From positions 9,624 through 73,623 of the forward strand of contig JBBSGK010000003.1 in the NCBI GenBank assembly GCA_038254115.1: 64,000 nucleotides of DNA, in the 5' to 3' direction. The DNA comes from Candidatus Levyibacteriota bacterium. GTDB taxonomy: Bacteria; Patescibacteriota; Microgenomatia; Levybacterales; UBA12049. A program made the position numbers and the translations under genes. Within the stretch, counting starts at the first letter, position 1. Each line of letters opens with the position of its first letter. Below the pieces are notes generated by a model. That model saw nothing but the letters and a program-made list of their open reading frames with translations. It was not told where the DNA came from and made no database searches. Positions 1 through 64,000 of this stretch are shown here, one piece after another.

Positions 1-53
1 TACTTGTTTCAAGGTCTGATAAGATTCTTCTAAAAGCAAAAGGGATTTTCCCT

Positions 54-407
54 TTGGACTTTTTCCCAAACACTCTCATAATTGATGCCAATAAGGTCGA
101 TGTCATCATAAAGACCTTTTTCGCCACTGAAACCGTAACAAGTATAATGATTAAAGAAATTATGGATGTGCGGGTCGAAGCAACACTTTTTATGGGCAAA
201 TTAATTATTGACTATGGCCCACATCCGCTAAAGATATGGACAGTTTATATTCCGGCTCTTAAAAGGAGGGATGCTCTAAAAGCAAAAGAAATTATCGACG
301 GTATGCTTATTCTTTATAGAGGAGAGAACATAGATACAACCCGCCTCAAACCCGAGGATACAATTGATGAGATAAAAGAGGTTGGCAAAATCGAGGAAAG
401 GGAATAG
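54..407 (+). CDS. hypothetical protein
   Basis: 117-aa ORF with start codon; no recognisable motifs. Confidence 0.3.
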   Translation: MDFFPNTLIIDANKVDVIIKTFFATETVTSIMIKEIMDVRVEATLFMGKLIIDYGPHPLKIWTVYIPALKRRDALKAKEIIDGMLILYRGENIDTTRLKPEDTIDEIKEVGKIEERE

Positions 408-416
408 ATTTAGGTT

Positions 417-2258
417 TTAAGCTGCTTTTCTTATACCATAACCTCCAGCGCCCAAACCACCTGCTGCGCTAGCTGCGCCTGCCACTCCAAGACCGACAGG
501 AAGTGCTACAAGAGCAAGTCCTCCGCTAAATATCGCTGAGAGCAGCATAGCAGCAAAGGTCTTATTTGGGTGATTCTTTATCCAATCCATCACTCCATCA
601 CCCTTTAAGGCTCCTATGTCCCGCAATTGATCTATACTATTCTGGACTGCTGAGTTCTTGGCAATTGCCGTATCTATCACTTCGGCTCCCCATGGACTCG
701 TTCCTATGATAAATGCTTCGCTCTCTGTAATCTTTCCCGTCTTGATCTTTCGGGTTACGAGCTGCTCAACAAGCATATCTTGAGCTTGTTTCTTAAATTC
801 AGGATCTTTCATCTTCTCTTCAATCTCAGCAGCAGTAAAGCCTGAATTCTTGGATGAGAGAATCTCCCTCACTGTTGCTTCGGGACCTTCTGTTACTAAT
901 TTCGCAAAATCTCTGTCAACTACATCACTTTTAATCCTAACTGACTGCCGGTCAGGTCTGAGAATTCCATGCTTCGTATATTTCTCGTCCCATCTCTTAC
1001 CGCTGAATTGATCCATTATTTGTTTTTCAAGCCCATCTTTGGCCTTTTCTAATTCTTTGGCCAATACGGCATCCTGCGCAGCTTCTGCATTCTTTATCCT
1101 GTCATCATATAATTTCACAGCCGCATCTTTATATACATCCTCAAGGCTTAATAAAAATTCCCGCTCCTGCATTGAATGGGCTTTCTTTGCTCTGGCAAAA
1201 GCAACTTCCGCTTGAGCGGTCTGCTCATGTAGTTCATCTAACTCACTAATTACACGGTCCTCCTGTGGGTCAAGTTCACTTTTCCGCTGGCGCAAATCAT
1301 CTTTTTCCTGTATTAGCTGTTCCTTTTCACTTTTTGCTTCATCGTACGTATCGACTATTGCCTGTTGCTCGTCTCTCTGTTCTTCCAGATTTGCAATTTC
1401 TGTGTCCAGCTCACCTATTAGTTCTCCATAATTTGCTGCTTTAACTGCTCCTTTATCTATATGTGCTCGTGTTGTTTCTTGCGATTTTATCCTTCGGTCT
1501 AAATCTCTTATTTTAGCTTCTGCATTTTTACTATCTTTCTCGAGTTTTGGTATTTCAGTTTTAGTTAATTTATCAATTCTCTTGCTCTTTTCGCCCGGTG
1601 GAACTTCCGTACTGTCAAAACTTTTCAACCCTTTCCTGACCCCATCTGCTTCGCCTTTAAGCCTGTCATGCTCTCTTTGCTTGGCAGCTTCTGCTCTCTG
1701 TGCCTCTTTAAAAGCACTCTCTGCTCCGGGGTCTATTTCAGCTACCTTTTTGCCTTTAATTTCAGTCAGTCGTTCCTGAAGCTTTACACGGAATTCAGGA
1801 TCATTTAAGACACTATCCGTTATTGTTTCGCTCCCCAATTCTCTTATAATATCTTCGGCCCCGGGATACATCCTGAAAATTTCCCCTATGTCTGCCCGGA
1901 CTTGTACCTCGTTATCGGTAGAGACTTTACCCGTTTCTATGTATGCAAAAAGGTTATCAACACTTGTTATGGCAGTCTTATGCTCTGTCCTTTGTTTTCC
2001 CTTTCTTACCTTTTCTCCGTTTTCAGGATCTATCTCAGTGCCAAGATTTTCATCTATCAAGGCTGTTATCTCTCCTTTTTTAGGGGTCAAGCTAATAGTG
2101 TCTTCCAAAGTCTTCCTAGCACCTTTTTCGGCCATCTCCACGCGCAAAGTATTTGCTCTTTGTTGATCAACATTAGTCGGGCCCGGGCGGACTTTTTCTA
2201 CTTTTTCAGAAGCAGCCACTCTTACTACTGCTTCACTTGATGGGGTTGGTTCTGCCAT
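417..2258 (-). CDS. long coiled-coil protein with C-terminal Gly/Ala-rich transmembrane anchor (tail-anchored), function unknown
   Basis: 613-aa ORF; heptad-like E/K/R/L-rich stretches throughout; C-terminus LSAIFSGGLALVALPVGLGVAGAASAAGGLGAGG is hydrophobic/Gly-rich; GC higher than flanks. Confidence 0.6.
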   Translation of the reverse strand: MAEPTPSSEAVVRVAASEKVEKVRPGPTNVDQQRANTLRVEMAEKGARKTLEDTISLTPKKGEITALIDENLGTEIDPENGEKVRKGKQRTEHKTAITSVDNLFAYIETGKVSTDNEVQVRADIGEIFRMYPGAEDIIRELGSETITDSVLNDPEFRVKLQERLTEIKGKKVAEIDPGAESAFKEAQRAEAAKQREHDRLKGEADGVRKGLKSFDSTEVPPGEKSKRIDKLTKTEIPKLEKDSKNAEAKIRDLDRRIKSQETTRAHIDKGAVKAANYGELIGELDTEIANLEEQRDEQQAIVDTYDEAKSEKEQLIQEKDDLRQRKSELDPQEDRVISELDELHEQTAQAEVAFARAKKAHSMQEREFLLSLEDVYKDAAVKLYDDRIKNAEAAQDAVLAKELEKAKDGLEKQIMDQFSGKRWDEKYTKHGILRPDRQSVRIKSDVVDRDFAKLVTEGPEATVREILSSKNSGFTAAEIEEKMKDPEFKKQAQDMLVEQLVTRKIKTGKITESEAFIIGTSPWGAEVIDTAIAKNSAVQNSIDQLRDIGALKGDGVMDWIKNHPNKTFAAMLLSAIFSGGLALVALPVGLGVAGAASAAGGLGAGGYGIRKAA

Positions 2259-2260
2259 AA

Positions 2261-2599
2261 TTATTCCTCTGTCGCTTTCTTTGCAAGACCTAGCGCCTCC
2301 TCAATTCTTCCGCTTGTTGCCAGATCGCCTATCTTTTCAGCAGTCTGGAGTTCGTCATGCCTTTCGGCTACAGCTTTTTCAGAGGATTCAATGTGTTTGA
2401 AGACCGACCATTTGGTTGCGAGCTCTCCGACAAATAAAACAAGCTCGTCATGTGTCTGTATATTGTCAATTCGTGCTAGGACAAATTTACCGATTTCCGG
2501 AAGATCGGCCTCTGAAAGATTGCTGTTTTCAAGAGCTTGAATAATCGATTCAACAATACTTTTTATTACTTCTTCTTTATGATCAGCAGTAACACCCAT
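2261..2599 (-). CDS. hypothetical protein, probably co-transcribed with the coiled-coil protein
   Basis: 112-aa ORF ending 2 nt before the start of the 613-aa gene; TTGACA -35-like box upstream (2629-2634). Confidence 0.45.
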   Translation of the reverse strand: MGVTADHKEEVIKSIVESIIQALENSNLSEADLPEIGKFVLARIDNIQTHDELVLFVGELATKWSVFKHIESSEKAVAERHDELQTAEKIGDLATSGRIEEALGLAKKATEE

Positions 2600-2675
2600 T
2601 AATTATTTATCGCAGAATTAGGAGGCCTTGTCAATGATTGTGTGTAAAAATGAGGCTCAAAAAAAGATTTGCACT

Positions 2676-3149
2676 TTATCTCTTCGGTGACTGAAGTTTT
2701 CTTCTGGATTTTCCGCCCATACCTACTTTACGTCTTTGTCTTATGCGGGCATCCCGTGTCAAAAATCCTTTTTTCTTAAGAACGGCCCGGTGCTTGTCAC
2801 GGTCCAATTTATTCAAAACATTTGAAATTGCTGCAATAACTGCATCCAATTGTCCGCTTTTCCCGCCCCCCGTAACTCTTATGGTCACAGCGTAGTTTTG
2901 CTGATGAGTATTGGTGATGCGCATTGGCTCTGTGTAGAGTTTTCTCTGCACCTCACTTGGGAAATATTCAGCGATCGGATGCTCATTTACAAAAATCTCA
3001 CCCTTTTTTACCGGCTCTTTCCCAAATACCAAATCAGCTTTAACATGCTCGTAAAGTCTTGCACGCGCAACAGCAGACTTGCGCCTTCCGACAGCTGACA
3101 CATACTCTTTCTTAGTATTTTTTTTTGGTTTTTGTACTTCGTCTGCCAT
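2676..3149 (-). CDS. rpsI: 30S ribosomal protein S9
   Basis: GRRKSAVARARL...TGGGKSGQ...GFLTRDARIRQRRKVGMGGKSRRKLQSPKR C-terminal S9 signature. Confidence 0.95.
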   Translation of the reverse strand: MADEVQKPKKNTKKEYVSAVGRRKSAVARARLYEHVKADLVFGKEPVKKGEIFVNEHPIAEYFPSEVQRKLYTEPMRITNTHQQNYAVTIRVTGGGKSGQLDAVIAAISNVLNKLDRDKHRAVLKKKGFLTRDARIRQRRKVGMGGKSRRKLQSPKR

Positions 3150-3150
3150 A

Positions 3151-3240
3151 TTTTTATAGTTAAAATTTCAAAATTAAAAGTTAAAAGTCATAATGTAAGG
3201 TTAAAAAACTTTTCACTTTGCACTTTAGACTTTGAACTTA
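3151..3240. repeat. heptanucleotide tandem repeat arrays in inverted orientation (AAAAGTY units on the left, CTTTGMA x4 at 3207-3236 on the right) in the rplM-rpsI spacer; the right array overlaps the last codons of rplM
   Basis: 7-nt periodicity read directly from the sequence. Confidence 0.7.
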
Positions 3241-3653
3241 TCCTGATATTTATGTTCTTCTCCTGCAAAAACAAAAAGTCTCTTAAGCATCTTATCACGC
3301 AGCTTGTTTTGTGGAAGCATGCCTTTTACAGCGCGACTTACTATCTCCTCAGGTTTGCGTTCCCGTAACTCTTTAAGCGTTTCCTGCCTAAATCCTCCCG
3401 GATATCCTGAATGTCTGTAATAGTTTTTTTGTTCTTCTTTATTACCGGTTACTTTAATTTCCTTCGCATTAACGACCACCACATAATTTCCGCAGTCAAG
3501 ATTCCGGACAAAATAAGGCTCGCCTTTACCCATCAAAAGATGCGCTATCTCGGATGCGACTCGTCCCAATATCTTACCTTTCACATCAACAACGTGCCAG
3601 GACCGCTTGATGTCTGACGCTTTTGTTGCAACTGTAATACTTGCTTGATTCAT
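3225..3653 (-). CDS. rplM: 50S ribosomal protein L13
   Basis: SWHVVDVKGKILGRVAS...YYRHSGYPGG...MLPQNKL typical L13. Confidence 0.95.
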   Translation of the reverse strand: MNQASITVATKASDIKRSWHVVDVKGKILGRVASEIAHLLMGKGEPYFVRNLDCGNYVVVVNAKEIKVTGNKEEQKNYYRHSGYPGGFRQETLKELRERKPEEIVSRAVKGMLPQNKLRDKMLKRLFVFAGEEHKYQDKFKV

Positions 3654-3656
3654 AAT

Positions 3657-4199
3657 TTATTGCCCTTTTTTCTGTCGTGTAACTAATCTCTTGAAAATTC
3701 CCGGCTTTTGGACTTTTTCTTCCTTCTTACCGATAACCGGCTTAACTGCTTCAACCGTAGTGACTTTTACATTTTTTTTAGCTTTTACGGGTTTCTTTGT
3801 TTTTTTCTCGCTCTTTTCAGGCTTTGTGCTTATAACTTTTGTACTTTGTTCTGTCCACTCCAAATATACCATTTCCGCATTATCCGCAACACGCCTTTTG
3901 CCTATTTTTATAATTCGTGTGTATCCTCCGGCTCTTTTTGTAAAACGTGGCGCTATATCGTCAATTAATTTTACTACAGCTTCCTCATTTATGTCAGGGT
4001 GTAGACTTTTATATACATTGGCGCCTCCCTTTTTTGCTTTTGTTACCATTTTATCAGCAGCGCCCCGGATAGCCTTGGCTTTTGCCTCAGTTGTTTTTAT
4101 GCGCTCTTCCAAAACAAGAGACGTAAGCAAATTTTTAAATAATGCTTTACGCTCATTTGCATCTCTTTTAAATTTTCTTCCAAATACATTTTTTTTCAT
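3657..4199 (-). CDS. rplQ: 50S ribosomal protein L17 with C-terminal lysine-rich extension
   Basis: FGRKFKRDANERKALFKNLLTSLV...GGYTRIIKIG core L17; about 60 extra K/E/V-rich residues. Confidence 0.9.
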   Translation of the reverse strand: MKKNVFGRKFKRDANERKALFKNLLTSLVLEERIKTTEAKAKAIRGAADKMVTKAKKGGANVYKSLHPDINEEAVVKLIDDIAPRFTKRAGGYTRIIKIGKRRVADNAEMVYLEWTEQSTKVISTKPEKSEKKTKKPVKAKKNVKVTTVEAVKPVIGKKEEKVQKPGIFKRLVTRQKKGQ

Positions 4200-4200
4200 A

Positions 4201-4313
4201 AAAAAAAGTCAAAATACTAAAGGCAAAATTCAAAAATACAAGTAAAAATTCAAAACTTTATAGACTTTTTACTTTTGAATTGTGATTTTGACTTTTGAAT
4301 TCTAACTCTTAAC
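4201..4313. repeat. about 110-bp imperfect palindrome built from heptamer units (AAAAGTC/AAAATTC ... then their complements TTTGAAT/TTGACTT) in the rpoA-rplQ spacer
   Basis: left half is the reverse complement of the right half, centred near 4257. Confidence 0.7.
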
Positions 4314-5240
4314 TTAGGCAGACAATGTTACACCTTTTTCTTTAAGTTTTTCCTCAATAACAAAAATGGATTTGCCTCCCATGTTGCGCATACTTACCAA
4401 TTCTTTTCGCGGTACAGCCAAAAGCTGCTCAATTGTCTCGACGCCACCGTTTCTTAGGCTGTTGTAAATTCTTGTAGGAAGATCCAATTCATCAATTGTT
4501 GTTTTGAGGGTGCTTTGAGAAATTGTAGAGGCGGAAGGTAACCCTTCGGCAGCGACAGGCTGAGCCTTTGGTTCGTAAATCTGCGTGAAATGAGATGCCA
4601 AAATCTTTGAAGCTGTGTTCAGCGCATCTACAGGGCTTACTGATCCATTGGTCCAGATCTTAAGAATAAGCTTATCAAGATCAGTACGCCGCCCTACACG
4701 TGTTGCTGCAACTGTGTATGTGACCCGCCTGACCGGTGTGAATACCGCATCAACTGAAATATTACCAAGAGAGGCTGCTTTTCTGTCTTCTGAGAGTGAG
4801 TAGCCAAACCCTTTCTCAATAGTGAGTTCCATTTCCAATTTTGACTTATCTCCTGATAGAGAACCAATGTATTGGTCTTTGTTGACAACCTCAATTCCCT
4901 CTGTCAATTCCAAATCTTTTGCGGTTATTTTTTTGCTTCCTTTAACCGAAAGCTTGATTGTCTCGCTTGTTTTGCTTCCAACAATCCGGAAATTTAGCTC
5001 TTTAATATTAAGAAGAAGATCAATGATATTTTCTTTGAGGCCGGGGAGTGTTGAGAATTTGTGCTTTACATTACTGATCCTAACTGATGTAACAGCAGCT
5101 CCAGGAATGGTTGTGTAGAGAACACGGCGCAAGCTATTACCCATCGTGTGACCGTATCCCGGCTCCAATGGTTCAATAGAAAATTCTCCAAAATCGGCGG
5201 TTGAGCTTATTTCTTTTACTTTAAAAATGTATTCGTCCAT
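4314..5240 (-). CDS. rpoA: DNA-directed RNA polymerase alpha subunit
   Basis: GYGHTMGNSLRRVLYTTIPGAAVTSVRI N-terminal domain and C-terminal alpha-CTD (LDLPTRIYNSLRNGGVETIEQLL). Confidence 0.95.
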   Translation of the reverse strand: MDEYIFKVKEISSTADFGEFSIEPLEPGYGHTMGNSLRRVLYTTIPGAAVTSVRISNVKHKFSTLPGLKENIIDLLLNIKELNFRIVGSKTSETIKLSVKGSKKITAKDLELTEGIEVVNKDQYIGSLSGDKSKLEMELTIEKGFGYSLSEDRKAASLGNISVDAVFTPVRRVTYTVAATRVGRRTDLDKLILKIWTNGSVSPVDALNTASKILASHFTQIYEPKAQPVAAEGLPSASTISQSTLKTTIDELDLPTRIYNSLRNGGVETIEQLLAVPRKELVSMRNMGGKSIFVIEEKLKEKGVTLSA

Positions 5241-5261
5241 AGTAATCTACCTATTGTATCA

Positions 5262-5867
5262 TTATCTCGAGTAATATTCAATGATTTGTCTTGTACTAAA
5301 AGGCGGCATAATGTCATCTGGCGTAGGCATGCGCTTTAATTTGCCTACAGGTCCTTTTTTCTCAAGGAATGCAATTGGCTCAAGCTTTTCCTCCAACAAT
5401 TTTATAATATCAGGATTTTTTTGCATTGTGTCACTAATTGAAACAACATCCCCTTCTTTGACTGTATATGATGGAATCGTCATTCTCTTGTTGTTAACCA
5501 ACACATGTCCGTGTACTACGATTTGGCGGGCCATCATCCTGGACTTTGAAAGACCCAGTCTATAAACAATATTATCAAGCCGTCTCTCAAGAGTTGAAAG
5601 AAGCAGCTCTTCCGTATCACCAATTTGTGCTGTAACAGCTTGCACCAGCTGCTTAAACTGCTTTTCGAACAATCCGTACATTACTTTTGCTTTCTGTTTC
5701 TCGCGAAGCTGCATTCCATATTCAGATGGTCTACGTCTACCCTTTTTTCCGGCGTGCACACCTGGTGGTATATTAAGCCTTCGCATTAAAGACGCTGAAT
5801 TTTTGTCCAGAATATTTATTCCTTCGCGTCTTGCTAATTTATGTTTTGGTCCTGTATATCTAGCCAT
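5262..5867 (-). CDS. rpsD: 30S ribosomal protein S4
   Basis: MARYTGPKHKLARREGINI..., S4 RNA-binding domain (RLDNIVYRLGLSKSRMMARQIVVHGHVLVNNK). Confidence 0.95.
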   Translation of the reverse strand: MARYTGPKHKLARREGINILDKNSASLMRRLNIPPGVHAGKKGRRRPSEYGMQLREKQKAKVMYGLFEKQFKQLVQAVTAQIGDTEELLLSTLERRLDNIVYRLGLSKSRMMARQIVVHGHVLVNNKRMTIPSYTVKEGDVVSISDTMQKNPDIIKLLEEKLEPIAFLEKKGPVGKLKRMPTPDDIMPPFSTRQIIEYYSR

Positions 5868-5913
5868 AATATTATGTGATTTAAGATTTATGATTCAAGA
5901 TTAAAGAATTCTT

Positions 5914-5964
5914 ATTGCCGACAGGCAATTCTTAAATCTTACTTCTTAAATCATTAATCTTCTA
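5914..5964. repeat. hairpin ATTGCC-GACA-GGCAAT followed by five tandem TCTTAAA-type heptamers in the rpsK-rpsD spacer, running into the rpsK stop
   Basis: TCTTAAA TCTTACT TCTTAAA TCATTAA TCTTCTA at 5930-5964. Confidence 0.65.
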
Positions 5965-6399
5965 TACCCTTCTCTTCTTTTTAGCCCTTGGCCCATTGTG
6001 CGGCATAGGCGTTATATCTGATATTGAATTGATAAATACTCCTGAAGTTCGGATGCCACGGAGTGAGCTGTCGCGTCCGTTTCCAGGGCCCTTGATAAAT
6101 ATATCGACTGATTTTAAGCCTTTTTCAACAATCCGCTTCACAACCTCCTCAGCTGCAAGACTCGCAGCATATGGAGTAGACTTACGTGTACCTTTAAAAC
6201 CGCGAGCTCCTGCTGAGCTCCATCCGAGCGTGTCGCCTTTATCATTTGTAACTGTTACAAGAGTATTGTTAAATGTAGAAGTTACATAAACACGGCCGCG
6301 CTCTGTGATGTTGCTTATTTTTTTGCGTGCTGCACCTATCTTAACTTTGGTCTTTTTCTCTTTCTCTTTGACTATTTTTTTATCTGCTTTTTTTGCCAT
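5962..6399 (-). CDS. rpsK: 30S ribosomal protein S11
   Basis: TFNNTLVTVTNDKGDTLGWSSAGARGFKGTRKSTPYAA...KGPGNGRDSSLRGI. Confidence 0.95.
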   Translation of the reverse strand: MAKKADKKIVKEKEKKTKVKIGAARKKISNITERGRVYVTSTFNNTLVTVTNDKGDTLGWSSAGARGFKGTRKSTPYAASLAAEEVVKRIVEKGLKSVDIFIKGPGNGRDSSLRGIRTSGVFINSISDITPMPHNGPRAKKKRRV

Positions 6400-6411
6400 A
6401 TGTTCCTTTCA

Positions 6412-6510
6412 GTCAAGTTTAAAATTCAAAGTTTAAAATGCAAAGTTATTTATTAAAATTTTTTAACTTTCAACAGCAACTTTTAACTTTTCACTTTGAA
6501 CTTTTAACTT
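6412..6510. repeat. inverted heptamer arrays (CAAAGTT-type left, AACTTTT/CACTTTG-type right) in the rpsM-rpsK spacer
   Basis: CAAGTTT AAAATTC AAAGTTT AAAATGC AAAGTTA ... CAACTTT TAACTTT TCACTTT GAACTTT TAACTT. Confidence 0.7.
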
Positions 6511-6916
6511 ATTTCCCCTTAGCCTTTGCCGCTACCTCCATCTTTGCTGCAACTTCTTTCTTTATTGCTCCGATTGTTACTCTCTTTCCTCTTTTGGTTC
6601 TGGCATTTGAGCGTGTTCGCTGTCCGCGTGAGGGTAACCCACGTGTGTGACGGATACCGCGGTAACTTCCTGATTCCTTAAGCCTTCTAATGTCTGCTGC
6701 GACATCCGCTCTCAAATCTCCCTCTATTTTATATTTCTCAAGAATTTTTGTAATTCTTTTTATTTCTTCTTCTGTTAAGTCTTTTGCTTTTTTGGAAGGT
6801 TCTATTTTTGAATCCTTCAAGACAGGCAAAACATTGCTTCTGCCTATGCCATAAATATATGTTAAAGCGATATCGACTCTTTTATTGTCTGGTATTGTAA
6901 CACTTGAAATTCTCAT
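6509..6916 (-). CDS. rpsM: 30S ribosomal protein S13
   Basis: MRISSVTIPDNKRVDIALTYIYGIGRS... typical S13. Confidence 0.95.
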   Translation of the reverse strand: MRISSVTIPDNKRVDIALTYIYGIGRSNVLPVLKDSKIEPSKKAKDLTEEEIKRITKILEKYKIEGDLRADVAADIRRLKESGSYRGIRHTRGLPSRGQRTRSNARTKRGKRVTIGAIKKEVAAKMEVAAKAKGK

Positions 6917-6919
6917 AAA

Positions 6920-7033
6920 TTATCCTTGTCTTTGCTTGTGTCTTGGATTCTCACAAGTAACCCTCACGACACCTGAGCGTTTAATTATTTTACATTTTAT
7001 ACATCTTTTTTTTACACTTGCTTGTACTTTCAT
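6920..7033 (-). CDS. rpmJ: 50S ribosomal protein L36
   Basis: Not in ORF track (below its size cutoff); hand-translated minus strand gives [37 protein letters not shown] with the C-x2-C...C-x4-H zinc ribbon of L36, expected position between infA and rpsM. Confidence 0.85.
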
Positions 7034-7105
7034 ATTATTTAGCACTTAGCCTCTAGCGTTTAGGGTCTAGTACTTTCTAGACGCTAGCCGCTAAACCCTA
7101 GACGC
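7034..7105. repeat. CTAG-rich heptamer array (TAGCACT TAGCCTC TAGCGTT TAGGGTC TAGTACT ...) with internal dyad symmetry in the rpmJ-infA spacer; same family as 29075-29138
   Basis: shares CTAGCGTTTAG, GCTAGCCGCTA, CCCTAGAC with the second copy. Confidence 0.65.
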
Positions 7106-7324
7106 TTATCTATAGCGAAACATTATCCTGCCACGTGTTTGGTCATATGGCGTCATTTCAATTTTTACCCTGTCTCCCGGCAGAATTTTTATAAAATGCA
7201 TCCGCATTTTTCCTGATAAGTGACAAAGTACCAGAGATCCGTCTTCTAGCTTAACGCGAAACAATGTATTTGGCAGTGCTTCGACAACTTCCCCATCTGT
7301 TTCAAAAGACCCTTGATGAGCCAT
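7106..7324 (-). CDS. infA: translation initiation factor IF-1
   Basis: 72 aa, S1-like OB fold sequence [51 protein letters not shown]. Confidence 0.95.
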
Positions 7325-7396
7325 AATTCAATACAAGTCCTAGGTAAACCCTAAGGACCGTTCAGACATTATAGCAAAGCAGGCTCAAAAGCGCAA

Positions 7397-8161
7397 TCAA
7401 CTTGTTAATAAAAGCGGTCCGTTTTTTGTAATTGCAATTGAGCGCTCAAATAGACCTGCCATACTTCCATCTTTTGACCGAATTGTCCAGCCGTCATGAT
7501 CCAAAACCACATCTTTTAATCCCATATTGTAAATCACCTCCACCGCAATAGTCATACCTTCTTCCAGAAGCGGAGTTTTTTCTATTTTTCTATTTAAATA
7601 TCCTGGTACTTCCGGCTCTTCATGAAGCTCCCGTCCGACTCCGTGCCCGATCAAACTTCTTACGACTGAGTAGCCATTCTGTTTTTCGACAATGTCCTGA
7701 ATTGTTTTTGAAATATGCCCAACCCTGTTACCAATTACTGCCTGTTTTATTCCTTCCTCAAGCGCAAGTTTCCCAATCTCTAAAAACTTTTCTTCAGAGC
7801 TTTGAGCTTTGAGCTTTGAACTTTGAACTATTTTAGTTTCGGCCATATCGGTATGAAACCCTTTATAAAAAACGCCGCAGTCGACCCCTACAACATCTCC
7901 TTCTTTAAGTTTATAACTTCTCGGAATTCCGTGCACCACTGCATCGTTTGTGGACATGCAAATTGTGTGATGGTATCCTTTTACTCTTTTAAATCCTGAT
8001 TCCCCGCCTTTTTCTCTTATCAATTTCTCAGCCAAAATGTCTAGTTCTATTTCTGTAACGCCGGGCTTTATTGAGTCCATTACAGCAAATAAAACTTCAG
8101 ACAAAATATGTCCTCCGTGCTTCATTATTTCGATTTCCTGTTGCGACTTAATATCAATCAT
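7397..8161 (-). CDS. map: methionine aminopeptidase type I, carrying an in-frame heptamer-repeat insertion
   Basis: MetAP fold motifs (HGIP, GHGVG, metal ligands D/D/H/E/E); 4x TTTGARC tandem repeat at 7801-7828 encodes loop SSKLKAQSS. Confidence 0.9.
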   Translation of the reverse strand: MIDIKSQQEIEIMKHGGHILSEVLFAVMDSIKPGVTEIELDILAEKLIREKGGESGFKRVKGYHHTICMSTNDAVVHGIPRSYKLKEGDVVGVDCGVFYKGFHTDMAETKIVQSSKLKAQSSEEKFLEIGKLALEEGIKQAVIGNRVGHISKTIQDIVEKQNGYSVVRSLIGHGVGRELHEEPEVPGYLNRKIEKTPLLEEGMTIAVEVIYNMGLKDVVLDHDGWTIRSKDGSMAGLFERSIAITKNGPLLLTS

Positions 8162-8843
8162 AAATGAGTTTTCTCCTTCTCAACTCTATATTTATTGCAT
8201 CAAGCGTTTCGTCCTCTGTCATATCAGAATTATCCAATTTAAAATATCCCAACTCTTCAGGATTACGGGTCAGTGGACTTTCAGTCCTTTCTGTATCCCG
8301 CTGGTCGCGGCTTTTCAAACTCTCCAGTTCTTCATCCAGATTTTTTTCCGCATTTGCATACTGCTCCATCCTTCGCCTTGCGCGTACCTCCGGACGTGCG
8401 GTTAGGTAGATTTTTAAAGGAGCGTTTGGAAAAACCGTTGTTCCCATATCCCGTCCTTCTGCGACAACAATCATACCTTTATCTATTTCCCTTTTTGCTA
8501 GCTCTAGTTGTTTAGCGGCTAAGCTTTCCCTGACTCTTGGAAAAACTGCAACTACGGATGCGCCACTTGCGGTATCCGGCTCTTTTATTCGCTCCGTTAC
8601 ATCTTTTCCATTAAGTAAAACTTTACCGTCTGTAAACTCAATGCTCAGATCATGCAGAACGGATTCAGCTTCTTTCTCGTTTTCCGGACTTTTTCCACTT
8701 TCAATGCACAAAAGAGCAATACATCTATACATCGCTCCCGTGTACAAATAAAATCCATTTAGTTCTTCAGTAAGTTTTTGAGCAATTGTACCCTTACCTG
8801 AGGCAACAGGTCCATCTATTGCAATAACGAATCCTTTTGACAT
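8154..8843 (-). CDS. cmk: cytidylate kinase
   Basis: P-loop IAIDGPVASGKGT and CMP-kinase-like core; unusual position between adk and map. Confidence 0.85.
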   Translation of the reverse strand: MSKGFVIAIDGPVASGKGTIAQKLTEELNGFYLYTGAMYRCIALLCIESGKSPENEKEAESVLHDLSIEFTDGKVLLNGKDVTERIKEPDTASGASVVAVFPRVRESLAAKQLELAKREIDKGMIVVAEGRDMGTTVFPNAPLKIYLTARPEVRARRRMEQYANAEKNLDEELESLKSRDQRDTERTESPLTRNPEELGYFKLDNSDMTEDETLDAINIELRRRKLIYD

Positions 8844-9388
8844 TATTTTAATTTCCTTATTATCTCTTTGTTAATATTTTCTGGAGCCTGTTCACCGCTT
8901 ATCTCAATCAAAGCTCTTTTATTTTTGTAGTATTCAAGAAGCGGTTTTGTAAATTTATGAAAAATTCCGATTCTTCTTGTAATCGCCTCCGGGGTATCAT
9001 CCGGGCGGGTCTGTTCTTTATTATCATTTCTTCCTTCAATTCTTCGTCTTGCCTCCTCATCTGACACATTTATATACACGACCTTGTCAATACCTGTCGG
9101 GAATGATTCTGCTTGGGAAAGATTACGGGGATATCCGTCAAGAATAAACCCGTTCTGATATTCAGGGCGGCTTAAGTAATCCGTCACTATTTCAAGTGTT
9201 TTATCATCAGGGATAAGATATCCTTTGGTCATTAGCTTTTTTATTTCCTTTCCCAGTGGGGTATCTTCTTGTGCGAGCTGCCGGAAAATATGACCTGTTG
9301 AAAGATATGGAACTTTTAAGGATTCTGAGAGAAGATTTCCTTGAGTCGACTTACCTGATCCTTGTACTCCTAAGAGGATAATCTTCAT
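8843..9388 (-). CDS. adk: adenylate kinase (short form, no zinc LID)
   Basis: MKIILLGVQGSGKSTQ P-loop, YLSTGHIFR, short LID. Confidence 0.9.
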   Translation of the reverse strand: MKIILLGVQGSGKSTQGNLLSESLKVPYLSTGHIFRQLAQEDTPLGKEIKKLMTKGYLIPDDKTLEIVTDYLSRPEYQNGFILDGYPRNLSQAESFPTGIDKVVYINVSDEEARRRIEGRNDNKEQTRPDDTPEAITRRIGIFHKFTKPLLEYYKNKRALIEISGEQAPENINKEIIRKLK

Positions 9389-9389
9389 A

Positions 9390-10679
9390 TTATTTGTTGA
9401 GAAATCCCTCGTAGTTACGCATTACTAGATTTGCTTCAATTGCTTTAAAGGTTTCGAGGACAACGCTGACCACAATTAATATACTAGTGCCCCCAAGAAG
9501 AAGGGTTTGCACACCGGTCAGGACACGCGCAATTGTTGGAAGGATGGCCACCAGACCCAAAAATGACGCTCCAACCAATGTAATTCTGGTTAAAATATAG
9601 TTGAGATATTTTGTGGTTGGAGTGCCCGGTCTGATTCCCGGAATAAATCCACCATGTTTTTGTATCTCCTCAGCTATTTTTTTAGGATTAAAAACAATTG
9701 CTGTATAAAAATAAGTAAACCCAACAACCAAAAGAAAATATAATAAGTTGTAGGGAACTCCCGTAGGACTAAACCAAATATTTACGTTTTGCGCAAAACC
9801 GGACAATACAGGATTGTGGGAGGATCTGAAAAAATTAGCAAGAAGTGACGGCAGAAGAACAATTGAAACAGCAAAGATAATCGGAATCACTCCTGCCTGG
9901 TTTAGTCGGAGCGGAAGATGAGTTGACTCCCCGCCATACATCTTGTTTCCCCGGACCCTTTTGGCATAAAACACTGTAATTTGACGCGTTGCCTCAGTCA
10001 TAACTATAACAGCGGCAATTACCACCAACCCAAGAACTAGAAAAGTGATTGTGTTCACTGTTGTTTCAGGCGTCGCGGTTGAGAGGGTTTGTCCCAAAAG
10101 AACAGGGAAACGGCCTACAATTCCGGCAAAAATCATAAGTGAAATTCCATTCCCAACTCCGCGTTCTGTAATCAGCTCACCCAGCCAAACGAGAAACATA
10201 GTCCCGGCAACCATAGTTACTATAAATGATATAAATGAAACCGGCGCAAGCGTTGTTATAATTCCCTGGGATCTTAAAAGAGCGTACATACCTATTGCCT
10301 GAAGAGAGGCCAGCGGGATTGTCAAAAATCTCGTGTATTGATTAATTTTGCGCTGTCCCGATGCTCCTTCTTTTGAGAGTTCCTCAAGCTTAGGAAATAC
10401 CATCGTTAAAAGCTGAAGTATAATTGAAGCATTTATATACGGGTTAAGCCCAAGCGCCATTATCGAGAAATTGGCAAGAGTTCCGCCTGAAAAGATGTCC
10501 AAAAGCCCCAGAAATTGATTTCCTGCAAAAAGATTTTTCAGCTGAGCTACATTAACACCTGCTACTGGAACGTGCGCCAAGAATCTAAATACCAAAAAAA
10601 TACCAAGAGTGAAAAGAATCTTTTTTCTTATCTCAGGTGACTTAAAGCTGCTACGAAGGGTTTTTATAAAGCTGTCCAT
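9390..10679 (-). CDS. secY: preprotein translocase subunit SecY
   Basis: 429 aa, 10 TM helices, conserved SecY segments ([24 protein letters not shown]). Confidence 0.95.
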
Positions 10680-10689
10680 GTGAATTTAT

Positions 10690-11127
10690 TTACGCTACAG
10701 TTCCGCCTGCTTTTGTTATTTTCTCACTTGCTCCTTTTGATACCGGAACTTTAACGGTAAGAGGAATCTGCAGCTCCCCCATACCTAATATCTTAACACC
10801 TGATAGGCGAGCTTCGTCAAGCTTTACCAGCTTTGCCTTTGCCAGACTTGCAACATCAACAACAGTATTTTTGGGAAGATTATTTAAAAGACCGACATTG
10901 ATACCTATTAGTCTTCTTTTAAAATGCTTGTTTCTTCCTTTTCCGCGTAAAAACGGAAGCCTCTTGATAAGAGGAAGAGCTCCTCCTTCAAAATCTAATG
11001 GAACATCTCCACGGGCCTTCTGTCCTTTTGTTCCACGTCCTGCTGTTTTTCCGCGTCCTGAGCCATGCCCCAGACCGATCCGTTTCTTCTTTTTAGTTAT
11101 TATTTTTTCAAGATTACTTAAATTCAT
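10690..11127 (-). CDS. rplO: 50S ribosomal protein L15
   Basis: GLGHGSGRGKTAGRGTKGQKARG glycine-rich N-terminus typical of L15. Confidence 0.9.
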   Translation of the reverse strand: MNLSNLEKIITKKKKRIGLGHGSGRGKTAGRGTKGQKARGDVPLDFEGGALPLIKRLPFLRGKGRNKHFKRRLIGINVGLLNNLPKNTVVDVASLAKAKLVKLDEARLSGVKILGMGELQIPLTVKVPVSKGASEKITKAGGTVA

Positions 11128-11143
11128 ATTGATTTGAAATAAA

Positions 11144-11650
11144 TTATCCTTTCATTGCGGATTTTCTATCTTTTTGTTTTTGTCCACGCTCACTTAATCT
11201 CCTTAAAGCTTCAAGAGTTGCATAGATGTTGCTTATTTTGTTTCTTGTGCCAAGAACCTTTGATGAGATGTTCTCAATTCCGGCAGCTGTTACCACGCTT
11301 CTGACAGCCCCACCTGCAATAACACCTGACCCGTGAGGAGCGGGCTTGAGCATAATTCTTGCAGCGCCCAGCTTAATATCGATTCTAAAAGGTATAGTTC
11401 CGTTTACAAGGGGAGCTGAGACCAAATGTTTTTTTGCATAACTTATACCTTTTCTAATTGCTGAAGCAACATCAGGGGCTTTTCCAAGCCCAACGCCGAC
11501 TCTTCCTTTTTTATCACCTACTACAGTAAGAGCTGAGAAACCTACCTTATTTCCGCCTTTTGTTTTTTTAGATACTCTGTTGATTTGCACAATTTGCTCC
11601 TCAAACTCGCTTTGCTGATTGGGCATCCTGTTCATTGACCGTTGTCTCAT
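11144..11650 (-). CDS. rpsE: 30S ribosomal protein S5
   Basis: INRVSKKTKGGNKVGFSALTVVGDKKGRVGVGLGKAPDVASAIRKG; no L30 gene between it and rplO. Confidence 0.95.
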   Translation of the reverse strand: MRQRSMNRMPNQQSEFEEQIVQINRVSKKTKGGNKVGFSALTVVGDKKGRVGVGLGKAPDVASAIRKGISYAKKHLVSAPLVNGTIPFRIDIKLGAARIMLKPAPHGSGVIAGGAVRSVVTAAGIENISSKVLGTRNKISNIYATLEALRRLSERGQKQKDRKSAMKG

Positions 11651-11994
11651 TAGAACTGTAACCCTCCTTCCCTTGCGCCTTCGGCGATTGCTTTAACCCG
11701 TCCGTGGTAAGAAAATCGTCCCTTATCAAAAACCACTTCTTTGATCTTTTTCTCTTTAGCCATTTTTGCAATTTCGGCGCCTAATTTTCTGGCTTTTTCA
11801 ATTGGAGTTGCTTTTTCTTTCCCGGAAATTGCTTTATCTGAAAGCCCGATAAGCGTGTCTCCTGCATTATTAATTATTTGAGCGTAGCAGTAATTGTTTG
11901 AGCGGAATACAGTAAGTCTTGGCCTGGTTGTTACTATACCGATTTTCTTTCTGATTCTTGTTTGTCTTTGAAATTTTTTATCTGAGTTATTCAT
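11650..11994 (-). CDS. rplR: 50S ribosomal protein L18
   Basis: 114 aa, RPRLTVFRSNNYCYAQIINNAGDTLIG...RFSYHGRVKAIAEGAREGGL. Confidence 0.9.
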   Translation of the reverse strand: MNNSDKKFQRQTRIRKKIGIVTTRPRLTVFRSNNYCYAQIINNAGDTLIGLSDKAISGKEKATPIEKARKLGAEIAKMAKEKKIKEVVFDKGRFSYHGRVKAIAEGAREGGLQF

Positions 11995-11996
11995 AG

Positions 11997-12551
11997 TTAT
12001 TTAGTTGCTCCTGCAGCTTTTGCTGCCTTTCCTGCTTTCCTTCTTACATATTCTCCCTGATACTTAATCCCTTTTCCTTTGTATGGCTCAGGAGGCCTTA
12101 CTGCACGGATCTCAGCTGCCATTTCCCCAACCATTGCCTTATCAATTCCCGATACGGATATTACATTGTCCGCAACTGAAAGCTTAATTCCGTCTTTTGG
12201 TGTAAATTTCACGGGATGAGAAAATCCTACCGATAGAACCAAATCCGCCCCCTGCATTTGCGATCTATAACCAACTCCTGCCATTTCAAGCTTTTTCTCA
12301 AATCCGCTGTCCACTCCTTTTATTGCGTTTGCAAGGTTTGCCCTAAACATTCCAAAAAGCGCTCTTATTTTCTTATCCTCACTATTTACAGCAGAGACAG
12401 TTGCAAGTCCTTCACTAAGTGCCACTTGAATACCTTCCGGTAAACTGACTGTTGCCGCTCCTTTTGGACCGTTAACCTGGGCCTGGTGCCCTTGTACCGA
12501 TACATTTACTCCGTTTGCAATCACAATTGGAACTTTACCTACTTTTGACAT
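11997..12551 (-). CDS. rplF: 50S ribosomal protein L6
   Basis: MSKVGKVPIVIANGVNVSV...; start trimmed from ORF-track 12620 to ATG at 12549-12551, so it no longer overlaps rpsH. Confidence 0.9.
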   Translation of the reverse strand: MSKVGKVPIVIANGVNVSVQGHQAQVNGPKGAATVSLPEGIQVALSEGLATVSAVNSEDKKIRALFGMFRANLANAIKGVDSGFEKKLEMAGVGYRSQMQGADLVLSVGFSHPVKFTPKDGIKLSVADNVISVSGIDKAMVGEMAAEIRAVRPPEPYKGKGIKYQGEYVRRKAGKAAKAAGATK

Positions 12552-12552
12552 A

Positions 12553-12933
12553 TTACCAAATCTTAAAAAGAAGTTCGCCTCCGACTCCTTTTTTGATTGC
12601 CTCCTTTCCAGAAAGTACACCTATGTTTGTTGATATTATTGCTGTTGATGCCCTGCCCTGAATTTTTCCAACCTCCGAAGCCCCTATATATTTTCTAAGC
12701 GACGGTTTTGAGATAAGAACGAGATCTGTTATCGCTGGTTTGCGGCTCTGATAGCGGAGTCGTATTCCTAGTAACCTTTTCCCGTCAACAATCTCCTCCT
12801 TTGCTGTTTCCAAAAATCCCTCTTTTATAAGCGCCTTTGCTATCGCTTTATTTAAATTAGCGTAAGGCACCAATATATCTTTTTTGCGGGCCATTGCCGC
12901 ATTTTTTAATTGAATAACAAAATCGTAATACAT
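12553..12933 (-). CDS. rpsH: 30S ribosomal protein S8
   Basis: 126 aa, ...ASEVGKIQGRASTAIISTNIGVLSGKEAIKKGVGGELLFKIW C-terminus typical of S8. Confidence 0.9.
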   Translation of the reverse strand: MYYDFVIQLKNAAMARKKDILVPYANLNKAIAKALIKEGFLETAKEEIVDGKRLLGIRLRYQSRKPAITDLVLISKPSLRKYIGASEVGKIQGRASTAIISTNIGVLSGKEAIKKGVGGELLFKIW

Positions 12934-12948
12934 AATATTTAGCTGTTT

Positions 12949-13134
12949 CTACCAGCTTGCTTTAAGAACACCCGGTAATTCTCCTTTAAGAGCGCGCTCG
13001 CGGAAACAAATCCTGCACAACCCAAACCTACGGAAATATCCTCGGTAACGGCCGCAAATTGCGCATCTATTCACAACCCGCGTTGTGAATTTTTGTTTTT
13101 TTCTTGATTGAACTACATTTGATAATTTAGCCAT
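12949..13134 (-). CDS. rpsZ: 30S ribosomal protein S14 type Z (zinc-binding)
   Basis: 61 aa, [23 protein letters not shown] four-Cys motif. Confidence 0.9.
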
Positions 13135-13182
13135 ATTTTTTATATTGTACTAGCCTTGAATTATACCACACTTCACGCATAA

Positions 13183-13737
13183 TTACTCTTTCGCTCTTTC
13201 TTTCGTGAATGGCATTCCCATTGCTTCAAGAAGTGCAAGTGATTCATCATTTTTTTTGGCGCTTGTTACGATCACTACTTCCATACCCTGAAGTTTTTCA
13301 ACTGATCCTGGATCAATCTCCGGGAAAACTGAATATTCATAAAGTCCCAGCGTATAATTCCCTGTTTTATCAAAACTTGTTCTCTTAACTCCTCTAAAAT
13401 CTTTTATGCGGGGGAGAACAATCTTGACGACCTTATCATAAAAATCATACATCCGCTCACCTCTTAAAGTAACAACCAGTCCGATTGGATCACCTATTCT
13501 GAGCTTAAAACTCGCAATAGCCTTTTTTGCTTTCGTTATCTTAGCTTTTTGACCTGTGATTTGTGACATGATTGCTGCCATCTTCTCAATATTTTTCTTA
13601 TCAGCAACTGCATCTTTAACCCCCATGTTGACAACAATTTTTGAAATCCTTGGCACACTCATCGGGTTTTTAAGAGTTAACTTTTTTTGTAACTCCGGAA
13701 TTACTTCTTCTTTATATTTTTTTTGTAAATCTGTCAT
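13183..13737 (-). CDS. rplE: 50S ribosomal protein L5
   Basis: MSVPRISKIVVNMGV...GLYEYSVFPEIDP typical L5. Confidence 0.95.
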   Translation of the reverse strand: MTDLQKKYKEEVIPELQKKLTLKNPMSVPRISKIVVNMGVKDAVADKKNIEKMAAIMSQITGQKAKITKAKKAIASFKLRIGDPIGLVVTLRGERMYDFYDKVVKIVLPRIKDFRGVKRTSFDKTGNYTLGLYEYSVFPEIDPGSVEKLQGMEVVIVTSAKKNDESLALLEAMGMPFTKERAKE

Positions 13738-14039
13738 ATTTGTGCGCTACACTTTCTGCATATTCTCACTTTGCTATCTTTCAGCATCTTGTATCCAACG
13801 CGTGTTGGTTTTTTACACTTGGGACACAATAAAGCAATATTGCTCATAGGCAAAGGCTTTGTGATTATGACAATTTCTGACTTCTGCTGCGCCGTTTTTG
13901 CCTTGATATGTCTTTTGTATTGATTGATTCCCTCAACAACTGCCTTACCAGCTTTTGGATAAATTTTCTCAATCTTTCCTGTCTTACCACTATCTTTTCC
14001 TTTAATGATTTTAACTGTATCTCCTTTTATCAATTTCAT
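13734..14039 (-). CDS. rplX: 50S ribosomal protein L24 with C-terminal CxxC...CxxC zinc-ribbon extension
   Basis: KOW motif [20 protein letters not shown]; extra C-terminus [32 protein letters not shown]. Confidence 0.9.
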
Positions 14040-14410
14040 AGTACCTCCGTTGCCATACTGGCAATCTTTGTAAATCCGCGGTCTTTAACTTCCCTCGCAA
14101 TGGGTCCAAAGATTCTTGTTCCCCTTACATTTTTATCTTTTGGATTATCAATAACAACTGCGGCATTATCTGAAAATCGTATATATGATCCATCTGCCCG
14201 CCTAAACTCTTTTCTTGTTCTCACAATTACCGCCTTTACCATCTCGCTGTCCTTTACCTGGCCATTTGGCGCAGCCTCTTTCACTACGCAATGTATGACG
14301 TCACCGATCCGGGCAAATTTTCTCTTTGAGCCGCCATACATGTGGATAACAATCAATTGCTTTGCTCCGGAATTATCTGCGCTAACTAAAATACTTCTCT
14401 GCTGAATCAT
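14036..14410 (-). CDS. rplN: 50S ribosomal protein L14
   Basis: [23 protein letters not shown]... Confidence 0.95.
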
Positions 14411-14655
14411 GCTTTACCTCCTATTTTTAGAACTTCGATCACTTTAAAGTGCTTATCTTTTGACACAGGCTTTGTCTCCTCAATTCTTACCTGGTCCCCG
14501 GCAACTACAGTCTGTCCATTTATCGCAACTTTGTATTTCTTACTCAGTCTCATTAGCTTCCCATAAAGCTTGTGAGGCGTTCTGCGTACAACTTCAACAA
14601 GTACTGTGTCCTGCATTTTCACTGATACTACTTTTCCAGTTAATACTTTACTCAT
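14407..14655 (-). CDS. rpsQ: 30S ribosomal protein S17
   Basis: 82 aa OB-fold, [29 protein letters not shown]. Confidence 0.9.
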
Positions 14656-14975
14656 GCTTTTTTACCTCCTTCTTTGTCCGCTTTATTTTCCACCTTAGAT
14701 TTAGTGGCAGCGGCTGGCTTATCTTTTACTTTGGTTTCTTTTTTTTCATCTTTTTTTACTTCTTTAGCAACCGGCTCTTCAGCTAATTTTTCATTAAGAA
14801 TTGTGCTGATTACAGCAATCTCAACTCTCTTGCTAGTTAGAGAGCTTGTATTTTTAAGCTTGCCCATTTCCTGATCAAGTCTCATTGTCCGCTGTTCTTC
14901 ATGCGCTGCAACCAATTGCTTTCTAAGCTCGGAGGCAGTTTTTGCGTGTAATTCTTTTTTAATTTGTATTTTCAT
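14652..14975 (-). CDS. rpmC: 50S ribosomal protein L29 with C-terminal K/E-rich tail
   Basis: N-terminal 65 aa L29-like (ELHAKTASELRKQLVAAHEEQRTMRL); about 40 extra lysine-rich residues. Confidence 0.8.
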   Translation of the reverse strand: MKIQIKKELHAKTASELRKQLVAAHEEQRTMRLDQEMGKLKNTSSLTSKRVEIAVISTILNEKLAEEPVAKEVKKDEKKETKVKDKPAAATKSKVENKADKEGGKKA

Positions 14976-14976
14976 A

Positions 14977-15390
14977 TTATTGATCTAATTTTGAAACAAA
15001 TCTAGTTTTAACCGGTAATTTGTGAGAGGCCAGTCGCAGGGCCTCTTTGGCAACCTCATGCGTTACTCCTGCAATTTCAAATAACATTCTTCCCGGTCTG
15101 ACTGGTGCTACATACTCATGCGTATCACCTTTTCCGCCTCCCATTCTAACTTCAGCCGGTTTCTTACTAATTGGTTTGTCCGGAAAAATACGGATCCAGA
15201 CTCTTCCTCCTCTTTGGGTGTAATGGGTAATTGCCCGTCTCGCTGCTTCAATTTGCCTTGCTGATATCCATGCCATCTCAAGCGTCTGCAAACCAAAATC
15301 TCCGAAAGAAAGTTTAATGCCTCGGTTTGCAACGCCCTTCATGCTGCCTCTTTGCTGTTTTCTGTATTTTTGTCTTTTTGGTATTAACAT
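14977..15390 (-). CDS. rplP: 50S ribosomal protein L16
   Basis: [15 protein letters not shown]... Confidence 0.95.
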
Positions 15391-15392
15391 AA

Positions 15393-16037
15393 TTATTTCT
15401 CCTCAGGCTTGTTGATCCAAACCTTAATCCCGATATACCCTTTTTTTGTTAAAGATGGATAGCTTACATAGCTTATATTTTCCCTGATCGTTGAAAGCGG
15501 GACTGTGCCCAGATGAATCTTTTCCCGTCTAGCAATTTCCGATCCTGCAATTCTCCCGGTTAATAAAATCTTGACACCCTTTGCTCCGCTTGACATAACA
15601 CGCTCTGCTGTTGAGGCCAATATTCTCTTATATGGCAATCTTCTGATTAGTTGATCTGAGATATTTATTGCTACAAGATAAGAATCAAGATTTGGATCCT
15701 TAACAGGTTCAACCCGTATATCAAGCTTGGGCAGGCCTGAACCAGCTTTTTGGCTAAAGAATTTTGTAATTGTCTTTTTCAAATCCTCAAGACCTGATCC
15801 GCCGCGCCCGATAACAATTCCGGGGCGAGAAACAAATATAATAACTTTCAAACTATTAATAGAGCGCTCAATTTCAACCTTGGCAATTCCGGCCGGTCTC
15901 AACTTACTCATAAGCATATTACGGAGAGTATAGTCCTGAAATAAAGTTTCCTTGTACTTTTTTTCATCAAACCATCGGCTGCTCCAGCTAAAAACAGTTC
16001 CCAATCTTATGATATGCGGATTAACTTTTTGTCCCAT
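15393..16037 (-). CDS. rpsC: 30S ribosomal protein S3
   Basis: [13 protein letters not shown]... KH domain, [12 protein letters not shown]. Confidence 0.95.
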
Positions 16038-16477
16038 TATTTTTTACCTCCTTTTGTCGTCTGTTTTTTTACAAATGCTGTCTCTTTTTTATCATCATTT
16101 TTTTGCTTCTTATCATTTGTCTGTGCAACTGAGACCTTTTTAACAGCTTTTTCCTTCAGAACAATTGTTATGTGACTGCTTTTTTTCTTGTATGGGTGGA
16201 CGCGGCCACGAGATGATGGATGAAACCTTTTCAGGGCTTGTCCTTCATTTACCAAAATACTATCAATAATAAGATTGTCACGGTCCAAATTGTTATTCGT
16301 CGTCGCATTGGCAACTGCGCTCTGAAGCGTCTTTGCAAGAGGGCCGGCGGCTCTATTTTGTGTGGCTTCAAGAACAATAAAAGCCTGCTCAATTGAAAGC
16401 TGCCTGATCGCATCCGCAACTAACCGCACTTTTCTTGGACTCATTCTGACTGATTTTGCTATTGCATGTACTTTCAT
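16037..16477 (-). CDS. rplV: 50S ribosomal protein L22 with C-terminal basic extension
   Basis: MKVHAIAKSVRMSPRKVRLVADAIR...; K-rich tail. Confidence 0.9.
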   Translation of the reverse strand: MKVHAIAKSVRMSPRKVRLVADAIRQLSIEQAFIVLEATQNRAAGPLAKTLQSAVANATTNNNLDRDNLIIDSILVNEGQALKRFHPSSRGRVHPYKKKSSHITIVLKEKAVKKVSVAQTNDKKQKNDDKKETAFVKKQTTKGGKK

Positions 16478-16479
16478 AA

Positions 16480-16764
16480 CTAAGTTTTGCTTACCTCACG
16501 CGCTACAACTTTTCCGTGTCCTCTAAATGTCCGTGTTGGCGAAAACTCACCGAGACGGTATCCCACCATATTTTCACTGACAAGCACTTTAATAAAGTTT
16601 TTTCCGTTATGCACCATGAATGTATGCCCAACAAACTCAGGTGGGATCTGGCAAGCCCTTGCCCATGTCTTGATTCCATCACGGTTACTGCCCGCTTTTT
16701 GCATCATGACCTTTTTCATCAATTTTTCGTCTATGTATGGACCTTTTTTTGTACTTCTTCCCAT
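16480..16764 (-). CDS. rpsS: 30S ribosomal protein S19
   Basis: [19 protein letters not shown]...[10 protein letters not shown]...[12 protein letters not shown]. Confidence 0.95.
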
Positions 16765-16765
16765 A

Positions 16766-17521
16766 TTATTTTTGTCCTCTCTTAGTTTTTCTCCTCTTTA
16801 AGATATATTTATCCGAATATTTTTTCTTTTTTCTTGTGTTACCTACTGCTGCGCGTCCTGCAAAAGTTTTGGGCCCCGGCATACCGATACCGGATCTTCC
16901 TTCTCCTCCTCCATGAGGATGAGATCTTGGATTCTGTGCAACTCCCCGGACAGTCGGTCGCCTACCCATATTCCTTGCTCTTCCCGCTTTTCCTATTTGC
17001 TCATTTTTCCAATCTTCATTTCCAAGCTGCCCAACTGATGCAAAACACTCAACCCGAATTTTGCGCATCTCGCCGGATGGCATCTTTAAGTGAACGTAAA
17101 CTCCTTCTTTTGCTGTAACAATTGCTGATGCCCCAGCACTTCTCGCAATTTGCCCTCCTTTACCTGGCGTTAATTCAACATTGTGAACAATAGTACCAAG
17201 GGGCATGTTAGACAAGGGGAGTGAATTGCCCAAAACTGCATCAACCGTCTTACCCGATACTATTATATCATCTTTCTTAAGTCCAACTGGTGCGAGAATA
17301 TAACGCTTGTCCCCATCTGTGTATTGAACAAGAGCAATATCAGATGTTCTATTCGGATCATACTCAATTCCCAAAACTTTCCCGACAATGTCAAATTTAT
17401 CTCTTTTAAAATCAATGCTTCTGATAAATCTCTTGTGCTGACCACCCTGATGCCTGACAGATACTTGTCCGCTTGCGTCGCGTCCTGAATGTTGTTTTTT
17501 AATTGTTTTAAGTCGTTTCAT
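16766..17521 (-). CDS. rplB: 50S ribosomal protein L2
   Basis: ...[31 protein letters not shown] typical L2 C-terminus. Confidence 0.95.
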
Positions 17522-17533
17522 AAATTTCTAATT

Positions 17534-17851
17534 TTATTTCTTCTTTTTTTTCTTTTCTTCATCAGTTCCTGATTCAAAAAGAGAGATTTTTTCTCCTTTT
17601 CTTAACTGGACTGTTGCTTTCTTTGCTGTTGTCTCGGATACCTCAACTCTTCTTGCCCCAATTCTTTTTCTTTTTCCTTTAATCTTGCTCGTTGTAACGG
17701 ATACAACATTTACCCCAAATGCATCTTTTAATGCCTTTTTAATATCTGTTTTTGTAGCATATGCTGCTACCATAAAAGTAAATTTTACAGGGCCTGAGCT
17801 TTGCATTGATTTCTCGGTTACAACCGGTTTTATAATCACGGTACTGTTCAT
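17534..17851 (-). CDS. rplW: 50S ribosomal protein L23
   Basis: 105 aa, IKPVVTEKSM...FMVAAYATKTDIKKALKDAFGVNVVSV. Confidence 0.85.
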   Translation of the reverse strand: MNSTVIIKPVVTEKSMQSSGPVKFTFMVAAYATKTDIKKALKDAFGVNVVSVTTSKIKGKRKRIGARRVEVSETTAKKATVQLRKGEKISLFESGTDEEKKKKKK

Positions 17852-18672
17852 TTTGTTACTCCTTTTTTCAAAAAATATGTCTCCATTTCAGTAATTGCTT
17901 CTTTAGAAATTAAGAGATTCTTACTGCTTAACACTTCAAGAGCGTTTAATCTAAGAGCCGATGTATTTGTTATGCCTGTCAAATTCCTTGATGCCCGCTT
18001 TGCGTTCTCAAAACTATCAGGCGCAACAACAAGCAGCTTTTTATTTGTTCCCTCAAATGCCAATTTTTCCAAAACAGCAGCAAATTGCTTTGTCTTGGGT
18101 GTAATATTTTCAAGACCTGATAGAACTTTTATTTCTCCATCCATCAACTTCCCAGAAAGAGCTGAAAATAGTGCCTTCCTCTTCATTTTTTTAGGTAAAT
18201 CAAGGCCAAAATCACGTGAACGTGGTCCGTGAACTATTCCCCCTTTAACAAAAATCGGCGCACGTAGTGATCCATGTCTTGCTTTTCCCGTCCCTTTTTG
18301 GCGGTAAATTTTTCTTGTTGATCCATCAACCTCACCCCGGGTTTTGGTATTGGCGTTTCCCTGTCTTTTATTTGCCTGATAAACCCTTACAGCTTGCGCT
18401 AAAAGTTTTTTGTTGACCGTCTCTCCAAAAATTTCTTTGGGAAGAGACACTTTTCCACTAACTTTTCCATCCAGTCCGTAAACACTAACTGTTAGATTGG
18501 CTGTTGTCGTTGGAGCAGTTTTTGGAACAGGCCTTACCGTTTTAACTGCCAATTCTTTTTTTTCAACTTTCCTCACAGGGCTTGCTTTAGCTTTCTTAAC
18601 AACAGGCTTGACTATTCCTGGCTTCTTATTAGCTACGACTTTTTTAACTGATTTTGCTTTAACTGTTGGCAT
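17848..18672 (-). CDS. rplD: 50S ribosomal protein L4 with N-terminal basic extension
   Basis: YRQKGTGKARHGSLRAPIFVKGGIVHGP core; start trimmed from ORF-track 18711 to ATG at 18670-18672, just after rplC. Confidence 0.9.
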   Translation of the reverse strand: MPTVKAKSVKKVVANKKPGIVKPVVKKAKASPVRKVEKKELAVKTVRPVPKTAPTTTANLTVSVYGLDGKVSGKVSLPKEIFGETVNKKLLAQAVRVYQANKRQGNANTKTRGEVDGSTRKIYRQKGTGKARHGSLRAPIFVKGGIVHGPRSRDFGLDLPKKMKRKALFSALSGKLMDGEIKVLSGLENITPKTKQFAAVLEKLAFEGTNKKLLVVAPDSFENAKRASRNLTGITNTSALRLNALEVLSSKNLLISKEAITEMETYFLKKGVTK

Positions 18673-19609
18673 TTTCCTCCTTTTTATCAGTTGCTTTTGG
18701 CTCGGGCTCACTCACGCCTTCAGCAGTATCTGCCTTTGTTTTGTTCGTGTCTTCAGAAACCTTAACCTCTTCTGCTGGTGTTTCAACTGTTTCTGTAGCT
18801 GTAGCAACAGTATCTTTTGCTTCCTCAACAGTTTCTGGTGCTGTCTTAACTTCTTCCTCAGGTGTAACTACTGGTTGAGCTTCAGCTTTGGACTCTTCCT
18901 GAACTTCCGGAGCTGATTCCGCAACTTCAGCTACTGTTTCTTTATCACTAATTAATGGAACGAACTTTTTATTCTCGCCGGTTCTTGTTATATAAACCCA
19001 TGAATTTCTGTGTCCCGGAATCAGTCCTGAAACGTAAAGCAATTTAGCCTCCGCGTCAACATCAACAACAACCAAATTCTTAACGGTCACTGTATCACTA
19101 CCCATTCTCCCGGCCATTCTTTTTCCTTTATAGACTCTTCCCGGAGTCGTTGACTGCCCGATTGATCCAGGAGCTCTGTGTCTGTCGGATTGTCCGTGAG
19201 TTTTGGGACCGCCTCTGAAGTTATAACGCCGTACAACACCTGCAAAACCTTTTCCTTTTGAAGTGCCTGTTACCTGAACAATATCCCCTGGCTTAAATAC
19301 AGAATCAAGCGTTAACATATCTCCTGTTTTGGGCAAATCCTCATCGCTCAAGCCTTTAACTGAGATTTCTTTAATTTTTATAGAAGCTTCCTTAAGGCCT
19401 GCTTTTTTTGCGTGTCCCAAATAGGCTTTAATCGGTTTTTTCTTAACGCCTGCTCCCAACTGAATTGCAGAATAGGAATCTTTGTCCATAGTTTTCACTT
19501 GTAAAACCACGTTGTCAGAAACCGCAATTCCTGTAACGGGAACACGGAGTCCGTTTTCCAGAAAATTCTGAGTCTGTTCCATTTTTTGTCCGATAAGTGT
19601 TGTAATCAT
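18659..19609 (-). CDS. rplC: 50S ribosomal protein L3 with about 100-aa acidic low-complexity C-terminal tail
   Basis: TSKGKGFAGVVRRYNFRGGPKTHGQSDRHRAPGSIGQSTTPGRVYKGKRMAGRMG core; tail rich in E/T/V/A/P (AEVAESAPEVQEESKAEAQPVVTPEEEVK...). Confidence 0.95.
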   Translation of the reverse strand: MITTLIGQKMEQTQNFLENGLRVPVTGIAVSDNVVLQVKTMDKDSYSAIQLGAGVKKKPIKAYLGHAKKAGLKEASIKIKEISVKGLSDEDLPKTGDMLTLDSVFKPGDIVQVTGTSKGKGFAGVVRRYNFRGGPKTHGQSDRHRAPGSIGQSTTPGRVYKGKRMAGRMGSDTVTVKNLVVVDVDAEAKLLYVSGLIPGHRNSWVYITRTGENKKFVPLISDKETVAEVAESAPEVQEESKAEAQPVVTPEEEVKTAPETVEEAKDTVATATETVETPAEEVKVSEDTNKTKADTAEGVSEPEPKATDKKEENANS

Positions 19610-19614
19610 AAGTC

Positions 19615-19640
19615 AAAAAAAATAGCCCTTAAGGCTATTT
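19615..19640 (-). terminator. terminator-like hairpin (8-bp stem, 5-nt loop) followed by U8 tract ending 5 nt before the rplC start; possible attenuator
   Basis: minus strand reads AAATAGCC-TTAAG-GGCTATTT then TTTTTTTT GACTT ATG. Confidence 0.4.
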
Positions 19641-19763
19641 CATAATTCACAAATATTTGTGATCAGATCCCCTCTAAACGGGGTAGCTACGCTTAAGCAT
19701 TTTTAATCGATCTATCATTTTAATATTCAATTGTTGTTTGGGCATTTAAATTAAAATGTAAAA

Positions 19764-20072
19764 CTACATTTTTAGCTCTACATCGACTCCTGCCGGTAGT
19801 GCTAAATTTGTCAAACTGTCAATTGTTTTGTCTGTTGGTGACATAATATCAATCAGTCGCTTGTGAACCCGTATCTCAAAATGGTCTTTTGCATTTTTAT
19901 CAATAAAAGGTGATTTGTTCACAGCGTAGAGTGATCTATCAGTCGGAAGGGGAACCGGACCGACTACTTTGGCGCCAGTTCTTATGACCGAGTCAAGAAT
20001 TTGCTGACAACACGCATCCAAGACGCGCGCATCATAACTTTTTAATCTGACTCTGATTCTTCCTTTCGGCAT
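19764..20072 (-). CDS. rpsJ: 30S ribosomal protein S10
   Basis: MPKGRIRVRLKSYDARVLD... Confidence 0.95.
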   Translation of the reverse strand: MPKGRIRVRLKSYDARVLDACCQQILDSVIRTGAKVVGPVPLPTDRSLYAVNKSPFIDKNAKDHFEIRVHKRLIDIMSPTDKTIDSLTNLALPAGVDVELKM

Positions 20073-20132
20073 ATATCTCCTAACAAACTTTTAAAGAACA
20101 AACCCCCATTTCTGGGAGTACTTTTAAATTTC

Positions 20133-21314
20133 TTACTTAATTATCTTTGTAATAACTCCGGCTCCGACTGTCTTTCCACCTTCACGTATTGCGTATCGGA
20201 GCCCTTCTTCAAGAGCAACAGGCACAATAAGCTTTACTGTCATCTTTGTGTTGTCGCCAGGCATAACCATTTCAACACCTGTTGGGAGAGTTGCTGTTCC
20301 TGTAACGTCAGTTGTTCTGATATAAAATTGTGGGCGGTATCCTGTAAAGAATGGTGTGTGACGTCCGCCTTCTTCTTTTGTGAGGATATATGCTTCTGCT
20401 TCAAATTCTGTGTGAGGAGTGATACTACCTGGCTTTGCAATAACCTGACCGCGCTCTACGTCAGTTTTTTCAAGACCGCGGAGAAGAAGCCCTACATTGT
20501 CTCCTGCTTGTCCGTCATCAAGCTGTTTCTTAAACATCTCGACTCCGGTTACAACTGATTCTTTATTTTTATCAAGTCCTACTACTGATACAGCTTCATT
20601 TACCTTAACAACTCCTCTTTCAATTCTTCCTGTTACTACGGTTCCGCGTCCCTTGATTGAGAAAACATCCTCAACAGGCATCAGGAAAGGCTTATCAAGC
20701 GCGCGCTCCGGAGTTGGAATATATTCATCTACTTTATTCATAAGCTCTGTGATAGCTTTTTCAGCATCTGCATCTCCTTCAAGAGCTTTAAGAGCAGATC
20801 CACGGATTATAGGAGTCGTTTCGCCTGGATATTCATATTTCGTGAGGAGTTCGCGGACTTCCATTTCGACCAAATCCAAAAGTTCCTCATCTTGTACCAT
20901 ATCGCATTTGTTAAGAAAAACAAGAATTGAAGGAACACCGACTTGCTTTGCAAGAAGGATATGCTCTCTTGTCTGAGGCATAGGTCCATCCGGTGCACTG
21001 ACAACCAAAATCGCTCCGTCCATCTGAGCGGCACCCGTAATCATGTTTTTAACATAATCTGCGTGACCCGGAGCGTCAATGTGTGCGTAGTGACGTTTTT
21101 CTGTTTCGTATTCTAAGTGGGAAATGTTAATCGTGACTCCGCGGGCTTTTTCTTCAGGGGCGTTATCAATATCCTCATACTTCATCGCCTTTGATCCTCC
21201 GGTTTTGGAAAGAACTGTTGCGATAGCAGCAGAAAGAGTGGTCTTGCCGTGATCGACGTGACCGATTGTTCCTATGTTTACGTGTGGTTTGTTTCTATTA
21301 AATTTGTCAGCCAT
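20133..21314 (-). CDS. tuf: elongation factor Tu
   Basis: [23 protein letters not shown]-motifs; full-length 393 aa. Confidence 0.97.
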
Positions 21315-21371
21315 ATGGTTTTTGTTACAAAAAAATAAATCTCATCTCTCGATGAGAGTGAATGTAGGAAT

Positions 21372-21400
21372 ATAATACAATATTTTCCCCGCACCGTCAA
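21372..21400 (-). promoter_or_regulatory. sigma70-like promoter for tuf (TTGACG-N17-TATTAT); the -35 box lies in the loop of a 7-bp hairpin (21383-21409) that may terminate the upstream gene
   Basis: minus-strand TTGACG at 21395-21400, TATTAT at 21372-21377, 17-nt spacer. Confidence 0.45.
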
Positions 21401-21411
21401 GAGGGAAAATA

Positions 21412-22515
21412 TCAAAAATACGAATAGGCCCAGAAGCTAAAGTTATTTATCCCTTTTTCCTGAAGATACTTTTTTTTCTTTGCTACAGATTCAAGATCTT
21501 CAAACCACAGAATATGCTTTTTATTATCTCCATCTGTATATGTAATTTCTGTCTCCACAGAATCATTTTTTCTTTTAATATCACAATCTTTATGTTTACA
21601 ACCATTTAAAAATTCTTTTTTAATCTGCTGGTATGTCTTTGCCTCACCCGATGACGCAGCGCTTCCTTTATCATCAACTGTCCAGTCGTATCCAAATAGC
21701 CCAAACGCAACGCTTGTCTTTTCAGGAGGCAAGAATTGTAAAAAGTCCTCACTCATGCGGGCCATATCATATCCATAAATCTCTTTGCCTTTTAATGGAA
21801 AATTGGGCCCTGGATTACCGCGGGACTTACTGAAATCATAAGCCATGATAAGAAAGCTATCTGCATTCTTTGATAAAGCTTTTATATCAAACGGGCGTAG
21901 CCGGTAAAAAGAATCGCCATAAAGCATAAGGGAAAAATGCAGGTTTTTATTTTTTGCTTCCCCATAAAACCTATTTGTAAATTCATTTATTTGCTTGATT
22001 AATGAATCAAATGGAACTGCCGATACTTCCAAGTCTAGGACAATGCCTGAAAATCCATTTTCCTTTGCAATAGAAATAGAATCTTTGATGATAGAACTCT
22101 GCCTTGCCTGGTCTTTTAAAATTGCAAAATTTGTATTTGAATCAATCATTCGGATCACCAGTTCTGTCCGGTGCCCATTGGGCACTGATGCTACAAATTT
22201 ATCAATTCCCGTATATCCTGCTTCGGTTTTATTGATGCCATTGGTGCCTGGGGTAATACCAAAATAAAGAATATTTTTAAAATCTCCTGCATCAATTTTG
22301 TCACTACCAACGGCCCAATAGGGCACAAATAGAGACTGAGATATATCAATGCTCTTCGCTCCTTTTACCTGTTTTAGTGAGGGCGCCGGGCTTGGGGTTG
22401 AAGAAGGAAGAGAAACAGGCTTTGCCAAGTCATTGCTTACGCTTTGACGGACATATTTAAACCCCAAAAAAGCGATAATACCGAATACGATAAGCAGGAA
22501 AAAGAGCTTCCGCAT
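21412..22515 (-). CDS. membrane-anchored GH18-like (chitinase-like) domain protein with degenerate catalytic motif
   Basis: N-terminal TM; FSGIVLDLE resembles GH18 DGxDxDWE with the first two Asp replaced; LIMAYDF resembles the GH18 MxYD motif. Confidence 0.5.
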   Translation of the reverse strand: MRKLFFLLIVFGIIAFLGFKYVRQSVSNDLAKPVSLPSSTPSPAPSLKQVKGAKSIDISQSLFVPYWAVGSDKIDAGDFKNILYFGITPGTNGINKTEAGYTGIDKFVASVPNGHRTELVIRMIDSNTNFAILKDQARQSSIIKDSISIAKENGFSGIVLDLEVSAVPFDSLIKQINEFTNRFYGEAKNKNLHFSLMLYGDSFYRLRPFDIKALSKNADSFLIMAYDFSKSRGNPGPNFPLKGKEIYGYDMARMSEDFLQFLPPEKTSVAFGLFGYDWTVDDKGSAASSGEAKTYQQIKKEFLNGCKHKDCDIKRKNDSVETEITYTDGDNKKHILWFEDLESVAKKKKYLQEKGINNFSFWAYSYF

Positions 22516-22567
22516 CTCCCTATTATACCTAATCTATCTTTCGCCCACAAACTGCCAGCAAGCCATG

Positions 22568-23233
22568 TTATTTTTTAATAATTTGGAAATTTTCTTCTTT
22601 GGGGAGATTTTCAAAACGCGAAAGAATGCGATCCACATCATGCCTTTGAGATGCATGGGCATGCATTGCCCTAACTTTTGTCTCCCAGATGCTTTCAATA
22701 TCAATCTTTTTTGAGATTTCAGATTCTCCGTATCCCGGGGGCCAATAAATAAAGTATTCCTTTACTTTTTTCCGCTGCTCTTCTGTGTAGCAGAAATACC
22801 AAAGCTCCTTTACTGATTTTGCCCTTTCAAAAACATATGATGTGATCATAGAAGTCGCCACGTGATCAATGTGTCCCGTGACTCCGCGGGGTTCAAATGT
22901 GATAAGAATTTCCGGCTTTAAATCATCAACTAAATTCTTAATTTTCCCAGCTATTTCATGGTAGAGATTGTTGGAGAGAGTCCCGTCTTTGTAGCCTAGA
23001 AAAAAAGTCTTTTTAATTCCAAGTATTTTCGCTGCCTCCAATAATTCCGCTTTCCGAATTTCCTCCAAACTCAATTGCTCAGAATCTGACTTATCCAAAC
23101 TATTCTCCCCTGCATCGCCATTGGTAATACAAATTGTATAGACGTCATGATCCTGGGCAAGAGTAGCGATGGTCCCGCCTGTAAAAAAAGCTTCATCATC
23201 CGGATGCGCAAAAACCCCAAGAACAGTACTCAT
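22568..23233 (-). CDS. PIG-L/LmbE family N-acetylglucosaminyl deacetylase
   Basis: N-terminal AHPDDE motif and HxDH signature of the LmbE-like family. Confidence 0.8.
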   Translation of the reverse strand: MSTVLGVFAHPDDEAFFTGGTIATLAQDHDVYTICITNGDAGENSLDKSDSEQLSLEEIRKAELLEAAKILGIKKTFFLGYKDGTLSNNLYHEIAGKIKNLVDDLKPEILITFEPRGVTGHIDHVATSMITSYVFERAKSVKELWYFCYTEEQRKKVKEYFIYWPPGYGESEISKKIDIESIWETKVRAMHAHASQRHDVDRILSRFENLPKEENFQIIKK

Positions 23234-23278
23234 GTGGATATTATAACAAACCTTACATTCTATAATGTAGAGTTATAA

Positions 23279-23827
23279 TTAATCTTCAAGGAAATAAACA
23301 TTATCCACTCTGTTATCATAAGCTTTGGTAGCAGTTTTTTTAAAACCTACGGATTCATACAAGTTTTGTACATAATTATTCCAATCTTCTGAATTGGTCT
23401 GAACTGCAAATTTTAATTTACCAGAGAGTTCTTTAAAGCCCAGAGGCGAATTATAGGAAATAAAAGTTTGAAGTAAAAATTTTCCAAGACCTTGTTTTTG
23501 ATAATTACTGTTTACCGCAAAACTATTTATGTATATGCAATTTTCCGAATACTGCTCGTTATTCTCTTTTTCCCTTTCTGACGCTATTATAACTCCTGCC
23601 AATTTTTGGTTTTCATCAAACCCAATAAGGCTATGTTTCCATTTTTCATGCAATTTACGCTCACCTTTAAAATCAGAAAGTAATTCTTCTCTTGTTTGAG
23701 ACGCAGAAAGAGGAATCTGATTCACCACAGAATTAATCTGGGCTGCATATTCTTCAGCTAGATCACGAGTAAGAAGATATATTTGGAATTGTTTGTATTC
23801 AGCTACGATTGGGGGCTTAAGACTCAT
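23279..23827 (-). CDS. GNAT family N-acetyltransferase
   Basis: acetyl-CoA binding motif region IYINSFAVNSNYQKQGLGKFLL (Q/RxxGxG/A). Confidence 0.7.
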   Translation of the reverse strand: MSLKPPIVAEYKQFQIYLLTRDLAEEYAAQINSVVNQIPLSASQTREELLSDFKGERKLHEKWKHSLIGFDENQKLAGVIIASEREKENNEQYSENCIYINSFAVNSNYQKQGLGKFLLQTFISYNSPLGFKELSGKLKFAVQTNSEDWNNYVQNLYESVGFKKTATKAYDNRVDNVYFLED

Positions 23828-23853
23828 GAGAATATTATAGCTGAAATTCGAGC

Positions 23854-25980
23854 TTACTCAACTCTTCCCGTAAATGTGGATTTTGCGAGGAGACCCTCGA
23901 CGATGTTTTTGGGGACTGGGTCATAGTGCGATGGCTCCATGTAGTAATGCGCTCTTCCCTGAGTCAAACTCCGAAGCTGTGTCGCATATCCTGAGAATTC
24001 TGCAAGCGGGACCATGGCCATGATAATCGTAGCTTTGTTTTTTTCTTCAGATCCCAAAATTTGCGCGCGCTTTGATGATAAATCTCCGATTACTTCTCCC
24101 ATGTATTCAGAAGGAGTTGTCACTTCAACCTTCATGATTGGTTCCAAAAGTGTAATTCCTGATTTTTTGGTGGCTGCTTGAATTGCTTGTGACGCTGCGA
24201 TTTTAAATGCAATTTCTGAGCTATCAACATCATGGTACGAGCCGTCGTAGCAAGTAACCTGCACATCAATCAACGGATATCCAAGAAGTACTCCATTCTC
24301 AAGTGTTTCTTTAGCTCCTTTTTCGACTGCTTTGACAAATTCGGCAGGAATGGCCCCACCTTTTATAGCATTAACAAACGAATAGCCCTCGCCTCTTGGT
24401 ACAGGTGAAACTCTCAGATAACAATGCCCGTATTGTCCGCGTCCTCCTGATTGCTTGATGTATTTTCCTTCAGCTTCAGCTTCCTGCTCAATTGTTTCTT
24501 TATATGCAACTTGTGGCGCTCCGACATTGGCCTCAACGCCAAACTCACGCTTCATCCTATCAACCATGATCTCAAGCTGCAATTCTCCAATTCCTGAAAT
24601 AATTGTTTGTCCTGTTTCGTGATTTGACTTAACAGAAAATGTCGGGTCTTCCTCAGTCAATCTTTTAATTGAGAACCCGAGTTTCTCCTGATCGGATTTT
24701 GTCTTTGGTTCAATAGCAAGTGAGATAACGGGCTCAGGGAAGGTGATCTGTTCAAGAACAATAGGCTTTGCCTCATCACAAAGAGTGTCTCCGGTTATTG
24801 TCTCTTTAAGACCAACAATCGCGACAATTTCACCGGCATATGCTTCTTTTATCTCCTCGCGGTTATTGGCATGCATCAGAAGAATCCTGCCTACCCGCTC
24901 TTTGACACCCTTTGTACTATTATATATGTATGATCCCGATACAAGCGTTCCCGAATAAACCCGGAAATATGAAAGCTTACCAACATGCGGGTCATTTTGG
25001 ATTTTAAAAGCAAGTCCTGAGAAAGGGGCATCAGGAACAAGTTGGCGGATTTCCTCGTCGCCCGTTTTTGGATTTTTTCCTTTTACTTCTTTCAAATCAA
25101 CAGGTGATGGAAGATAATCAACAACTGCATCCAAAAGAGGCTGGACTCCTTTATTTCTAAGACTTGTTCCTGCATAAATTGGGACGAGTTTATAATCAAT
25201 AACAGCTTGTCTTAATGCTTTTTTGAGCTCCTCGACTGTCGGCTCTTCACCTCCAAGGTATTTCTCCAAAAGCGTGTCATCAGTTTCTGAAATCTTCTCA
25301 ATCAATTTTGAGCGGTACTCCTCGACTTTATCCTTCAAATCCTCTGGTACTTCGTCTTTTACTTCATATTTTGCCCCCAACTCTTCTGAACCCCAAATAT
25401 ATGATTGGCGTGTGAGTAGATCAACATTTCCGACATATGTGTTTTCAGCACCAATCGGGATAACCATGATTGCGCAATTTGCGCCAAGTCTGTCCTCAAT
25501 AGTGCCAACAGTATAGAGAAAATCAGCACCGAGCTTATCCATTTTATTAACGAAACAAATTCTAGGCACTTTATATTTATCGGCTTGACGCCAGACTGTT
25601 TCTGATTGAGACTGGACTCCTTCTTCTGCATCCAAAACCGTAACTCCACCGTCAAGAACACGGAGAGATCTCTCAACTTCTGCTGTAAAATCAACGTGTC
25701 CCGGGGTATCGATAATGTTTATACGGTATGGATCAGTCGGGTTTTGTGAGTGTGTCCAGAAAGCAGTCGTTGCGGCTGACACAATAGTAATTCCGCGCTC
25801 TTTTTCCTGCTCCATCCAGTCCATCTGCGTATTTCCCTCGTCAATATCTCCGATTTTATAGGTTTTGCCGGTATAGAAAAGAATGCGCTCGGTAGTTGTG
25901 GTTTTACCGGCGTCAATATGGGCAATTATTCCGATGTTGCGGATCTTATCTAGTGGTACGTTTCGTGATTGCTCAGCCAT
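23854..25980 (-). CDS. fusA: elongation factor G
   Basis: [25 protein letters not shown]-motifs and EF-G domains II-V; start trimmed to ATG at 25978-25980 (MAEQSRN...); no rpsL/rpsG upstream. Confidence 0.95.
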
Positions 25981-25985
25981 AATAA

Positions 25986-26100
25986 AAAAGTTAAAAGTGC
26001 AAAGTGAAAAGTCCAAAGTTACAATGAAAAATTAAAAAACTCAACTTCAAACCGTAACTTTTAACTTTTAATTTTGAACCTTTAACTACTGAGAGTATAA
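25986..26100. repeat. inverted heptamer arrays (AAAAGTT AAAAGTG CAAAGTG AAAAGTC CAAAGTT ... AACTTTT AACTTTT AATTTTG AACCTTT) in the fusA leader; shares the 19-mer AAAGTGCAAAGTGAAAAGT with the 3193-3211 spacer
   Basis: read directly from the sequence. Confidence 0.7.
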
Positions 26101-26102
26101 CA
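26094..26102 (-). promoter_or_regulatory. extended -10 promoter element (TGtTATACT) for fusA
   Basis: minus-strand TGTTATACT about 110 nt upstream of the fusA ATG; the leader contains the heptamer palindrome. Confidence 0.3.
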
Positions 26103-26146
26103 CATCTATAGCTTGTTTTCCAGAAAAGAAACACTGTTTGTTTTCT

Positions 26147-26175
26147 TTGACTTTTTTCCCTTGATTACATATGCT
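26147..26175 (+). promoter_or_regulatory. sigma70-like promoter for the pilN operon (TTGACT-N17-TATGCT)
   Basis: TTGACT 26147-26152, TATGCT 26170-26175. Confidence 0.35.
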
Positions 26176-26210
26176 AAAAGTAGTCGCAAGAAACTTGCGA
26201 TTTTATTGGT

Positions 26211-26747
26211 ATGGCAGAGAAAGTTAAATCCATAAATTTGCTTCCCCATAAAGGAGAAGGTTTCCTTGACCAATTTTTCAACTGGGCCCTGACCATAGGA
26301 CGTCTCTTGATCATACTTACAGAAACTCTCGCTCTTGGAACTTTTCTTTACAGGTTTTCTCTGGATATGAAAATCACAGATCTACACGATGTGATAAAAA
26401 ATCAACGGGCTATTGTTGAACAATTCAAAGGCACTGAGGAGACTGCCCGCAATCTTCAGTTGAGGCTTGCTTTTGCCCAAAAGTATGATGCAGTTGGAGG
26501 GATGACACCTAGTATATTTGCCGAAATTGTTGAGATGGGACGCGGTATTATCACTTTTAAGATTCTTACTGTCGCAACGGGTGATATAAAAATCGAGGCA
26601 CAAGCGCCAAACAGCAGCAACCTTAGTCTCTTTGTAAACAAACTTAAAAATTCACCTGAAATAGCATCTGTAAGCGTTGATGGTGTTGAAAATAAAACAA
26701 GCAGCTCGCTGATTATTATGAATATAACAGCACATTTAAAAAAATGA
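26211..26747 (+). CDS. pilN: type IV pilus assembly protein PilN-like
   Basis: N-terminal INLLP motif followed by a single TM helix and a periplasmic domain; size 178 aa. Confidence 0.6.
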   Translation: MAEKVKSINLLPHKGEGFLDQFFNWALTIGRLLIILTETLALGTFLYRFSLDMKITDLHDVIKNQRAIVEQFKGTEETARNLQLRLAFAQKYDAVGGMTPSIFAEIVEMGRGIITFKILTVATGDIKIEAQAPNSSNLSLFVNKLKNSPEIASVSVDGVENKTSSSLIIMNITAHLKK

Positions 26748-26762
26748 CGTTATAATTAAATT

Positions 26763-27377
26763 ATGAAACTTCCAAAAAATTATTTTGAAAATTTAACAGT
26801 AAGCAGATACCGTCAATATCTAAAACTTTTGCCGGACATGCACCAGGAAAATACAAGAATTATAACAACGCTCATTCTCACTTTTGCGGCTATGTCATTT
26901 TTTGGAGTTTTTGCCATTAACCCGACGCTTTCAACTATTGTGACGCTTAAAAAACAACTTTCAGATAGTCAATTGGTTCATGAAAAATTGGGAATAAAAA
27001 TTAACAATCTCAGCTCACTTCAGCAGCAGTATGGTCAATTGACTCCTGATTTACCGGTTGTTTTTGACGCCATCCCGGAGTCCCCACAAGCCCCAGGTCT
27101 AATGGGAAAAATTTTTGCCTTATCTCAAAAGATGAAGGTGCAGACAACATCTCTGGCCGTATCAAACGTACAAATAATAGGAGGGAAAGCACTTGATGAG
27201 CCATCATATGCTTTTTCTTTGCAAGCACAAGGTCCGTACGCGGATCTTATAAATTTTTCAAAAGCATTAACAAAAATTAACCGTATAATAAGCGTTGAGT
27301 CGCTTTCTATAAATAAAGACCCTAAACTGAATATCCTTATTCTAGATATTCACGGCCGGGGATATTTCAAAAAATGA
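26763..27377 (+). CDS. pilO: type IV pilus assembly protein PilO-like
   Basis: N-terminal TM, coiled-coil (LKKQLSDSQLVHEKL), periplasmic domain; adjacent to pilN. Confidence 0.5.
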   Translation: MKLPKNYFENLTVSRYRQYLKLLPDMHQENTRIITTLILTFAAMSFFGVFAINPTLSTIVTLKKQLSDSQLVHEKLGIKINNLSSLQQQYGQLTPDLPVVFDAIPESPQAPGLMGKIFALSQKMKVQTTSLAVSNVQIIGGKALDEPSYAFSLQAQGPYADLINFSKALTKINRIISVESLSINKDPKLNILILDIHGRGYFKK

Positions 27378-27381
27378 TCTT

Positions 27382-27693
27382 ATGAAAAAAAATAGAGCTC
27401 AAAAAGACATACTTTATCTTTCAATTTCATCTTTTGTGTTAGTTGTTTTATGGATTGGTTTTAATCTATATCATAACTACGTAACAACCACCATAGCACC
27501 TGATCTGCAACTTGAAATTGCGCCGATTGAGCCATCATTTAATACCGAAATAATCAATAATCTTAAGGCGCGCACGCGAATTGAGCCCCTTTATGAGTAC
27601 AAGAATAATCAAGCCAGCCCAACAGTAAGCCCTGATCCTGCCACTCAAGAAACATCTAAAGCAACTAATTCTGGCGAAAGGCGCGGACAATGA
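27382..27693 (+). CDS. small single-pass membrane protein (possible PilP-like accessory)
   Basis: 103 aa, one TM (LYLSISSFVLVVLWIGF), S/T/P-rich tail. Confidence 0.35.
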   Translation: MKKNRAQKDILYLSISSFVLVVLWIGFNLYHNYVTTTIAPDLQLEIAPIEPSFNTEIINNLKARTRIEPLYEYKNNQASPTVSPDPATQETSKATNSGERRGQ

Positions 27694-29069
27694 CATATAC
27701 ACGAAATACTATCTGGAATAAACGCCTACCAAGAGGACTGGGCTTTGCAGTGTTGCTCTTTGCGCTGGCAACAATTTTTTGGCTAAGCCGCAACGCAGTA
27801 TTGCTTGGGAGTAAGGCAGCAGCGGATAATACTCCCAAAGATCTACAAATAAGCAATATTACAAATAACACTTTTACTGTTTCATACCTTACTGATCAGA
27901 GTATTACCGGAAGCATAGCTTATGGAAATGATCCAAAATTTGGAAAAGTTGCATTTGATACCAGGGATACTACAACTCCTATGCCCCACATTATTCATTA
28001 TGCAACAGTAAAAGGGTTGTCGCCTTCAACCAAATATTTTTTCTCAATTGTTTCCGGCGATGCCTCTTTTTTAAAGAATGGAATTCCCTACGAAATTACG
28101 ACAGCAGCAGTTACTGCTACAGCATCTGCCCAGCAACCGATATCAGGAAAAGCAACCCTTGATGGGGGCAATATCCCAACCGAAGCAGTTGCTTATACAG
28201 AATCAGACAACTCCCAATTACTATCATCCCTTCTTCTACCTGGTGGGAGCTATAAACTTCCCCTTGATACAATACTTAAAAAAGATTTAACCGGAGGTTT
28301 GATTATTACTCCCTCTACAGTACTTCATATAAATATCGTTAATTCAACGCTTAAATCCCGTATTTCTACTCTGGCCTCCCAAACCAATCCAATTCCTCCG
28401 GTAATTCTTTCCAAGGACTATGATTTTAGCATAAGCAATGAACCTCTCTCGTCTCCATCTTCATCTGAGTCTGCTAAGATTTCAGGATTTCCAACGTCAG
28501 GGGACACTTCTCAACCAGTTCCGCAAATTTTAACTCCCCAAACATCACAGGAATTTAAAGATCAACAGCCTCAATTTAGCGGAAAGGCGCTTCCCGGGAA
28601 TGATGTTGAAATCACAATACAATCAAATCAGGAAATAACTACTACTGTTCAGGCAGACAACTCCGGTAATTGGAAGTACCGCCCGGACACAAAGCTTGCC
28701 CCAGGTCAACACACACTCACTATTAAAACCCTAGATGCATCAGGTATCATCAAAACACTTTCCCAATCATTTACAGTATTTGCTGAAGGCAGTCAGTTTG
28801 TTGAACCTTCTATTTCGCCATCGCTACTTCCATCGCCTACCGCAAGTCCAACTGCTGTTCCCACAATAGCCCCAACAAGTTCCCCCTCGGCAATTCCAAC
28901 GCCAATTGTGATCATAACAACTCCAATTGTTTCGACTCCGTCTGCGACTACTATACCCCACATCACAACTCCACCAATTCCAAAAAGCGGAAGCTCAGTC
29001 TTGACTTTTGGTATTATTGGAACTATTCTATCAATCGGGGTTGGGGGATTACTCTTCCTATTGCTCTAA
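27690..29069 (+). CDS. cell-surface protein with FN3-like (purple-acid-phosphatase-N-like) and bacterial Ig-like domains, S/T/P-rich stalk and C-terminal hydrophobic anchor
   Basis: N-terminal signal anchor; ISNITNNTFTVSYLTD...HYATVKGLSPSTKYFFSIV FN3-like; ALPGNDVEITIQ...NSGNWKYRPD...GQHTLTIKT Ig-like; PSPTASPTAVPT stalk; ends GIIGTILSIGVGGLLFLLL. Confidence 0.55.
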   Translation: MTYTRNTIWNKRLPRGLGFAVLLFALATIFWLSRNAVLLGSKAAADNTPKDLQISNITNNTFTVSYLTDQSITGSIAYGNDPKFGKVAFDTRDTTTPMPHIIHYATVKGLSPSTKYFFSIVSGDASFLKNGIPYEITTAAVTATASAQQPISGKATLDGGNIPTEAVAYTESDNSQLLSSLLLPGGSYKLPLDTILKKDLTGGLIITPSTVLHINIVNSTLKSRISTLASQTNPIPPVILSKDYDFSISNEPLSSPSSSESAKISGFPTSGDTSQPVPQILTPQTSQEFKDQQPQFSGKALPGNDVEITIQSNQEITTTVQADNSGNWKYRPDTKLAPGQHTLTIKTLDASGIIKTLSQSFTVFAEGSQFVEPSISPSLLPSPTASPTAVPTIAPTSSPSAIPTPIVIITTPIVSTPSATTIPHITTPPIPKSGSSVLTFGIIGTILSIGVGGLLFLLL

Positions 29070-29074
29070 ACTGG

Positions 29075-29138
29075 CTTCTAGCGTTTAGCGCTTAGCGTTT
29101 AGTTTTCTAGCCGCTAGGCCCTATACCCTAGACCCTAA
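29075..29138. repeat. second copy of the CTAG-rich heptamer element (CTAGCGT TTAGCGC TTAGCGT TTAGTTT TCTAGCC GCTAGGC CCTATAC CCTAGAC CCTAAAA)
   Basis: between the surface-protein gene and the oxidoreductase gene. Confidence 0.65.
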
Positions 29139-29141
29139 AAT

Positions 29142-30425
29142 ATGAAAGTAGCAATTATTGGCGCCGGCTTTACCGGTCTTACAGCAGCGTACCAGCTTAC
29201 TAAAAAAGGCCATGGTGTTACAGTATTTGAAAAAGACTCAAACCCCGGTGGACTGGCAATAGGTTATAAAGAGAGATCATGGAACTGGAGCCTTGAGAAG
29301 CATTACCACCACTGGTTCACGAATGATAAATTTATACTTAATTTGGCTGAGGAGATTGGACACAAAGTCCTTATAAAACGGCCAAAAACATCAGTATATA
29401 CTGAGGGCGAGATTTTTCAGTTTGATTCCCCCAAGGATGTTTTGCTCTTTCCAAAGTTATCCATTTTGGAGCGCTTGAGAATGGCAGCTGTTATAGGCGC
29501 TATGCGCTACAACCTTTTTTGGAAACCTCTTGAGAAAATAAATGCAAGCACTTTCCTTCCCAAAATGATGGGTAAAAATCCATACAAAATGATCTGGGAG
29601 CCACTTTTTGCCAATAAGTTTGGCGAGTACGCAACCGATGTTTCCCTTGCATGGTTTTGGGCCAGGATTACCAAACGCACTCCATCTCTTGCGTATCCTG
29701 AGGGAGGATTTCTGGATTTTGCCAATCACCTCGTATCAGTAATTCAAAAAAACGGAGGCAAAATATTTTTCAATACAGAAGTAACTGAAGTAAATGATAG
29801 CGACACAACATACGTTTCGTATCTATTACAAAACGGAAAAACTAAAACTGAAAATTTTGACGTTATCATATTTACCCTTCCCTCATTCCTTTTTATAAAA
29901 ATTACCAAAAATCTTCCGGATTCATATAAAGATAAACTGGTAAGACTAAAAGGGCTTGGCGCAACAAATCTTGTTTTGAGACTCAAAAAACCTTTCTTTA
30001 AAGACAACACTTACTGGCTAAGCGTTTGCGACAAAACCTCACCAGTCATGGCAGTTGTGGAGCATACCAACATGATGGACAAAAAAAATTACAACAACGA
30101 GCACCTTCTGTATCTCGGCAATTATTTGCCTGCCGATAGCCCGGAATTTCTGATGGGTAAAGAGCAAAAGCTACAATTATTTGATCCGTTCCTTAAAAAA
30201 TTAAATCCGGATTACAAGAAAAGTTTGATTGGATATGAGCTCTTTAAGGCACCCTTTGCCCAACCAATTATCCCGACAAATTATTCAAAAATGGTACCGG
30301 CAATGAAAACACCTCTTAAAAATGTTTTTCTTGCGAATATAGAGCAAGTTTATCCGTGGGATAGGGGTACCAATTATGCGGTTGAGCTGGGAGAAAAAGT
30401 AGCAGAATTAGTTGAGGATGAGTAA
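29142..30425 (+). CDS. FAD-dependent oxidoreductase (amine oxidase / protoporphyrinogen oxidase / UDP-galactopyranose mutase-like Rossmann family)
   Basis: MKVAIIGAGFTGLTAAYQL dinucleotide-binding motif followed by E(x)GG motif (FEKDSNPGGLA). Confidence 0.75.
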   Translation: MKVAIIGAGFTGLTAAYQLTKKGHGVTVFEKDSNPGGLAIGYKERSWNWSLEKHYHHWFTNDKFILNLAEEIGHKVLIKRPKTSVYTEGEIFQFDSPKDVLLFPKLSILERLRMAAVIGAMRYNLFWKPLEKINASTFLPKMMGKNPYKMIWEPLFANKFGEYATDVSLAWFWARITKRTPSLAYPEGGFLDFANHLVSVIQKNGGKIFFNTEVTEVNDSDTTYVSYLLQNGKTKTENFDVIIFTLPSFLFIKITKNLPDSYKDKLVRLKGLGATNLVLRLKKPFFKDNTYWLSVCDKTSPVMAVVEHTNMMDKKNYNNEHLLYLGNYLPADSPEFLMGKEQKLQLFDPFLKKLNPDYKKSLIGYELFKAPFAQPIIPTNYSKMVPAMKTPLKNVFLANIEQVYPWDRGTNYAVELGEKVAELVEDE

Positions 30426-30435
30426 TGTTTGGTAT

Positions 30436-31251
30436 TTAAATACGCTGTGGCCGGAAAAAAATTAACGCAGTTGCTGCCCCAATATGGGGAACGTGTATAC
30501 CGCCGTGCCTCTCAGAAGCCAAAAATGGTCCGTCTGGATCAAGACGGCCGACCGCTGTCCTGTAGCTGCTCGAGGGATCATCCAGAACCGCAGTAAAACT
30601 ATCTGCAGGAAAGAGTCCCCGCCCATCGTTTCTATCAGCGCATTCCATATCTGCTGCTGCCCAAAATGTGGCAGGAAGAAGTACTTTTTTAATTCCTTCT
30701 AAATGTGGCTCAACCTCCTCCTTAGAGTCATCTTCAGTCCTGTTCAGTTGGGTTGTAAGAGATTGCCCAAAACTTCGTTGCAGAAATAGATCGGTCCGAT
30801 GAACAGCGATTATTGTTTCAACCGGTGGACAATAATCTCTTAAATCTGATTCTCCCATTCTAGTAAAGTACGCTAGGTCATCACTCGGAAAATGACCTGG
30901 TTTTTTAGCAATACGCTCGCCGAGGGTTAGCCTGTCGACAAAAAAAAGGTCAAAATGGGGTTCAAGGATTTTCCTCTCATCACGGGTAGGCATTCGGGCC
31001 CGCTTTAGCAGTCTATATATATTGTCGCGAACCTCAAGGGCTGATTCTTTTTCTTTTTCTGAATCTTCATGATCTTGGCCTTCATCCTTAGTCAAATTAC
31101 TTATTGCGAGTCCTACCCTGTGCCTCCACTCTGGTGTTGAACCTTTCATTTTACGCACATCTTGGAGGGTTCTCCGTACTCTCACTGCTGCTTTTTCCAT
31201 CGCTGTTGGAACTGGTAACTCCCTATGCTCAACGGTCATTAAGCAAATCAT
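30436..31251 (-). CDS. hypothetical protein encoded in a GC-rich (about 50%) segment
   Basis: 271-aa ORF; no recognised motifs; GC much higher than neighbouring genes; convergent with the oxidoreductase gene. Confidence 0.45.
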   Translation of the reverse strand: MICLMTVEHRELPVPTAMEKAAVRVRRTLQDVRKMKGSTPEWRHRVGLAISNLTKDEGQDHEDSEKEKESALEVRDNIYRLLKRARMPTRDERKILEPHFDLFFVDRLTLGERIAKKPGHFPSDDLAYFTRMGESDLRDYCPPVETIIAVHRTDLFLQRSFGQSLTTQLNRTEDDSKEEVEPHLEGIKKVLLPATFWAAADMECADRNDGRGLFPADSFTAVLDDPSSSYRTAVGRLDPDGPFLASERHGGIHVPHIGAATALIFFRPQRI

Positions 31252-31304
31252 ACACTACTATAAGTCATTTGTCAACGGAGGTCAAAGCAATTACAATTAA
31301 TATT

Positions 31305-32951
31305 GTGTCTAGTTTGCTGAAAACTCATAAAGCTGCCTTTGGTGTCGCTTTTCTTATATTAATCGGCGCGTTTCTCCGTTGCTATAATTTAAATTGGGGG
31401 GCTCCATTTTATTTCCATCCGGATGAGCGCAATATCGCATCAAGCATTACTCAGCTTGTATTCCCGACTCAGATGAACCCTCATTTTTTTGCATACGGCT
31501 CTTTGCCAATCTACATCATTTATTTTAGCGGTATGGTTACGAATTTTTTTTCTTCGTGTCACTTATCAATTACAAATTGCAAATTGTATAATGTCGAATT
31601 TGGGCACGCAATAATTATCAGCCGTTTTTATTCTGCTTTATTCTCCACCTTACTTATTCCTTTTATTTTTCTACTTGGAAAAAAAATGCACGGTCCCAAA
31701 ACAGGCCTTACAGCAGCTTTCCTTGCAACCTTTAGCGCAGGATTTATTCAGTTTGCCCACTTCGGAACCTTTGAAATGTGGCTTACATTTTTCAGTGTTC
31801 TCCTTTTTTGGTTTTGCCTTGAAGAATTAAATAAAAAAAATATCCATCACCTTTTTATTCTGCCAGCTATTTTTGCAATACTTTTGGCAATCAAAGTATC
31901 GTCCATTGCGCTACTGCCTCTTCCGCTTCTTATGATACTAATAAAAAAGCAAAACTCCTCCAAAAAACTTAAAGAGATAATTTTATTTATTGTTACTTTA
32001 TCGATAGTTTACGCAGTGACCAATCCTTTCGTCTTTTTGACAACACAAGAATTTCTCTCAAGTATAAGATATGAAGGCGGCGTTGTATTGGGCACGCTGG
32101 ACGTTTTCTACACACAATCTTTTTATAACACTATGCCAATAGTTTTCCAATTTCTCAATATTTTCCCATTTCTATTAAATCCTCTTTTTACTATTATATT
32201 CATCCCTGCCTTTTTTTATCTAATCTATAAAGGGATTAAAACAAAAAACCTATTGTTTTTATTTCTTATTTCTTACTTCTTACTTCTTTTCCTCCCCCAA
32301 GCTTTTCTTTTTGCGAAATGGACACGATACATGGTGCCGACATTGCCATTTATCTACCTTATAGTTGCAATAGCATCTATTGATTTTCTCAATATGTTAT
32401 CTAAATCCAAACGAGTATTTAGTATAAAGTATTTCGTATTAAGTATTTTCATATTGTTCACTATTGCATTCGGGATTTCTTATTTCATAACCGCATTTGT
32501 AAAACCTGATACCCGAATCGAAGCAGGCAAATTTACTCAAGCCAAAATCCAGCAAACCAGAAGAGTTTTGACTGAGCCTTATGACTTAGGAATAATCCCT
32601 TTCAATTCCCATCTCCAATATATTAACTCATTCAATTTCTACAATTTGGATCCAGAAAATAATGCTTTAAATGAAGAACTAAAAACAAAAATTTTCCAAT
32701 CTGACTATATTATATTACCAAGCCAAAGGCTTTTAAAATCCCGTTTATTAAATCCAAATAAATTCCGAAAAGGTCATGGAATTTACTCTTTATTAACAAA
32801 AGAGGCGCTTGGCTACCAAAAAATTTATGAAACACCTTGTGATATTTTCTGCAAAATCACTTACCTAAATAGTCCGGTTTTTTCATTTGAGGAGACAGCA
32901 AGTGTATTTGAAAGACCCACTGTTTTTATATTTAAAAAAGTTGCCAAATGA
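31305..32951 (+). CDS. GT-C superfamily membrane glycosyltransferase (ArnT/PMT, GT39/GT83-like)
   Basis: multi-TM; N-terminal NWGAPFYFHPDERNIAS loop paralogous to the next gene; start set at in-frame GTG 31305 because ORF-track start 31104 would overlap the convergent gene. Confidence 0.55.
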   Translation: MSSLLKTHKAAFGVAFLILIGAFLRCYNLNWGAPFYFHPDERNIASSITQLVFPTQMNPHFFAYGSLPIYIIYFSGMVTNFFSSCHLSITNCKLYNVEFGHAIIISRFYSALFSTLLIPFIFLLGKKMHGPKTGLTAAFLATFSAGFIQFAHFGTFEMWLTFFSVLLFWFCLEELNKKNIHHLFILPAIFAILLAIKVSSIALLPLPLLMILIKKQNSSKKLKEIILFIVTLSIVYAVTNPFVFLTTQEFLSSIRYEGGVVLGTLDVFYTQSFYNTMPIVFQFLNIFPFLLNPLFTIIFIPAFFYLIYKGIKTKNLLFLFLISYFLLLFLPQAFLFAKWTRYMVPTLPFIYLIVAIASIDFLNMLSKSKRVFSIKYFVLSIFILFTIAFGISYFITAFVKPDTRIEAGKFTQAKIQQTRRVLTEPYDLGIIPFNSHLQYINSFNFYNLDPENNALNEELKTKIFQSDYIILPSQRLLKSRLLNPNKFRKGHGIYSLLTKEALGYQKIYETPCDIFCKITYLNSPVFSFEETASVFERPTVFIFKKVAK

Positions 32952-34684
32952 AACTTATATTTTCAAAAGAAAAATTGATTTTATTCTTAATCCTAATTCT
33001 TGCCGCTTTTTTCCGCTTCTATAACGTCAATTGGGATGGCGGACACCAACTGCATCCTGACGAGAGGGCTATTGTCATGACAGTTGATAAGCTTCAAATT
33101 CCAAAAAACTTTTCTGATTTTTTGAGACCGGAAAGCTCGTGGAATCCGAAATTTTTTGCTTATGGTAGTTTTCCGATGTATCTACTTTTTGCTACAGGAA
33201 ACATTGCCGGTATTTTCAATCCGCTGCTTGCGCACTACGGTTCAATTAACCTAATCGGGCGGATACTCTCAGCTTTTGCGGATATTGTTACGGTTTTTTT
33301 GATTTTCAAAATTTCACGCAAACTTTTTAATTCCTCAATTGGTTACCTAGCAGCATTTTTTTATACTGTAAGCGTTCTACCCATTCAGCTTTCGCATTTT
33401 TTTGCTGTCGATACCTTATTAACCTGCTTTATAACTGCAACTCTTTATTTGCTGATCTTGTTTTATGAAAAACCCACATCTTATAAATCTCTCCTAATTG
33501 GTCTTTTTTTCGGCCTTGCGCTTGCCACCAAAATTAGCGCGCTGGTTTTATTGGTTTCAATAGGTACTGCGCTTATTGCCGATTTTATTCTGATTTTTAT
33601 AAAAAATCCCCATAAGCCAACGCATTGGTTGCCGAATTTGCCTGCTTTTTTAAAACACCTACTGCAATACGCGTTTCTTATTTTCTCAACTACTTTTATT
33701 GCTTTTATTTTTTTTGAGCCTTATGCCGTAATTGATTTTAAAAATTTTTGGGTCCAAACGCTCCAGCAATCGGCATTGACCAAGGATCCTTTTTACTTTC
33801 CATACACCCTTCAATATGTCGGTAAAATCCCCTATGCCTATGAATTCAAAAATGTTTTTCTTTGGGGACTTGGGCCAGTATTGGGAATACTAACGTTACT
33901 GGGAATGTTTTATTTTATTTATCTAAATTTTAAAAAAGGCCGGAGCCCACAGTTTACAAAGGCATTAATTATCTTAATATTTGTGGTTTCTTATGTTGCT
34001 GTTGTTGGCCGCTTTGCCGTTGGATTTATGCGCTATATGTTACCCGTATATCCTTTTTTTGCCCTCTTTGCATCTTTGCCCTCCTACCACTTTTATCAAA
34101 TTCTAAATAACCGCATAAAAAATATTTACACGCTTTTGGTTATTAGTTATTTGTTATTCGTTATTGTTTTAATCTGGCCTCTTAGCTTTATGCATATATA
34201 TAGCAAAAATAATACCAGAGTTGATGCCACTCTCTGGATAAATCAATTCATTCCGAAAGGCAAAACTGTGGCAATTGAACATTGGGACGATGGATTACCT
34301 CTGACTGATCAATCAAACTATAACATCCTTACATTGACTCTGTATGACCCTGATACGCAGCAAAAGTGGGAAACGATCAATCAACAGCTTAGGCATTCTG
34401 ACTACATAATTATAGCCTCAAATAGACTCTATACTCCTCTTCTGAGATTAACAGATTGTCAAGCACTACCACCTGATAGATGCTATCCTAAAACTTCTGC
34501 TTATTATAAAGATCTATTTGCTGAAAAACTTGGATTTCAAAAAGTTGCTGAATTCACAAACTATCCAACTGTTCCTATGCTAAATCTTCCTATAGATGAT
34601 CAGGTTGCAGACGAATCTTTTACTGTCTACGATCATCCAAAAGTAATGATCTTTCAAAAAACTGCCTCTCGTAGTAGAATATAG
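32948..34684 (+). CDS. GT-C superfamily membrane glycosyltransferase, paralogue of the preceding gene
   Basis: 578 aa, >10 TM; YNVNWDGGHQLHPDERAIVM loop motif; 4-nt overlap with upstream gene. Confidence 0.55.
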   Translation: MKLIFSKEKLILFLILILAAFFRFYNVNWDGGHQLHPDERAIVMTVDKLQIPKNFSDFLRPESSWNPKFFAYGSFPMYLLFATGNIAGIFNPLLAHYGSINLIGRILSAFADIVTVFLIFKISRKLFNSSIGYLAAFFYTVSVLPIQLSHFFAVDTLLTCFITATLYLLILFYEKPTSYKSLLIGLFFGLALATKISALVLLVSIGTALIADFILIFIKNPHKPTHWLPNLPAFLKHLLQYAFLIFSTTFIAFIFFEPYAVIDFKNFWVQTLQQSALTKDPFYFPYTLQYVGKIPYAYEFKNVFLWGLGPVLGILTLLGMFYFIYLNFKKGRSPQFTKALIILIFVVSYVAVVGRFAVGFMRYMLPVYPFFALFASLPSYHFYQILNNRIKNIYTLLVISYLLFVIVLIWPLSFMHIYSKNNTRVDATLWINQFIPKGKTVAIEHWDDGLPLTDQSNYNILTLTLYDPDTQQKWETINQQLRHSDYIIIASNRLYTPLLRLTDCQALPPDRCYPKTSAYYKDLFAEKLGFQKVAEFTNYPTVPMLNLPIDDQVADESFTVYDHPKVMIFQKTASRSRI

Positions 34685-34687
34685 GCA

Positions 34688-35725
34688 ATGATTAAAAAGG
34701 TCCTCATTACCGGCGGAACCGGATTTTTGGGTGTCCATCTGGCAAGATATTTATTAAAAAAAGGCTATAAGGTTACGCTTTTTGACTTAAGCGAGCTGGA
34801 TGCGAAAGATCTAATTGGAAAAGTAAATGTAATATTAGGCGACATAAGAAATAGTAAAGCAGTCGACAAAGCGCTTACAGGACAAGATTATGTTGTTCAT
34901 GCTGCTGCTGCCCTACCAATACAACTGGATAAAAAAATAATCTTCGGTGTAAATATTGACGGCACAAAAAATATCCTAAGAGCAGCTCTTAAAAATAAGG
35001 CTAAGCGCTTGGTCTTTATTTCATCAACCGCAGTTTATGGTGTCCCAAAACATCTTCCCGAAACAGAAACAGCACCGCTTGATCCAATAGGTAATTATGG
35101 GGTCTCAAAAATTGAGGGAGAAAAACTATGTTTGGAGTATCAGAAAAAGGGATTACAAGTAAATATTATCCGCCCCAAAACTTTTTTGGGAACGGAAAGG
35201 CTCGGGGTATTTGAATTATGGTTTGAGGCTATATACAGCAATAAAAGAGTATTTATTTTGGGCGATGGACATAATAAATACCAACTTCTTGCAGTGACAG
35301 ATGTCATAGCTGCAATAGAAAAAGCTTTAATTTCAAAGGCAAATGGAGAAATATTCAATATCGGAGCAGAAAAATTTGGGACCTGGAGATCGGATCTTGG
35401 CTTTGTCGTAAAACATGCAAAATCAAAATCAAAAATCACCTCGCTCCCAACTCTGCCTTCTCAACTTATTTTACAATTGCTTGAGACACTTAGACTTTCG
35501 CCAATTGCCGCTTGGCATTACAAAACCATGCCTGTTGACTCGTATGTTTCAATTGATAAAGCAAAAAAGCTTCTAAAATGGGCTCCTAAAAAATCAAATC
35601 AGGATTTGTTCCTTGAAAGTTACATATGGTATAAACAAAACAGAGGGAAAGTTTTGGGCCGGACCGGCAACACGCATAGAGTCGGCTGGAATTTTAAGAT
35701 ACTCAATTTAATTTCAAGGTTTTAG
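34688..35725 (+). CDS. NAD-dependent sugar epimerase/dehydratase (extended SDR)
   Basis: VLITGGTGFLGVHL Rossmann motif; YGVSK catalytic YxxxK. Confidence 0.85.
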   Translation: MIKKVLITGGTGFLGVHLARYLLKKGYKVTLFDLSELDAKDLIGKVNVILGDIRNSKAVDKALTGQDYVVHAAAALPIQLDKKIIFGVNIDGTKNILRAALKNKAKRLVFISSTAVYGVPKHLPETETAPLDPIGNYGVSKIEGEKLCLEYQKKGLQVNIIRPKTFLGTERLGVFELWFEAIYSNKRVFILGDGHNKYQLLAVTDVIAAIEKALISKANGEIFNIGAEKFGTWRSDLGFVVKHAKSKSKITSLPTLPSQLILQLLETLRLSPIAAWHYKTMPVDSYVSIDKAKKLLKWAPKKSNQDLFLESYIWYKQNRGKVLGRTGNTHRVGWNFKILNLISRF

Positions 35726-35736
35726 GCTTCAGCAAT

Positions 35737-36312
35737 ATGAATATTGGTTTTGATTTAGATAAAATTTTTATTGATTATCCGCCTTTTGTGTCACCCCGTG
35801 TAATGGACAAACTTTATAAAAAGAAGGACAACGGCGTACTGCTTTATAGAATCCCGTCTTACCCTGAGCAGCTATTAAGACGCGCATCTCACATGCCATT
35901 TCTTAGGCCTGCAATTAAACAAAATTTGGAGTTTCTAAGAAGAATTTCTAAAAAAGATAATAAGCTCTATCTTATATCTAGCCGTTTTAAGTTCCTCGAG
36001 AAACGTACTGCCAAGCTCATAAAGCGGTACGAATTAGATCAAATATTTGATGAGATGTTTTTTAACTATGCCAACTTTCAGCCCCATATCTTCAAGCAGG
36101 AAATTATCAACAACTTGAATCTTGATATCTATGTGGATGATGACCTTTCTTTAATAAGGCACGCAGCAAAAACTAATGTTAAAACTAAATTCTTCTGGCT
36201 AAATACTTTCGGGGAAAAACATATTTTGCCCCAAAACATATTCGAAATCTCAACACTCGAAGAAATATTTAAATTACAAAATCAGAAATCCGAATATCGA
36301 AATCCGAAATAA
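35737..36312 (+). CDS. HAD-superfamily-like hydrolase (tentative)
   Basis: N-terminal GFDLDKIF resembles HAD motif I (DxD); YVDDD near C-terminus resembles motif IV; 3' end encoded by a CCGAAAT heptamer array. Confidence 0.35.
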   Translation: MNIGFDLDKIFIDYPPFVSPRVMDKLYKKKDNGVLLYRIPSYPEQLLRRASHMPFLRPAIKQNLEFLRRISKKDNKLYLISSRFKFLEKRTAKLIKRYELDQIFDEMFFNYANFQPHIFKQEIINNLNLDIYVDDDLSLIRHAAKTNVKTKFFWLNTFGEKHILPQNIFEISTLEEIFKLQNQKSEYRNPK

Positions 36313-36420
36313 TTTTCGTAATTACAATTTCATAACTGTTGAATGATTTGAGGATTTGAGATTGTTTCGAATTCCTGCCTGCCGGAAGGCAAGGTCGAGC
36401 TTTGTGCTTCGAATTTGAGT
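36283..36420. repeat. heptamer arrays (CAGAAAT CCGAATA TCGAAAT CCGAAAT; ATTTGAG units) plus a GC-rich bulged hairpin (36378-36394) in the HAD-like/DUF2298 spacer
   Basis: first array encodes the C-terminus of the HAD-like gene. Confidence 0.55.
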
Positions 36421-36427
36421 ATAACTT

Positions 36428-38632
36428 ATGATTCCATCTGATATTCACGCAGTTTTGCAGTGGTGGTTGATCATCCTTCTTTTGGGAAGTGGTTTTTTGC
36501 CTCTCACCTTTCTGCTGTTTGATAAATTTTTTGACCGGGGATATATTTTTTCAAAAATCTTTGGAATTGCTTTTACCTCTTATGCAATTTTTTTACTTGG
36601 AGTTTTACATATAGCACCGTTTAATCAACTCTTCTCTATCATTATATTTCTCGTTATTTCAGCTTGGTTTTTTGCGCTGAGTCCAATAAGATTGGAGTTG
36701 ATTTCGATTTTAAAATCAAATTTAAAAATATTTATTTTTGAAGAACTACTTTTTCTAGCGGCTCTGTTTTTCTGGGCATATATTCATACGTTTAATCCCG
36801 ACATTCATGGCCTTGAAAAATTCATGGACTTTGGTTTTATAAACTCATTACTTAGGTCCAATTATTTCCCGCCTAAAGACATGTGGTTTACCCCATACCC
36901 TATCAACTATTATTATTTTGGGCACTTATCAACGGCTGTATTAACCAAGTTATCAGGTGTTCCTGCAAGAATTACTTTCAATCTAATGCTCTCAACTATA
37001 TTTGCGTTTTGTCTGAGCGAGACTTTTTCTTTGGGGGCAAATCTTTATGTTTTTATGCAAAATAATAAAAAGGTGTCACTTATCAAATCTTTTGTCACAG
37101 GCCTTTTGACAGCCTCTCTTGTTACTTTTTCAGGAAATCTTCATATCCTTTATACATTCTTCAAGCCTTACACCGGAGAAAATCCGGTTCCCTTATGGCA
37201 GTTGCCTTTTATGCCCTTTAGTTTTCCCAACTCTTATTGGTACCCAAATGCAACCCGCTTTATCCATAACACGATTCATGAATTCCCCATTTACTCCTGG
37301 GTAGTTGCGGACCTGCACGGACATGTTTTGGATATTCCTTTCGTTCTGCTAACAGTCGCCGTGCTGCTTTCAATATTTATATCCAAATCTGAAACAAGCC
37401 CAGCTACTCTAAATGCAAACAACAAACATTCTTTGAATTTAAAATATTTTAATTTTGATATTGTTTCAAGTTTAAATATTAAAATTCCATATTTACTACT
37501 AATTGGTTTCCTTCTCGCAATCATGTATATGACCAATGCGTGGGACGGAGGAATTTATCTGCTGCTTGCCTCCCTTGTGCTTTTTTCACTCTATTACAAG
37601 AGACTATCTACGTTCTTTTTTTCTCTTTTTGTAGTTTTTATAAGCTTGATTGCATTTTCCATGCCATATAGTTATTTTTTTAAGCCCTTTGCCTCAGGGA
37701 TAGGCGTACTTTGTGCGCCTAACTTTCTAACTAAAATAGGTAAACTGGGTCCATTTCTTTTTGAGAAGGAACATTGTCAGCATTCATTCTGGTGGCAATT
37801 ACTTATTCTTTACAGCTTTTTCTATTTTTTTGTTATTTCTTTCGGAATTTTTGCATATCGCGCAAAAAAATTCTTAAAAACAGATATATTTATATTTCTT
37901 CTTATCATTCTGTCTACATTTCTTATAATCTTGCCTGAATTCATTTACCTCAAAGATATTTATCCCGCACACTATAGAGCCAATACGATGTTCAAGCTGG
38001 TTTTTCAATCGTTCATCATGCTCTCTATTTCAACGGGATATATTATTACAAGAATAGTGTCCAATATTAGATTGAAATCTTTACGTGCTGGTAAAAAAGT
38101 ACTATTTATTAGTTATCTATTATTAGTTAGCGGTTTAATCTCCCTTGTTCTGACTTATCCATTCCTCGCAATTAGATCCTATTATGGTGATCTGAAAACA
38201 CAAAAAAATCTTGATGGGACTGTCTATCTTCAAACACTTTATCCTTATGATTACGAAGCAATTTCGTATATAAACAAAAATATAAAAAGCCAGCCCGTCA
38301 TTCTTGAAGCGCAAGGTGACTCATATACAGATTTTGGGAGGATTTCAGCAAATACAGGACTCCCAACTGTCCTCGGCTGGACTGTGCATGAATGGCTCTG
38401 GCGGGGAACATATGATATTCCTGCACCAAGAATTGATGAGATCAAAATAATGTATGAAACTCAGGATTTAAATATTGCTAAAAACCTGCTCAAGAAATAC
38501 AAGATCACATATATATTCATAGGGTCAATGGAATTTCAAAAATACCCTACGCTTTCTGAACCCAAATTTCAAAAGCTTGGAAAACTAATTTACCAAAATC
38601 AGAACACTAAAATCTACAAAATCTCCTATTGA
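36428..38632 (+). CDS. DUF2298 (Chlor_Arch_YYY domain) polytopic membrane protein, putative GT-C-like glycosyltransferase
   Basis: 734 aa, >15 TM helices; conserved PINYYYFGH triple-Tyr motif; family size and topology match. Confidence 0.55.
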   Translation: MIPSDIHAVLQWWLIILLLGSGFLPLTFLLFDKFFDRGYIFSKIFGIAFTSYAIFLLGVLHIAPFNQLFSIIIFLVISAWFFALSPIRLELISILKSNLKIFIFEELLFLAALFFWAYIHTFNPDIHGLEKFMDFGFINSLLRSNYFPPKDMWFTPYPINYYYFGHLSTAVLTKLSGVPARITFNLMLSTIFAFCLSETFSLGANLYVFMQNNKKVSLIKSFVTGLLTASLVTFSGNLHILYTFFKPYTGENPVPLWQLPFMPFSFPNSYWYPNATRFIHNTIHEFPIYSWVVADLHGHVLDIPFVLLTVAVLLSIFISKSETSPATLNANNKHSLNLKYFNFDIVSSLNIKIPYLLLIGFLLAIMYMTNAWDGGIYLLLASLVLFSLYYKRLSTFFFSLFVVFISLIAFSMPYSYFFKPFASGIGVLCAPNFLTKIGKLGPFLFEKEHCQHSFWWQLLILYSFFYFFVISFGIFAYRAKKFLKTDIFIFLLIILSTFLIILPEFIYLKDIYPAHYRANTMFKLVFQSFIMLSISTGYIITRIVSNIRLKSLRAGKKVLFISYLLLVSGLISLVLTYPFLAIRSYYGDLKTQKNLDGTVYLQTLYPYDYEAISYINKNIKSQPVILEAQGDSYTDFGRISANTGLPTVLGWTVHEWLWRGTYDIPAPRIDEIKIMYETQDLNIAKNLLKKYKITYIFIGSMEFQKYPTLSEPKFQKLGKLIYQNQNTKIYKISY

Positions 38633-38669
38633 CTTGCTTTTTTGTCTTTCCATTTGTTAATCTGGATAT

Positions 38670-38996
38670 ATGTTTCAACCTTGGGGAAATTGTGTTCAAG
38701 ATGGAGTTGCAACGCTCCGGTGCCTTCCTGTCATTTTTCATAACGTAGTAAACGGTGCTTTAATATTTGTAGGAGTTGTTGCTCTATTTCTTATAATTTA
38801 TTCCGGTATCAGGCTGATCCTATCAGGCGGTGATCCCAAACAAGTCGAAGCAGCCCGGAAAATTATGAACTACGCAATACTGGGCGCCATACTTGTCCTA
38901 TCTTCTTTTGCAATTTTGTACTTTATCGCCTATGTTACCAACTCTAAAGACTGCATTAGCAATATTGAATCTATCAGCACGGGGGGATGCAAATAA
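38670..38996 (+). CDS. VirB2/TrbC-like T4SS pilin (tentative)
   Basis: 108 aa: leader, then two hydrophobic helices separated by a short polar loop (SGGDPKQVEAARK), the VirB2/TrbC architecture; located immediately upstream of VirB3/VirB4-like genes. Confidence 0.45.
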   Translation: MFQPWGNCVQDGVATLRCLPVIFHNVVNGALIFVGVVALFLIIYSGIRLILSGGDPKQVEAARKIMNYAILGAILVLSSFAILYFIAYVTNSKDCISNIESISTGGCK

Positions 38997-39100
38997 TTAT
39001 CCATAAGTTTTCACAAGCGAGCCTTACCATGTATTCCGTTTGACCTACTTTGTAGGAGTTGCATTGCTATTTTTCACGTTATACACTTTTTGTACTAGCA

Positions 39101-40387
39101 ATGGACCAACACCCAATACCACAAAACGTAACAGGGTTTCAATTTAAACTTATAGGGGCGATGACTGTCAAACAATTTGGCTATGTTGCAGTAGGAGTAA
39201 TTGCGGCATTCGTTACTTACTATATACCTATACATGGATTCTTTGCGATAATTTTTAAAATCTTTATGATTCCTCTCCTAGGAGCAAGCGGACCCGTGCT
39301 GGCATTTGTTCCTGTTGACGGCAGACCAATCGATGTAATGACAGGCAATTTTGTAAAAGCTCTTTTATCTCCAAATCAATATGTGTATCACAAGGGTGTT
39401 AAAAAGTTTAGCTTTTCAACCGTATCCCTCTCCAAGCCAAAGCCCACATCGGCTGAACACAAAGCGCCCAGTACCCCAAAGCAAAAAATGATTAATGAAA
39501 GAGGACATGAATTACAAAAACTTTTAATAAGAAGTTCCGGGACAAAAATAAAAAACGCTCAGGATGAACATGAAGCTGCATTTCTTAACTCTATTTTGTC
39601 AACCCAACCGGCAGCTGCGCCTCTCCCTGCCTCAACTCATTCTCCTCTGCCCACAGTCTCTGTGGAATTACCAACTCCCGAGCCTAAAGTTGCGGAAACT
39701 AAGCCACTAATTATTTCACCGCCTACAAATAAACCGACTCCAGAGATTCTTTCCGAAAAGGAGGAAGCTCTAAAAAAACAATTGGATTTTACCAAGCGGG
39801 AAGAGACATCTCCGCATTCTACAACGGATCTTTCCGCAATTCATCAAAAAGCGGGTATTTTAGAAAAACAGGTTCAGGAAATTCATACGCAGAAACAGGC
39901 GCTCGAGGAAGAAATTCTGCAATTAAAAAAACAGCTTTCAACTCAGCAAACAACGACTACTTCCCCAGCTGCAAAAAACGCTATCGTAAGCACGCCTACT
40001 CCCTTCCCCCCCCTTAAGCAACAACCCCCACATGTACGAAGCGTCCCAAAAGAACAAAACAAGCGCCTTGGAATTTTTGTATCTGATACTCCAAATGTAG
40101 TCTCGGGCATGGTTAAGGATGCGCGGGGAAATGTGCTACCCAACATTCTTGTTGAAATAAAAGACAAGGCGAGCAATCCAGTTAGGGCATTCAAAACAAA
40201 CGCTCTTGGCAACTTTGCATCGGCAACGCCACTTGCAGCAGGAACTTATACGATTACGCTTGAAGATTTGAAAAAGCAGCATACATTTGATTCAATTCAG
40301 ATTACAGCAAATGACCAAATTATGCTTCCTATTGAAATCATATCTTATGACAAACGTGAAGCCCTGCGAAAGGATTTGTTTAGCTAA
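39101..40387 (+). CDS. PrgI/VirB3-like membrane domain fused to a coiled-coil, Pro-rich linker and a C-terminal carboxypeptidase-regulatory-like (Cna-B-type) beta-sandwich domain
   Basis: N-terminus FQFKLIGAMTVKQFGYVAVGVIAAF... resembles PrgI family (IIGPLTLRQ.IYL.IGGG) two-TM module; C-terminus GMVKDARGNVLPNILVEIKD...TNALGNFAS...AGTYTITL; start chosen at ATG 39101. Confidence 0.45.
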   Translation: MDQHPIPQNVTGFQFKLIGAMTVKQFGYVAVGVIAAFVTYYIPIHGFFAIIFKIFMIPLLGASGPVLAFVPVDGRPIDVMTGNFVKALLSPNQYVYHKGVKKFSFSTVSLSKPKPTSAEHKAPSTPKQKMINERGHELQKLLIRSSGTKIKNAQDEHEAAFLNSILSTQPAAAPLPASTHSPLPTVSVELPTPEPKVAETKPLIISPPTNKPTPEILSEKEEALKKQLDFTKREETSPHSTTDLSAIHQKAGILEKQVQEIHTQKQALEEEILQLKKQLSTQQTTTTSPAAKNAIVSTPTPFPPLKQQPPHVRSVPKEQNKRLGIFVSDTPNVVSGMVKDARGNVLPNILVEIKDKASNPVRAFKTNALGNFASATPLAAGTYTITLEDLKKQHTFDSIQITANDQIMLPIEIISYDKREALRKDLFS

Positions 40388-40390
40388 GCT

Positions 40391-41068
40391 ATGAGCGCTG
40401 CCCAAAAAATTCATGCGTCAACCCAAAAGTTTACTGAGATAGTAGACTTTGTTGAAAACGTGGTTGTTATGGAGGGAGGCAGCGCATGTCTTGTAATTGA
40501 AATTACAGCAAGTAATTTTGCTCTTTTGTCCAAAAGGGAACAGGACAGCAGAATTTTTTCATACGCATCTCTTCTTAATTCCCTATCCTTCCCTATTCAA
40601 ATATTAATACGCAATAAAAGAATTGACATTACCTCATACATAAAGGACCTTGAGGATGTTATTAAAAGCAGCAAAAATCCACGGCTTCAGACATATATCG
40701 GTTATTACCGTGATTTTGTTCAGGAGATGGTAACTGTCAACGTTGTTTTAAACAAGTCTTTTTACATAATTATTCCTTTTTCTTCGCTTGAGATGGGGAT
40801 CTCAGGCGCAAAACAAGCGACGCAAAAAAATCAAAAAACAAATGCACAGACGAAGAATCTACCTGAAGGAGCAGCAAAAAGCCTGCAGTCAAAGGCCCAA
40901 ACAGTACTTACACAATTGCAAAAATTTGCAGTGTCTGCGAAAATTCTCGAGCGCGAAGATTTAATTAAACTCTTTTATGACATTTACAATAATGGGGCAA
41001 ATATCGAAGTCGAGCAGATTGAGCCGGCTGGCGGAGCATCAATTGTAACCGGAGGAGCAAAAACATGA
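40391..41068 (+). CDS. hypothetical protein resembling the extreme N-terminal module of Gram-positive-type VirB4 ATPases (possible split VirB4, part 1)
   Basis: VVMEGGSACLVIEITASNFALLSKREQDSRIFSYASLL...QILIRNKRID resembles the start of PrgJ/Tn916-Orf16-type VirB4 proteins; stop overlaps next start (ATGA). Confidence 0.35.
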   Translation: MSAAQKIHASTQKFTEIVDFVENVVVMEGGSACLVIEITASNFALLSKREQDSRIFSYASLLNSLSFPIQILIRNKRIDITSYIKDLEDVIKSSKNPRLQTYIGYYRDFVQEMVTVNVVLNKSFYIIIPFSSLEMGISGAKQATQKNQKTNAQTKNLPEGAAKSLQSKAQTVLTQLQKFAVSAKILEREDLIKLFYDIYNNGANIEVEQIEPAGGASIVTGGAKT

Positions 41069-43245
41069 AATTGCCTTTTTTTAAAAAATCATCAACCCTC
41101 CCCGCAGGTACACCTTCTGCTGCTAGCGGCATGAAGCAAACCGCAGCCCCTACCAAAACCGCCGGGGCAAGCAAATCTATTGAGTCTGTAGAAAAAGGCC
41201 TAACTTCCATAATTGATATTATTGCTCCTTCGTCAGTTGAGGTTGATTTTCGCTACATCCGCGTTGGAGACTCTCTATACACAACGCTTTTTATCGCAGG
41301 GTATCCCCGCTATGTTTCCCCTGGTTGGCTTCAGCCAATTATTGATTACGATCACACATTGGACATTTCTATGTTCTGTTACCCAACGTCGTCATCAGAC
41401 GTTCTCACAGATTTGAAGCGGAAAATTGGGGAAATGCAGGCAACGCTTTCATCTGATGCGGAGTCGGGAAAAGTAACGGATCCCACTGTTGAAGCGGCGC
41501 TTGAGGATGCTCTGGGACTTCAGGAGGAACTTGCGAAAGGAATTGAGAGATTTTTCCAGTTTGGATTTTACATTACTGTCTCTGCTCTCGACCTGCCCGA
41601 ACTTCAGCAAACTGTAAAAGAACTTCAAACCACCCTTGGCTCTCTTCTTCTTGCTGCAAAAACAGCAACTCTTCAAATGGAAGAAGGATTCAAGTCAACC
41701 TTGCCCTTGGGACTTGATAGACTCTATATTACCCGCAATATGGACACATCATCCCTTGCGTCAACCTTTCCTTTTACCTCGGCTATTCTGACGCAGAATA
41801 AAGGGGTAATGTATGGTGTTAACCAGCAAAATGGATCCCTGATTATTTTTGACCGTTTTTCTTTGGAAAACGCCAATGAGGTAGTCTTGGGTAAATCAGG
41901 TGCCGGAAAATCTTATTGCATTAAACTTGAGATTGCGCGGCAATTTATGCTTGGGGCTGAGGTAATTGTAATTGATCCCGAGGGTGAATACGAGACATTA
42001 ACGCCTGCATTAGGTGGGGAAGTTGTTGATTTCTCATCAAGTTCTGAGATAAAAATTAATCCTTTTGACCTTTCTGATGTTTACGAGGAAGGCGAGAATG
42101 AATTGGGACTCAAAATCTTGTCTTTGCATGGATTATTAAAACTGATTACTGGCGATTTAGACGCAGAACATGACGCAATTTTGGACAGGGCGCTTATTGA
42201 GTGCTACCGCCAAAAAGGAATTACGACAGATCCACTGACACAAAGAAAGCAACCTCCACTTATGGAAGACTTATACAAAACTCTTTTGGGAATGGAGACC
42301 CAACCGGCAAAAGATCTCGCATATAGATTAGAAAAATTCATCAAAGGATCAGCTGCCGGTATATTTAACCAGCAGTCAAATTTTGAGATCAATAACCCGC
42401 TTACTGTTTTTTCAATCCGCAATCTGGAAGAGGAACTCCGCCCTGTTGCTATGCATATTATTCTTGATTTTGTCTGGACAAAGATAAAAAAGAATTTAAA
42501 AAAGCGTATTCTAATTCTGGACGAAGGCTGGTATATGATGAAGTATCAGGATTCTGCCTCATTTGCATACTCTATCGCCAAGCGGGCCCGAAAATACTAC
42601 CTCGGCATGACAACCGCAACGCAGGATGTTGAGGATTTTCTTAAAAATGAATATGGAAAGGCTGTTTTGACCAATTCTTCAATCCAAATCCTTTTAAAAC
42701 AAGGCACTGCTGAGGTTGACATGATTGCCAATACTTTTTACCTTTCCGAAGGTGAGAAAGCGTTACTTTTATCATCAGATGTAGGGGAGGGATTATTTTT
42801 TGCAGGACAGAACCATGTAGCTATGAAAGTTTTTGCTGCTCCTTTTGAACATGAATTAATCACATCAAACCCAATTGAGCTTTTAAAGCGCCAAGAGGAC
42901 AAAGAAGCTGCTATTACCCAGTCCAGACTTGAAGATGGCGGACCCGTTCAGGCTACTATCCCTCACGCAGAACCACCCATTCCTCCTACGCCAGCGCCTT
43001 CCGCTCCCATTAATCCTGCTATAGCTTCAATTGACACGCCCCCGGTGGTTACAAATGGACCCACAGCATTACCTTCTCAATCACCATATAGCGCTTCGAA
43101 TCCACATGCATCACCAGTTTCTCCCGTTGCTTCATCACCGCCTGATACACATCCCTCGCCTGAAATTATTCCACCCGTTATGTCAACTTCTACACAATCA
43201 CCCACCGCCCCCATTGTGACAACGCCAGTTTTACCAAAGGTTTAA
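41065..43245 (+). CDS. VirB4/TrbE/CagE-family T4SS ATPase with Pro/Ser/Thr-rich C-terminal extension
   Basis: Walker A VLGKSGAGKSY, Walker B ILDEGWYMM (DEAW-type), motif C RKYYLGMTTATQDVEDF; N-terminal CagE_TrbE_VirB-like region IIAPSSVEVDFRYIRVGDSLYTTLFIAGYPRYV. Confidence 0.85.
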   Translation: MKLPFFKKSSTLPAGTPSAASGMKQTAAPTKTAGASKSIESVEKGLTSIIDIIAPSSVEVDFRYIRVGDSLYTTLFIAGYPRYVSPGWLQPIIDYDHTLDISMFCYPTSSSDVLTDLKRKIGEMQATLSSDAESGKVTDPTVEAALEDALGLQEELAKGIERFFQFGFYITVSALDLPELQQTVKELQTTLGSLLLAAKTATLQMEEGFKSTLPLGLDRLYITRNMDTSSLASTFPFTSAILTQNKGVMYGVNQQNGSLIIFDRFSLENANEVVLGKSGAGKSYCIKLEIARQFMLGAEVIVIDPEGEYETLTPALGGEVVDFSSSSEIKINPFDLSDVYEEGENELGLKILSLHGLLKLITGDLDAEHDAILDRALIECYRQKGITTDPLTQRKQPPLMEDLYKTLLGMETQPAKDLAYRLEKFIKGSAAGIFNQQSNFEINNPLTVFSIRNLEEELRPVAMHIILDFVWTKIKKNLKKRILILDEGWYMMKYQDSASFAYSIAKRARKYYLGMTTATQDVEDFLKNEYGKAVLTNSSIQILLKQGTAEVDMIANTFYLSEGEKALLLSSDVGEGLFFAGQNHVAMKVFAAPFEHELITSNPIELLKRQEDKEAAITQSRLEDGGPVQATIPHAEPPIPPTPAPSAPINPAIASIDTPPVVTNGPTALPSQSPYSASNPHASPVSPVASSPPDTHPSPEIIPPVMSTSTQSPTAPIVTTPVLPKV

Positions 43246-43264
43246 ATTTTGTTACTATTAAAAT

Positions 43265-45088
43265 ATGGATGACACAGATACATTGGAACCCGAAGCAGGA
43301 GAGGAGGCCTCAGATTCAACCCCTGAAGAAAGTCAGGAGCCTGACCAAAGTAGCAACAGTAGCCAAGAAACTCAAACAAATCAAAGCCCACAATCCAGTG
43401 GATCTGGCCAAAAAGACCAAACGAGGCAAAAACCCGGCGGCATGAGTAGATTGGGAAAGCAGTTTACAAAAGGAGCCGGCGGTCCCGGCGGAGGAGGGGG
43501 CCCTGGAAAGGACATAGCCAAAAAGGGGCTAGGTAAACTTGGGATTGGCAAGAAAGATAGCGGGGAATCCCGTGGGCAAGAGTTAAAAAACCGCGGGAAA
43601 GAAGCCGGGAAGAAGATGGGGAAAAAAGCGGGAAAAAAAGTTGGAAATTTTGCTGCCCAGCTTGGAAAGAAAGGGGTTGCTGCAGCTGTAGAAAATCCTT
43701 ATGTTGCAGGAGCACTAGCCATTATACTACTTATTGTTGTCCTAATATTTATTATTATCCAAGGTAACGCTGCAGCAGGAGATGAGGCAAATCCATTAAC
43801 TATTACCAAATCAGGTCCCGCTGAGGCAAAAGTAAATGATAAGCTTACTTACCAAATTGCTGTTGCGTATGCAGGAACCGTACAGGACATAACTGTCACT
43901 GACCATGTCCCTGACGGAGCTGAATTTGATCCCTCAACTCCTCCCCCCGCCCACTATGATCCTGCAACGAGGACTGTTACATGGAGCATAAAAGAAATAA
44001 GTCCTCCTAACGCTGGAGGTGGTAACCCTTCAGCGAACCAAGTAAACATCATAGGCGACTCTCTAACCGATCAATCAAGGGCTGATATACAAGATCAGCT
44101 CCCCGGAGCTGTTATTGACGCGAAGACTAGCCGTCCATGGAGCGCTGGTGTAAGCATAGTTTCCGACCTTAAAAATAGCAATAAGCTGACTCCCGTCGTT
44201 GTATTTGCTCTTGGCACAAATAACTCTTCTTTGTCCACTGGGGATATAGATAATCTTTTAAATGCTTCCCAGGGCAGTCAGATCATTCTTGTTACTACTT
44301 ATAACCTCGTTCACACCGATTGGGCGAACAATGTAAATAGCACTTTAAAGGCTGCAGCAAGCGCTCATGCCGACAGGATAAAGATTGCTGATTGGGCTGC
44401 AGTAGCCAACCCCGGACTTATTGATAATTCTGATGGGCTTGGAGTGCATCCAACGATTCCATCCGGTAATCAGGCATTTGCAAAGGTTATTGCAAGCGCA
44501 GTATCAGGCGGCGCAAGCGGAGGAATAAGCCATCCAAACACTACCCTCACTCTTAACTTAAAAGCGACCACAGATAATACTTATGTAATCAACCAAGCAG
44601 TGGCAACAGCTATAGGCGGCGTGCCAGACAGCAGCGGTGGGGGTGGAGGCGGCGGGGGTGGGCCTGTTGACGGAAATTATGTTCCCCCGAACCAAAACGA
44701 TTGTGGCGGAAAGTACAAATTTAACAATCCTGTTGGAAACTTCGGTGATCCGAATTGCAACTTTGACAAAAATGCCCTTCATGAAATGCTGACGCAGCAA
44801 GATCCCGCAAATGCTGATTTTTGGTTTTTAAAAGTCATTCCTTGCGAGAGCAGTTATGATCCCAACTCATATTCTTCGCATCAGTCAATCGGCACACCTG
44901 ATCTAGCGGGAGCGTGGGGATTATATCAAATGGGAAGCAGTAAGCCTCCAGGCAGTCCGCCGCCCTCGCCTGGCAATAACGGACCTAATGATCGGGGGGA
45001 TGTTAATTGGCCTGTTCAGACAAGCAACGCTGTTACATACAGTAAGAAAATCAGTAGCATAGGAGCATATTGGGCCTGTGGAAGATGA
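43265..45088 (+). CDS. multidomain envelope protein: disordered cytoplasmic N-terminus, TM, DUF11 repeat domain, SGNH/GDSL esterase domain, C-terminal family-1 lytic transglycosylase (SLT)-like domain
   Basis: TM AGALAIILLIVVLIFIII; DUF11-like LTITKSGPAEAKVNDKLTYQIAV...ITVTDHVPDGAEF; GDSL motif IIGDSLTD plus DGLGVHPT (DxxH); SLT motif CESSYDPNSYSS...AGAWGLYQM (ES...AGAxGLMQ). Confidence 0.65.
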   Translation: MDDTDTLEPEAGEEASDSTPEESQEPDQSSNSSQETQTNQSPQSSGSGQKDQTRQKPGGMSRLGKQFTKGAGGPGGGGGPGKDIAKKGLGKLGIGKKDSGESRGQELKNRGKEAGKKMGKKAGKKVGNFAAQLGKKGVAAAVENPYVAGALAIILLIVVLIFIIIQGNAAAGDEANPLTITKSGPAEAKVNDKLTYQIAVAYAGTVQDITVTDHVPDGAEFDPSTPPPAHYDPATRTVTWSIKEISPPNAGGGNPSANQVNIIGDSLTDQSRADIQDQLPGAVIDAKTSRPWSAGVSIVSDLKNSNKLTPVVVFALGTNNSSLSTGDIDNLLNASQGSQIILVTTYNLVHTDWANNVNSTLKAAASAHADRIKIADWAAVANPGLIDNSDGLGVHPTIPSGNQAFAKVIASAVSGGASGGISHPNTTLTLNLKATTDNTYVINQAVATAIGGVPDSSGGGGGGGGGPVDGNYVPPNQNDCGGKYKFNNPVGNFGDPNCNFDKNALHEMLTQQDPANADFWFLKVIPCESSYDPNSYSSHQSIGTPDLAGAWGLYQMGSSKPPGSPPPSPGNNGPNDRGDVNWPVQTSNAVTYSKKISSIGAYWACGR

Positions 45089-45129
45089 CAATTTGTGTTA
45101 ATCAAATATAGTGTATAAATAAATCATAT

Positions 45130-45699
45130 ATGAAAATCAAAAAAGAACATCTGATCTTGATTATATTCTCAGCAGTGATGCTTCTTATAGTTTTTGCTAT
45201 TGCGTACTTGGCATTGACAACTCCCACGAAACCGAATAATAAACCTATTGGTACTATTTCTCCTTCCCCTGTTTACACTGGCCACATTGCTATTTCTCCT
45301 ACTCCTGTAAATCCAGGAGTACCACCTGTCTCTTACAGTTCTGATGCAACTGATAGGCTAATAGAAAAAGTCCAAAACCATCCGCAGCTTTCGGATTCTG
45401 ATATTGCTGCAAAGCAAAAAATACTCTCTTTTTTGCCACAGGGCAAAACATCCGGATATGTATATCAGTCCTCAACTGTTCAAATTGAATACCTCAAATC
45501 CCCGGACGCTTTCCTGGCCGAAATCCTGACCATTGATATCGCGCAATCTAAAAAAGACGCAGTCAACTGGTTTAAGGTACAAGGAATGAGTCAAAAGGGT
45601 ATTTGCGACCTCCCTGTTTCTTTTTATCTCAATTCTAGAGTCGCAAATCAATTAAGAAATTTAAATATTAAATTTAGTCCGTTGGCTGAAGGGTGTTAA
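45130..45699 (+). CDS. secreted/membrane-anchored hypothetical protein
   Basis: 189 aa, N-terminal signal anchor, Pro-rich linker. Confidence 0.4.
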   Translation: MKIKKEHLILIIFSAVMLLIVFAIAYLALTTPTKPNNKPIGTISPSPVYTGHIAISPTPVNPGVPPVSYSSDATDRLIEKVQNHPQLSDSDIAAKQKILSFLPQGKTSGYVYQSSTVQIEYLKSPDAFLAEILTIDIAQSKKDAVNWFKVQGMSQKGICDLPVSFYLNSRVANQLRNLNIKFSPLAEGC

Positions 45700-53466: not shown

Positions 53467-54969
53467 ATGGAACATCTCCTTTTTTACCTTTTAATCCTCT
53501 TTTTACCGACACAACTGGGTCTTCATTTTTGGCCAAACTTTTCATCCGTCTTGGGAATACGGGTTGATTACCTCTCCCCCACTGTTTACGTTACTGATGT
53601 CCTAGTAGGTTTATTGATTATTAGTTGGGTATTTAGAAAGTTAAGTAGCAGATATTCAAGGAACTCAAAACTCAAAACTCCAAAGTCAAAATTACAATTC
53701 AAAATTCAAAATTATTGGCCGATTTTAATGTGGTTATTAGTTATCGGTTATTTGTTATTAGTTGTTCTTTTATCCCGCAGGATAGAAGGCGGGCTGTATA
53801 GTCTACTCAAATTCATAGAAATGTCCTTTGTAGCTTATTACACAGCCAAATTTATAGACTTCACGAAAGCATTCCAAAAAATAATTATTCTTTTGTCTTT
53901 TGGTGTAATCAGTGAATCAGCTATCGCTATTTTTCAATTTATTTTTCAGGGATCAATCGGCGGCCAACTTTATTATTTGGGAGAGCGGAGTTTTACTTCT
54001 TCAACCCCAGGAATCGCAAACGCCTCGCTAAATGGAGAGCTTGTTCTTCGTCCCTACGGCACATTCCCCCATCCAAATGTGCTTGCAGGCTATTTAGTGG
54101 TTACAATGATATTGATCTTGTTTTCACTGAGCTTTCGAAAAGCTAATAAAGAATTAAGAATTAAGAATAGAGAATTAAGGCTTATGAAAAGTATGTCTCC
54201 CGCCGTAATTCGTAATTCGTTATTCATAATTCAAGTAACTGCTCTTGTTCTTGGCACAATAGCGCTGTTTTTAACAATGAGCAGAGTGGCGACACTGATA
54301 TGGATATTAATTGCTACTTACTTCTTTTTTAAATTGTCATTCCGAGCACTTCGACTTCGCTCAGCATTAACTCCGCCGAGAAATCTCGTTAATTCTAAAC
54401 TTGTCAAAAATAGATCCCTCCATGCATTTCATTTAGTCGGGATGACAATAGTTTTATTATTGGCAATTTTTTTCTTTACCCCGCTTGGCTACAGGTTTAC
54501 AAATATTAGAAGCGGTGACGAAGCAATTGTTCAGAGACAAATGTTAATAGATAGCTCAATAAAAATGATAAAAACTAGTCCCCTACTTGGGGTAGGCTTA
54601 GGAAATTTTATTCCTACCCTTGCAAAAATTCAAAAACCACTATCTCTTGGATTATATCTTCAACCTGTACACAATATATTTTTACTTGTAGCAGCAGAGA
54701 CTGGATTAATAGGACTAGGATTTTTCACGTGGTTCTTGTGGAAGACGTATAAAAGAATTAAGAAGCATGCTTCGCTCCCGCTCAGCACAAGCGAATTAAG
54801 AATAAAGGAAAGTTTAGTATTAGGGCTAAGTACTATTCTAGTCCTTGGTCTATTTGATCACTACTGGCTTACTCTTCAGCAGGGACAACTTTTTATTGCC
54901 TTTATTATTGGTCTTTGCTGGACAAATTCCAAACAGAAAGCTTCCACCCCCGTGAGTAGAAAAATTTAG
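53467..54969 (+). CDS. O-antigen ligase-like (Wzy_C/WaaL family) polytopic membrane protein with heptamer-repeat-encoded basic loops
   Basis: about 12 TM; C-terminal Wzy_C-like block RSGDEAIVQRQMLIDSSIKMIKTSPLLGVGLGNF...QPVHNIFLLVAAETGLIGLGFF; start moved from ORF-track 53377 (repeat-encoded) to ATG 53467. Confidence 0.6.
   Translation: MEHLLFYLLILFLPTQLGLHFWPNFSSVLGIRVDYLSPTVYVTDVLVGLLIISWVFRKLSSRYSRNSKLKTPKSKLQFKIQNYWPILMWLLVIGYLLLVVLLSRRIEGGLYSLLKFIEMSFVAYYTAKFIDFTKAFQKIIILLSFGVISESAIAIFQFIFQGSIGGQLYYLGERSFTSSTPGIANASLNGELVLRPYGTFPHPNVLAGYLVVTMILILFSLSFRKANKELRIKNRELRLMKSMSPAVIRNSLFIIQVTALVLGTIALFLTMSRVATLIWILIATYFFFKLSFRALRLRSALTPPRNLVNSKLVKNRSLHAFHLVGMTIVLLLAIFFFTPLGYRFTNIRSGDEAIVQRQMLIDSSIKMIKTSPLLGVGLGNFIPTLAKIQKPLSLGLYLQPVHNIFLLVAAETGLIGLGFFTWFLWKTYKRIKKHASLPLSTSELRIKESLVLGLSTILVLGLFDHYWLTLQQGQLFIAFIIGLCWTNSKQKASTPVSRKI
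53662..53710 (+). repeat. in-frame coding heptamer array AACTCAA x2, AACTCCA, AAGTCAA, AATTACA, ATTCAAA x2 inside the O-antigen-ligase-like gene (encodes NSKLKTPKSKLQFKIQN loop)
   Basis: 7 consecutive heptamers. Confidence 0.7.
54149..54231 (+). repeat. two further in-frame heptamer arrays in the same gene: AAGAATT x4 (54149-54176) and CGTAATT CGTAATT CGTTATT CATAATT (54204-54231)
   Basis: encode KELRIKNRELRL and AVIRNSLFII. Confidence 0.7.
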
Positions 54970-55125
54970 AAAGATTATCTTGTCAGGACAATCCATTCTA
55001 GTATTTTTTATTAATATCCCAACCTGTTACTCAATATTTTTTGCATCTAGCAACATGAAAACAAGTTTATAAAACATTAAACTTATCACTTATAACTTCC
55101 CTTTGTTTGTTGTATTATTAAGGAA

Positions 55126-57810
55126 GTGAAACAGGACCGCCCACACCTTATTGCAAGCGAGGAAAACAACAGTCTGCCGATATTAATTATTGACAAAAAA
55201 GGCATTATCGGCACTGCCTTGGCAAACAAGCTAAAAGATCAATTCCTGGTTGTACTGGTGAGCGGTAAGCAGCTGGAATTTCATAACAATATAGTCCATA
55301 TCCCCTACCGCAAGAAAATTCCTGTAATTCCGGACAACTCTTATTCACACATTTTTGTTTTTTATCACGGCGAGGAAGAGATTTTGGAAATACTTTTACC
55401 TCTTATTAAGAAAGCAAATGAAACAGCCGCCCGGTTATTTTTCTTTGCAAGTTTGATAAATAGCAGCGAGCAGCTTTTTAGGCGTTTGTCCAATCATGCT
55501 TATCACAGGACAAAAGTTGTTTTATACGGGGAGGTATTTGATGAAAAGATCCAGAACCCAAATATGGTAAATCTTTTCATCCATCAGGCACGAACATATG
55601 GGCGGGTTGTGATACCAAATGAAGGAATAGGGAAATTATATCCGATCTATCTTGAAGATTTATTAATCGTTATTGTCGCTGCTTCGTTCTCGATGGAGGC
55701 AAAAGGAGGAAATCTTTTTGTTTTCCCACGCCACCCGTTTACAGAAATTACAGTTGCCCGGGTTTTTCAAAAAATAAATCCTGATCTTAAAATAGATTTT
55801 AGTAAAAGAAGGATCCGAAATTATAACTACTACATTCCGGCAGTTGGTGATTACGCTTTTACCAATTACAACTTGGAGGAAGGGCTTAAGAAAATAAATA
55901 TATCTTCATCAAATACGGCATCGTTTGCGCCGGAAAAAAGCATCTCTCTTCCAAGACAGAAAATCAATTATAATAAGAAGTTTTTTTTACTGTTGCTTGT
56001 TGCGCTTTTACTACTGCCCATTCTGTTTGTTTTATTGACAGCGGGAGCGGGGGCATCTTTTGTTTCCCAATCAATTAAACAGGCAGAAAAAGGCAATTTT
56101 CAGTCAGCAAGCAGGCTTGGTACATATGGAAGTGTTGCTTTTAATGCTGCCTCGGCGATTGGGGGAGCCTATTTGCCGGGTGAGATCATCGCAAAGGAAG
56201 CAAAAGATAAGTTTGTCGGCAATCTTAGAACAGGAAAAGAAGTTGCAGATATAGAATCAGATTTATTCAAGTCCGCAAGCACCTTTTCAGACATATACAA
56301 AAATAAAGGTGCAAATATATCCAAAGAAGATTTTGTCAGGGCTCTGGCAAATATAAAAAATAATCTCCTTAAGATAGATCAAATGAAAGCGCAAGATCAA
56401 CTGCCCAAAGATTTTCAAGATAAGCTTAATAAAGAAAGTTATATGTTAACAACTCTTGAAAACACGATAGATTCGTTACCTCAAATTCTGGGGTTTGTTG
56501 GGAAAAAGCAATACCTGGTACTTTTTCAAAATAATATGGAGCTAAGGCCGGGTGGGGGATTTATCGGATCATACGCAATTTTAGCGGTTGAAAAAGGAAG
56601 GATTGAAAAATTTGAAATACATGATGTTTATGACGCGGACGGCAAATTGAAGACCCATATTGAGCCACCCTATGGCCTGAGACGTTACGGAGGGGTATCA
56701 CATTGGTTTTTGCGGGATAGCAACTTTGACGTTGATTTCACGACAAATGCTGCGGCAGCAGCTGATATCCTAAAGCGTGAAACAAATGAGCGGGTAGACG
56801 GCGTAATCGCGCTTGACACCAATTTCATAAAAAACATTTTGGAATCCGTTGGCCCTGTTGAGGTAGTAGATTATAAAGAGCAAGTGAGCGCTGCCAATTT
56901 TTATTTGCTGACTCAAAAGCATGCAGAGGACAATTTCTTTGCCGGGTCAACTCAAAAAAAAGATTTCCTAAGATCGCTTATGAGCAGCATGCTCTCCTCG
57001 TTTAGCGCAAATAAAGATATATCATACATAGATCTTTCAAAGCAGGTTGAAAAATCTCTCAAGGAAAAACACATCCTTTTTGCTTTTGCAAGCCCTGCAT
57101 TACAAAAGGTTTTTACAGTTAATAGCTTGTCGGGTGCGCTTTATGACGCCCGAGCTAAAAAGGAGAATTCAATTCAGGACTTTTTGGGGACATCGGATGC
57201 AAATATAGGGGCTAATAAAGATAATTATTATCTCAAACGTTCCATATCTCAAAACACAACGATAACAGAAAGTGGGGGAGTCACCGAGGAGGTGGCAATT
57301 AATTATATAAACACAAGTACAAAAGGAAGTGTTTTCGGGGGGGATTACAAAAATTATCTCCGCTTTATTTTGCCCAAAGGATCGGAGCTTAAGTCAATTA
57401 AGATTGACGGTCAGGATAAAGCTTTCATAGTAGCAGTGACAAATCCTTCTCAGTTCGGCGCGTCCGGTTATGTTCCCCCACAAGAACTGGAAGTTGAAAC
57501 TACAGAGGCAGGCGGCAAAGAAGTTATAGCGTTTCTGTTGATGGTCCCACAGCTTACAAGTAGGCAAGTGACAATTTCTTACACAATTCCGGAGAGTGTT
57601 AATCTCAATAATCCATCCTTTTCTTATGACTTAAGGGTCACCAAGCAGCCGGGAACCGACACGGATCCTTATGCGTTTAGCCTTTCATATCCATCAAGGT
57701 TCAAGCCAATCGGGCTCGGCAAGGACATTGTGGATCTGGGTGGAAAAGTAACACATGAGACAAATCTGAGCGAGGATAGGAATATAAGAATAAACTTCTC
57801 CCAGAAATAA
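55126..57810 (+). CDS. large membrane protein: N-terminal Rossmann-like cytoplasmic domain, single TM, extracytoplasmic DUF4012-like domain
   Basis: 894 aa; TM FFLLLLVALLLLPILFVLL; MELRPGGGFIGSYAIL...HWFLRDSNFDVDFTTNAAAAADIL...VDGVIALDTNFI resembles DUF4012. Confidence 0.5.
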   Translation: MKQDRPHLIASEENNSLPILIIDKKGIIGTALANKLKDQFLVVLVSGKQLEFHNNIVHIPYRKKIPVIPDNSYSHIFVFYHGEEEILEILLPLIKKANETAARLFFFASLINSSEQLFRRLSNHAYHRTKVVLYGEVFDEKIQNPNMVNLFIHQARTYGRVVIPNEGIGKLYPIYLEDLLIVIVAASFSMEAKGGNLFVFPRHPFTEITVARVFQKINPDLKIDFSKRRIRNYNYYIPAVGDYAFTNYNLEEGLKKINISSSNTASFAPEKSISLPRQKINYNKKFFLLLLVALLLLPILFVLLTAGAGASFVSQSIKQAEKGNFQSASRLGTYGSVAFNAASAIGGAYLPGEIIAKEAKDKFVGNLRTGKEVADIESDLFKSASTFSDIYKNKGANISKEDFVRALANIKNNLLKIDQMKAQDQLPKDFQDKLNKESYMLTTLENTIDSLPQILGFVGKKQYLVLFQNNMELRPGGGFIGSYAILAVEKGRIEKFEIHDVYDADGKLKTHIEPPYGLRRYGGVSHWFLRDSNFDVDFTTNAAAAADILKRETNERVDGVIALDTNFIKNILESVGPVEVVDYKEQVSAANFYLLTQKHAEDNFFAGSTQKKDFLRSLMSSMLSSFSANKDISYIDLSKQVEKSLKEKHILFAFASPALQKVFTVNSLSGALYDARAKKENSIQDFLGTSDANIGANKDNYYLKRSISQNTTITESGGVTEEVAINYINTSTKGSVFGGDYKNYLRFILPKGSELKSIKIDGQDKAFIVAVTNPSQFGASGYVPPQELEVETTEAGGKEVIAFLLMVPQLTSRQVTISYTIPESVNLNNPSFSYDLRVTKQPGTDTDPYAFSLSYPSRFKPIGLGKDIVDLGGKVTHETNLSEDRNIRINFSQK

Positions 57811-58659
57811 TTAATGGATGAATAGAATTTTGAATACTTCGTAGAATCCGTATAGGGCCAATATGATAAAGGCGATGCTTCCCAGAATAGAAACAGCAGG
57901 GTTTTTGACAACTTTGGTAGTTGTCTTGGGGGATAGGAAGAGAAATATATTAAGTACCATATGTCCCAGTATCACGCCGATTGAAAAGCCCAACACATTG
58001 ACGACATTAAATAAGGGGACATAACCCGCGAAATCATCAAGACCCAGGATAAAGGGAATTGTAAAAGAAAGCCCGACCAAGCTCCAAAACGATAAACCTT
58101 TTTTAGGTTTCATCGAAAGATTTGGAATAATGTATTTCAAGAATCGGTTGAAAAAGTTGTTAACCGGGGAGAGGATTGTTGTGATTTGGGAAGAAAGTAA
58201 AGAAAGTCTTCCCCTTGCTCCCTTTTCCTCACCTCTTATGTGTTCAAGGCTTTCCTCAGCAAGCTTGAGGAGAACGATCGCAGCAACAAGGATCATGACG
58301 GCAAGGAGGGGCTTAATTTCTTTGAAAAAATCCCAGACCGCAAGAATGAGAATTGTCCCAAGAGCGTTTCCTGCAGCTGTACCGATTTCAATTGCAATCC
58401 GGTTTTTGAGGCCTTTGTACCCTGCCATCAGATTACCGATAAATATTGCAAAATCCACAGATGTCTTGAGATAAATCGTAAGACCGATCAGCACATCGCT
58501 GATTTGTATTTTTCTGTGAATGTTGTCGGGAATCAATTTGTTAAGAAATATCACCTCAAGATATACAAGAAGTATCAGTATCCCGGCTGTGATGACTGTT
58601 AAGACAAGTGGAATAAGCTGATTTTTTCCTTGGTTTTTTGTAACATTTAAATTTTTCAT
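57811..58659 (-). CDS. polytopic membrane protein (putative permease), family unassigned
   Basis: 282 aa, 7-8 predicted TM helices. Confidence 0.4.
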   Translation of the reverse strand: MKNLNVTKNQGKNQLIPLVLTVITAGILILLVYLEVIFLNKLIPDNIHRKIQISDVLIGLTIYLKTSVDFAIFIGNLMAGYKGLKNRIAIEIGTAAGNALGTILILAVWDFFKEIKPLLAVMILVAAIVLLKLAEESLEHIRGEEKGARGRLSLLSSQITTILSPVNNFFNRFLKYIIPNLSMKPKKGLSFWSLVGLSFTIPFILGLDDFAGYVPLFNVVNVLGFSIGVILGHMVLNIFLFLSPKTTTKVVKNPAVSILGSIAFIILALYGFYEVFKILFIH

Positions 58660-58704
58660 AGGTAAATTCTAGAACAAAAACATATTTTAACACATAAGAG
58701 GGAA

Positions 58705-59346
58705 CTAAGAGGATTTTATTTTTAAAAACTTAAGTATCTTCTTGCGGTTTTCTTTGGTTTTAAGCGCCTCATATGCTGCCGGCATTAGAGACAATATAAT
58801 TACCAAAATAACAATTGGCTCAAAAAATTTATCAGGAATCAATTTTCCGACAAAAAAACCAAGAAGCGTTATCCCAATTGCCCATAACACGCTTCCTACA
58901 AAGTTGTAGATCATGAATGTTGAAAAATCCATTTCAGCAACTCCTGCAACAATTGGCGCAAAAGTTCTGACGATCGGGACAAAACGCGCAAGAATTATTG
59001 CTTTACCGCCGTGGCGATCATAAAAAGCACGCGCATGATGCAGATGCCTTTTCTTGAAAAGCCTGGAGTCCTCCCTGGTAAATAGATTTTTGCCTACATG
59101 TTTGCCAAACAAATATCCAAGCATATTTCCCAGGACCGCAGCAGTTGCAAGAATAATTAGAAGAACAAATATATTCATATCTCCTCTTGCTGCGAAGATT
59201 CCGGCTGCAAGGAGAAGGCTGTCTCCCGGGAGAAAAAAACCTAGGAAAAGGCCGGTCTCAGCAAATATTATTGCAAATAATCCAGGGTATCCAAATGTCG
59301 AGATGAGAAAGTGCACGTTGAGGTAGGTCTTGAGTGTTTCCAGCAT
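58705..59346 (-). CDS. DedA/SNARE-associated (TVP38) family membrane protein
   Basis: GYPGLFAIIFAETGLFLGFFLPGDSLLLAAG DedA signature. Confidence 0.8.
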   Translation of the reverse strand: MLETLKTYLNVHFLISTFGYPGLFAIIFAETGLFLGFFLPGDSLLLAAGIFAARGDMNIFVLLIILATAAVLGNMLGYLFGKHVGKNLFTREDSRLFKKRHLHHARAFYDRHGGKAIILARFVPIVRTFAPIVAGVAEMDFSTFMIYNFVGSVLWAIGITLLGFFVGKLIPDKFFEPIVILVIILSLMPAAYEALKTKENRKKILKFLKIKSS

Positions 59347-59421
59347 AAGGATTCAATTATAGATTATAAAGCAAAGATAAGTCCAGAAGTTTGCGAAGAA
59401 ATAAAACACAAAGAGTTGTAT

Positions 59422-60603
59422 TTATTTTGAATTTGCTTTTTCCAAAGCCTCGAGGCCGGGGACTGTGCCGTTTTCAATGTAAAAAAGCATAGCACCTCCG
59501 CCTGTTGAGATCCAGGTAATTTTACTCAGATAATCCTTTTTGGCAATTGCCGCAAGAGTATCGCCTCCTCCGACAACGGATTCAGCTTCATCATTTTGGG
59601 CGATTGCGTAGTATAGAAAATCTGTTCCTCTTTTGAAAATGGGATTTTCCATGTACCCAACCGGCCCATTCCAGATAATTGTTCTCGCGCTATTTATTAT
59701 TGCCCCAAAGTCGGCTTGAGTCTCAGGACCGATATCCAGTATCTCATCCTGCGTCGCAACGGAATCAATTTTTTTGACTTCACTTGTCTTGCCATCTCTG
59801 TCACTCGCAACAACAGCATCTTTAGGGAGCACGAAGCGGGTTTTTTCTTTTCTTGCAAGAGATAGAATATGCTTAGCAACTTTTATGTCCTCTTCCTCAA
59901 ACAAGCTATTCCCCAGATCATAGCCTTCAGCGGCCAAAAATGTATTTGCAAGCCCGCCTCCTAAGAGTAGAAAATCCGCAACCGATGTGAGTTTACTTAT
60001 AAACTTTATTTTGGTTCTTATTTTTTTGCCTCCTATGATTGCGACAAAGGGCTTTTTGTGATTCTTCATTATCTGGTCCAGAATGGTTGTTTCTCTTTTC
60101 AGCAAAAGCCCGCCGTAGGAGGGGAGAAGTTTGGGAAGCCCGACGATAGATGCGTGTTCCCTGTGCGAGACACCAAACGCGTCATTTACATAGACTTCAC
60201 CCAATGATGCTAATTGGCGGGCAAACTCCGGATCATTTTTCTTCTCGCCGGGATAATATCTTATATTTTCAAGCATTAAAATTTGCGCATCTGTGTTTTC
60301 TGTCACCAATTGCGGATGTTTCAGTGCGTCTTCAACAAATGTAATTTTGTGATCAGGCAAATATGAGGCGAGACGGTTTTTGACACGGATCAGCGAGTCC
60401 TCAGGGTCATGGTCTTTGGGATTATTTAAGTGAGCGATTATGATAATTTTATTTTTGTGTTTTAGAAGAAGTTGAATTGTCGGAATAGATTGGCGGATTC
60501 TAAGATCATCCGCAATTGTGAGATTTGCATTCAGGGAAACATTGAAGTCAACGCGGAGAAGAACGGTTTTATTTTTTATCTCGACTTCATCAACAAATTT
60601 CAT
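59422..60603 (-). CDS. pgk: phosphoglycerate kinase
   Basis: 393 aa; N-terminal VLLRVDFNV, hinge and C-terminal nucleotide-binding GGGD/GGGAML motifs. Confidence 0.95.
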   Translation of the reverse strand: MKFVDEVEIKNKTVLLRVDFNVSLNANLTIADDLRIRQSIPTIQLLLKHKNKIIIIAHLNNPKDHDPEDSLIRVKNRLASYLPDHKITFVEDALKHPQLVTENTDAQILMLENIRYYPGEKKNDPEFARQLASLGEVYVNDAFGVSHREHASIVGLPKLLPSYGGLLLKRETTILDQIMKNHKKPFVAIIGGKKIRTKIKFISKLTSVADFLLLGGGLANTFLAAEGYDLGNSLFEEEDIKVAKHILSLARKEKTRFVLPKDAVVASDRDGKTSEVKKIDSVATQDEILDIGPETQADFGAIINSARTIIWNGPVGYMENPIFKRGTDFLYYAIAQNDEAESVVGGGDTLAAIAKKDYLSKITWISTGGGAMLFYIENGTVPGLEALEKANSK

Positions 60604-60614
60604 CGGGCAAATTT

Positions 60615-60661
60615 AGTATAACATATTAAAACATGGTGTTGGCAAGAGGCCATGTTATACT
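60615..60661. promoter_or_regulatory. divergent promoter region with 10-bp perfect inverted repeat AGTATAACAT...ATGTTATACT providing TATACT -10 boxes for pgk (minus) and the AlkD-like gene (plus)
   Basis: 10/10 inverted repeat 60615-60624 / 60652-60661 with inner CATGG...CCATG; the pgk -10 sits about 12 nt from its ATG (near-leaderless). Confidence 0.35.
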
Positions 60662-60694
60662 CAATTTAAAATTGCCAAGAAAGTAAACTACTAC

Positions 60695-61408
60695 ATGAAA
60701 AAACAAAACAATTTACTTGCCCAGCTTACAAAAGAACTTCTTGGTTTTAAGGATCCGGAGAAGGCATTGTCAGTTTCTAATTACTTCAAAACAGGAAAAG
60801 GGCAGTATGGAGAGGGGGATGTGTTTTTGGGAATCAATGTGCCGGATCAGAGGAAAATTGCCGGGAAGTACAAAGAGTTGCCGCTTAGCGATATTAAAAC
60901 GCTTCTTAGAAATAAAATCCATGAGTTCCGGCTTACTGCTCTCATACTATTAGTTGCCAAATACAAAAATACAGACGGGTTGGGAAGGAGAGAGATAGCA
61001 AAGCTGTATATTAAGAACGCCAAGCGAGTAAACAATTGGGACTTAGTTGATTTATCAGCAGGATACATTCTTGGGGATTATTTGCTGGACCGGGAAAAAT
61101 CAATTCTTTATAAGCTCGCAATATCGGAAAACATATGGGAGAGAAGAATCGCAATTATCTCAACTCAGGGATTTATCAGAAATAGTAAATTTGACGATAC
61201 CCTTAGGATCGCTGAAATGCTTTTGGCAGACAAACACGATTTGATCCACAAAGCAGTAGGCTGGATGCTCAGAGAAGTGGGTAATAGGGATTTGGAAACA
61301 GAGTTGAAATTCCTGGATAAGCATTATCAAAAAATGCCAAGAACTATGCTGCGTTATGCGATAGAGAAGTTGAAAAAAAGCAAGCGCGAGTTTTATATGA
61401 AGAAGTAG
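60695..61408 (+). CDS. DNA alkylation repair enzyme family (AlkD-like HEAT-repeat glycosylase)
   Basis: 237 aa helical-repeat protein; NNWDLVDLSAGYILGDYL and ADKHDLIHKAVGWMLRE match the AlkC/AlkD family. Confidence 0.65.
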   Translation: MKKQNNLLAQLTKELLGFKDPEKALSVSNYFKTGKGQYGEGDVFLGINVPDQRKIAGKYKELPLSDIKTLLRNKIHEFRLTALILLVAKYKNTDGLGRREIAKLYIKNAKRVNNWDLVDLSAGYILGDYLLDREKSILYKLAISENIWERRIAIISTQGFIRNSKFDDTLRIAEMLLADKHDLIHKAVGWMLREVGNRDLETELKFLDKHYQKMPRTMLRYAIEKLKKSKREFYMKK

Positions 61409-61482
61409 AGAGTTAGCCCTGTGGATTATTAATTTGACAATTACAGCCAAAAAGTATTATGGTTATAAAGTTATATTAATAT

Positions 61483-62373
61483 ATGGCAAGAAGCAAGTCG
61501 CAAACCACATCTAAAATTCATAAACACTCAAAATCTATTACCACCGGAATTTTATTTCTGTTGCTTTTGGTCATACCCACAGTAATTATTGGGCAAAATA
61601 GACAAGATATCAGGCAAAGAGCGGCAACTAGCGCCCCTATTCACCCAACTGGCACATATACAGATTGGAATTGGCCTGCAAATCCTAAGGGATACACAAC
61701 CTTTGTATGGCAGGTTACTCCGCTTGTTGATCCCACGCCTGCTGGCTATTTCTGGGCGCATCAGTACGGTTTTAAAAATGGGGATGGGGGCTATACTGGT
61801 TTACAATCACAAGGATCAAGACGCAAGGATGGGAGCATTGGGAAGCTTGCAATTTTTTCCCTATGGGATACCACAGTTTCCCAAGGTCCGGCATGCGGTA
61901 ATTTCAGTGGAGAAGGGATAGGTCAAAGCTGCAGCATCGCATATGATTGGATTGCGGGGCGTACATATTCCCTGAGGGTTGCCCGAATGTCGGCAGATTC
62001 AACCGGTACGTGGTGGGGGTCTTGGGTTAAGGATACAGTCACTCAGACAGAAACTTTTATTGGGCAGATCAAGCTGCCTCTGGCCTGGGGTAAATTAAAT
62101 GAATGGTCTGTTGTATGGACTGAGAATTTTGCCCCTTCTATAACAGATTGTAGCCAGTTGATCCATTCCTCTGTCCGGTTTGGTACGCCTATTGCCGATG
62201 GTAATGTCCGTCCATCATCCCGCCTTAATCATCTATCTAATCCGCCTGGATGTCCCGGTTCATCAATTACAAACGTTCCGGCTGGTGTGCAACAGGACAT
62301 GGGAGCTGGTTCGGGTGGGATTAAACAGCTTATCCCTAGTCCAAGTCCGACTAGATCTCTCCGCGCCAGATAG
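61483..62373 (+). CDS. secreted hypothetical protein (GC-richer gene)
   Basis: 296 aa, N-terminal TM/signal (ITTGILFLLLLVIPTVIIG), W/G-rich beta-like body. Confidence 0.4.
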   Translation: MARSKSQTTSKIHKHSKSITTGILFLLLLVIPTVIIGQNRQDIRQRAATSAPIHPTGTYTDWNWPANPKGYTTFVWQVTPLVDPTPAGYFWAHQYGFKNGDGGYTGLQSQGSRRKDGSIGKLAIFSLWDTTVSQGPACGNFSGEGIGQSCSIAYDWIAGRTYSLRVARMSADSTGTWWGSWVKDTVTQTETFIGQIKLPLAWGKLNEWSVVWTENFAPSITDCSQLIHSSVRFGTPIADGNVRPSSRLNHLSNPPGCPGSSITNVPAGVQQDMGAGSGGIKQLIPSPSPTRSLRAR

Positions 62374-62382
62374 GCCTCTTTA

Positions 62383-62412
62383 TTGAATACAGATCGCAAG
62401 CTGTGTTAGAAT
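62383..62412 (+). promoter_or_regulatory. sigma70-like promoter with extended -10 for valS (TTGAAT-N18-TGtTAGAAT)
   Basis: TTGAAT 62383-62388; TGT TAGAAT 62404-62412; ATG at 62420. Confidence 0.4.
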
Positions 62413-62419
62413 CAGGTTC

Positions 62420-64000: not shown

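What the first reader, a model, noticed from the sequence alone, without database searches (positions are those of the whole stretch)
43265..45088. Fusion of an SGNH/GDSL esterase domain with a lytic transglycosylase domain (plus DUF11) on one membrane-anchored protein: a candidate two-step peptidoglycan-breaching enzyme for the T4SS
Directly after VirB4, a 607-aa protein carries:
- a long disordered N-terminus (acidic, then Gly/Lys-rich)
- one TM helix
- a DUF11 repeat
- a GDSL motif (IIGDSLTD) with a downstream DxxH (DGLGVHPT)
- a C-terminal block matching the family-1 lytic transglycosylase signature ES-x10-AGAxGLMQ (CESSYDPNSYSS...AGAWGLYQM)

SGNH esterases of the Ape type remove O-acetyl groups from MurNAc, which otherwise block lytic transglycosylases. 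Fusing both activities would let one protein de-O-acetylate and then cleave the glycan.

It occupies the position of VirB1 in T4SS loci. This domain combination is not one I recognise as described.
Basis: partly seen in the sequence, partly recalled or inferred. Interest (0 to 1): 0.75.

Follow-up and report, generated by a model that had tools for sequence, protein, structure and literature searches.

The report
Secretion-system wall hydrolase with nested esterase-like domain
A membrane-anchored cell-wall-cutting protein of a type IV secretion system in an ultrasmall (Patescibacteria) bacterium carries an extra acetyl-handling domain spliced into the middle of its stalk domain, a combination seen only once so far, which suggests that removing acetyl groups from the wall helps this machine cut through it.

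Summary
The 607-aa ORF is real and sits directly after VirB4 in a monoderm-type T4SS operon: pilin, PrgI-like, TraC-like, VirB4, this gene, a conserved 189-aa gene, M23 peptidase. The operon lies next to dnaN/dnaA.

- **SGNH domain (res 251-429).** It is real but of the OatA C-terminal (O-acetyltransferase) type, not the Ape type. It is nested inside a loop of the DUF11/CLIPPER domain.

In 41 related loci (Levybacteria, Daviesbacteria and relatives) this C-terminal domain always occupies the slot after VirB4. Only two of them have the SGNH, and there it is fused to an M23-like or a CHAP domain two genes downstream. Related SGNH domains also sit inside T4SS hydrolases of Corynebacterium plasmids.

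Best reading: a PrgK/VirB1-equivalent wall hydrolase with an accessory de-O-acetylase. The esterase direction and lytic transglycosylase versus muramidase chemistry are inferred, not shown. I rate it a new variant of a known kind, of moderate to good interest.

The parts
43265..45088 (+). Whole gene: 607-aa single-pass membrane protein, the VirB1/PrgK-slot wall hydrolase of the T4SS
   Evidence: ORF. It is a singleton cluster at 90% identity among about 15 billion proteins. Synteny is shown.
43265..43702 (+). Low-complexity N-terminal region (res 1-146), predicted cytoplasmic: acidic 1-60, then Gly/Lys-rich and basic up to the helix
   Evidence: Composition. Residues 7-145 are homologous to the N-terminus of P0008, its syntenic counterpart. 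The topology follows the positive-inside rule and is an inference.
43703..43759 (+). Transmembrane helix VAGALAIILLIVVLIFIII (res 147-165)
   Evidence: Best 19-residue Kyte-Doolittle window, mean 3.53.
43772..44014 (+). CLIPPER/DUF11 Ig-like domain, first part (res 170-250), holding K182 (43808-43810) and D213 (43901-43903)
   Evidence: Pfam DUF11 178-246 and TIGR01451. K182 is conserved in 20 of 23 relatives and D213 in 22 of 23.
44015..44551 (+). Nested OatA-C-type SGNH domain (res 251-429). Key residues: S266 (44060-44062), T288, N319 (44219-44221), D390 (44432-44434), H395 (44447-44449)
   Evidence: phmmer against PDB gives 5ug1 at E 2e-8. The A2 profile gives 5ug1/5ufy at 1e-33 and 6wn9/6vjp at 2e-30. 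Invariant GDS, ALGTN and H are seen. It is 62% identical to the SGNH of P0017. Flanking Gly-rich joints are visible in the sequence.
44552..44629 (+). CLIPPER/DUF11 domain, second part (res 430-455), holding N443 (44591-44593)
   Evidence: It matches the stretch that directly follows the first part in P0003, P0006, P0008 and others. N443 is conserved in 21 of 23 relatives.
44630..44674 (+). Gly-rich linker (res 456-470, including GGGGGGGGG)
   Evidence: Read directly from the sequence. This segment has GC 0.76.
44675..45085 (+). C-terminal lysozyme-like domain (res 471-607). Key residues: C480/C498, C527-E528-S529 (44843-44851), D546 (44900-44902), G549-Q555, C605
38670..43245 (+). Upstream T4SS genes: pilin (38670-38996), PrgI-like/VirB3 + CarboxypepD_reg (39059-40387), 225-aa TraC-like (40391-41068), VirB4 (41065-43245)
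   Evidence: Pfam hits. PF26593 TraC-like is recorded on the 82%-identical orthologue in L001.
45130..48648 (+). Downstream T4SS-linked genes: conserved 189-aa protein (45130-45699), 203-aa protein (45693-46304), M23 peptidase (46311-47591), 351-aa protein with two copies of the 203-aa unit (47593-48648)
   Evidence: Pfam hits. Homologues lie in the same order in 41 loci.

Best explanation
This is the membrane-anchored peptidoglycan-remodelling subunit of a Patescibacteria (Levybacteria-like) monoderm-type T4SS. It is equivalent to VirB1 in diderm systems and to PrgK or TraG in Gram-positive systems.

Predicted layout:
- The disordered N-terminus stays in the cytoplasm and one helix anchors the protein.
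- Outside the membrane, a CLIPPER (DUF11) Ig-like stalk carries an OatA-C-derived SGNH domain looped out of one of its turns.
- A poly-Gly tether holds a C-terminal lysozyme-like glycan-cleaving domain.

Proposed mechanism:
1. The SGNH domain (Ser266, His395, Asp390, with Asn319 in the oxyanion hole) has no membrane acyltransferase partner. It is proposed to work in the hydrolytic direction, removing 6-O-acetyl groups from MurNAc.
2. The lysozyme-like domain (Glu528) can then cut the MurNAc-GlcNAc bond locally.
3. The neighbouring M23 peptidase cuts peptide cross-links. Together they open a hole for the T4SS channel or pilus.

Shown here: the domain identities, the nesting, the conserved catalytic-type residues, the gene's slot in the T4SS operon, and the recurrent fusion of this SGNH subfamily to wall hydrolases.

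Inferred: esterase rather than transferase activity, peptidoglycan as the substrate, lytic transglycosylase versus muramidase chemistry, and whether the wall attacked is the cell's own or the host's.
For: **T4SS context.**
- Pilin, PrgI, VirB4 and M23 are identified.
- The order PrgI, TraC-like, VirB4, [X + C-terminal domain], 189-aa protein recurs in essentially all of 41 GTDB loci with enough flank.

**SGNH domain.**
- It matches OatA-C crystal sequences at E 2e-8 alone and 1e-33 as a profile.
- GDS, GTN and His are invariant.
- Asp390 is homologous to the canonical Asp, with a 2-residue loop insertion.
- No AT3 acyltransferase is found anywhere in the 64-kb window.
- At the position of SpOatA Val460, Val or Ile promotes transfer, and V460G/A raises hydrolysis while cutting transfer to 10-21% (PMC5697884). 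This protein has Thr288 there.
- At that position, AT3-fused relatives are V/I in 8 of 9. Hydrolase-fused ones are V7/D4/T2.

**Guilt by fusion.**
- The same SGNH subfamily is joined to M23-like (L001), CHAP (L037), Phage_lysozyme2, M23+SLT and M23+NlpC/P60 domains.
- These lie in or beside T4SS genes, including Corynebacterium MOBF plasmids.

**Lysozyme-like domain.**
- The model has pLDDT 92.
- Helix 48-60 of the domain ends at the invariant Glu-Ser.
- Sub-threshold SLT hits cover exactly the ES..GLxQ segment.
- Two Cys pairs, one covarying in 51 of 53 sequences, fit an extracytoplasmic protein.

**Established knowledge.**
- O-acetylation of MurNAc C6 blocks lytic transglycosylases and hinders lysozymes.
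- Ape1 licenses and physically partners the transglycosylase LtgA in Neisseria (PMC6174289, PMC7083599).
Against: - No biochemical data exist for this protein or its relatives.
- The nearest characterised relatives of the SGNH are transferases, not esterases. PatB was first misnamed an esterase (Ape2) from homology (PMC6174289).
- The canonical DxxH motif is absent.
- The Val-to-Thr argument is weak. Half of the stand-alone relatives and 7 of 13 hydrolase-fused ones keep Val.
- The SGNH is dispensable for the system: 39 of 41 related loci lack it, and none of 129 further family representatives has it.
- It is unknown whether this organism or its host O-acetylates peptidoglycan.
Confidence: 0.5

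Rival explanations
1. The SGNH domain works as OatA-C does, as an O-acetyltransferase. It would O-acetylate MurNAc around the secretion channel to limit or shape the hole made by the lysozyme-like domain, giving substrate-level control of autolysis.
For: - The closest solved relatives are OatA-C transferases.
- The G(T/V)N motif and the non-Gly Block II are of OatA type (PMC5697884).
- In PrgK the accessory domains are thought to be regulatory (PMC12857230).
Against: - There is no AT3 or MBOAT partner in the protein or in the 64-kb window, so no acetyl donor is apparent outside the membrane.
- The position where OatA keeps Val or Ile for transfer is Thr here.
- The fusion partners are all wall-degrading domains.
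Confidence: 0.1
2. The SGNH is an esterase for another substrate: O-acetyl groups on teichoic acid or surface polysaccharide of the cell or its host, or a lipid. It would clear a path or aid recognition rather than license glycan cleavage.
For: - SGNH enzymes act on many carbohydrates and lipids (PMC9487903).
- Many stand-alone relatives are named lysophospholipase L1-like esterase by their sources.
- From my own knowledge, phage tail proteins use SGNH esterases on surface glycans.
Against: - The nearest characterised homologues act on MurNAc in peptidoglycan.
- Every fusion partner found is a peptidoglycan hydrolase domain.
Confidence: 0.2
3. One or both enzyme-like domains are non-catalytic binding or regulatory modules. 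The M23 peptidase or other enzymes would then do the real wall cleavage.
For: - In PrgK only the middle muramidase domain is active, and LytM and CHAP seem regulatory (PMC12857230).
- The SGNH lacks canonical DxxH.
- The SGNH is absent from most orthologous loci.
Against: - Ser, Asn and His of the SGNH are invariant across relatives.
- Glu-Ser, Asp and GxWGxQ of the C-terminal domain are invariant across relatives.
- The C-terminal domain is the one constant feature of the VirB4-adjacent gene in 41 loci.
Confidence: 0.1
4. The protein attacks the wall of the host cell on which the epibiont lives, rather than, or in addition to, its own wall. The SGNH would adapt it to a host with O-acetylated peptidoglycan.
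For: - The Patescibacteria T4SS is essential for epibiotic growth and its role is unknown (PMC10633639, PMC11665869).
- The variable modules inserted ahead of the constant C-terminal domain (SGNH, DPBB, 3D, M15_4) look like lineage-specific adaptation.
Against: - The protein is tethered by an N-terminal membrane helix with a short stalk, like PrgK and TraG, which act on the donor's own wall (PMC12857230).
- No cleavage or secretion signal was identified.
Confidence: 0.1

Closest known systems
PrgK (pCF10) and TraG (pIP501): membrane-anchored VirB1-like peptidoglycan hydrolases of Gram-positive conjugative T4SSs
   Same: - N-terminal cytoplasmic stretch, one membrane helix and extracellular wall-degrading domains.
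- Encoded next to VirB4 in a PrgI/PrgJ-type operon (PMC12857230).
- A lysozyme/SLT-fold glycan-cleaving domain works alongside a peptidase of M23/LytM type, which here is a separate gene.
   Different: - The described domain repertoire is SLT, muramidase, CHAP and LytM only (PMC12857230, section 10).
- Here the glycan-cleaving domain belongs to a separate family that does not reach the SLT HMM threshold.
- A CLIPPER stalk is present, and an SGNH domain is nested in it.
OatA C-terminal domain (S. pneumoniae 5UFY/5UG1, S. aureus 6VJP/6WN9)
   Same: Best sequence match among solved structures. It shares GDS, the G(T/V)N Asn of the oxyanion hole, the His, and a Block II without the usual Gly.
   Different: - No AT3 membrane domain.
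- Thr in place of the transfer-promoting Val or Ile.
- A two-residue insertion between the catalytic Asp and His.
- Embedded in a wall hydrolase, so hydrolysis rather than transfer is the likely direction (inference).
Ape1 O-acetylpeptidoglycan esterase and its complex with the lytic transglycosylase LtgA (Neisseria)
   Same: The proposed logic is the same: an SGNH esterase frees MurNAc C6-OH so that a glycan-cleaving enzyme can act. Ape1 and LtgA bind and stimulate each other (PMC7083599). A covalent fusion would be the same partnership in one chain.
   Different: - There is no detectable specific sequence relationship to Ape.
- Ape is periplasmic in diderms.
- No Ape-like esterase is known to accompany OatA in Gram-positives (PMC6174289).
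c-type lysozyme, EtgA (T3SS) and DslA (Bdellovibrio): small lysozyme/SLT-fold enzymes
   Same: - The catalytic-type Glu-Ser sits at a helix end and is followed by a GLxQ strand.
   Different: - Identity is only 13-18% and Foldseek scores are not significant.
- There is a long Pro/Gly-rich loop and a different Cys pattern.
- The family is confined to Patescibacteria T4SS loci as far as seen.
CLIPPER (DUF11) isopeptide-bonded stalk domains of fibrillar adhesins (PDB 9IFR)
   Same: The HMM matches. A conserved Lys, Asp and Asn lie in the places where CLIPPER forms its Lys-Asn isopeptide bond (PMC12617251).
   Different: - It is a single copy used as a scaffold in an enzyme, not a tandem stalk.
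- It is interrupted by a 180-residue domain between the Asp-bearing and Asn-bearing strands.

Membership tests
SGNH/GDSL hydrolase superfamily | Block I GDS with nucleophile Ser | tested here: met
   G264-D265-S266 is invariant in alignments A2 and A4.
SGNH/GDSL hydrolase superfamily | Block III Asn (GxN) of the oxyanion hole | tested here: met
   ALGTN with N319 is invariant.
SGNH/GDSL hydrolase superfamily | Block V DxxH | tested here: inconclusive
   His395 is invariant. The Asp (D390) lies at -5, not -3. It aligns with the canonical Asp of P0041 (SDG--IH), with a 2-residue insertion. Triad geometry could not be inspected.
SGNH/GDSL hydrolase superfamily | Curated HMM hit above threshold (Lipase_GDSL_2, SGNH) | tested here: not met
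   There is no hit at E<=1 for this protein. Relatives hit PF13472 over its full length but below threshold. Many stand-alone relatives carry PF13472.
OatA C-terminal O-acetyltransferase domain | Sequence homology to solved OatA-C | tested here: met
   5ug1 at E 2e-8 for the single sequence. The profile gives 1e-33 and 2e-30.
OatA C-terminal O-acetyltransferase domain | Fused or partnered AT3 membrane acyltransferase supplying acetyl groups | tested here: not met
   The protein has a single helix and no AT3. No AT3 homologue is found in the window. The rest of the genome was not available.
OatA C-terminal O-acetyltransferase domain | Invariant Val/Ile in the Block II loop that promotes transfer (PMC5697884) | tested here: not met
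   The residue here is Thr288. AT3-fused relatives are V/I in 8 of 9.
Ape-type O-acetylpeptidoglycan esterase | Sequence relationship to Ape1 | tested here: not met
   No Ape chain appears among PDB matches at E<=1 with the A2 profile. PatB appears only at E 0.015-0.04.
Ape-type O-acetylpeptidoglycan esterase | Hydrolysis of 6-O-acetyl-MurNAc | not testable with these tools
   This needs an enzyme assay.
SLT / family-1 lytic transglycosylase (PF01464, GH23) | HMM hit above gathering score | tested here: not met
   This protein gives none at E<=10. 12 of 31 relatives hit at E 0.017-0.17, 12-14 bits against a 21.3 cut-off.
SLT / family-1 lytic transglycosylase (PF01464, GH23) | Catalytic Glu-Ser at a helix end followed by a GLxQ motif | tested here: met
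   E528-S529 and G552-L553-x-Q555 are invariant or nearly so in 53 sequences. The helix ends at the Glu in the model. The spacing is 18 residues, longer than in family 1.
SLT / family-1 lytic transglycosylase (PF01464, GH23) | Formation of 1,6-anhydroMurNAc products | not testable with these tools
   This needs muropeptide analysis. PrgK's SLT-like domain proved to be a muramidase (PMC12857230).
Lysozyme-like fold superfamily | Structural similarity to lysozymes or lytic transglycosylases | tested here: met
   [not shown]
Monoderm VirB1-like T4SS hydrolase (PrgK/TraG class) | Membrane anchor plus extracellular wall-hydrolase domain, encoded in the T4SS operon beside VirB4 | tested here: met
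Monoderm VirB1-like T4SS hydrolase (PrgK/TraG class) | Sequence homology to TrsG/CD419/VirB1 profiles | not tested
   Those profiles are not in the libraries offered. PMC12102498 reports that VirB1 homologues are rarely found next to virB4 in most Patescibacteria classes.
CLIPPER (DUF11) | HMM match and conserved Lys/Asp/Asn isopeptide triad | tested here: met
   TIGR01451 is above its cut-off and Pfam is 0.5 bit below. K182, D213 and N443 are conserved in 20-22 of 23 relatives. The bond itself is not testable here.

The most novel reading that the evidence does not exclude
OatA-C-derived SGNH domains that have lost their membrane acyltransferase are the missing O-acetylpeptidoglycan esterases of monoderm bacteria. 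They have been recruited repeatedly into type IV secretion wall hydrolases: Patescibacteria, Corynebacterium conjugative plasmids, and tail-lysozyme-like proteins. There they license glycan cleavage of O-acetylated walls. In epibiotic Patescibacteria, the presence of such a module could reflect the wall chemistry of the host and so help set host range. The nesting of the enzyme inside an isopeptide-stapled CLIPPER domain would be a new way of mounting a catalytic domain on a rigid stalk.
Probability: 0.3. Interest if true: 0.75.

Novelty: new variant of a known kind. Interest (0 to 1): 0.6.

Why it matters
**Secretion biology.** T4SS wall hydrolases of monoderm bacteria are described with four domain types: SLT, muramidase, CHAP and LytM. 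An acetyl-handling SGNH module that recurs in such hydrolases, from ultrasmall epibionts to Corynebacterium plasmids, would add a chemical step, de-O-acetylation, to how secretion machines cross thick walls.

**Peptidoglycan biochemistry.** It would also supply a candidate for the O-acetyl-PG esterase that Gram-positive-type bacteria are not known to have.

**Patescibacteria.** Their T4SS is essential and its role is unknown. This work gives two leads:
- The constant lysozyme-like domain after VirB4 fills the 'missing VirB1' noted in surveys.
- The swappable inserted modules give testable handles on wall or host specificity.

Tried and rejected
- **Direct HMM scans.** Pfam and NCBIfam scans of the protein gave DUF11 only.
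- **Profile of the C-terminal family against PDB sequences.** No hit at E<=10, so structure prediction was needed.
- **hhalign of the family against hen lysozyme and against the SLT domain of P0041.** Neither was significant (E 0.12 and 0.25).
- **Asp546 as the lysozyme Asp52 equivalent.** I had noted that Glu528-Asp546 spacing resembles Glu35-Asp52 of hen lysozyme. The hhalign alignment puts Asp546 opposite Asp48 instead, so I dropped the claim.
- **One alignment for the whole ectodomain.** A local MAFFT run misplaced all but the two closest SGNH-only sequences. No full-ectodomain model was made, and the Ser-His-Asp geometry and domain packing remain unchecked.
- **afdb50 fold library.** It was unavailable.
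- **Homologue search with the SGNH domain alone.** It returned only 2 proteins. A profile search returned mostly short stand-alone SGNH proteins.
- **Look-up of the exact protein.** No contig record was found and no name. The organism is inferred from its closest relatives, Levybacteria and other Microgenomatia.
- **Recent foreign origin of the SGNH segment.** Not supported: its GC content equals that of the flanks.
- **The 189-aa and 351-aa neighbours.** They gave no PDB sequence match.
Full report
**1. The observation**

The ORF at 43265-45088 (+) is the only long ORF there and encodes 607 aa. It starts 19 nt after a 726-aa VirB4-type ATPase (P-loop_TraG E 4e-25, DUF87, AAA_10).

The N-terminus is as described. 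Residues 1-60 are acidic and residues 61-143 are Gly/Lys-rich and basic. The helix VAGALAIILLIVVLIFIII (147-165) follows. The basic stretch on its N-terminal side implies an N-in, C-out orientation, which is an inference.

Pfam and NCBIfam recognise only DUF11. Other evidence shows that both domains are nevertheless real.

**2. Context**

The window carries a monoderm-type T4SS cluster:

| Coordinates | Gene |
|---|---|
| 38670-38996 | T4SS pilin |
| 39059-40387 | PrgI/VirB3-like protein with a CarboxypepD_reg domain |
| 40391-41068 | 225-aa protein (its 82%-identical orthologue is PF26593 TraC-like) |
| 41065-43245 | VirB4 |
| 43265-45088 | the target |
| 45130-45699 | unknown, 189 aa |
| 45693-46304 | unknown, 203 aa |
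| 46311-47591 | M23 peptidase |
| 47593-48648 | 351-aa protein |

dnaN and dnaA follow on the other strand.

A scan of one genome per species found 41 loci encoding the C-terminal domain. They are titled Levybacteria, Daviesbacteria, Curtissbacteria or 'Patescibacteria group', and some are evidently mislabelled. Wherever the flank is long enough, the order is pilin(s), PrgI, TraC-like, VirB4, [variable N-part + C-terminal domain], homologue of the 189-aa protein, often M23, then homologues of the 203/351-aa proteins.

From my own knowledge, this is the pCF10 order prgI-prgJ-prgK-prgL. The target therefore holds the PrgK (VirB1) slot.

A 2025 survey of Patescibacteria T4SSs found canonical VirB1 homologues rarely next to virB4. 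It suggested that other glycosidases fill the role, noting essential 'peptidase and lysozyme homologues' just downstream of virB4 in S. epibionticum (PMC12102498).

**3. The SGNH domain**

A homologue search with residues 150-607 found two kinds of hit:
- proteins sharing DUF11 plus the C-terminal domain;
- more distantly, proteins sharing only residues ~255-425.

The second kind includes OafA/OatA-type acyltransferases (PF01757 plus a C-terminal SGNH).

Matches to solved structures are clear. The window's SGNH segment alone matches the S. pneumoniae OatA C-terminal domain (5ug1/5ufy) at E 2e-8, and S. aureus OatA-C at 5e-5. A profile of 18 relatives matches them at 1e-33 and 2e-30. The next best chains are at 1e-5 or worse, PatB is at about 0.02, and no Ape chain appears.

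Invariant columns are GDS (S266), ALGTN (N319), a Trp, and His395. Alignment with relatives that have the canonical motif (P0041, SDG--IH) shows that D390 is the homologous Asp, with two residues inserted before the His.

The domain is thus OatA-C-type, not Ape-type.

In OatA-C, an invariant Val or Ile in the Block II loop promotes transfer. V460G/A mutants hydrolyse more and transfer 5-10 times less (PMC5697884). The window has Thr288 at this position. AT3-fused relatives are V/I in 8 of 9, hydrolase-fused ones are V7/D4/T2, and stand-alone ones are V/I in 65 of 121. This is suggestive only.

No AT3 homologue occurs in the window.

**4. The SGNH is nested in DUF11/CLIPPER**

Residues 170-258 and 425-462 each match relatives such as P0003, P0006 and P0008. 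In those proteins the two stretches are separated by about 5 residues. The SGNH therefore sits in a loop, joined by Gly-rich linkers (…PPNAGGGNPSANQ–SGNH–SGGASGGISHPNTT…).

DUF11 has recently been renamed CLIPPER. It is a CnaA-like Ig fold stabilised by a Lys-Asn isopeptide bond catalysed by an Asp (PMC12617251).

In this family, K182, D213 and N443 are conserved in 20, 22 and 21 of 23 sequences. K182 and D213 precede the insertion and N443 follows it. A bond between K182 and N443 would staple the stalk shut around the inserted enzyme. This is an inference and can be tested by mass spectrometry.

**5. Domain shuffling**

The syntenic locus L001 has core T4SS proteins 58-88% identical to the window's. 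Its VirB4-adjacent protein (P0008, 459 aa) is the target without the SGNH. A 62%-identical SGNH forms the N-terminus of P0017 (SGNH plus a weak M23 hit), two genes downstream.

In L037 the SGNH is fused to a CHAP domain in the same downstream slot. The other 39 loci lack it, and none of 129 further family representatives has it. The target itself is a singleton cluster.

Other members of the family carry different inserts at the same place or before the C-terminal domain:
- DPBB (P0002, P0027);
- a 3D domain (P0018);
- M15_4 peptidase (P0029, L002).

More distant SGNH relatives are also part of wall hydrolases in T4SS settings:

| Protein | Architecture | Setting |
|---|---|---|
| P0044 | M23+SGNH+NlpC/P60 | beside a T4 coupling protein and TrwC relaxase |
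| Corynebacterium MOBF plasmid protein | same architecture, annotated only as DD-metalloendopeptidase | conjugative plasmid |
| P0034 | SGNH-containing | two genes after a VirB4 |
| P0038-40 | Phage_lysozyme2+SGNH | locus seen for P0039 only: PEGA and unannotated genes, no T4SS marker in the 9.5-kb contig |
| P0041 | M23+SGNH+SLT | context not examined |

This is the strongest evidence that the SGNH works with wall cleavage.

The SGNH-coding segment has the same GC content as its flanks.

**6. The C-terminal domain**

The family has 481 clusters at 50% identity, and the domain is essentially always at the C-terminus. In 53 sequences, the invariant residues in domain numbering are E59, S60, D77, G80, W82, G83, Q86, G88, D107, G109, W113, Q116, Y133 and W134. 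In full-length numbering, E59, S60 and D77 are E528, S529 and D546.

C480/C498 are both Cys in 52 of 53 sequences. C527 and C605 covary, with 45 sequences having both and 6 having neither. This fits two disulfides in an exported domain.

Sequence evidence:
- A sequence profile finds nothing in the PDB.
- 12 of 31 members give sub-threshold SLT hits. These cover profile positions 16-47, the ES…GLMQ segment.

Structural evidence:
- The better AlphaFold model (pLDDT 92.2, pTM 0.88) places E528 at the end of a helix.
- Foldseek lists only c-type lysozymes, at non-significant E and TM 0.42-0.52.

It is therefore a distinct, divergent lysozyme-like family with an SLT-like catalytic motif. Whether it is a lytic transglycosylase or a muramidase cannot be decided here. 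The SLT-like domain of PrgK turned out to be a muramidase (PMC12857230).

**7. Mechanism**

Established points:
- 6-O-acetylation of MurNAc blocks lytic transglycosylases outright and hinders lysozymes.
- Diderms that O-acetylate their wall carry Ape1 to reverse it.
- Ape1 and the transglycosylase LtgA form a mutually stimulating complex (PMC7083599).

An OatA-C-type domain with no acetyl donor, mounted on a wall hydrolase, is most simply an esterase that prepares the substrate for the adjacent lysozyme-like domain. The M23 enzyme would cut the peptides.

The same review warns that PatB was first called an esterase from homology. The direction of the reaction must therefore be measured.

The alternatives are a local O-acetyltransferase, another substrate, non-catalytic modules, and host-wall attack. 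They are listed with their tests in the rival explanations.

**8. Novelty**

The kind of protein is known: a VirB1/PrgK-like T4SS wall hydrolase. Three things are not described in the reviews and papers I could search:
- an SGNH module in such hydrolases;
- its nesting inside a CLIPPER domain;
- the lysozyme-like family that occupies the post-VirB4 slot across Microgenomatia.

The exact architecture was seen only once.

I rate it a new variant of a known kind, with interest about 0.6.

Noticed in passing
window 45130-45699 (+): A 189-aa protein with a hydrophobic N-terminus follows the lysozyme-like protein in every one of 41 related loci. From my own knowledge this is the position of PrgL/VirB8 in the pCF10 gene order. 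VirB8 is reported as mostly undetected in Patescibacteria (PMC12102498). It has no Pfam or PDB sequence match.
   Followed up: partly
window 45693-46304 and 47593-48648 (+): The 203-aa and 351-aa proteins are paralogues, and the longer one contains two copies of the unit. Homologues close most related T4SS loci. They could be TcpC/VirB8-like double-domain proteins, which I did not test. There is no PDB sequence match.
   Followed up: partly
window 48639-51263 (-) and 38670-48648 (+): The T4SS cluster abuts dnaN and dnaA, so it lies at the replication origin. The S. epibionticum T4SS carries locus tags SEML1_0006-0019, also at the start of the genome (PMC10633639).
   Followed up: no
window 31104-38632 (+): Two PMT_2 GT-C glycosyltransferases, an NAD-dependent epimerase, a 191-aa unknown and a DUF2298 membrane protein lie directly upstream of the pilin gene. 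The DUF2298-pilin adjacency is conserved in L001, L005 and L014. This hints at pilin or envelope glycosylation linked to the T4SS.
   Followed up: no
L047 8377-10518 (Corynebacterium kefirresidentii plasmid NZ_CP067011.1); also OV884290.1 and NZ_CP069515.1: The T4SS wall hydrolase of these MOBF plasmids is M23 + OatA-C-like SGNH + NlpC/P60. It is annotated only as 'peptidoglycan DD-metalloendopeptidase family protein'. It offers a culturable system in which to test the role of the SGNH.
   Followed up: partly
L002, L003, L007-L009, L016, L019-L025, L027, L030, L034, L035, L038, L041: Many metagenome-assembled genomes titled 'uncultured Gammaproteobacteria' (and some Sulfotelmatobacter, Limnocylindrales, Methylomirabilota, Lysobacterales) carry this Patescibacteria-type T4SS locus. 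The record titles look wrong.
   Followed up: no
window 46311-47591 (+): The M23 peptidase has about 260 extra C-terminal residues with a weak hit to the HEIGH metallopeptidase family M57 (E 0.0055). This may be a second peptidase domain.
   Followed up: no
L002-L006, L011, L024-L028, L035, L036, L038, L039: Relatives carry arrays of 2-6 divergent pilin genes upstream of the PrgI-like gene, whereas this window has a single pilin gene. This matches the pilin arrays reported for Microgenomatia and Saccharimonadia (PMC12102498).
   Followed up: no

What the first reader, a model, noticed from the sequence alone, without database searches (positions are those of the whole stretch)
53662..54231. 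Heptamer repeat arrays inserted in-frame into coding sequences, generating lysine/arginine-rich loops
The O-antigen-ligase-like gene contains three separate 7-nt tandem arrays:
- AACTCAA-type x7
- AAGAATT x4
- CGTAATT x4

Each array is 28-49 nt, so not a multiple of 3 on its own. All are still read through in frame, encoding basic inter-helix loops (SRNSKLKTPKSKLQFKIQN, KELRIKNRELRL, AVIRNSLFII).

The same is seen elsewhere:
- in map (7801-7828; 4x TTTGARC, whose coding-strand complement AGYTCAA matches the AAYTCAA units here; encodes SSKLKAQSS)
- at the 3' end of the HAD-like gene (36283-36310; CCGAAAT x4)

So the intergenic repeat family appears to colonise coding sequence. Because 7 is not divisible by 3, gain or loss of a single unit would frameshift the gene. 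These are candidate phase-variation or contingency sites.
Basis: seen in the sequence. Interest (0 to 1): 0.65.

Follow-up and report, generated by a model that had tools for sequence, protein, structure and literature searches.

The report
Translated heptamer repeats in membrane-protein loops
Short 7-base tandem repeats that fill the gaps between genes in this Levybacteria (CPR) genome also sit in frame in tolerant loops of proteins, where related species have kept them for a long time, and nothing found here shows them acting as on/off switches.

Summary
The Wzy_C/WaaL-like gene (53467-54969) carries the three reported heptamer arrays plus at least two more, and all are read through in frame. 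Period 7 is the only enriched repeat period in the window: 14 arrays, against 0-1 at other non-harmonic periods and 0 in shuffles.

- **Not genome-specific.** Orthologues at 50-60% identity carry orthologous arrays in the same loops, and 80 Levybacteria/Microgenomates loci show a 14-fold excess inside this gene. The map array is likewise shared by orthologues at 70-83% identity.
- **No sign of switching.** About 20 sets of near-identical strain variants and 19 contigs of one clone showed no unit-number change. 126 of 129 genes are open through the matched region. One frame break maps to an array region but is ambiguous. Arrays also sit in map, which is normally essential.

My reading is that these are slippage-born heptanucleotide microsatellites, often in inverted pairs. 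They persist in spacers and in permissive protein regions.
- **A-rich arrays** give Lys-rich, disordered loops that are probably cytoplasmic.
- **T-rich arrays** give transmembrane-helix sequence.

Units evolve in concert, and the arrays are landing pads for small GC-rich hairpin elements. I class this as a new variant of known heptamer repeats and of in-frame repeat elements.

The parts
53467..54969 (+). Wzy_C / WaaL-like polytopic membrane protein gene, the host of the arrays. The start may instead be GTG 53377.
   Evidence: Pfam PF04932, E=3e-14. AlphaFold model with pLDDT 73; best PDB match is WaaL 7tpg, E=1.3e-4. The ORF is intact. Orthologues start at MKIKNY, which corresponds to about 53419.
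53665..53713 (+). Array 1: AAYTCAA/TCAAAAT, 7.1 copies, A-rich. It encodes SKLKTPKSKLQFKIQNY, the loop after the helix at residues 42-67.
   Evidence: TRF. Kyte-Doolittle -1.19. Model residues 69-80 are coil with pLDDT below 50. Orthologous and of equal length in L001 and L002; units evolve in concert.
53733..53763 (+). Array GTTATTA, 4.4 copies, T-rich. It encodes WLLVIGYLLLV inside a transmembrane helix.
   Evidence: TRF. Kyte-Doolittle +2.66. Helix 83-103 in the model. L001 has the same array at the same place.
54145..54179 (+). Array 2: AATTAAG, 5 copies, A-rich. It encodes NKELRIKNRELR and forms the left arm of an inverted pair.
   Evidence: TRF. Kyte-Doolittle -1.93. pLDDT below 50 for most of residues 226-244. 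Orthologous in L001, L003 and L004.
54204..54232 (+). Array 3: CGTAATT, 4.1 copies. It is the right arm, roughly the reverse complement of array 2, and encodes AVIRNSLFIIQ at the start of the next helix.
   Evidence: TRF. Folding 54138-54238 gives dG -20.5 (+ strand) and -20.8 (- strand), z -2.5 and -3.9. Orthologues give z -2.0 to -3.6. Kyte-Doolittle +1.25.
54333..54449 (+). 117-nt in-frame element (39 codons) with 13-nt terminal inverted repeats ATTGTCATTCCGA / TCGGGATGACAAT. It is absent from L001.
   Evidence: Inverted repeat, 92% complementary. Gap in L001 and different inserts in L002-L004. Contains CTTCGACTTCGCTCAG, shared with elements in other loci.
54754..54812 (+). C-terminal-loop heptamer array (GAATTAA type), interrupted by a 27-nt GC-rich element at 54766-54792.
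   Evidence: Sequence. The alignment shows (GGCAAAT)4 in L001/L003 and (GTCAGAA)4 in L004 at this site. The motif CTTCGN5GCTCAG occurs twice in the window against 0.02 expected.
53347..53432 (+). Upstream arrays AATTTTC (53347-53373) and AAATTAA (53413-53432). They lie in the leader or in an N-terminal extension.
   Evidence: TRF. The upstream sequence is conserved in L002 and L004.
7797..7826 (-). Array in map (methionine aminopeptidase). The coding-strand unit is AGYTCAA, 4.3 copies, and it encodes QSSKLKAQSS in a surface loop.
   Evidence: TRF, 95% matches. +4 aa against PDB methionine aminopeptidases. The same array is present in orthologues at 70-83% identity.
36279..36310 (+). Array AAATCCG, 4.6 copies, encoding the last 11 codons (QNQKSEYRNPK*) of ORF 35737-36312.
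   Evidence: TRF and translation. The ORF runs into an array at the gene boundary.
5868..5961 (-). Intergenic hairpin module between rpsK and rpsD: two inverted heptamer arrays around a small palindrome.
   Evidence: Fold z -5.7 (+ strand) and -5.2 (- strand). The syntenic spacer in relative L155 is 3 nt, so this is a filled versus an empty site.
6400..6508 (-). Intergenic hairpin module between rpsM and rpsK (AAAAGTT / AACTTTT arms).
   Evidence: Fold z -6.5 on the transcribed (-) strand. The syntenic spacer in L155 is 3 nt.
25980..26095 (-). Hairpin module upstream of fusA (AAAAGTT / AACTTTT arms).
   Evidence: Fold dG -32.1, z -6.2 on the - strand.
32259..32448 (+). Two arrays (TTACTTC at 32259-32288 and AGTATTT at 32414-32448) inside a PMT_2 membrane glycosyltransferase gene. 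A further GTTATTA array lies at 34139-34165 in the neighbouring PMT_2 gene.
   Evidence: TRF. Pfam PF13231. The encoded peptides are hydrophobic, Kyte-Doolittle +1.4 to +2.9.

Best explanation
The arrays are heptanucleotide microsatellites of a class found across Candidatus Levybacteria and related Microgenomates.

**Origin and persistence.** They arise at the DNA level. This is inferred to happen by replication slippage or template switching, often producing inverted pairs that can fold into hairpins. They persist wherever extra sequence is tolerated, which means short intergenic spacers and permissive parts of proteins.

**What they encode.** Inside genes only frame-preserving versions survive, and the genetic code decides the product.
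- A-rich arrays give Lys/Asn/Gln/Ser/Ile-rich, net-positive, disordered linkers. In this protein they lie in loops that I infer to be cytoplasmic.
- T-rich arrays give Leu/Ile/Phe/Val stretches that extend transmembrane helices.

This is why polytopic glycan enzymes (Wzy_C, PMT_2) collect them.

**Evolution.** Once fixed, the arrays are inherited vertically for long periods at nearly constant length. Their units are homogenised within each species, probably by out-of-register conversion or compensated slippage. They also act as landing pads for small GC-rich hairpin elements of 24-45 nt.

**Role.** In this genome they act as tolerated or mildly useful linker sequence, not as rapid on/off switches.

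**Shown:** periodicity, enrichment, orthology, length stability, concerted unit change, nested insertions, and the link between array composition and peptide hydropathy.

**Inferred:** the slippage origin, the cytoplasmic location of the loops, neutrality, and the conversion mechanism.
For: - **Periodicity.** Only period 7 and its harmonic are enriched, in the window, in 80 genome loci (79 arrays against 10 or fewer at any other non-harmonic period) and in 74 metagenome loci (46 against 12 or fewer).
- **Location.** 13 of 26 window arrays lie in the 7% of the DNA that is non-coding. Density is 0.59 per kb inside Wzy genes and 0.041 per kb in their flanks. Arrays fall in three main zones of the gene plus a minor one (3 arrays), and none lies in the conserved core.
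- **Orthology and length stability.** The loop-1 array has equal length in the window, L001 and L002, with indels of 6 and 18 nt in L003 and L004. A (TTAATAC)n array keeps a constant length over 10 species at 70-85% DNA identity.
- **Concerted evolution.** Units are AACTCAA x3 (window), AAATCAA x3 (L001), AGATCAA x3 (L003) and AACTTAA x3 (L004). At one site the array is (GGCAAAT)4 in L001/L003 and (GTCAGAA)4 in L004. The map array has AGCTCAA x3 in the window against AGTTCAA in L155.
- **No strain-level change in unit number**. 126 of 129 genes are open through the matched region.
- **Coding outcome.** Across 63 in-gene arrays, Spearman rho is -0.92 between A-T skew and hydropathy. A-rich arrays encode 30% K+R and 5% D+E. 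The array-coded loops are low-confidence coil in the model.
- **Filled and empty sites.** Spacer modules are present here but absent in L155. A 45-nt insert sits in a loop-1 array in one strain and not in another. A 24-nt insert lies inside the map array of L155. The motif CTTCGN5GCTCAG is nested in arrays in several species.
- **Literature.** Heptameric repeats are over-represented in many bacteria, and a polymerase-footprint slippage hypothesis has been proposed (PMC4692102).
Against: - The 14-fold concentration in a surface-glycan enzyme, and the many perfect 4-5-unit arrays in other species, could mean that mutability itself is selected.
- Concerted evolution shows that unit-level events do occur.
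- One genome (L053) has a frame break that maps to an array region.
- The strain-level sample is small and consists of assembly consensus sequences, which hide minority variants.
- No data exist for a close relative of this genome. The nearest orthologues are 59% (Wzy) and 83% (map) identical.
- Hairpin potential is kept across four orthologues, which leaves room for a structural role.
Confidence: 0.6

Rival explanations
1. Contingency loci. Slippage by one heptamer unit switches the Wzy_C gene, and perhaps the PMT_2 genes, ON and OFF. This would vary a surface glycan in a population of episymbiotic CPR cells.
For: - A unit length of 7 forces a frameshift with each single-unit change.
- The gene class is typical of phase-variable genes. 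Known precedents with heptamers in coding sequence are neuO and, from my own knowledge, Neisseria pglE.
- Arrays are 14 times denser in this gene than in its flanks, and many species carry perfect 4-5-unit tracts.
- Concerted evolution implies unit turnover.
- The L053 frame break lies where both reading frames are open, within the (GAATCAA)3 array region.
Against: - The window's arrays are short (4-7 units) and imperfect (81-86% matches).
- No unit-number difference appeared in about 45 near-identical protein variants, six near-identical contig pairs and 19 contigs of one clone.
- Only 1 of 129 genes has a frame break that maps to an array region. That locus also carries a small inserted element that could be the cause.
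- neuO, by comparison, shows 3-53 units and 65.6% OFF genomes.
- There are several arrays per gene, some near the 3' end.
- The same kind of array sits in map, which is normally essential and cannot be switched off.
Confidence: 0.13
2. Functional nucleic-acid structure. The inverted array pairs are selected as RNA (or DNA) hairpins. Between genes they would work as REP-like stabilisers or processing sites. Within the Wzy_C mRNA they would act as pause or structure elements that help co-translational membrane insertion.
For: - Intergenic modules fold far better than shuffled sequence (z -5.2 to -6.5). Two are more stable on the transcribed strand, which is consistent with G-U pairs.
- The in-gene pair at 54138-54238 has z -2.5 and -3.9, and its orthologues keep z -2.0 to -3.6.
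Against: - Array 1 and its neighbouring array do not pair (z about 0).
- Many arrays are unpaired.
- Arm complementarity is loose and shifts register between orthologues.
- The modules are absent from the same spacers in a relative.
- No terminator-like sites fall on the arrays, and there is no Rfam match.
- Many orthologues lack the loop-2 pair altogether.
- No covariation test was possible.
Confidence: 0.12
3. Mobile modules. The array pairs (and the arrays in loops) are non-autonomous mobile elements inserted as whole units. They would resemble Rickettsia palindromic elements, not sequences grown in place by slippage.
For: - Filled and empty sites exist for whole spacer modules of 94-109 nt.
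- The loop-2 module is present in some orthologues and absent in others.
- A 45-nt insert differs between strains.
- The in-gene pair is similar in size (about 95 nt) to the spacer modules.
Against: - The arrays have many unrelated unit sequences and no shared ends, target duplications or consensus.
- Arrays at a given site are orthologous and old.
- No transposase candidate was linked to them.
- The clearly mobile parts are the small GC-rich elements nested in the arrays, not the arrays themselves.
Confidence: 0.1
4. Protein-level selection. The loops are selected as Lys-rich low-complexity linkers (positive-inside rule), and the 7-nt periodicity is incidental.
For: A-rich arrays encode 30% K+R and only 5% D+E. 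They sit between predicted helices.
Against: - Selection on codons would produce periods that are multiples of 3, not 7.
- The same arrays fill non-coding spacers.
- The concerted unit changes alter different amino acids in each frame.
Confidence: 0.03

Closest known systems
Over-represented heptanucleotide repeats in bacteria: cyanobacterial STRR repeats and Xanthomonas/Nostoc GGGAATC-type repeats (Mazel 1990 and Mrazek 2007, as cited in PMC4692102)
   Same: Unit length is 7. Arrays are short tandem runs, mostly intergenic, and some form inverted pairs able to make stem-loops. Array length and sequence differ between related species. Function is unknown, and a slippage origin has been proposed.
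   Different: Here the units are AT-rich and of many kinds rather than one or three consensus units. The host is a CPR phylum. Many arrays are translated in frame and have been kept at the same protein loops across a phylum.
Phase-variable heptanucleotide tracts within coding sequence: E. coli K1 neuO (AAGACTC)n (PMC13001214) and Neisseria pglE (CAAACAA)n (from my own knowledge)
   Same: Heptamer repeats lie inside the coding sequence of a surface-glycan-modifying enzyme. All three frames are read, which gives a 7-residue peptide period. A single-unit change shifts the frame.
   Different: neuO tracts are perfect, range from 3 to 53 units, differ between strains, and are OFF in 65.6% of genomes. 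Here tracts are 4-7 imperfect units, do not vary among near-identical strains, are almost always in frame, occur several per gene, and also occur in map, which is normally essential.
Rickettsia palindromic elements and other repeat elements fused in frame to genes (Ogata 2000; review PMC3184786)
   Same: Hairpin-forming repeat DNA, typical of intergenic regions, is also found in frame inside protein genes at tolerant surface positions, where it is kept and translated.
   Different: Rickettsia palindromic elements are families of about 105-146 bp, each with a defined sequence. The arrays here are tandem heptamers with no shared sequence. Only the nested GC-rich mini-elements and the 117-nt inverted-repeat element resemble the Rickettsia elements or miniature inverted-repeat transposable elements.
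Nostoc small dispersed repeats nested in tandem heptamers (Elhai et al. 2008, Genome Res 18:1484). This rests on my own recollection of the paper; the text was not held and the reference was confirmed only in the reference list seen.
   Same: Very small hairpin elements (21-27 nt in Nostoc, 24-45 nt here) are found nested inside heptamer arrays and inside protein-coding genes. Insertions can be seen as filled versus empty sites.
   Different: The phylum and the element sequence differ (here the motif is CTTCGN5GCTCAG). Mobility here is inferred from a few filled and empty sites only.

Membership tests
Repeat-based contingency locus (phase variation) | A long, (near-)perfect repeat tract within or upstream of a gene | tested here: not met
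   The window arrays have 4.1-7.1 units at 81-86% matches. Other species do carry perfect tracts of 4-5 units, but these are still short next to the 3-53 units of neuO.
Repeat-based contingency locus (phase variation) | Unit-number polymorphism between closely related strains or within populations | tested here: not met
   No change in heptamer unit number was seen in 19 clusters at 90% identity or more, six contig pairs at 96-99.99% identity, or 19 contigs of one clone. The evidence is consensus sequence only; read-level data could not be tested.
Repeat-based contingency locus (phase variation) | A sizeable fraction of alleles out of frame (OFF) because of whole-unit changes | tested here: not met
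   126 of 129 genes are open through the matched region. One frame break (L053) maps to an array region but is ambiguous, and another (L135) is a 16-nt deletion outside any array.
Repeat-based contingency locus (phase variation) | The gene is dispensable and conditionally advantageous (surface or restriction functions) | tested here: inconclusive
   Wzy_C and PMT_2 fit this description. The same kind of array also sits in map, which is normally essential.
Heptanucleotide repeat class (STRR-like) | Tandem arrays with a 7-nt unit, specifically over-represented relative to other periods | tested here: met
Heptanucleotide repeat class (STRR-like) | Predominantly intergenic location | tested here: met
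   13 of 26 arrays lie in 7.3% of the window. There is also an unusually large coding fraction concentrated in a few genes.
Heptanucleotide repeat class (STRR-like) | One or a few genome-wide consensus units (STRR1-3, GGGAATC) | tested here: not met
   At least 15 different unit sequences occur in the window. AAAAGTT is the commonest, at 5-6 arrays.
In-frame selfish repeat elements (like Rickettsia palindromic elements or miniature inverted-repeat elements) | A dispersed family with a shared sequence and ends (terminal inverted repeats) | tested here: not met
   The arrays share no sequence. The feature is met only by the nested elements: 13-nt terminal inverted repeats at 54333-54449 and the motif CTTCGN5GCTCAG in 8 places.
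In-frame selfish repeat elements (like Rickettsia palindromic elements or miniature inverted-repeat elements) | Filled versus empty sites between relatives, with insertions inside ORFs preserving the frame | tested here: met
   Spacer modules, a 45-nt insert, a 24-nt insert and a 117-nt insert. All of the inserts that lie inside ORFs are multiples of 3.
Wzy_C / O-antigen ligase superfamily (host gene) | Pfam Wzy_C domain and a WaaL-like polytopic fold | tested here: met
   PF04932, 53.5 bits against a cut-off of 31.7. Foldseek best match is WaaL 7tpg_B, E=1.3e-4. Substrate and activity cannot be tested here.

The most novel reading that the evidence does not exclude
Heptamer arrays, together with the mini-hairpin elements that nest in them, could be an active, phylum-wide DNA-level generator of protein sequence in CPR bacteria. 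A-rich arms would supply positively charged cytoplasmic linkers, and T-rich arms would supply transmembrane-helix material. Together they would repeatedly remodel the loops of surface-glycan enzymes. Concerted unit turnover would then be the trace of a slow, low-rate form of contingency switching that consensus assemblies cannot show.
Probability: 0.15. Interest if true: 0.7.

Novelty: new variant of a known kind. Interest (0 to 1): 0.5.

Why it matters
- **Annotation.** A simple DNA-level repeat process has written parts of conserved proteins across a whole candidate phylum. Recurring peptides such as SKIKNQKSK, ISNFKFQ and MANGKWQ are products of DNA repeats, not protein motifs, and should be treated that way.
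- **Membrane proteins.** The link between array composition and peptide hydropathy gives a concrete route by which non-coding repeat DNA becomes loop and helix sequence in membrane proteins.
- **A parallel with cyanobacteria.** The link between heptamer arrays and nested mini-elements, previously reported in cyanobacteria, now has a counterpart in CPR bacteria.
- **A testable candidate.** If read-level data did reveal unit-number variation, these would be candidate phase-variable surface genes in CPR bacteria. My literature searches found no earlier report of heptamer repeats in Patescibacteria.

Tried and rejected
- **Close relatives for polymorphism.** None exist for this genome; the best orthologues are 59% (Wzy) and 83% (map) identical. 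The single metagenome scan, using P0013, missed that species (best 46%) and gave only other lineages. I used their near-identical pairs instead.
- **Apparent truncation in L002.** A 372-aa annotated protein suggested a frameshift, but the ORF is intact at 536 aa.
- **Known RNA families.** There is no Rfam match in the window at gathering thresholds.
- **Intrinsic terminators or promoters at the arrays.** None fall on the arrays, and counts are near the shuffle expectation.
- **Programmed ribosomal frameshifting on heptamers.** Rejected, because every array is read through in one open frame.
- **Coiled-coil heptads from 21-nt periods.** Rejected, because the arrays encode only 9-16 residues and are modelled as coil.
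- **A single repeat family.** Rejected, because the units are diverse.
- **An exact pattern for the L155-type mini-element.** It matched only L155 itself. A looser motif worked.
- **The Elhai 2008 paper.** The text was not held.
Full report
**1. The observation**

The window is a 39.5% GC genome fragment. It holds a ribosomal-protein operon and the cluster yidD-yidC-jag-Wzy_C-DUF4012. The nearest relatives are Candidatus Levybacteria, in the Microgenomates group of the CPR.

Tandem Repeats Finder confirms the three reported arrays in the Wzy_C gene:
- 53665-53713: 7.1 copies, 81% matches.
- 54145-54179: 5.0 copies, 82%.
- 54204-54232: 4.1 copies, 86%.

It also confirms the map array (7797-7826) and the array at the 3' end of ORF 35737-36312. 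In addition it finds a fourth array in the gene (53733-53763). Twenty-six of its 67 rows have period 7.

With a uniform sliding test, period 7 gives 14 arrays, its harmonic 14 gives 7, and every other period from 4 to 15 gives 0-1. A stricter detector gives 6 arrays at period 7, against 0 in 30 third-order Markov shuffles. All coding arrays lie in intact ORFs.

One detail is wrong. The third array encodes a hydrophobic helix start (AVIRNSLFIIQ, Kyte-Doolittle +1.25), not a basic loop.

**2. The arrays are not specific to this genome**

A protein search found about 3,000 homologues, the closest at 59% identity. In the alignment, orthologues at 50-60% identity carry the same repeat-encoded peptides at the same places. 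Examples are SKIKNQKSKLQFKIQNH, which is (TCAAAAA)n read in three frames, then KELRIKN.../KVLSIKYKVLS..., and ...IHNSYFLI.

At the DNA level the loop-1, loop-2 and C-terminal-loop arrays of the window, L001, L002, L003 and L004 align unit for unit. Their length is equal in the window, L001 and L002. The indels in L003 and L004 are 6 and 18 nt, which are multiples of 3 and not of 7.

Across 80 species-representative loci, period-7 arrays number 79, against 10 or fewer at any other non-harmonic period.
- Their density is 0.59 per kb inside the Wzy gene and 0.041 per kb in the 3-kb flanks.
- They fall at offsets 130-270, 550-800 and 1044-1274 nt, plus a minor cluster of 3 arrays at 321-339.
- None lies in the conserved core.

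The map array behaves the same way. It adds 4 residues relative to PDB methionine aminopeptidases. It is nonetheless shared as QSSK[LF]K[AV]QSS by orthologues at 70-83% identity, and it aligns at the DNA level in L155 and L156.

**3. Test of the contingency idea**

The benchmark is neuO, a known heptamer switch inside a coding sequence. Its tracts range from 3 to 53 units, and 65.6% of 64 genomes are OFF (PMC13001214). The data here look different:
- Nineteen clusters of variants at 90% identity or more (about 45 sequences) show no change in array length. The single internal indel is a 15-residue insertion.
- Contig pairs at 96-99.99% identity have identical arrays.
- Nineteen contigs of one clone encode the identical protein, and the five fetched loci are identical at the DNA level.
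- An orthologous (TTAATAC)n array keeps a constant length over 10 species at 70-85% DNA identity and changes only by point substitution.
- 126 of 129 near-full-length genes are open through the matched region.

Three loci fell below the coverage threshold.
- **L053:** the frame break lies where both frames are open, within a (GAATCAA)3 array region. A small inserted element lies beside it and could equally be the cause.
- **L135:** it has a 16-nt deletion outside any array.
- **L074:** it falls only marginally short (97% covered).

Arrays of the same kind also sit in map, which is normally essential and cannot serve as a switch. The caveats are that all of this evidence is assembly consensus, and that no close relative of this genome exists in the collections.

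**4. What the arrays do show**

*Concerted evolution.* Within each species the units share derived bases.
- Loop 1 has AACTCAA x3 in the window, AAATCAA x3 in L001, AGATCAA x3 in L003 and AACTTAA x3 in L004.
- One site has (GGCAAAT)4 in L001/L003 and (GTCAGAA)4 in L004.
- The map array has AGCTCAA x3 in the window, where L155 has AGTTCAA.

Unit-level copying therefore happens over evolutionary time with no net change in length. In an essential gene this argues for conversion-like events rather than a frameshifted intermediate. That step is inference.

*Composition decides the peptide.* For 63 in-gene arrays, A-T skew on the coding strand predicts hydropathy (Spearman rho -0.92).
- A-rich arrays encode 30% K+R and 5% D+E.
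- T-rich arrays encode hydrophobic stretches (window arrays).

In the AlphaFold model (pLDDT 73, WaaL-like) the A-rich arrays are low-confidence coil between helices (residues 69-80 and 226-244). The T-rich arrays lie in helices. A cytoplasmic location for the Lys-rich loops follows from helix counting and the positive-inside rule, and is also inference.

This compatibility explains why 8-9 of the 13 arrays that overlap genes in the window sit in three polytopic glycan enzymes (Wzy_C and two PMT_2 genes).

*Inverted pairs.* Several intergenic arrays form long, periodically mismatched hairpins with z-scores of -5.2 to -6.5. Two are more stable on the transcribed strand.
- The in-gene pair at 54138-54238 is weaker, with z -2.5 and -3.9. 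Its orthologues keep z -2.0 to -3.6.
- Array 1 has no pairing partner.
- The spacer modules between rpsM and rpsK and between rpsK and rpsD (109 and 94 nt) are absent from a relative, where the same spacers are 3 nt.
- No terminator-like site falls on the arrays, and there is no Rfam match.

*Nested small elements.*
- A 24-nt element sits inside the map array of L155.
- A 27-nt element splits the window's C-terminal-loop array.
- A 45-nt insert distinguishes two near-identical strains within a loop-1 array.
- A 117-nt element with 13-nt inverted ends lies at 54333-54449.
- The motif CTTCGN5GCTCAG occurs twice in the window, against 0.02 expected. Both copies are in these inserts. It occurs six more times in other loci, and four of those lie within Wzy genes at array-bearing loops.
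- Every insert inside an ORF is a multiple of 3 in length.

**5. Comparison with what is known**

- **Heptameric repeats in bacteria.** They are known to be over-represented in many genomes. A polymerase-footprint slippage explanation has been proposed, and Nostoc and Xanthomonas have intergenic arrays, some of them inverted (PMC4692102).
- **In-frame repeat elements.** These are known from Rickettsia and other bacteria (PMC3184786).
- **Small dispersed repeats nested in heptamers.** These were described in Nostoc (Elhai 2008). I rely on my own recollection of that paper, because the text was not held. Its reference was confirmed only through another paper's reference list.
- **Patescibacteria.** Searches for heptamer repeats or in-frame palindromic elements in this group found nothing.

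The case here combines these known kinds in a new setting:
- The units are AT-rich and diverse.
- The arrays occur across a whole phylum.
- They have been kept for a long time at the same protein loops.
- Array composition links systematically to membrane-protein sequence.

**6. Verdict**

The finding is real and statistically robust. The claim that the intergenic repeat class colonises coding sequence is supported. The claim of lineage-specific insertion is refuted at the level of this genome. The phase-variation reading is not supported by the data available, but it has not been excluded at the level of sequencing reads.

Noticed in passing
window 54333-54449: A 117-nt in-frame insertion (39 codons) in the Wzy_C gene with 13-nt terminal inverted repeats (ATTGTCATTCCGA / TCGGGATGACAAT). 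L001 lacks it, and L002-L004 carry different inserts at the same place. It resembles a miniature inverted-repeat element.
   Followed up: partly
window 54349-54364 and 54770-54785; L006 3197, L046 3213, L053 4202, L084 693, L056 1508, L155 6952: The GC-rich motif CTTCGN5GCTCAG marks small elements. It occurs twice in the window against 0.02 expected. In several species these elements are nested inside heptamer arrays of Wzy loops, and in others they lie in spacers. This looks like a dispersed mini-element family across Levybacteria.
   Followed up: partly
window 5868-5961 and 6400-6508, compared with L155 11635-11637 and 12073-12075: Whole heptamer-hairpin modules fill the rpsK-rpsD and rpsM-rpsK spacers here, while the same spacers are 3 nt in the relative OY970292. 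These are clear filled versus empty sites within a conserved operon.
   Followed up: partly
L162 versus L163, about 555-600: Two strains with almost identical Wzy genes differ by a 45-nt in-frame insert inside the loop-1 heptamer array. The insert consists of a GC-rich mini-hairpin plus about three extra units.
   Followed up: yes
L116 versus L118, at about 7320: Contigs that are 99.99% identical differ by a 112-nt indel downstream of the Wzy gene. It may be another small mobile element.
   Followed up: no
L156 1449-1478, 5087-5125, 6092-6133; L040 4397-4429: Intergenic arrays of (CCTAAAA)n or (CCCTAAA)n. The second unit is the same as the plant-type telomere repeat, which is probably a coincidence. 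In L156 three spacers of the ribosomal operon carry the same unit.
   Followed up: no
L155 341-1092 and 1410-2383: In the relative OY970292 the ribosomal protein genes L2, L22 and S3 are called in fragments. This suggests indel errors in that assembly, so frameshifts seen in assemblies like it are weak evidence for phase variation.
   Followed up: no
window 53377-53469: The start of the Wzy_C gene is uncertain. The frame is open from GTG 53377, while orthologues start at MKIKNY, where the window has TTA (about 53419). The first ATG is at 53467. The stretch in question is itself built of heptamer repeats.
   Followed up: partly
window 1-64000: No Rfam family reached its gathering score anywhere in the 64 kb, on either strand, so no RNA gene was detected.
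   Followed up: no
window 51832-57810; L157-L163: The gene order yidD-yidC-jag(KH/R3H)-Wzy_C-DUF4012 is conserved in distant Levybacteria, which places this glycan enzyme next to the membrane-insertion genes.
   Followed up: no
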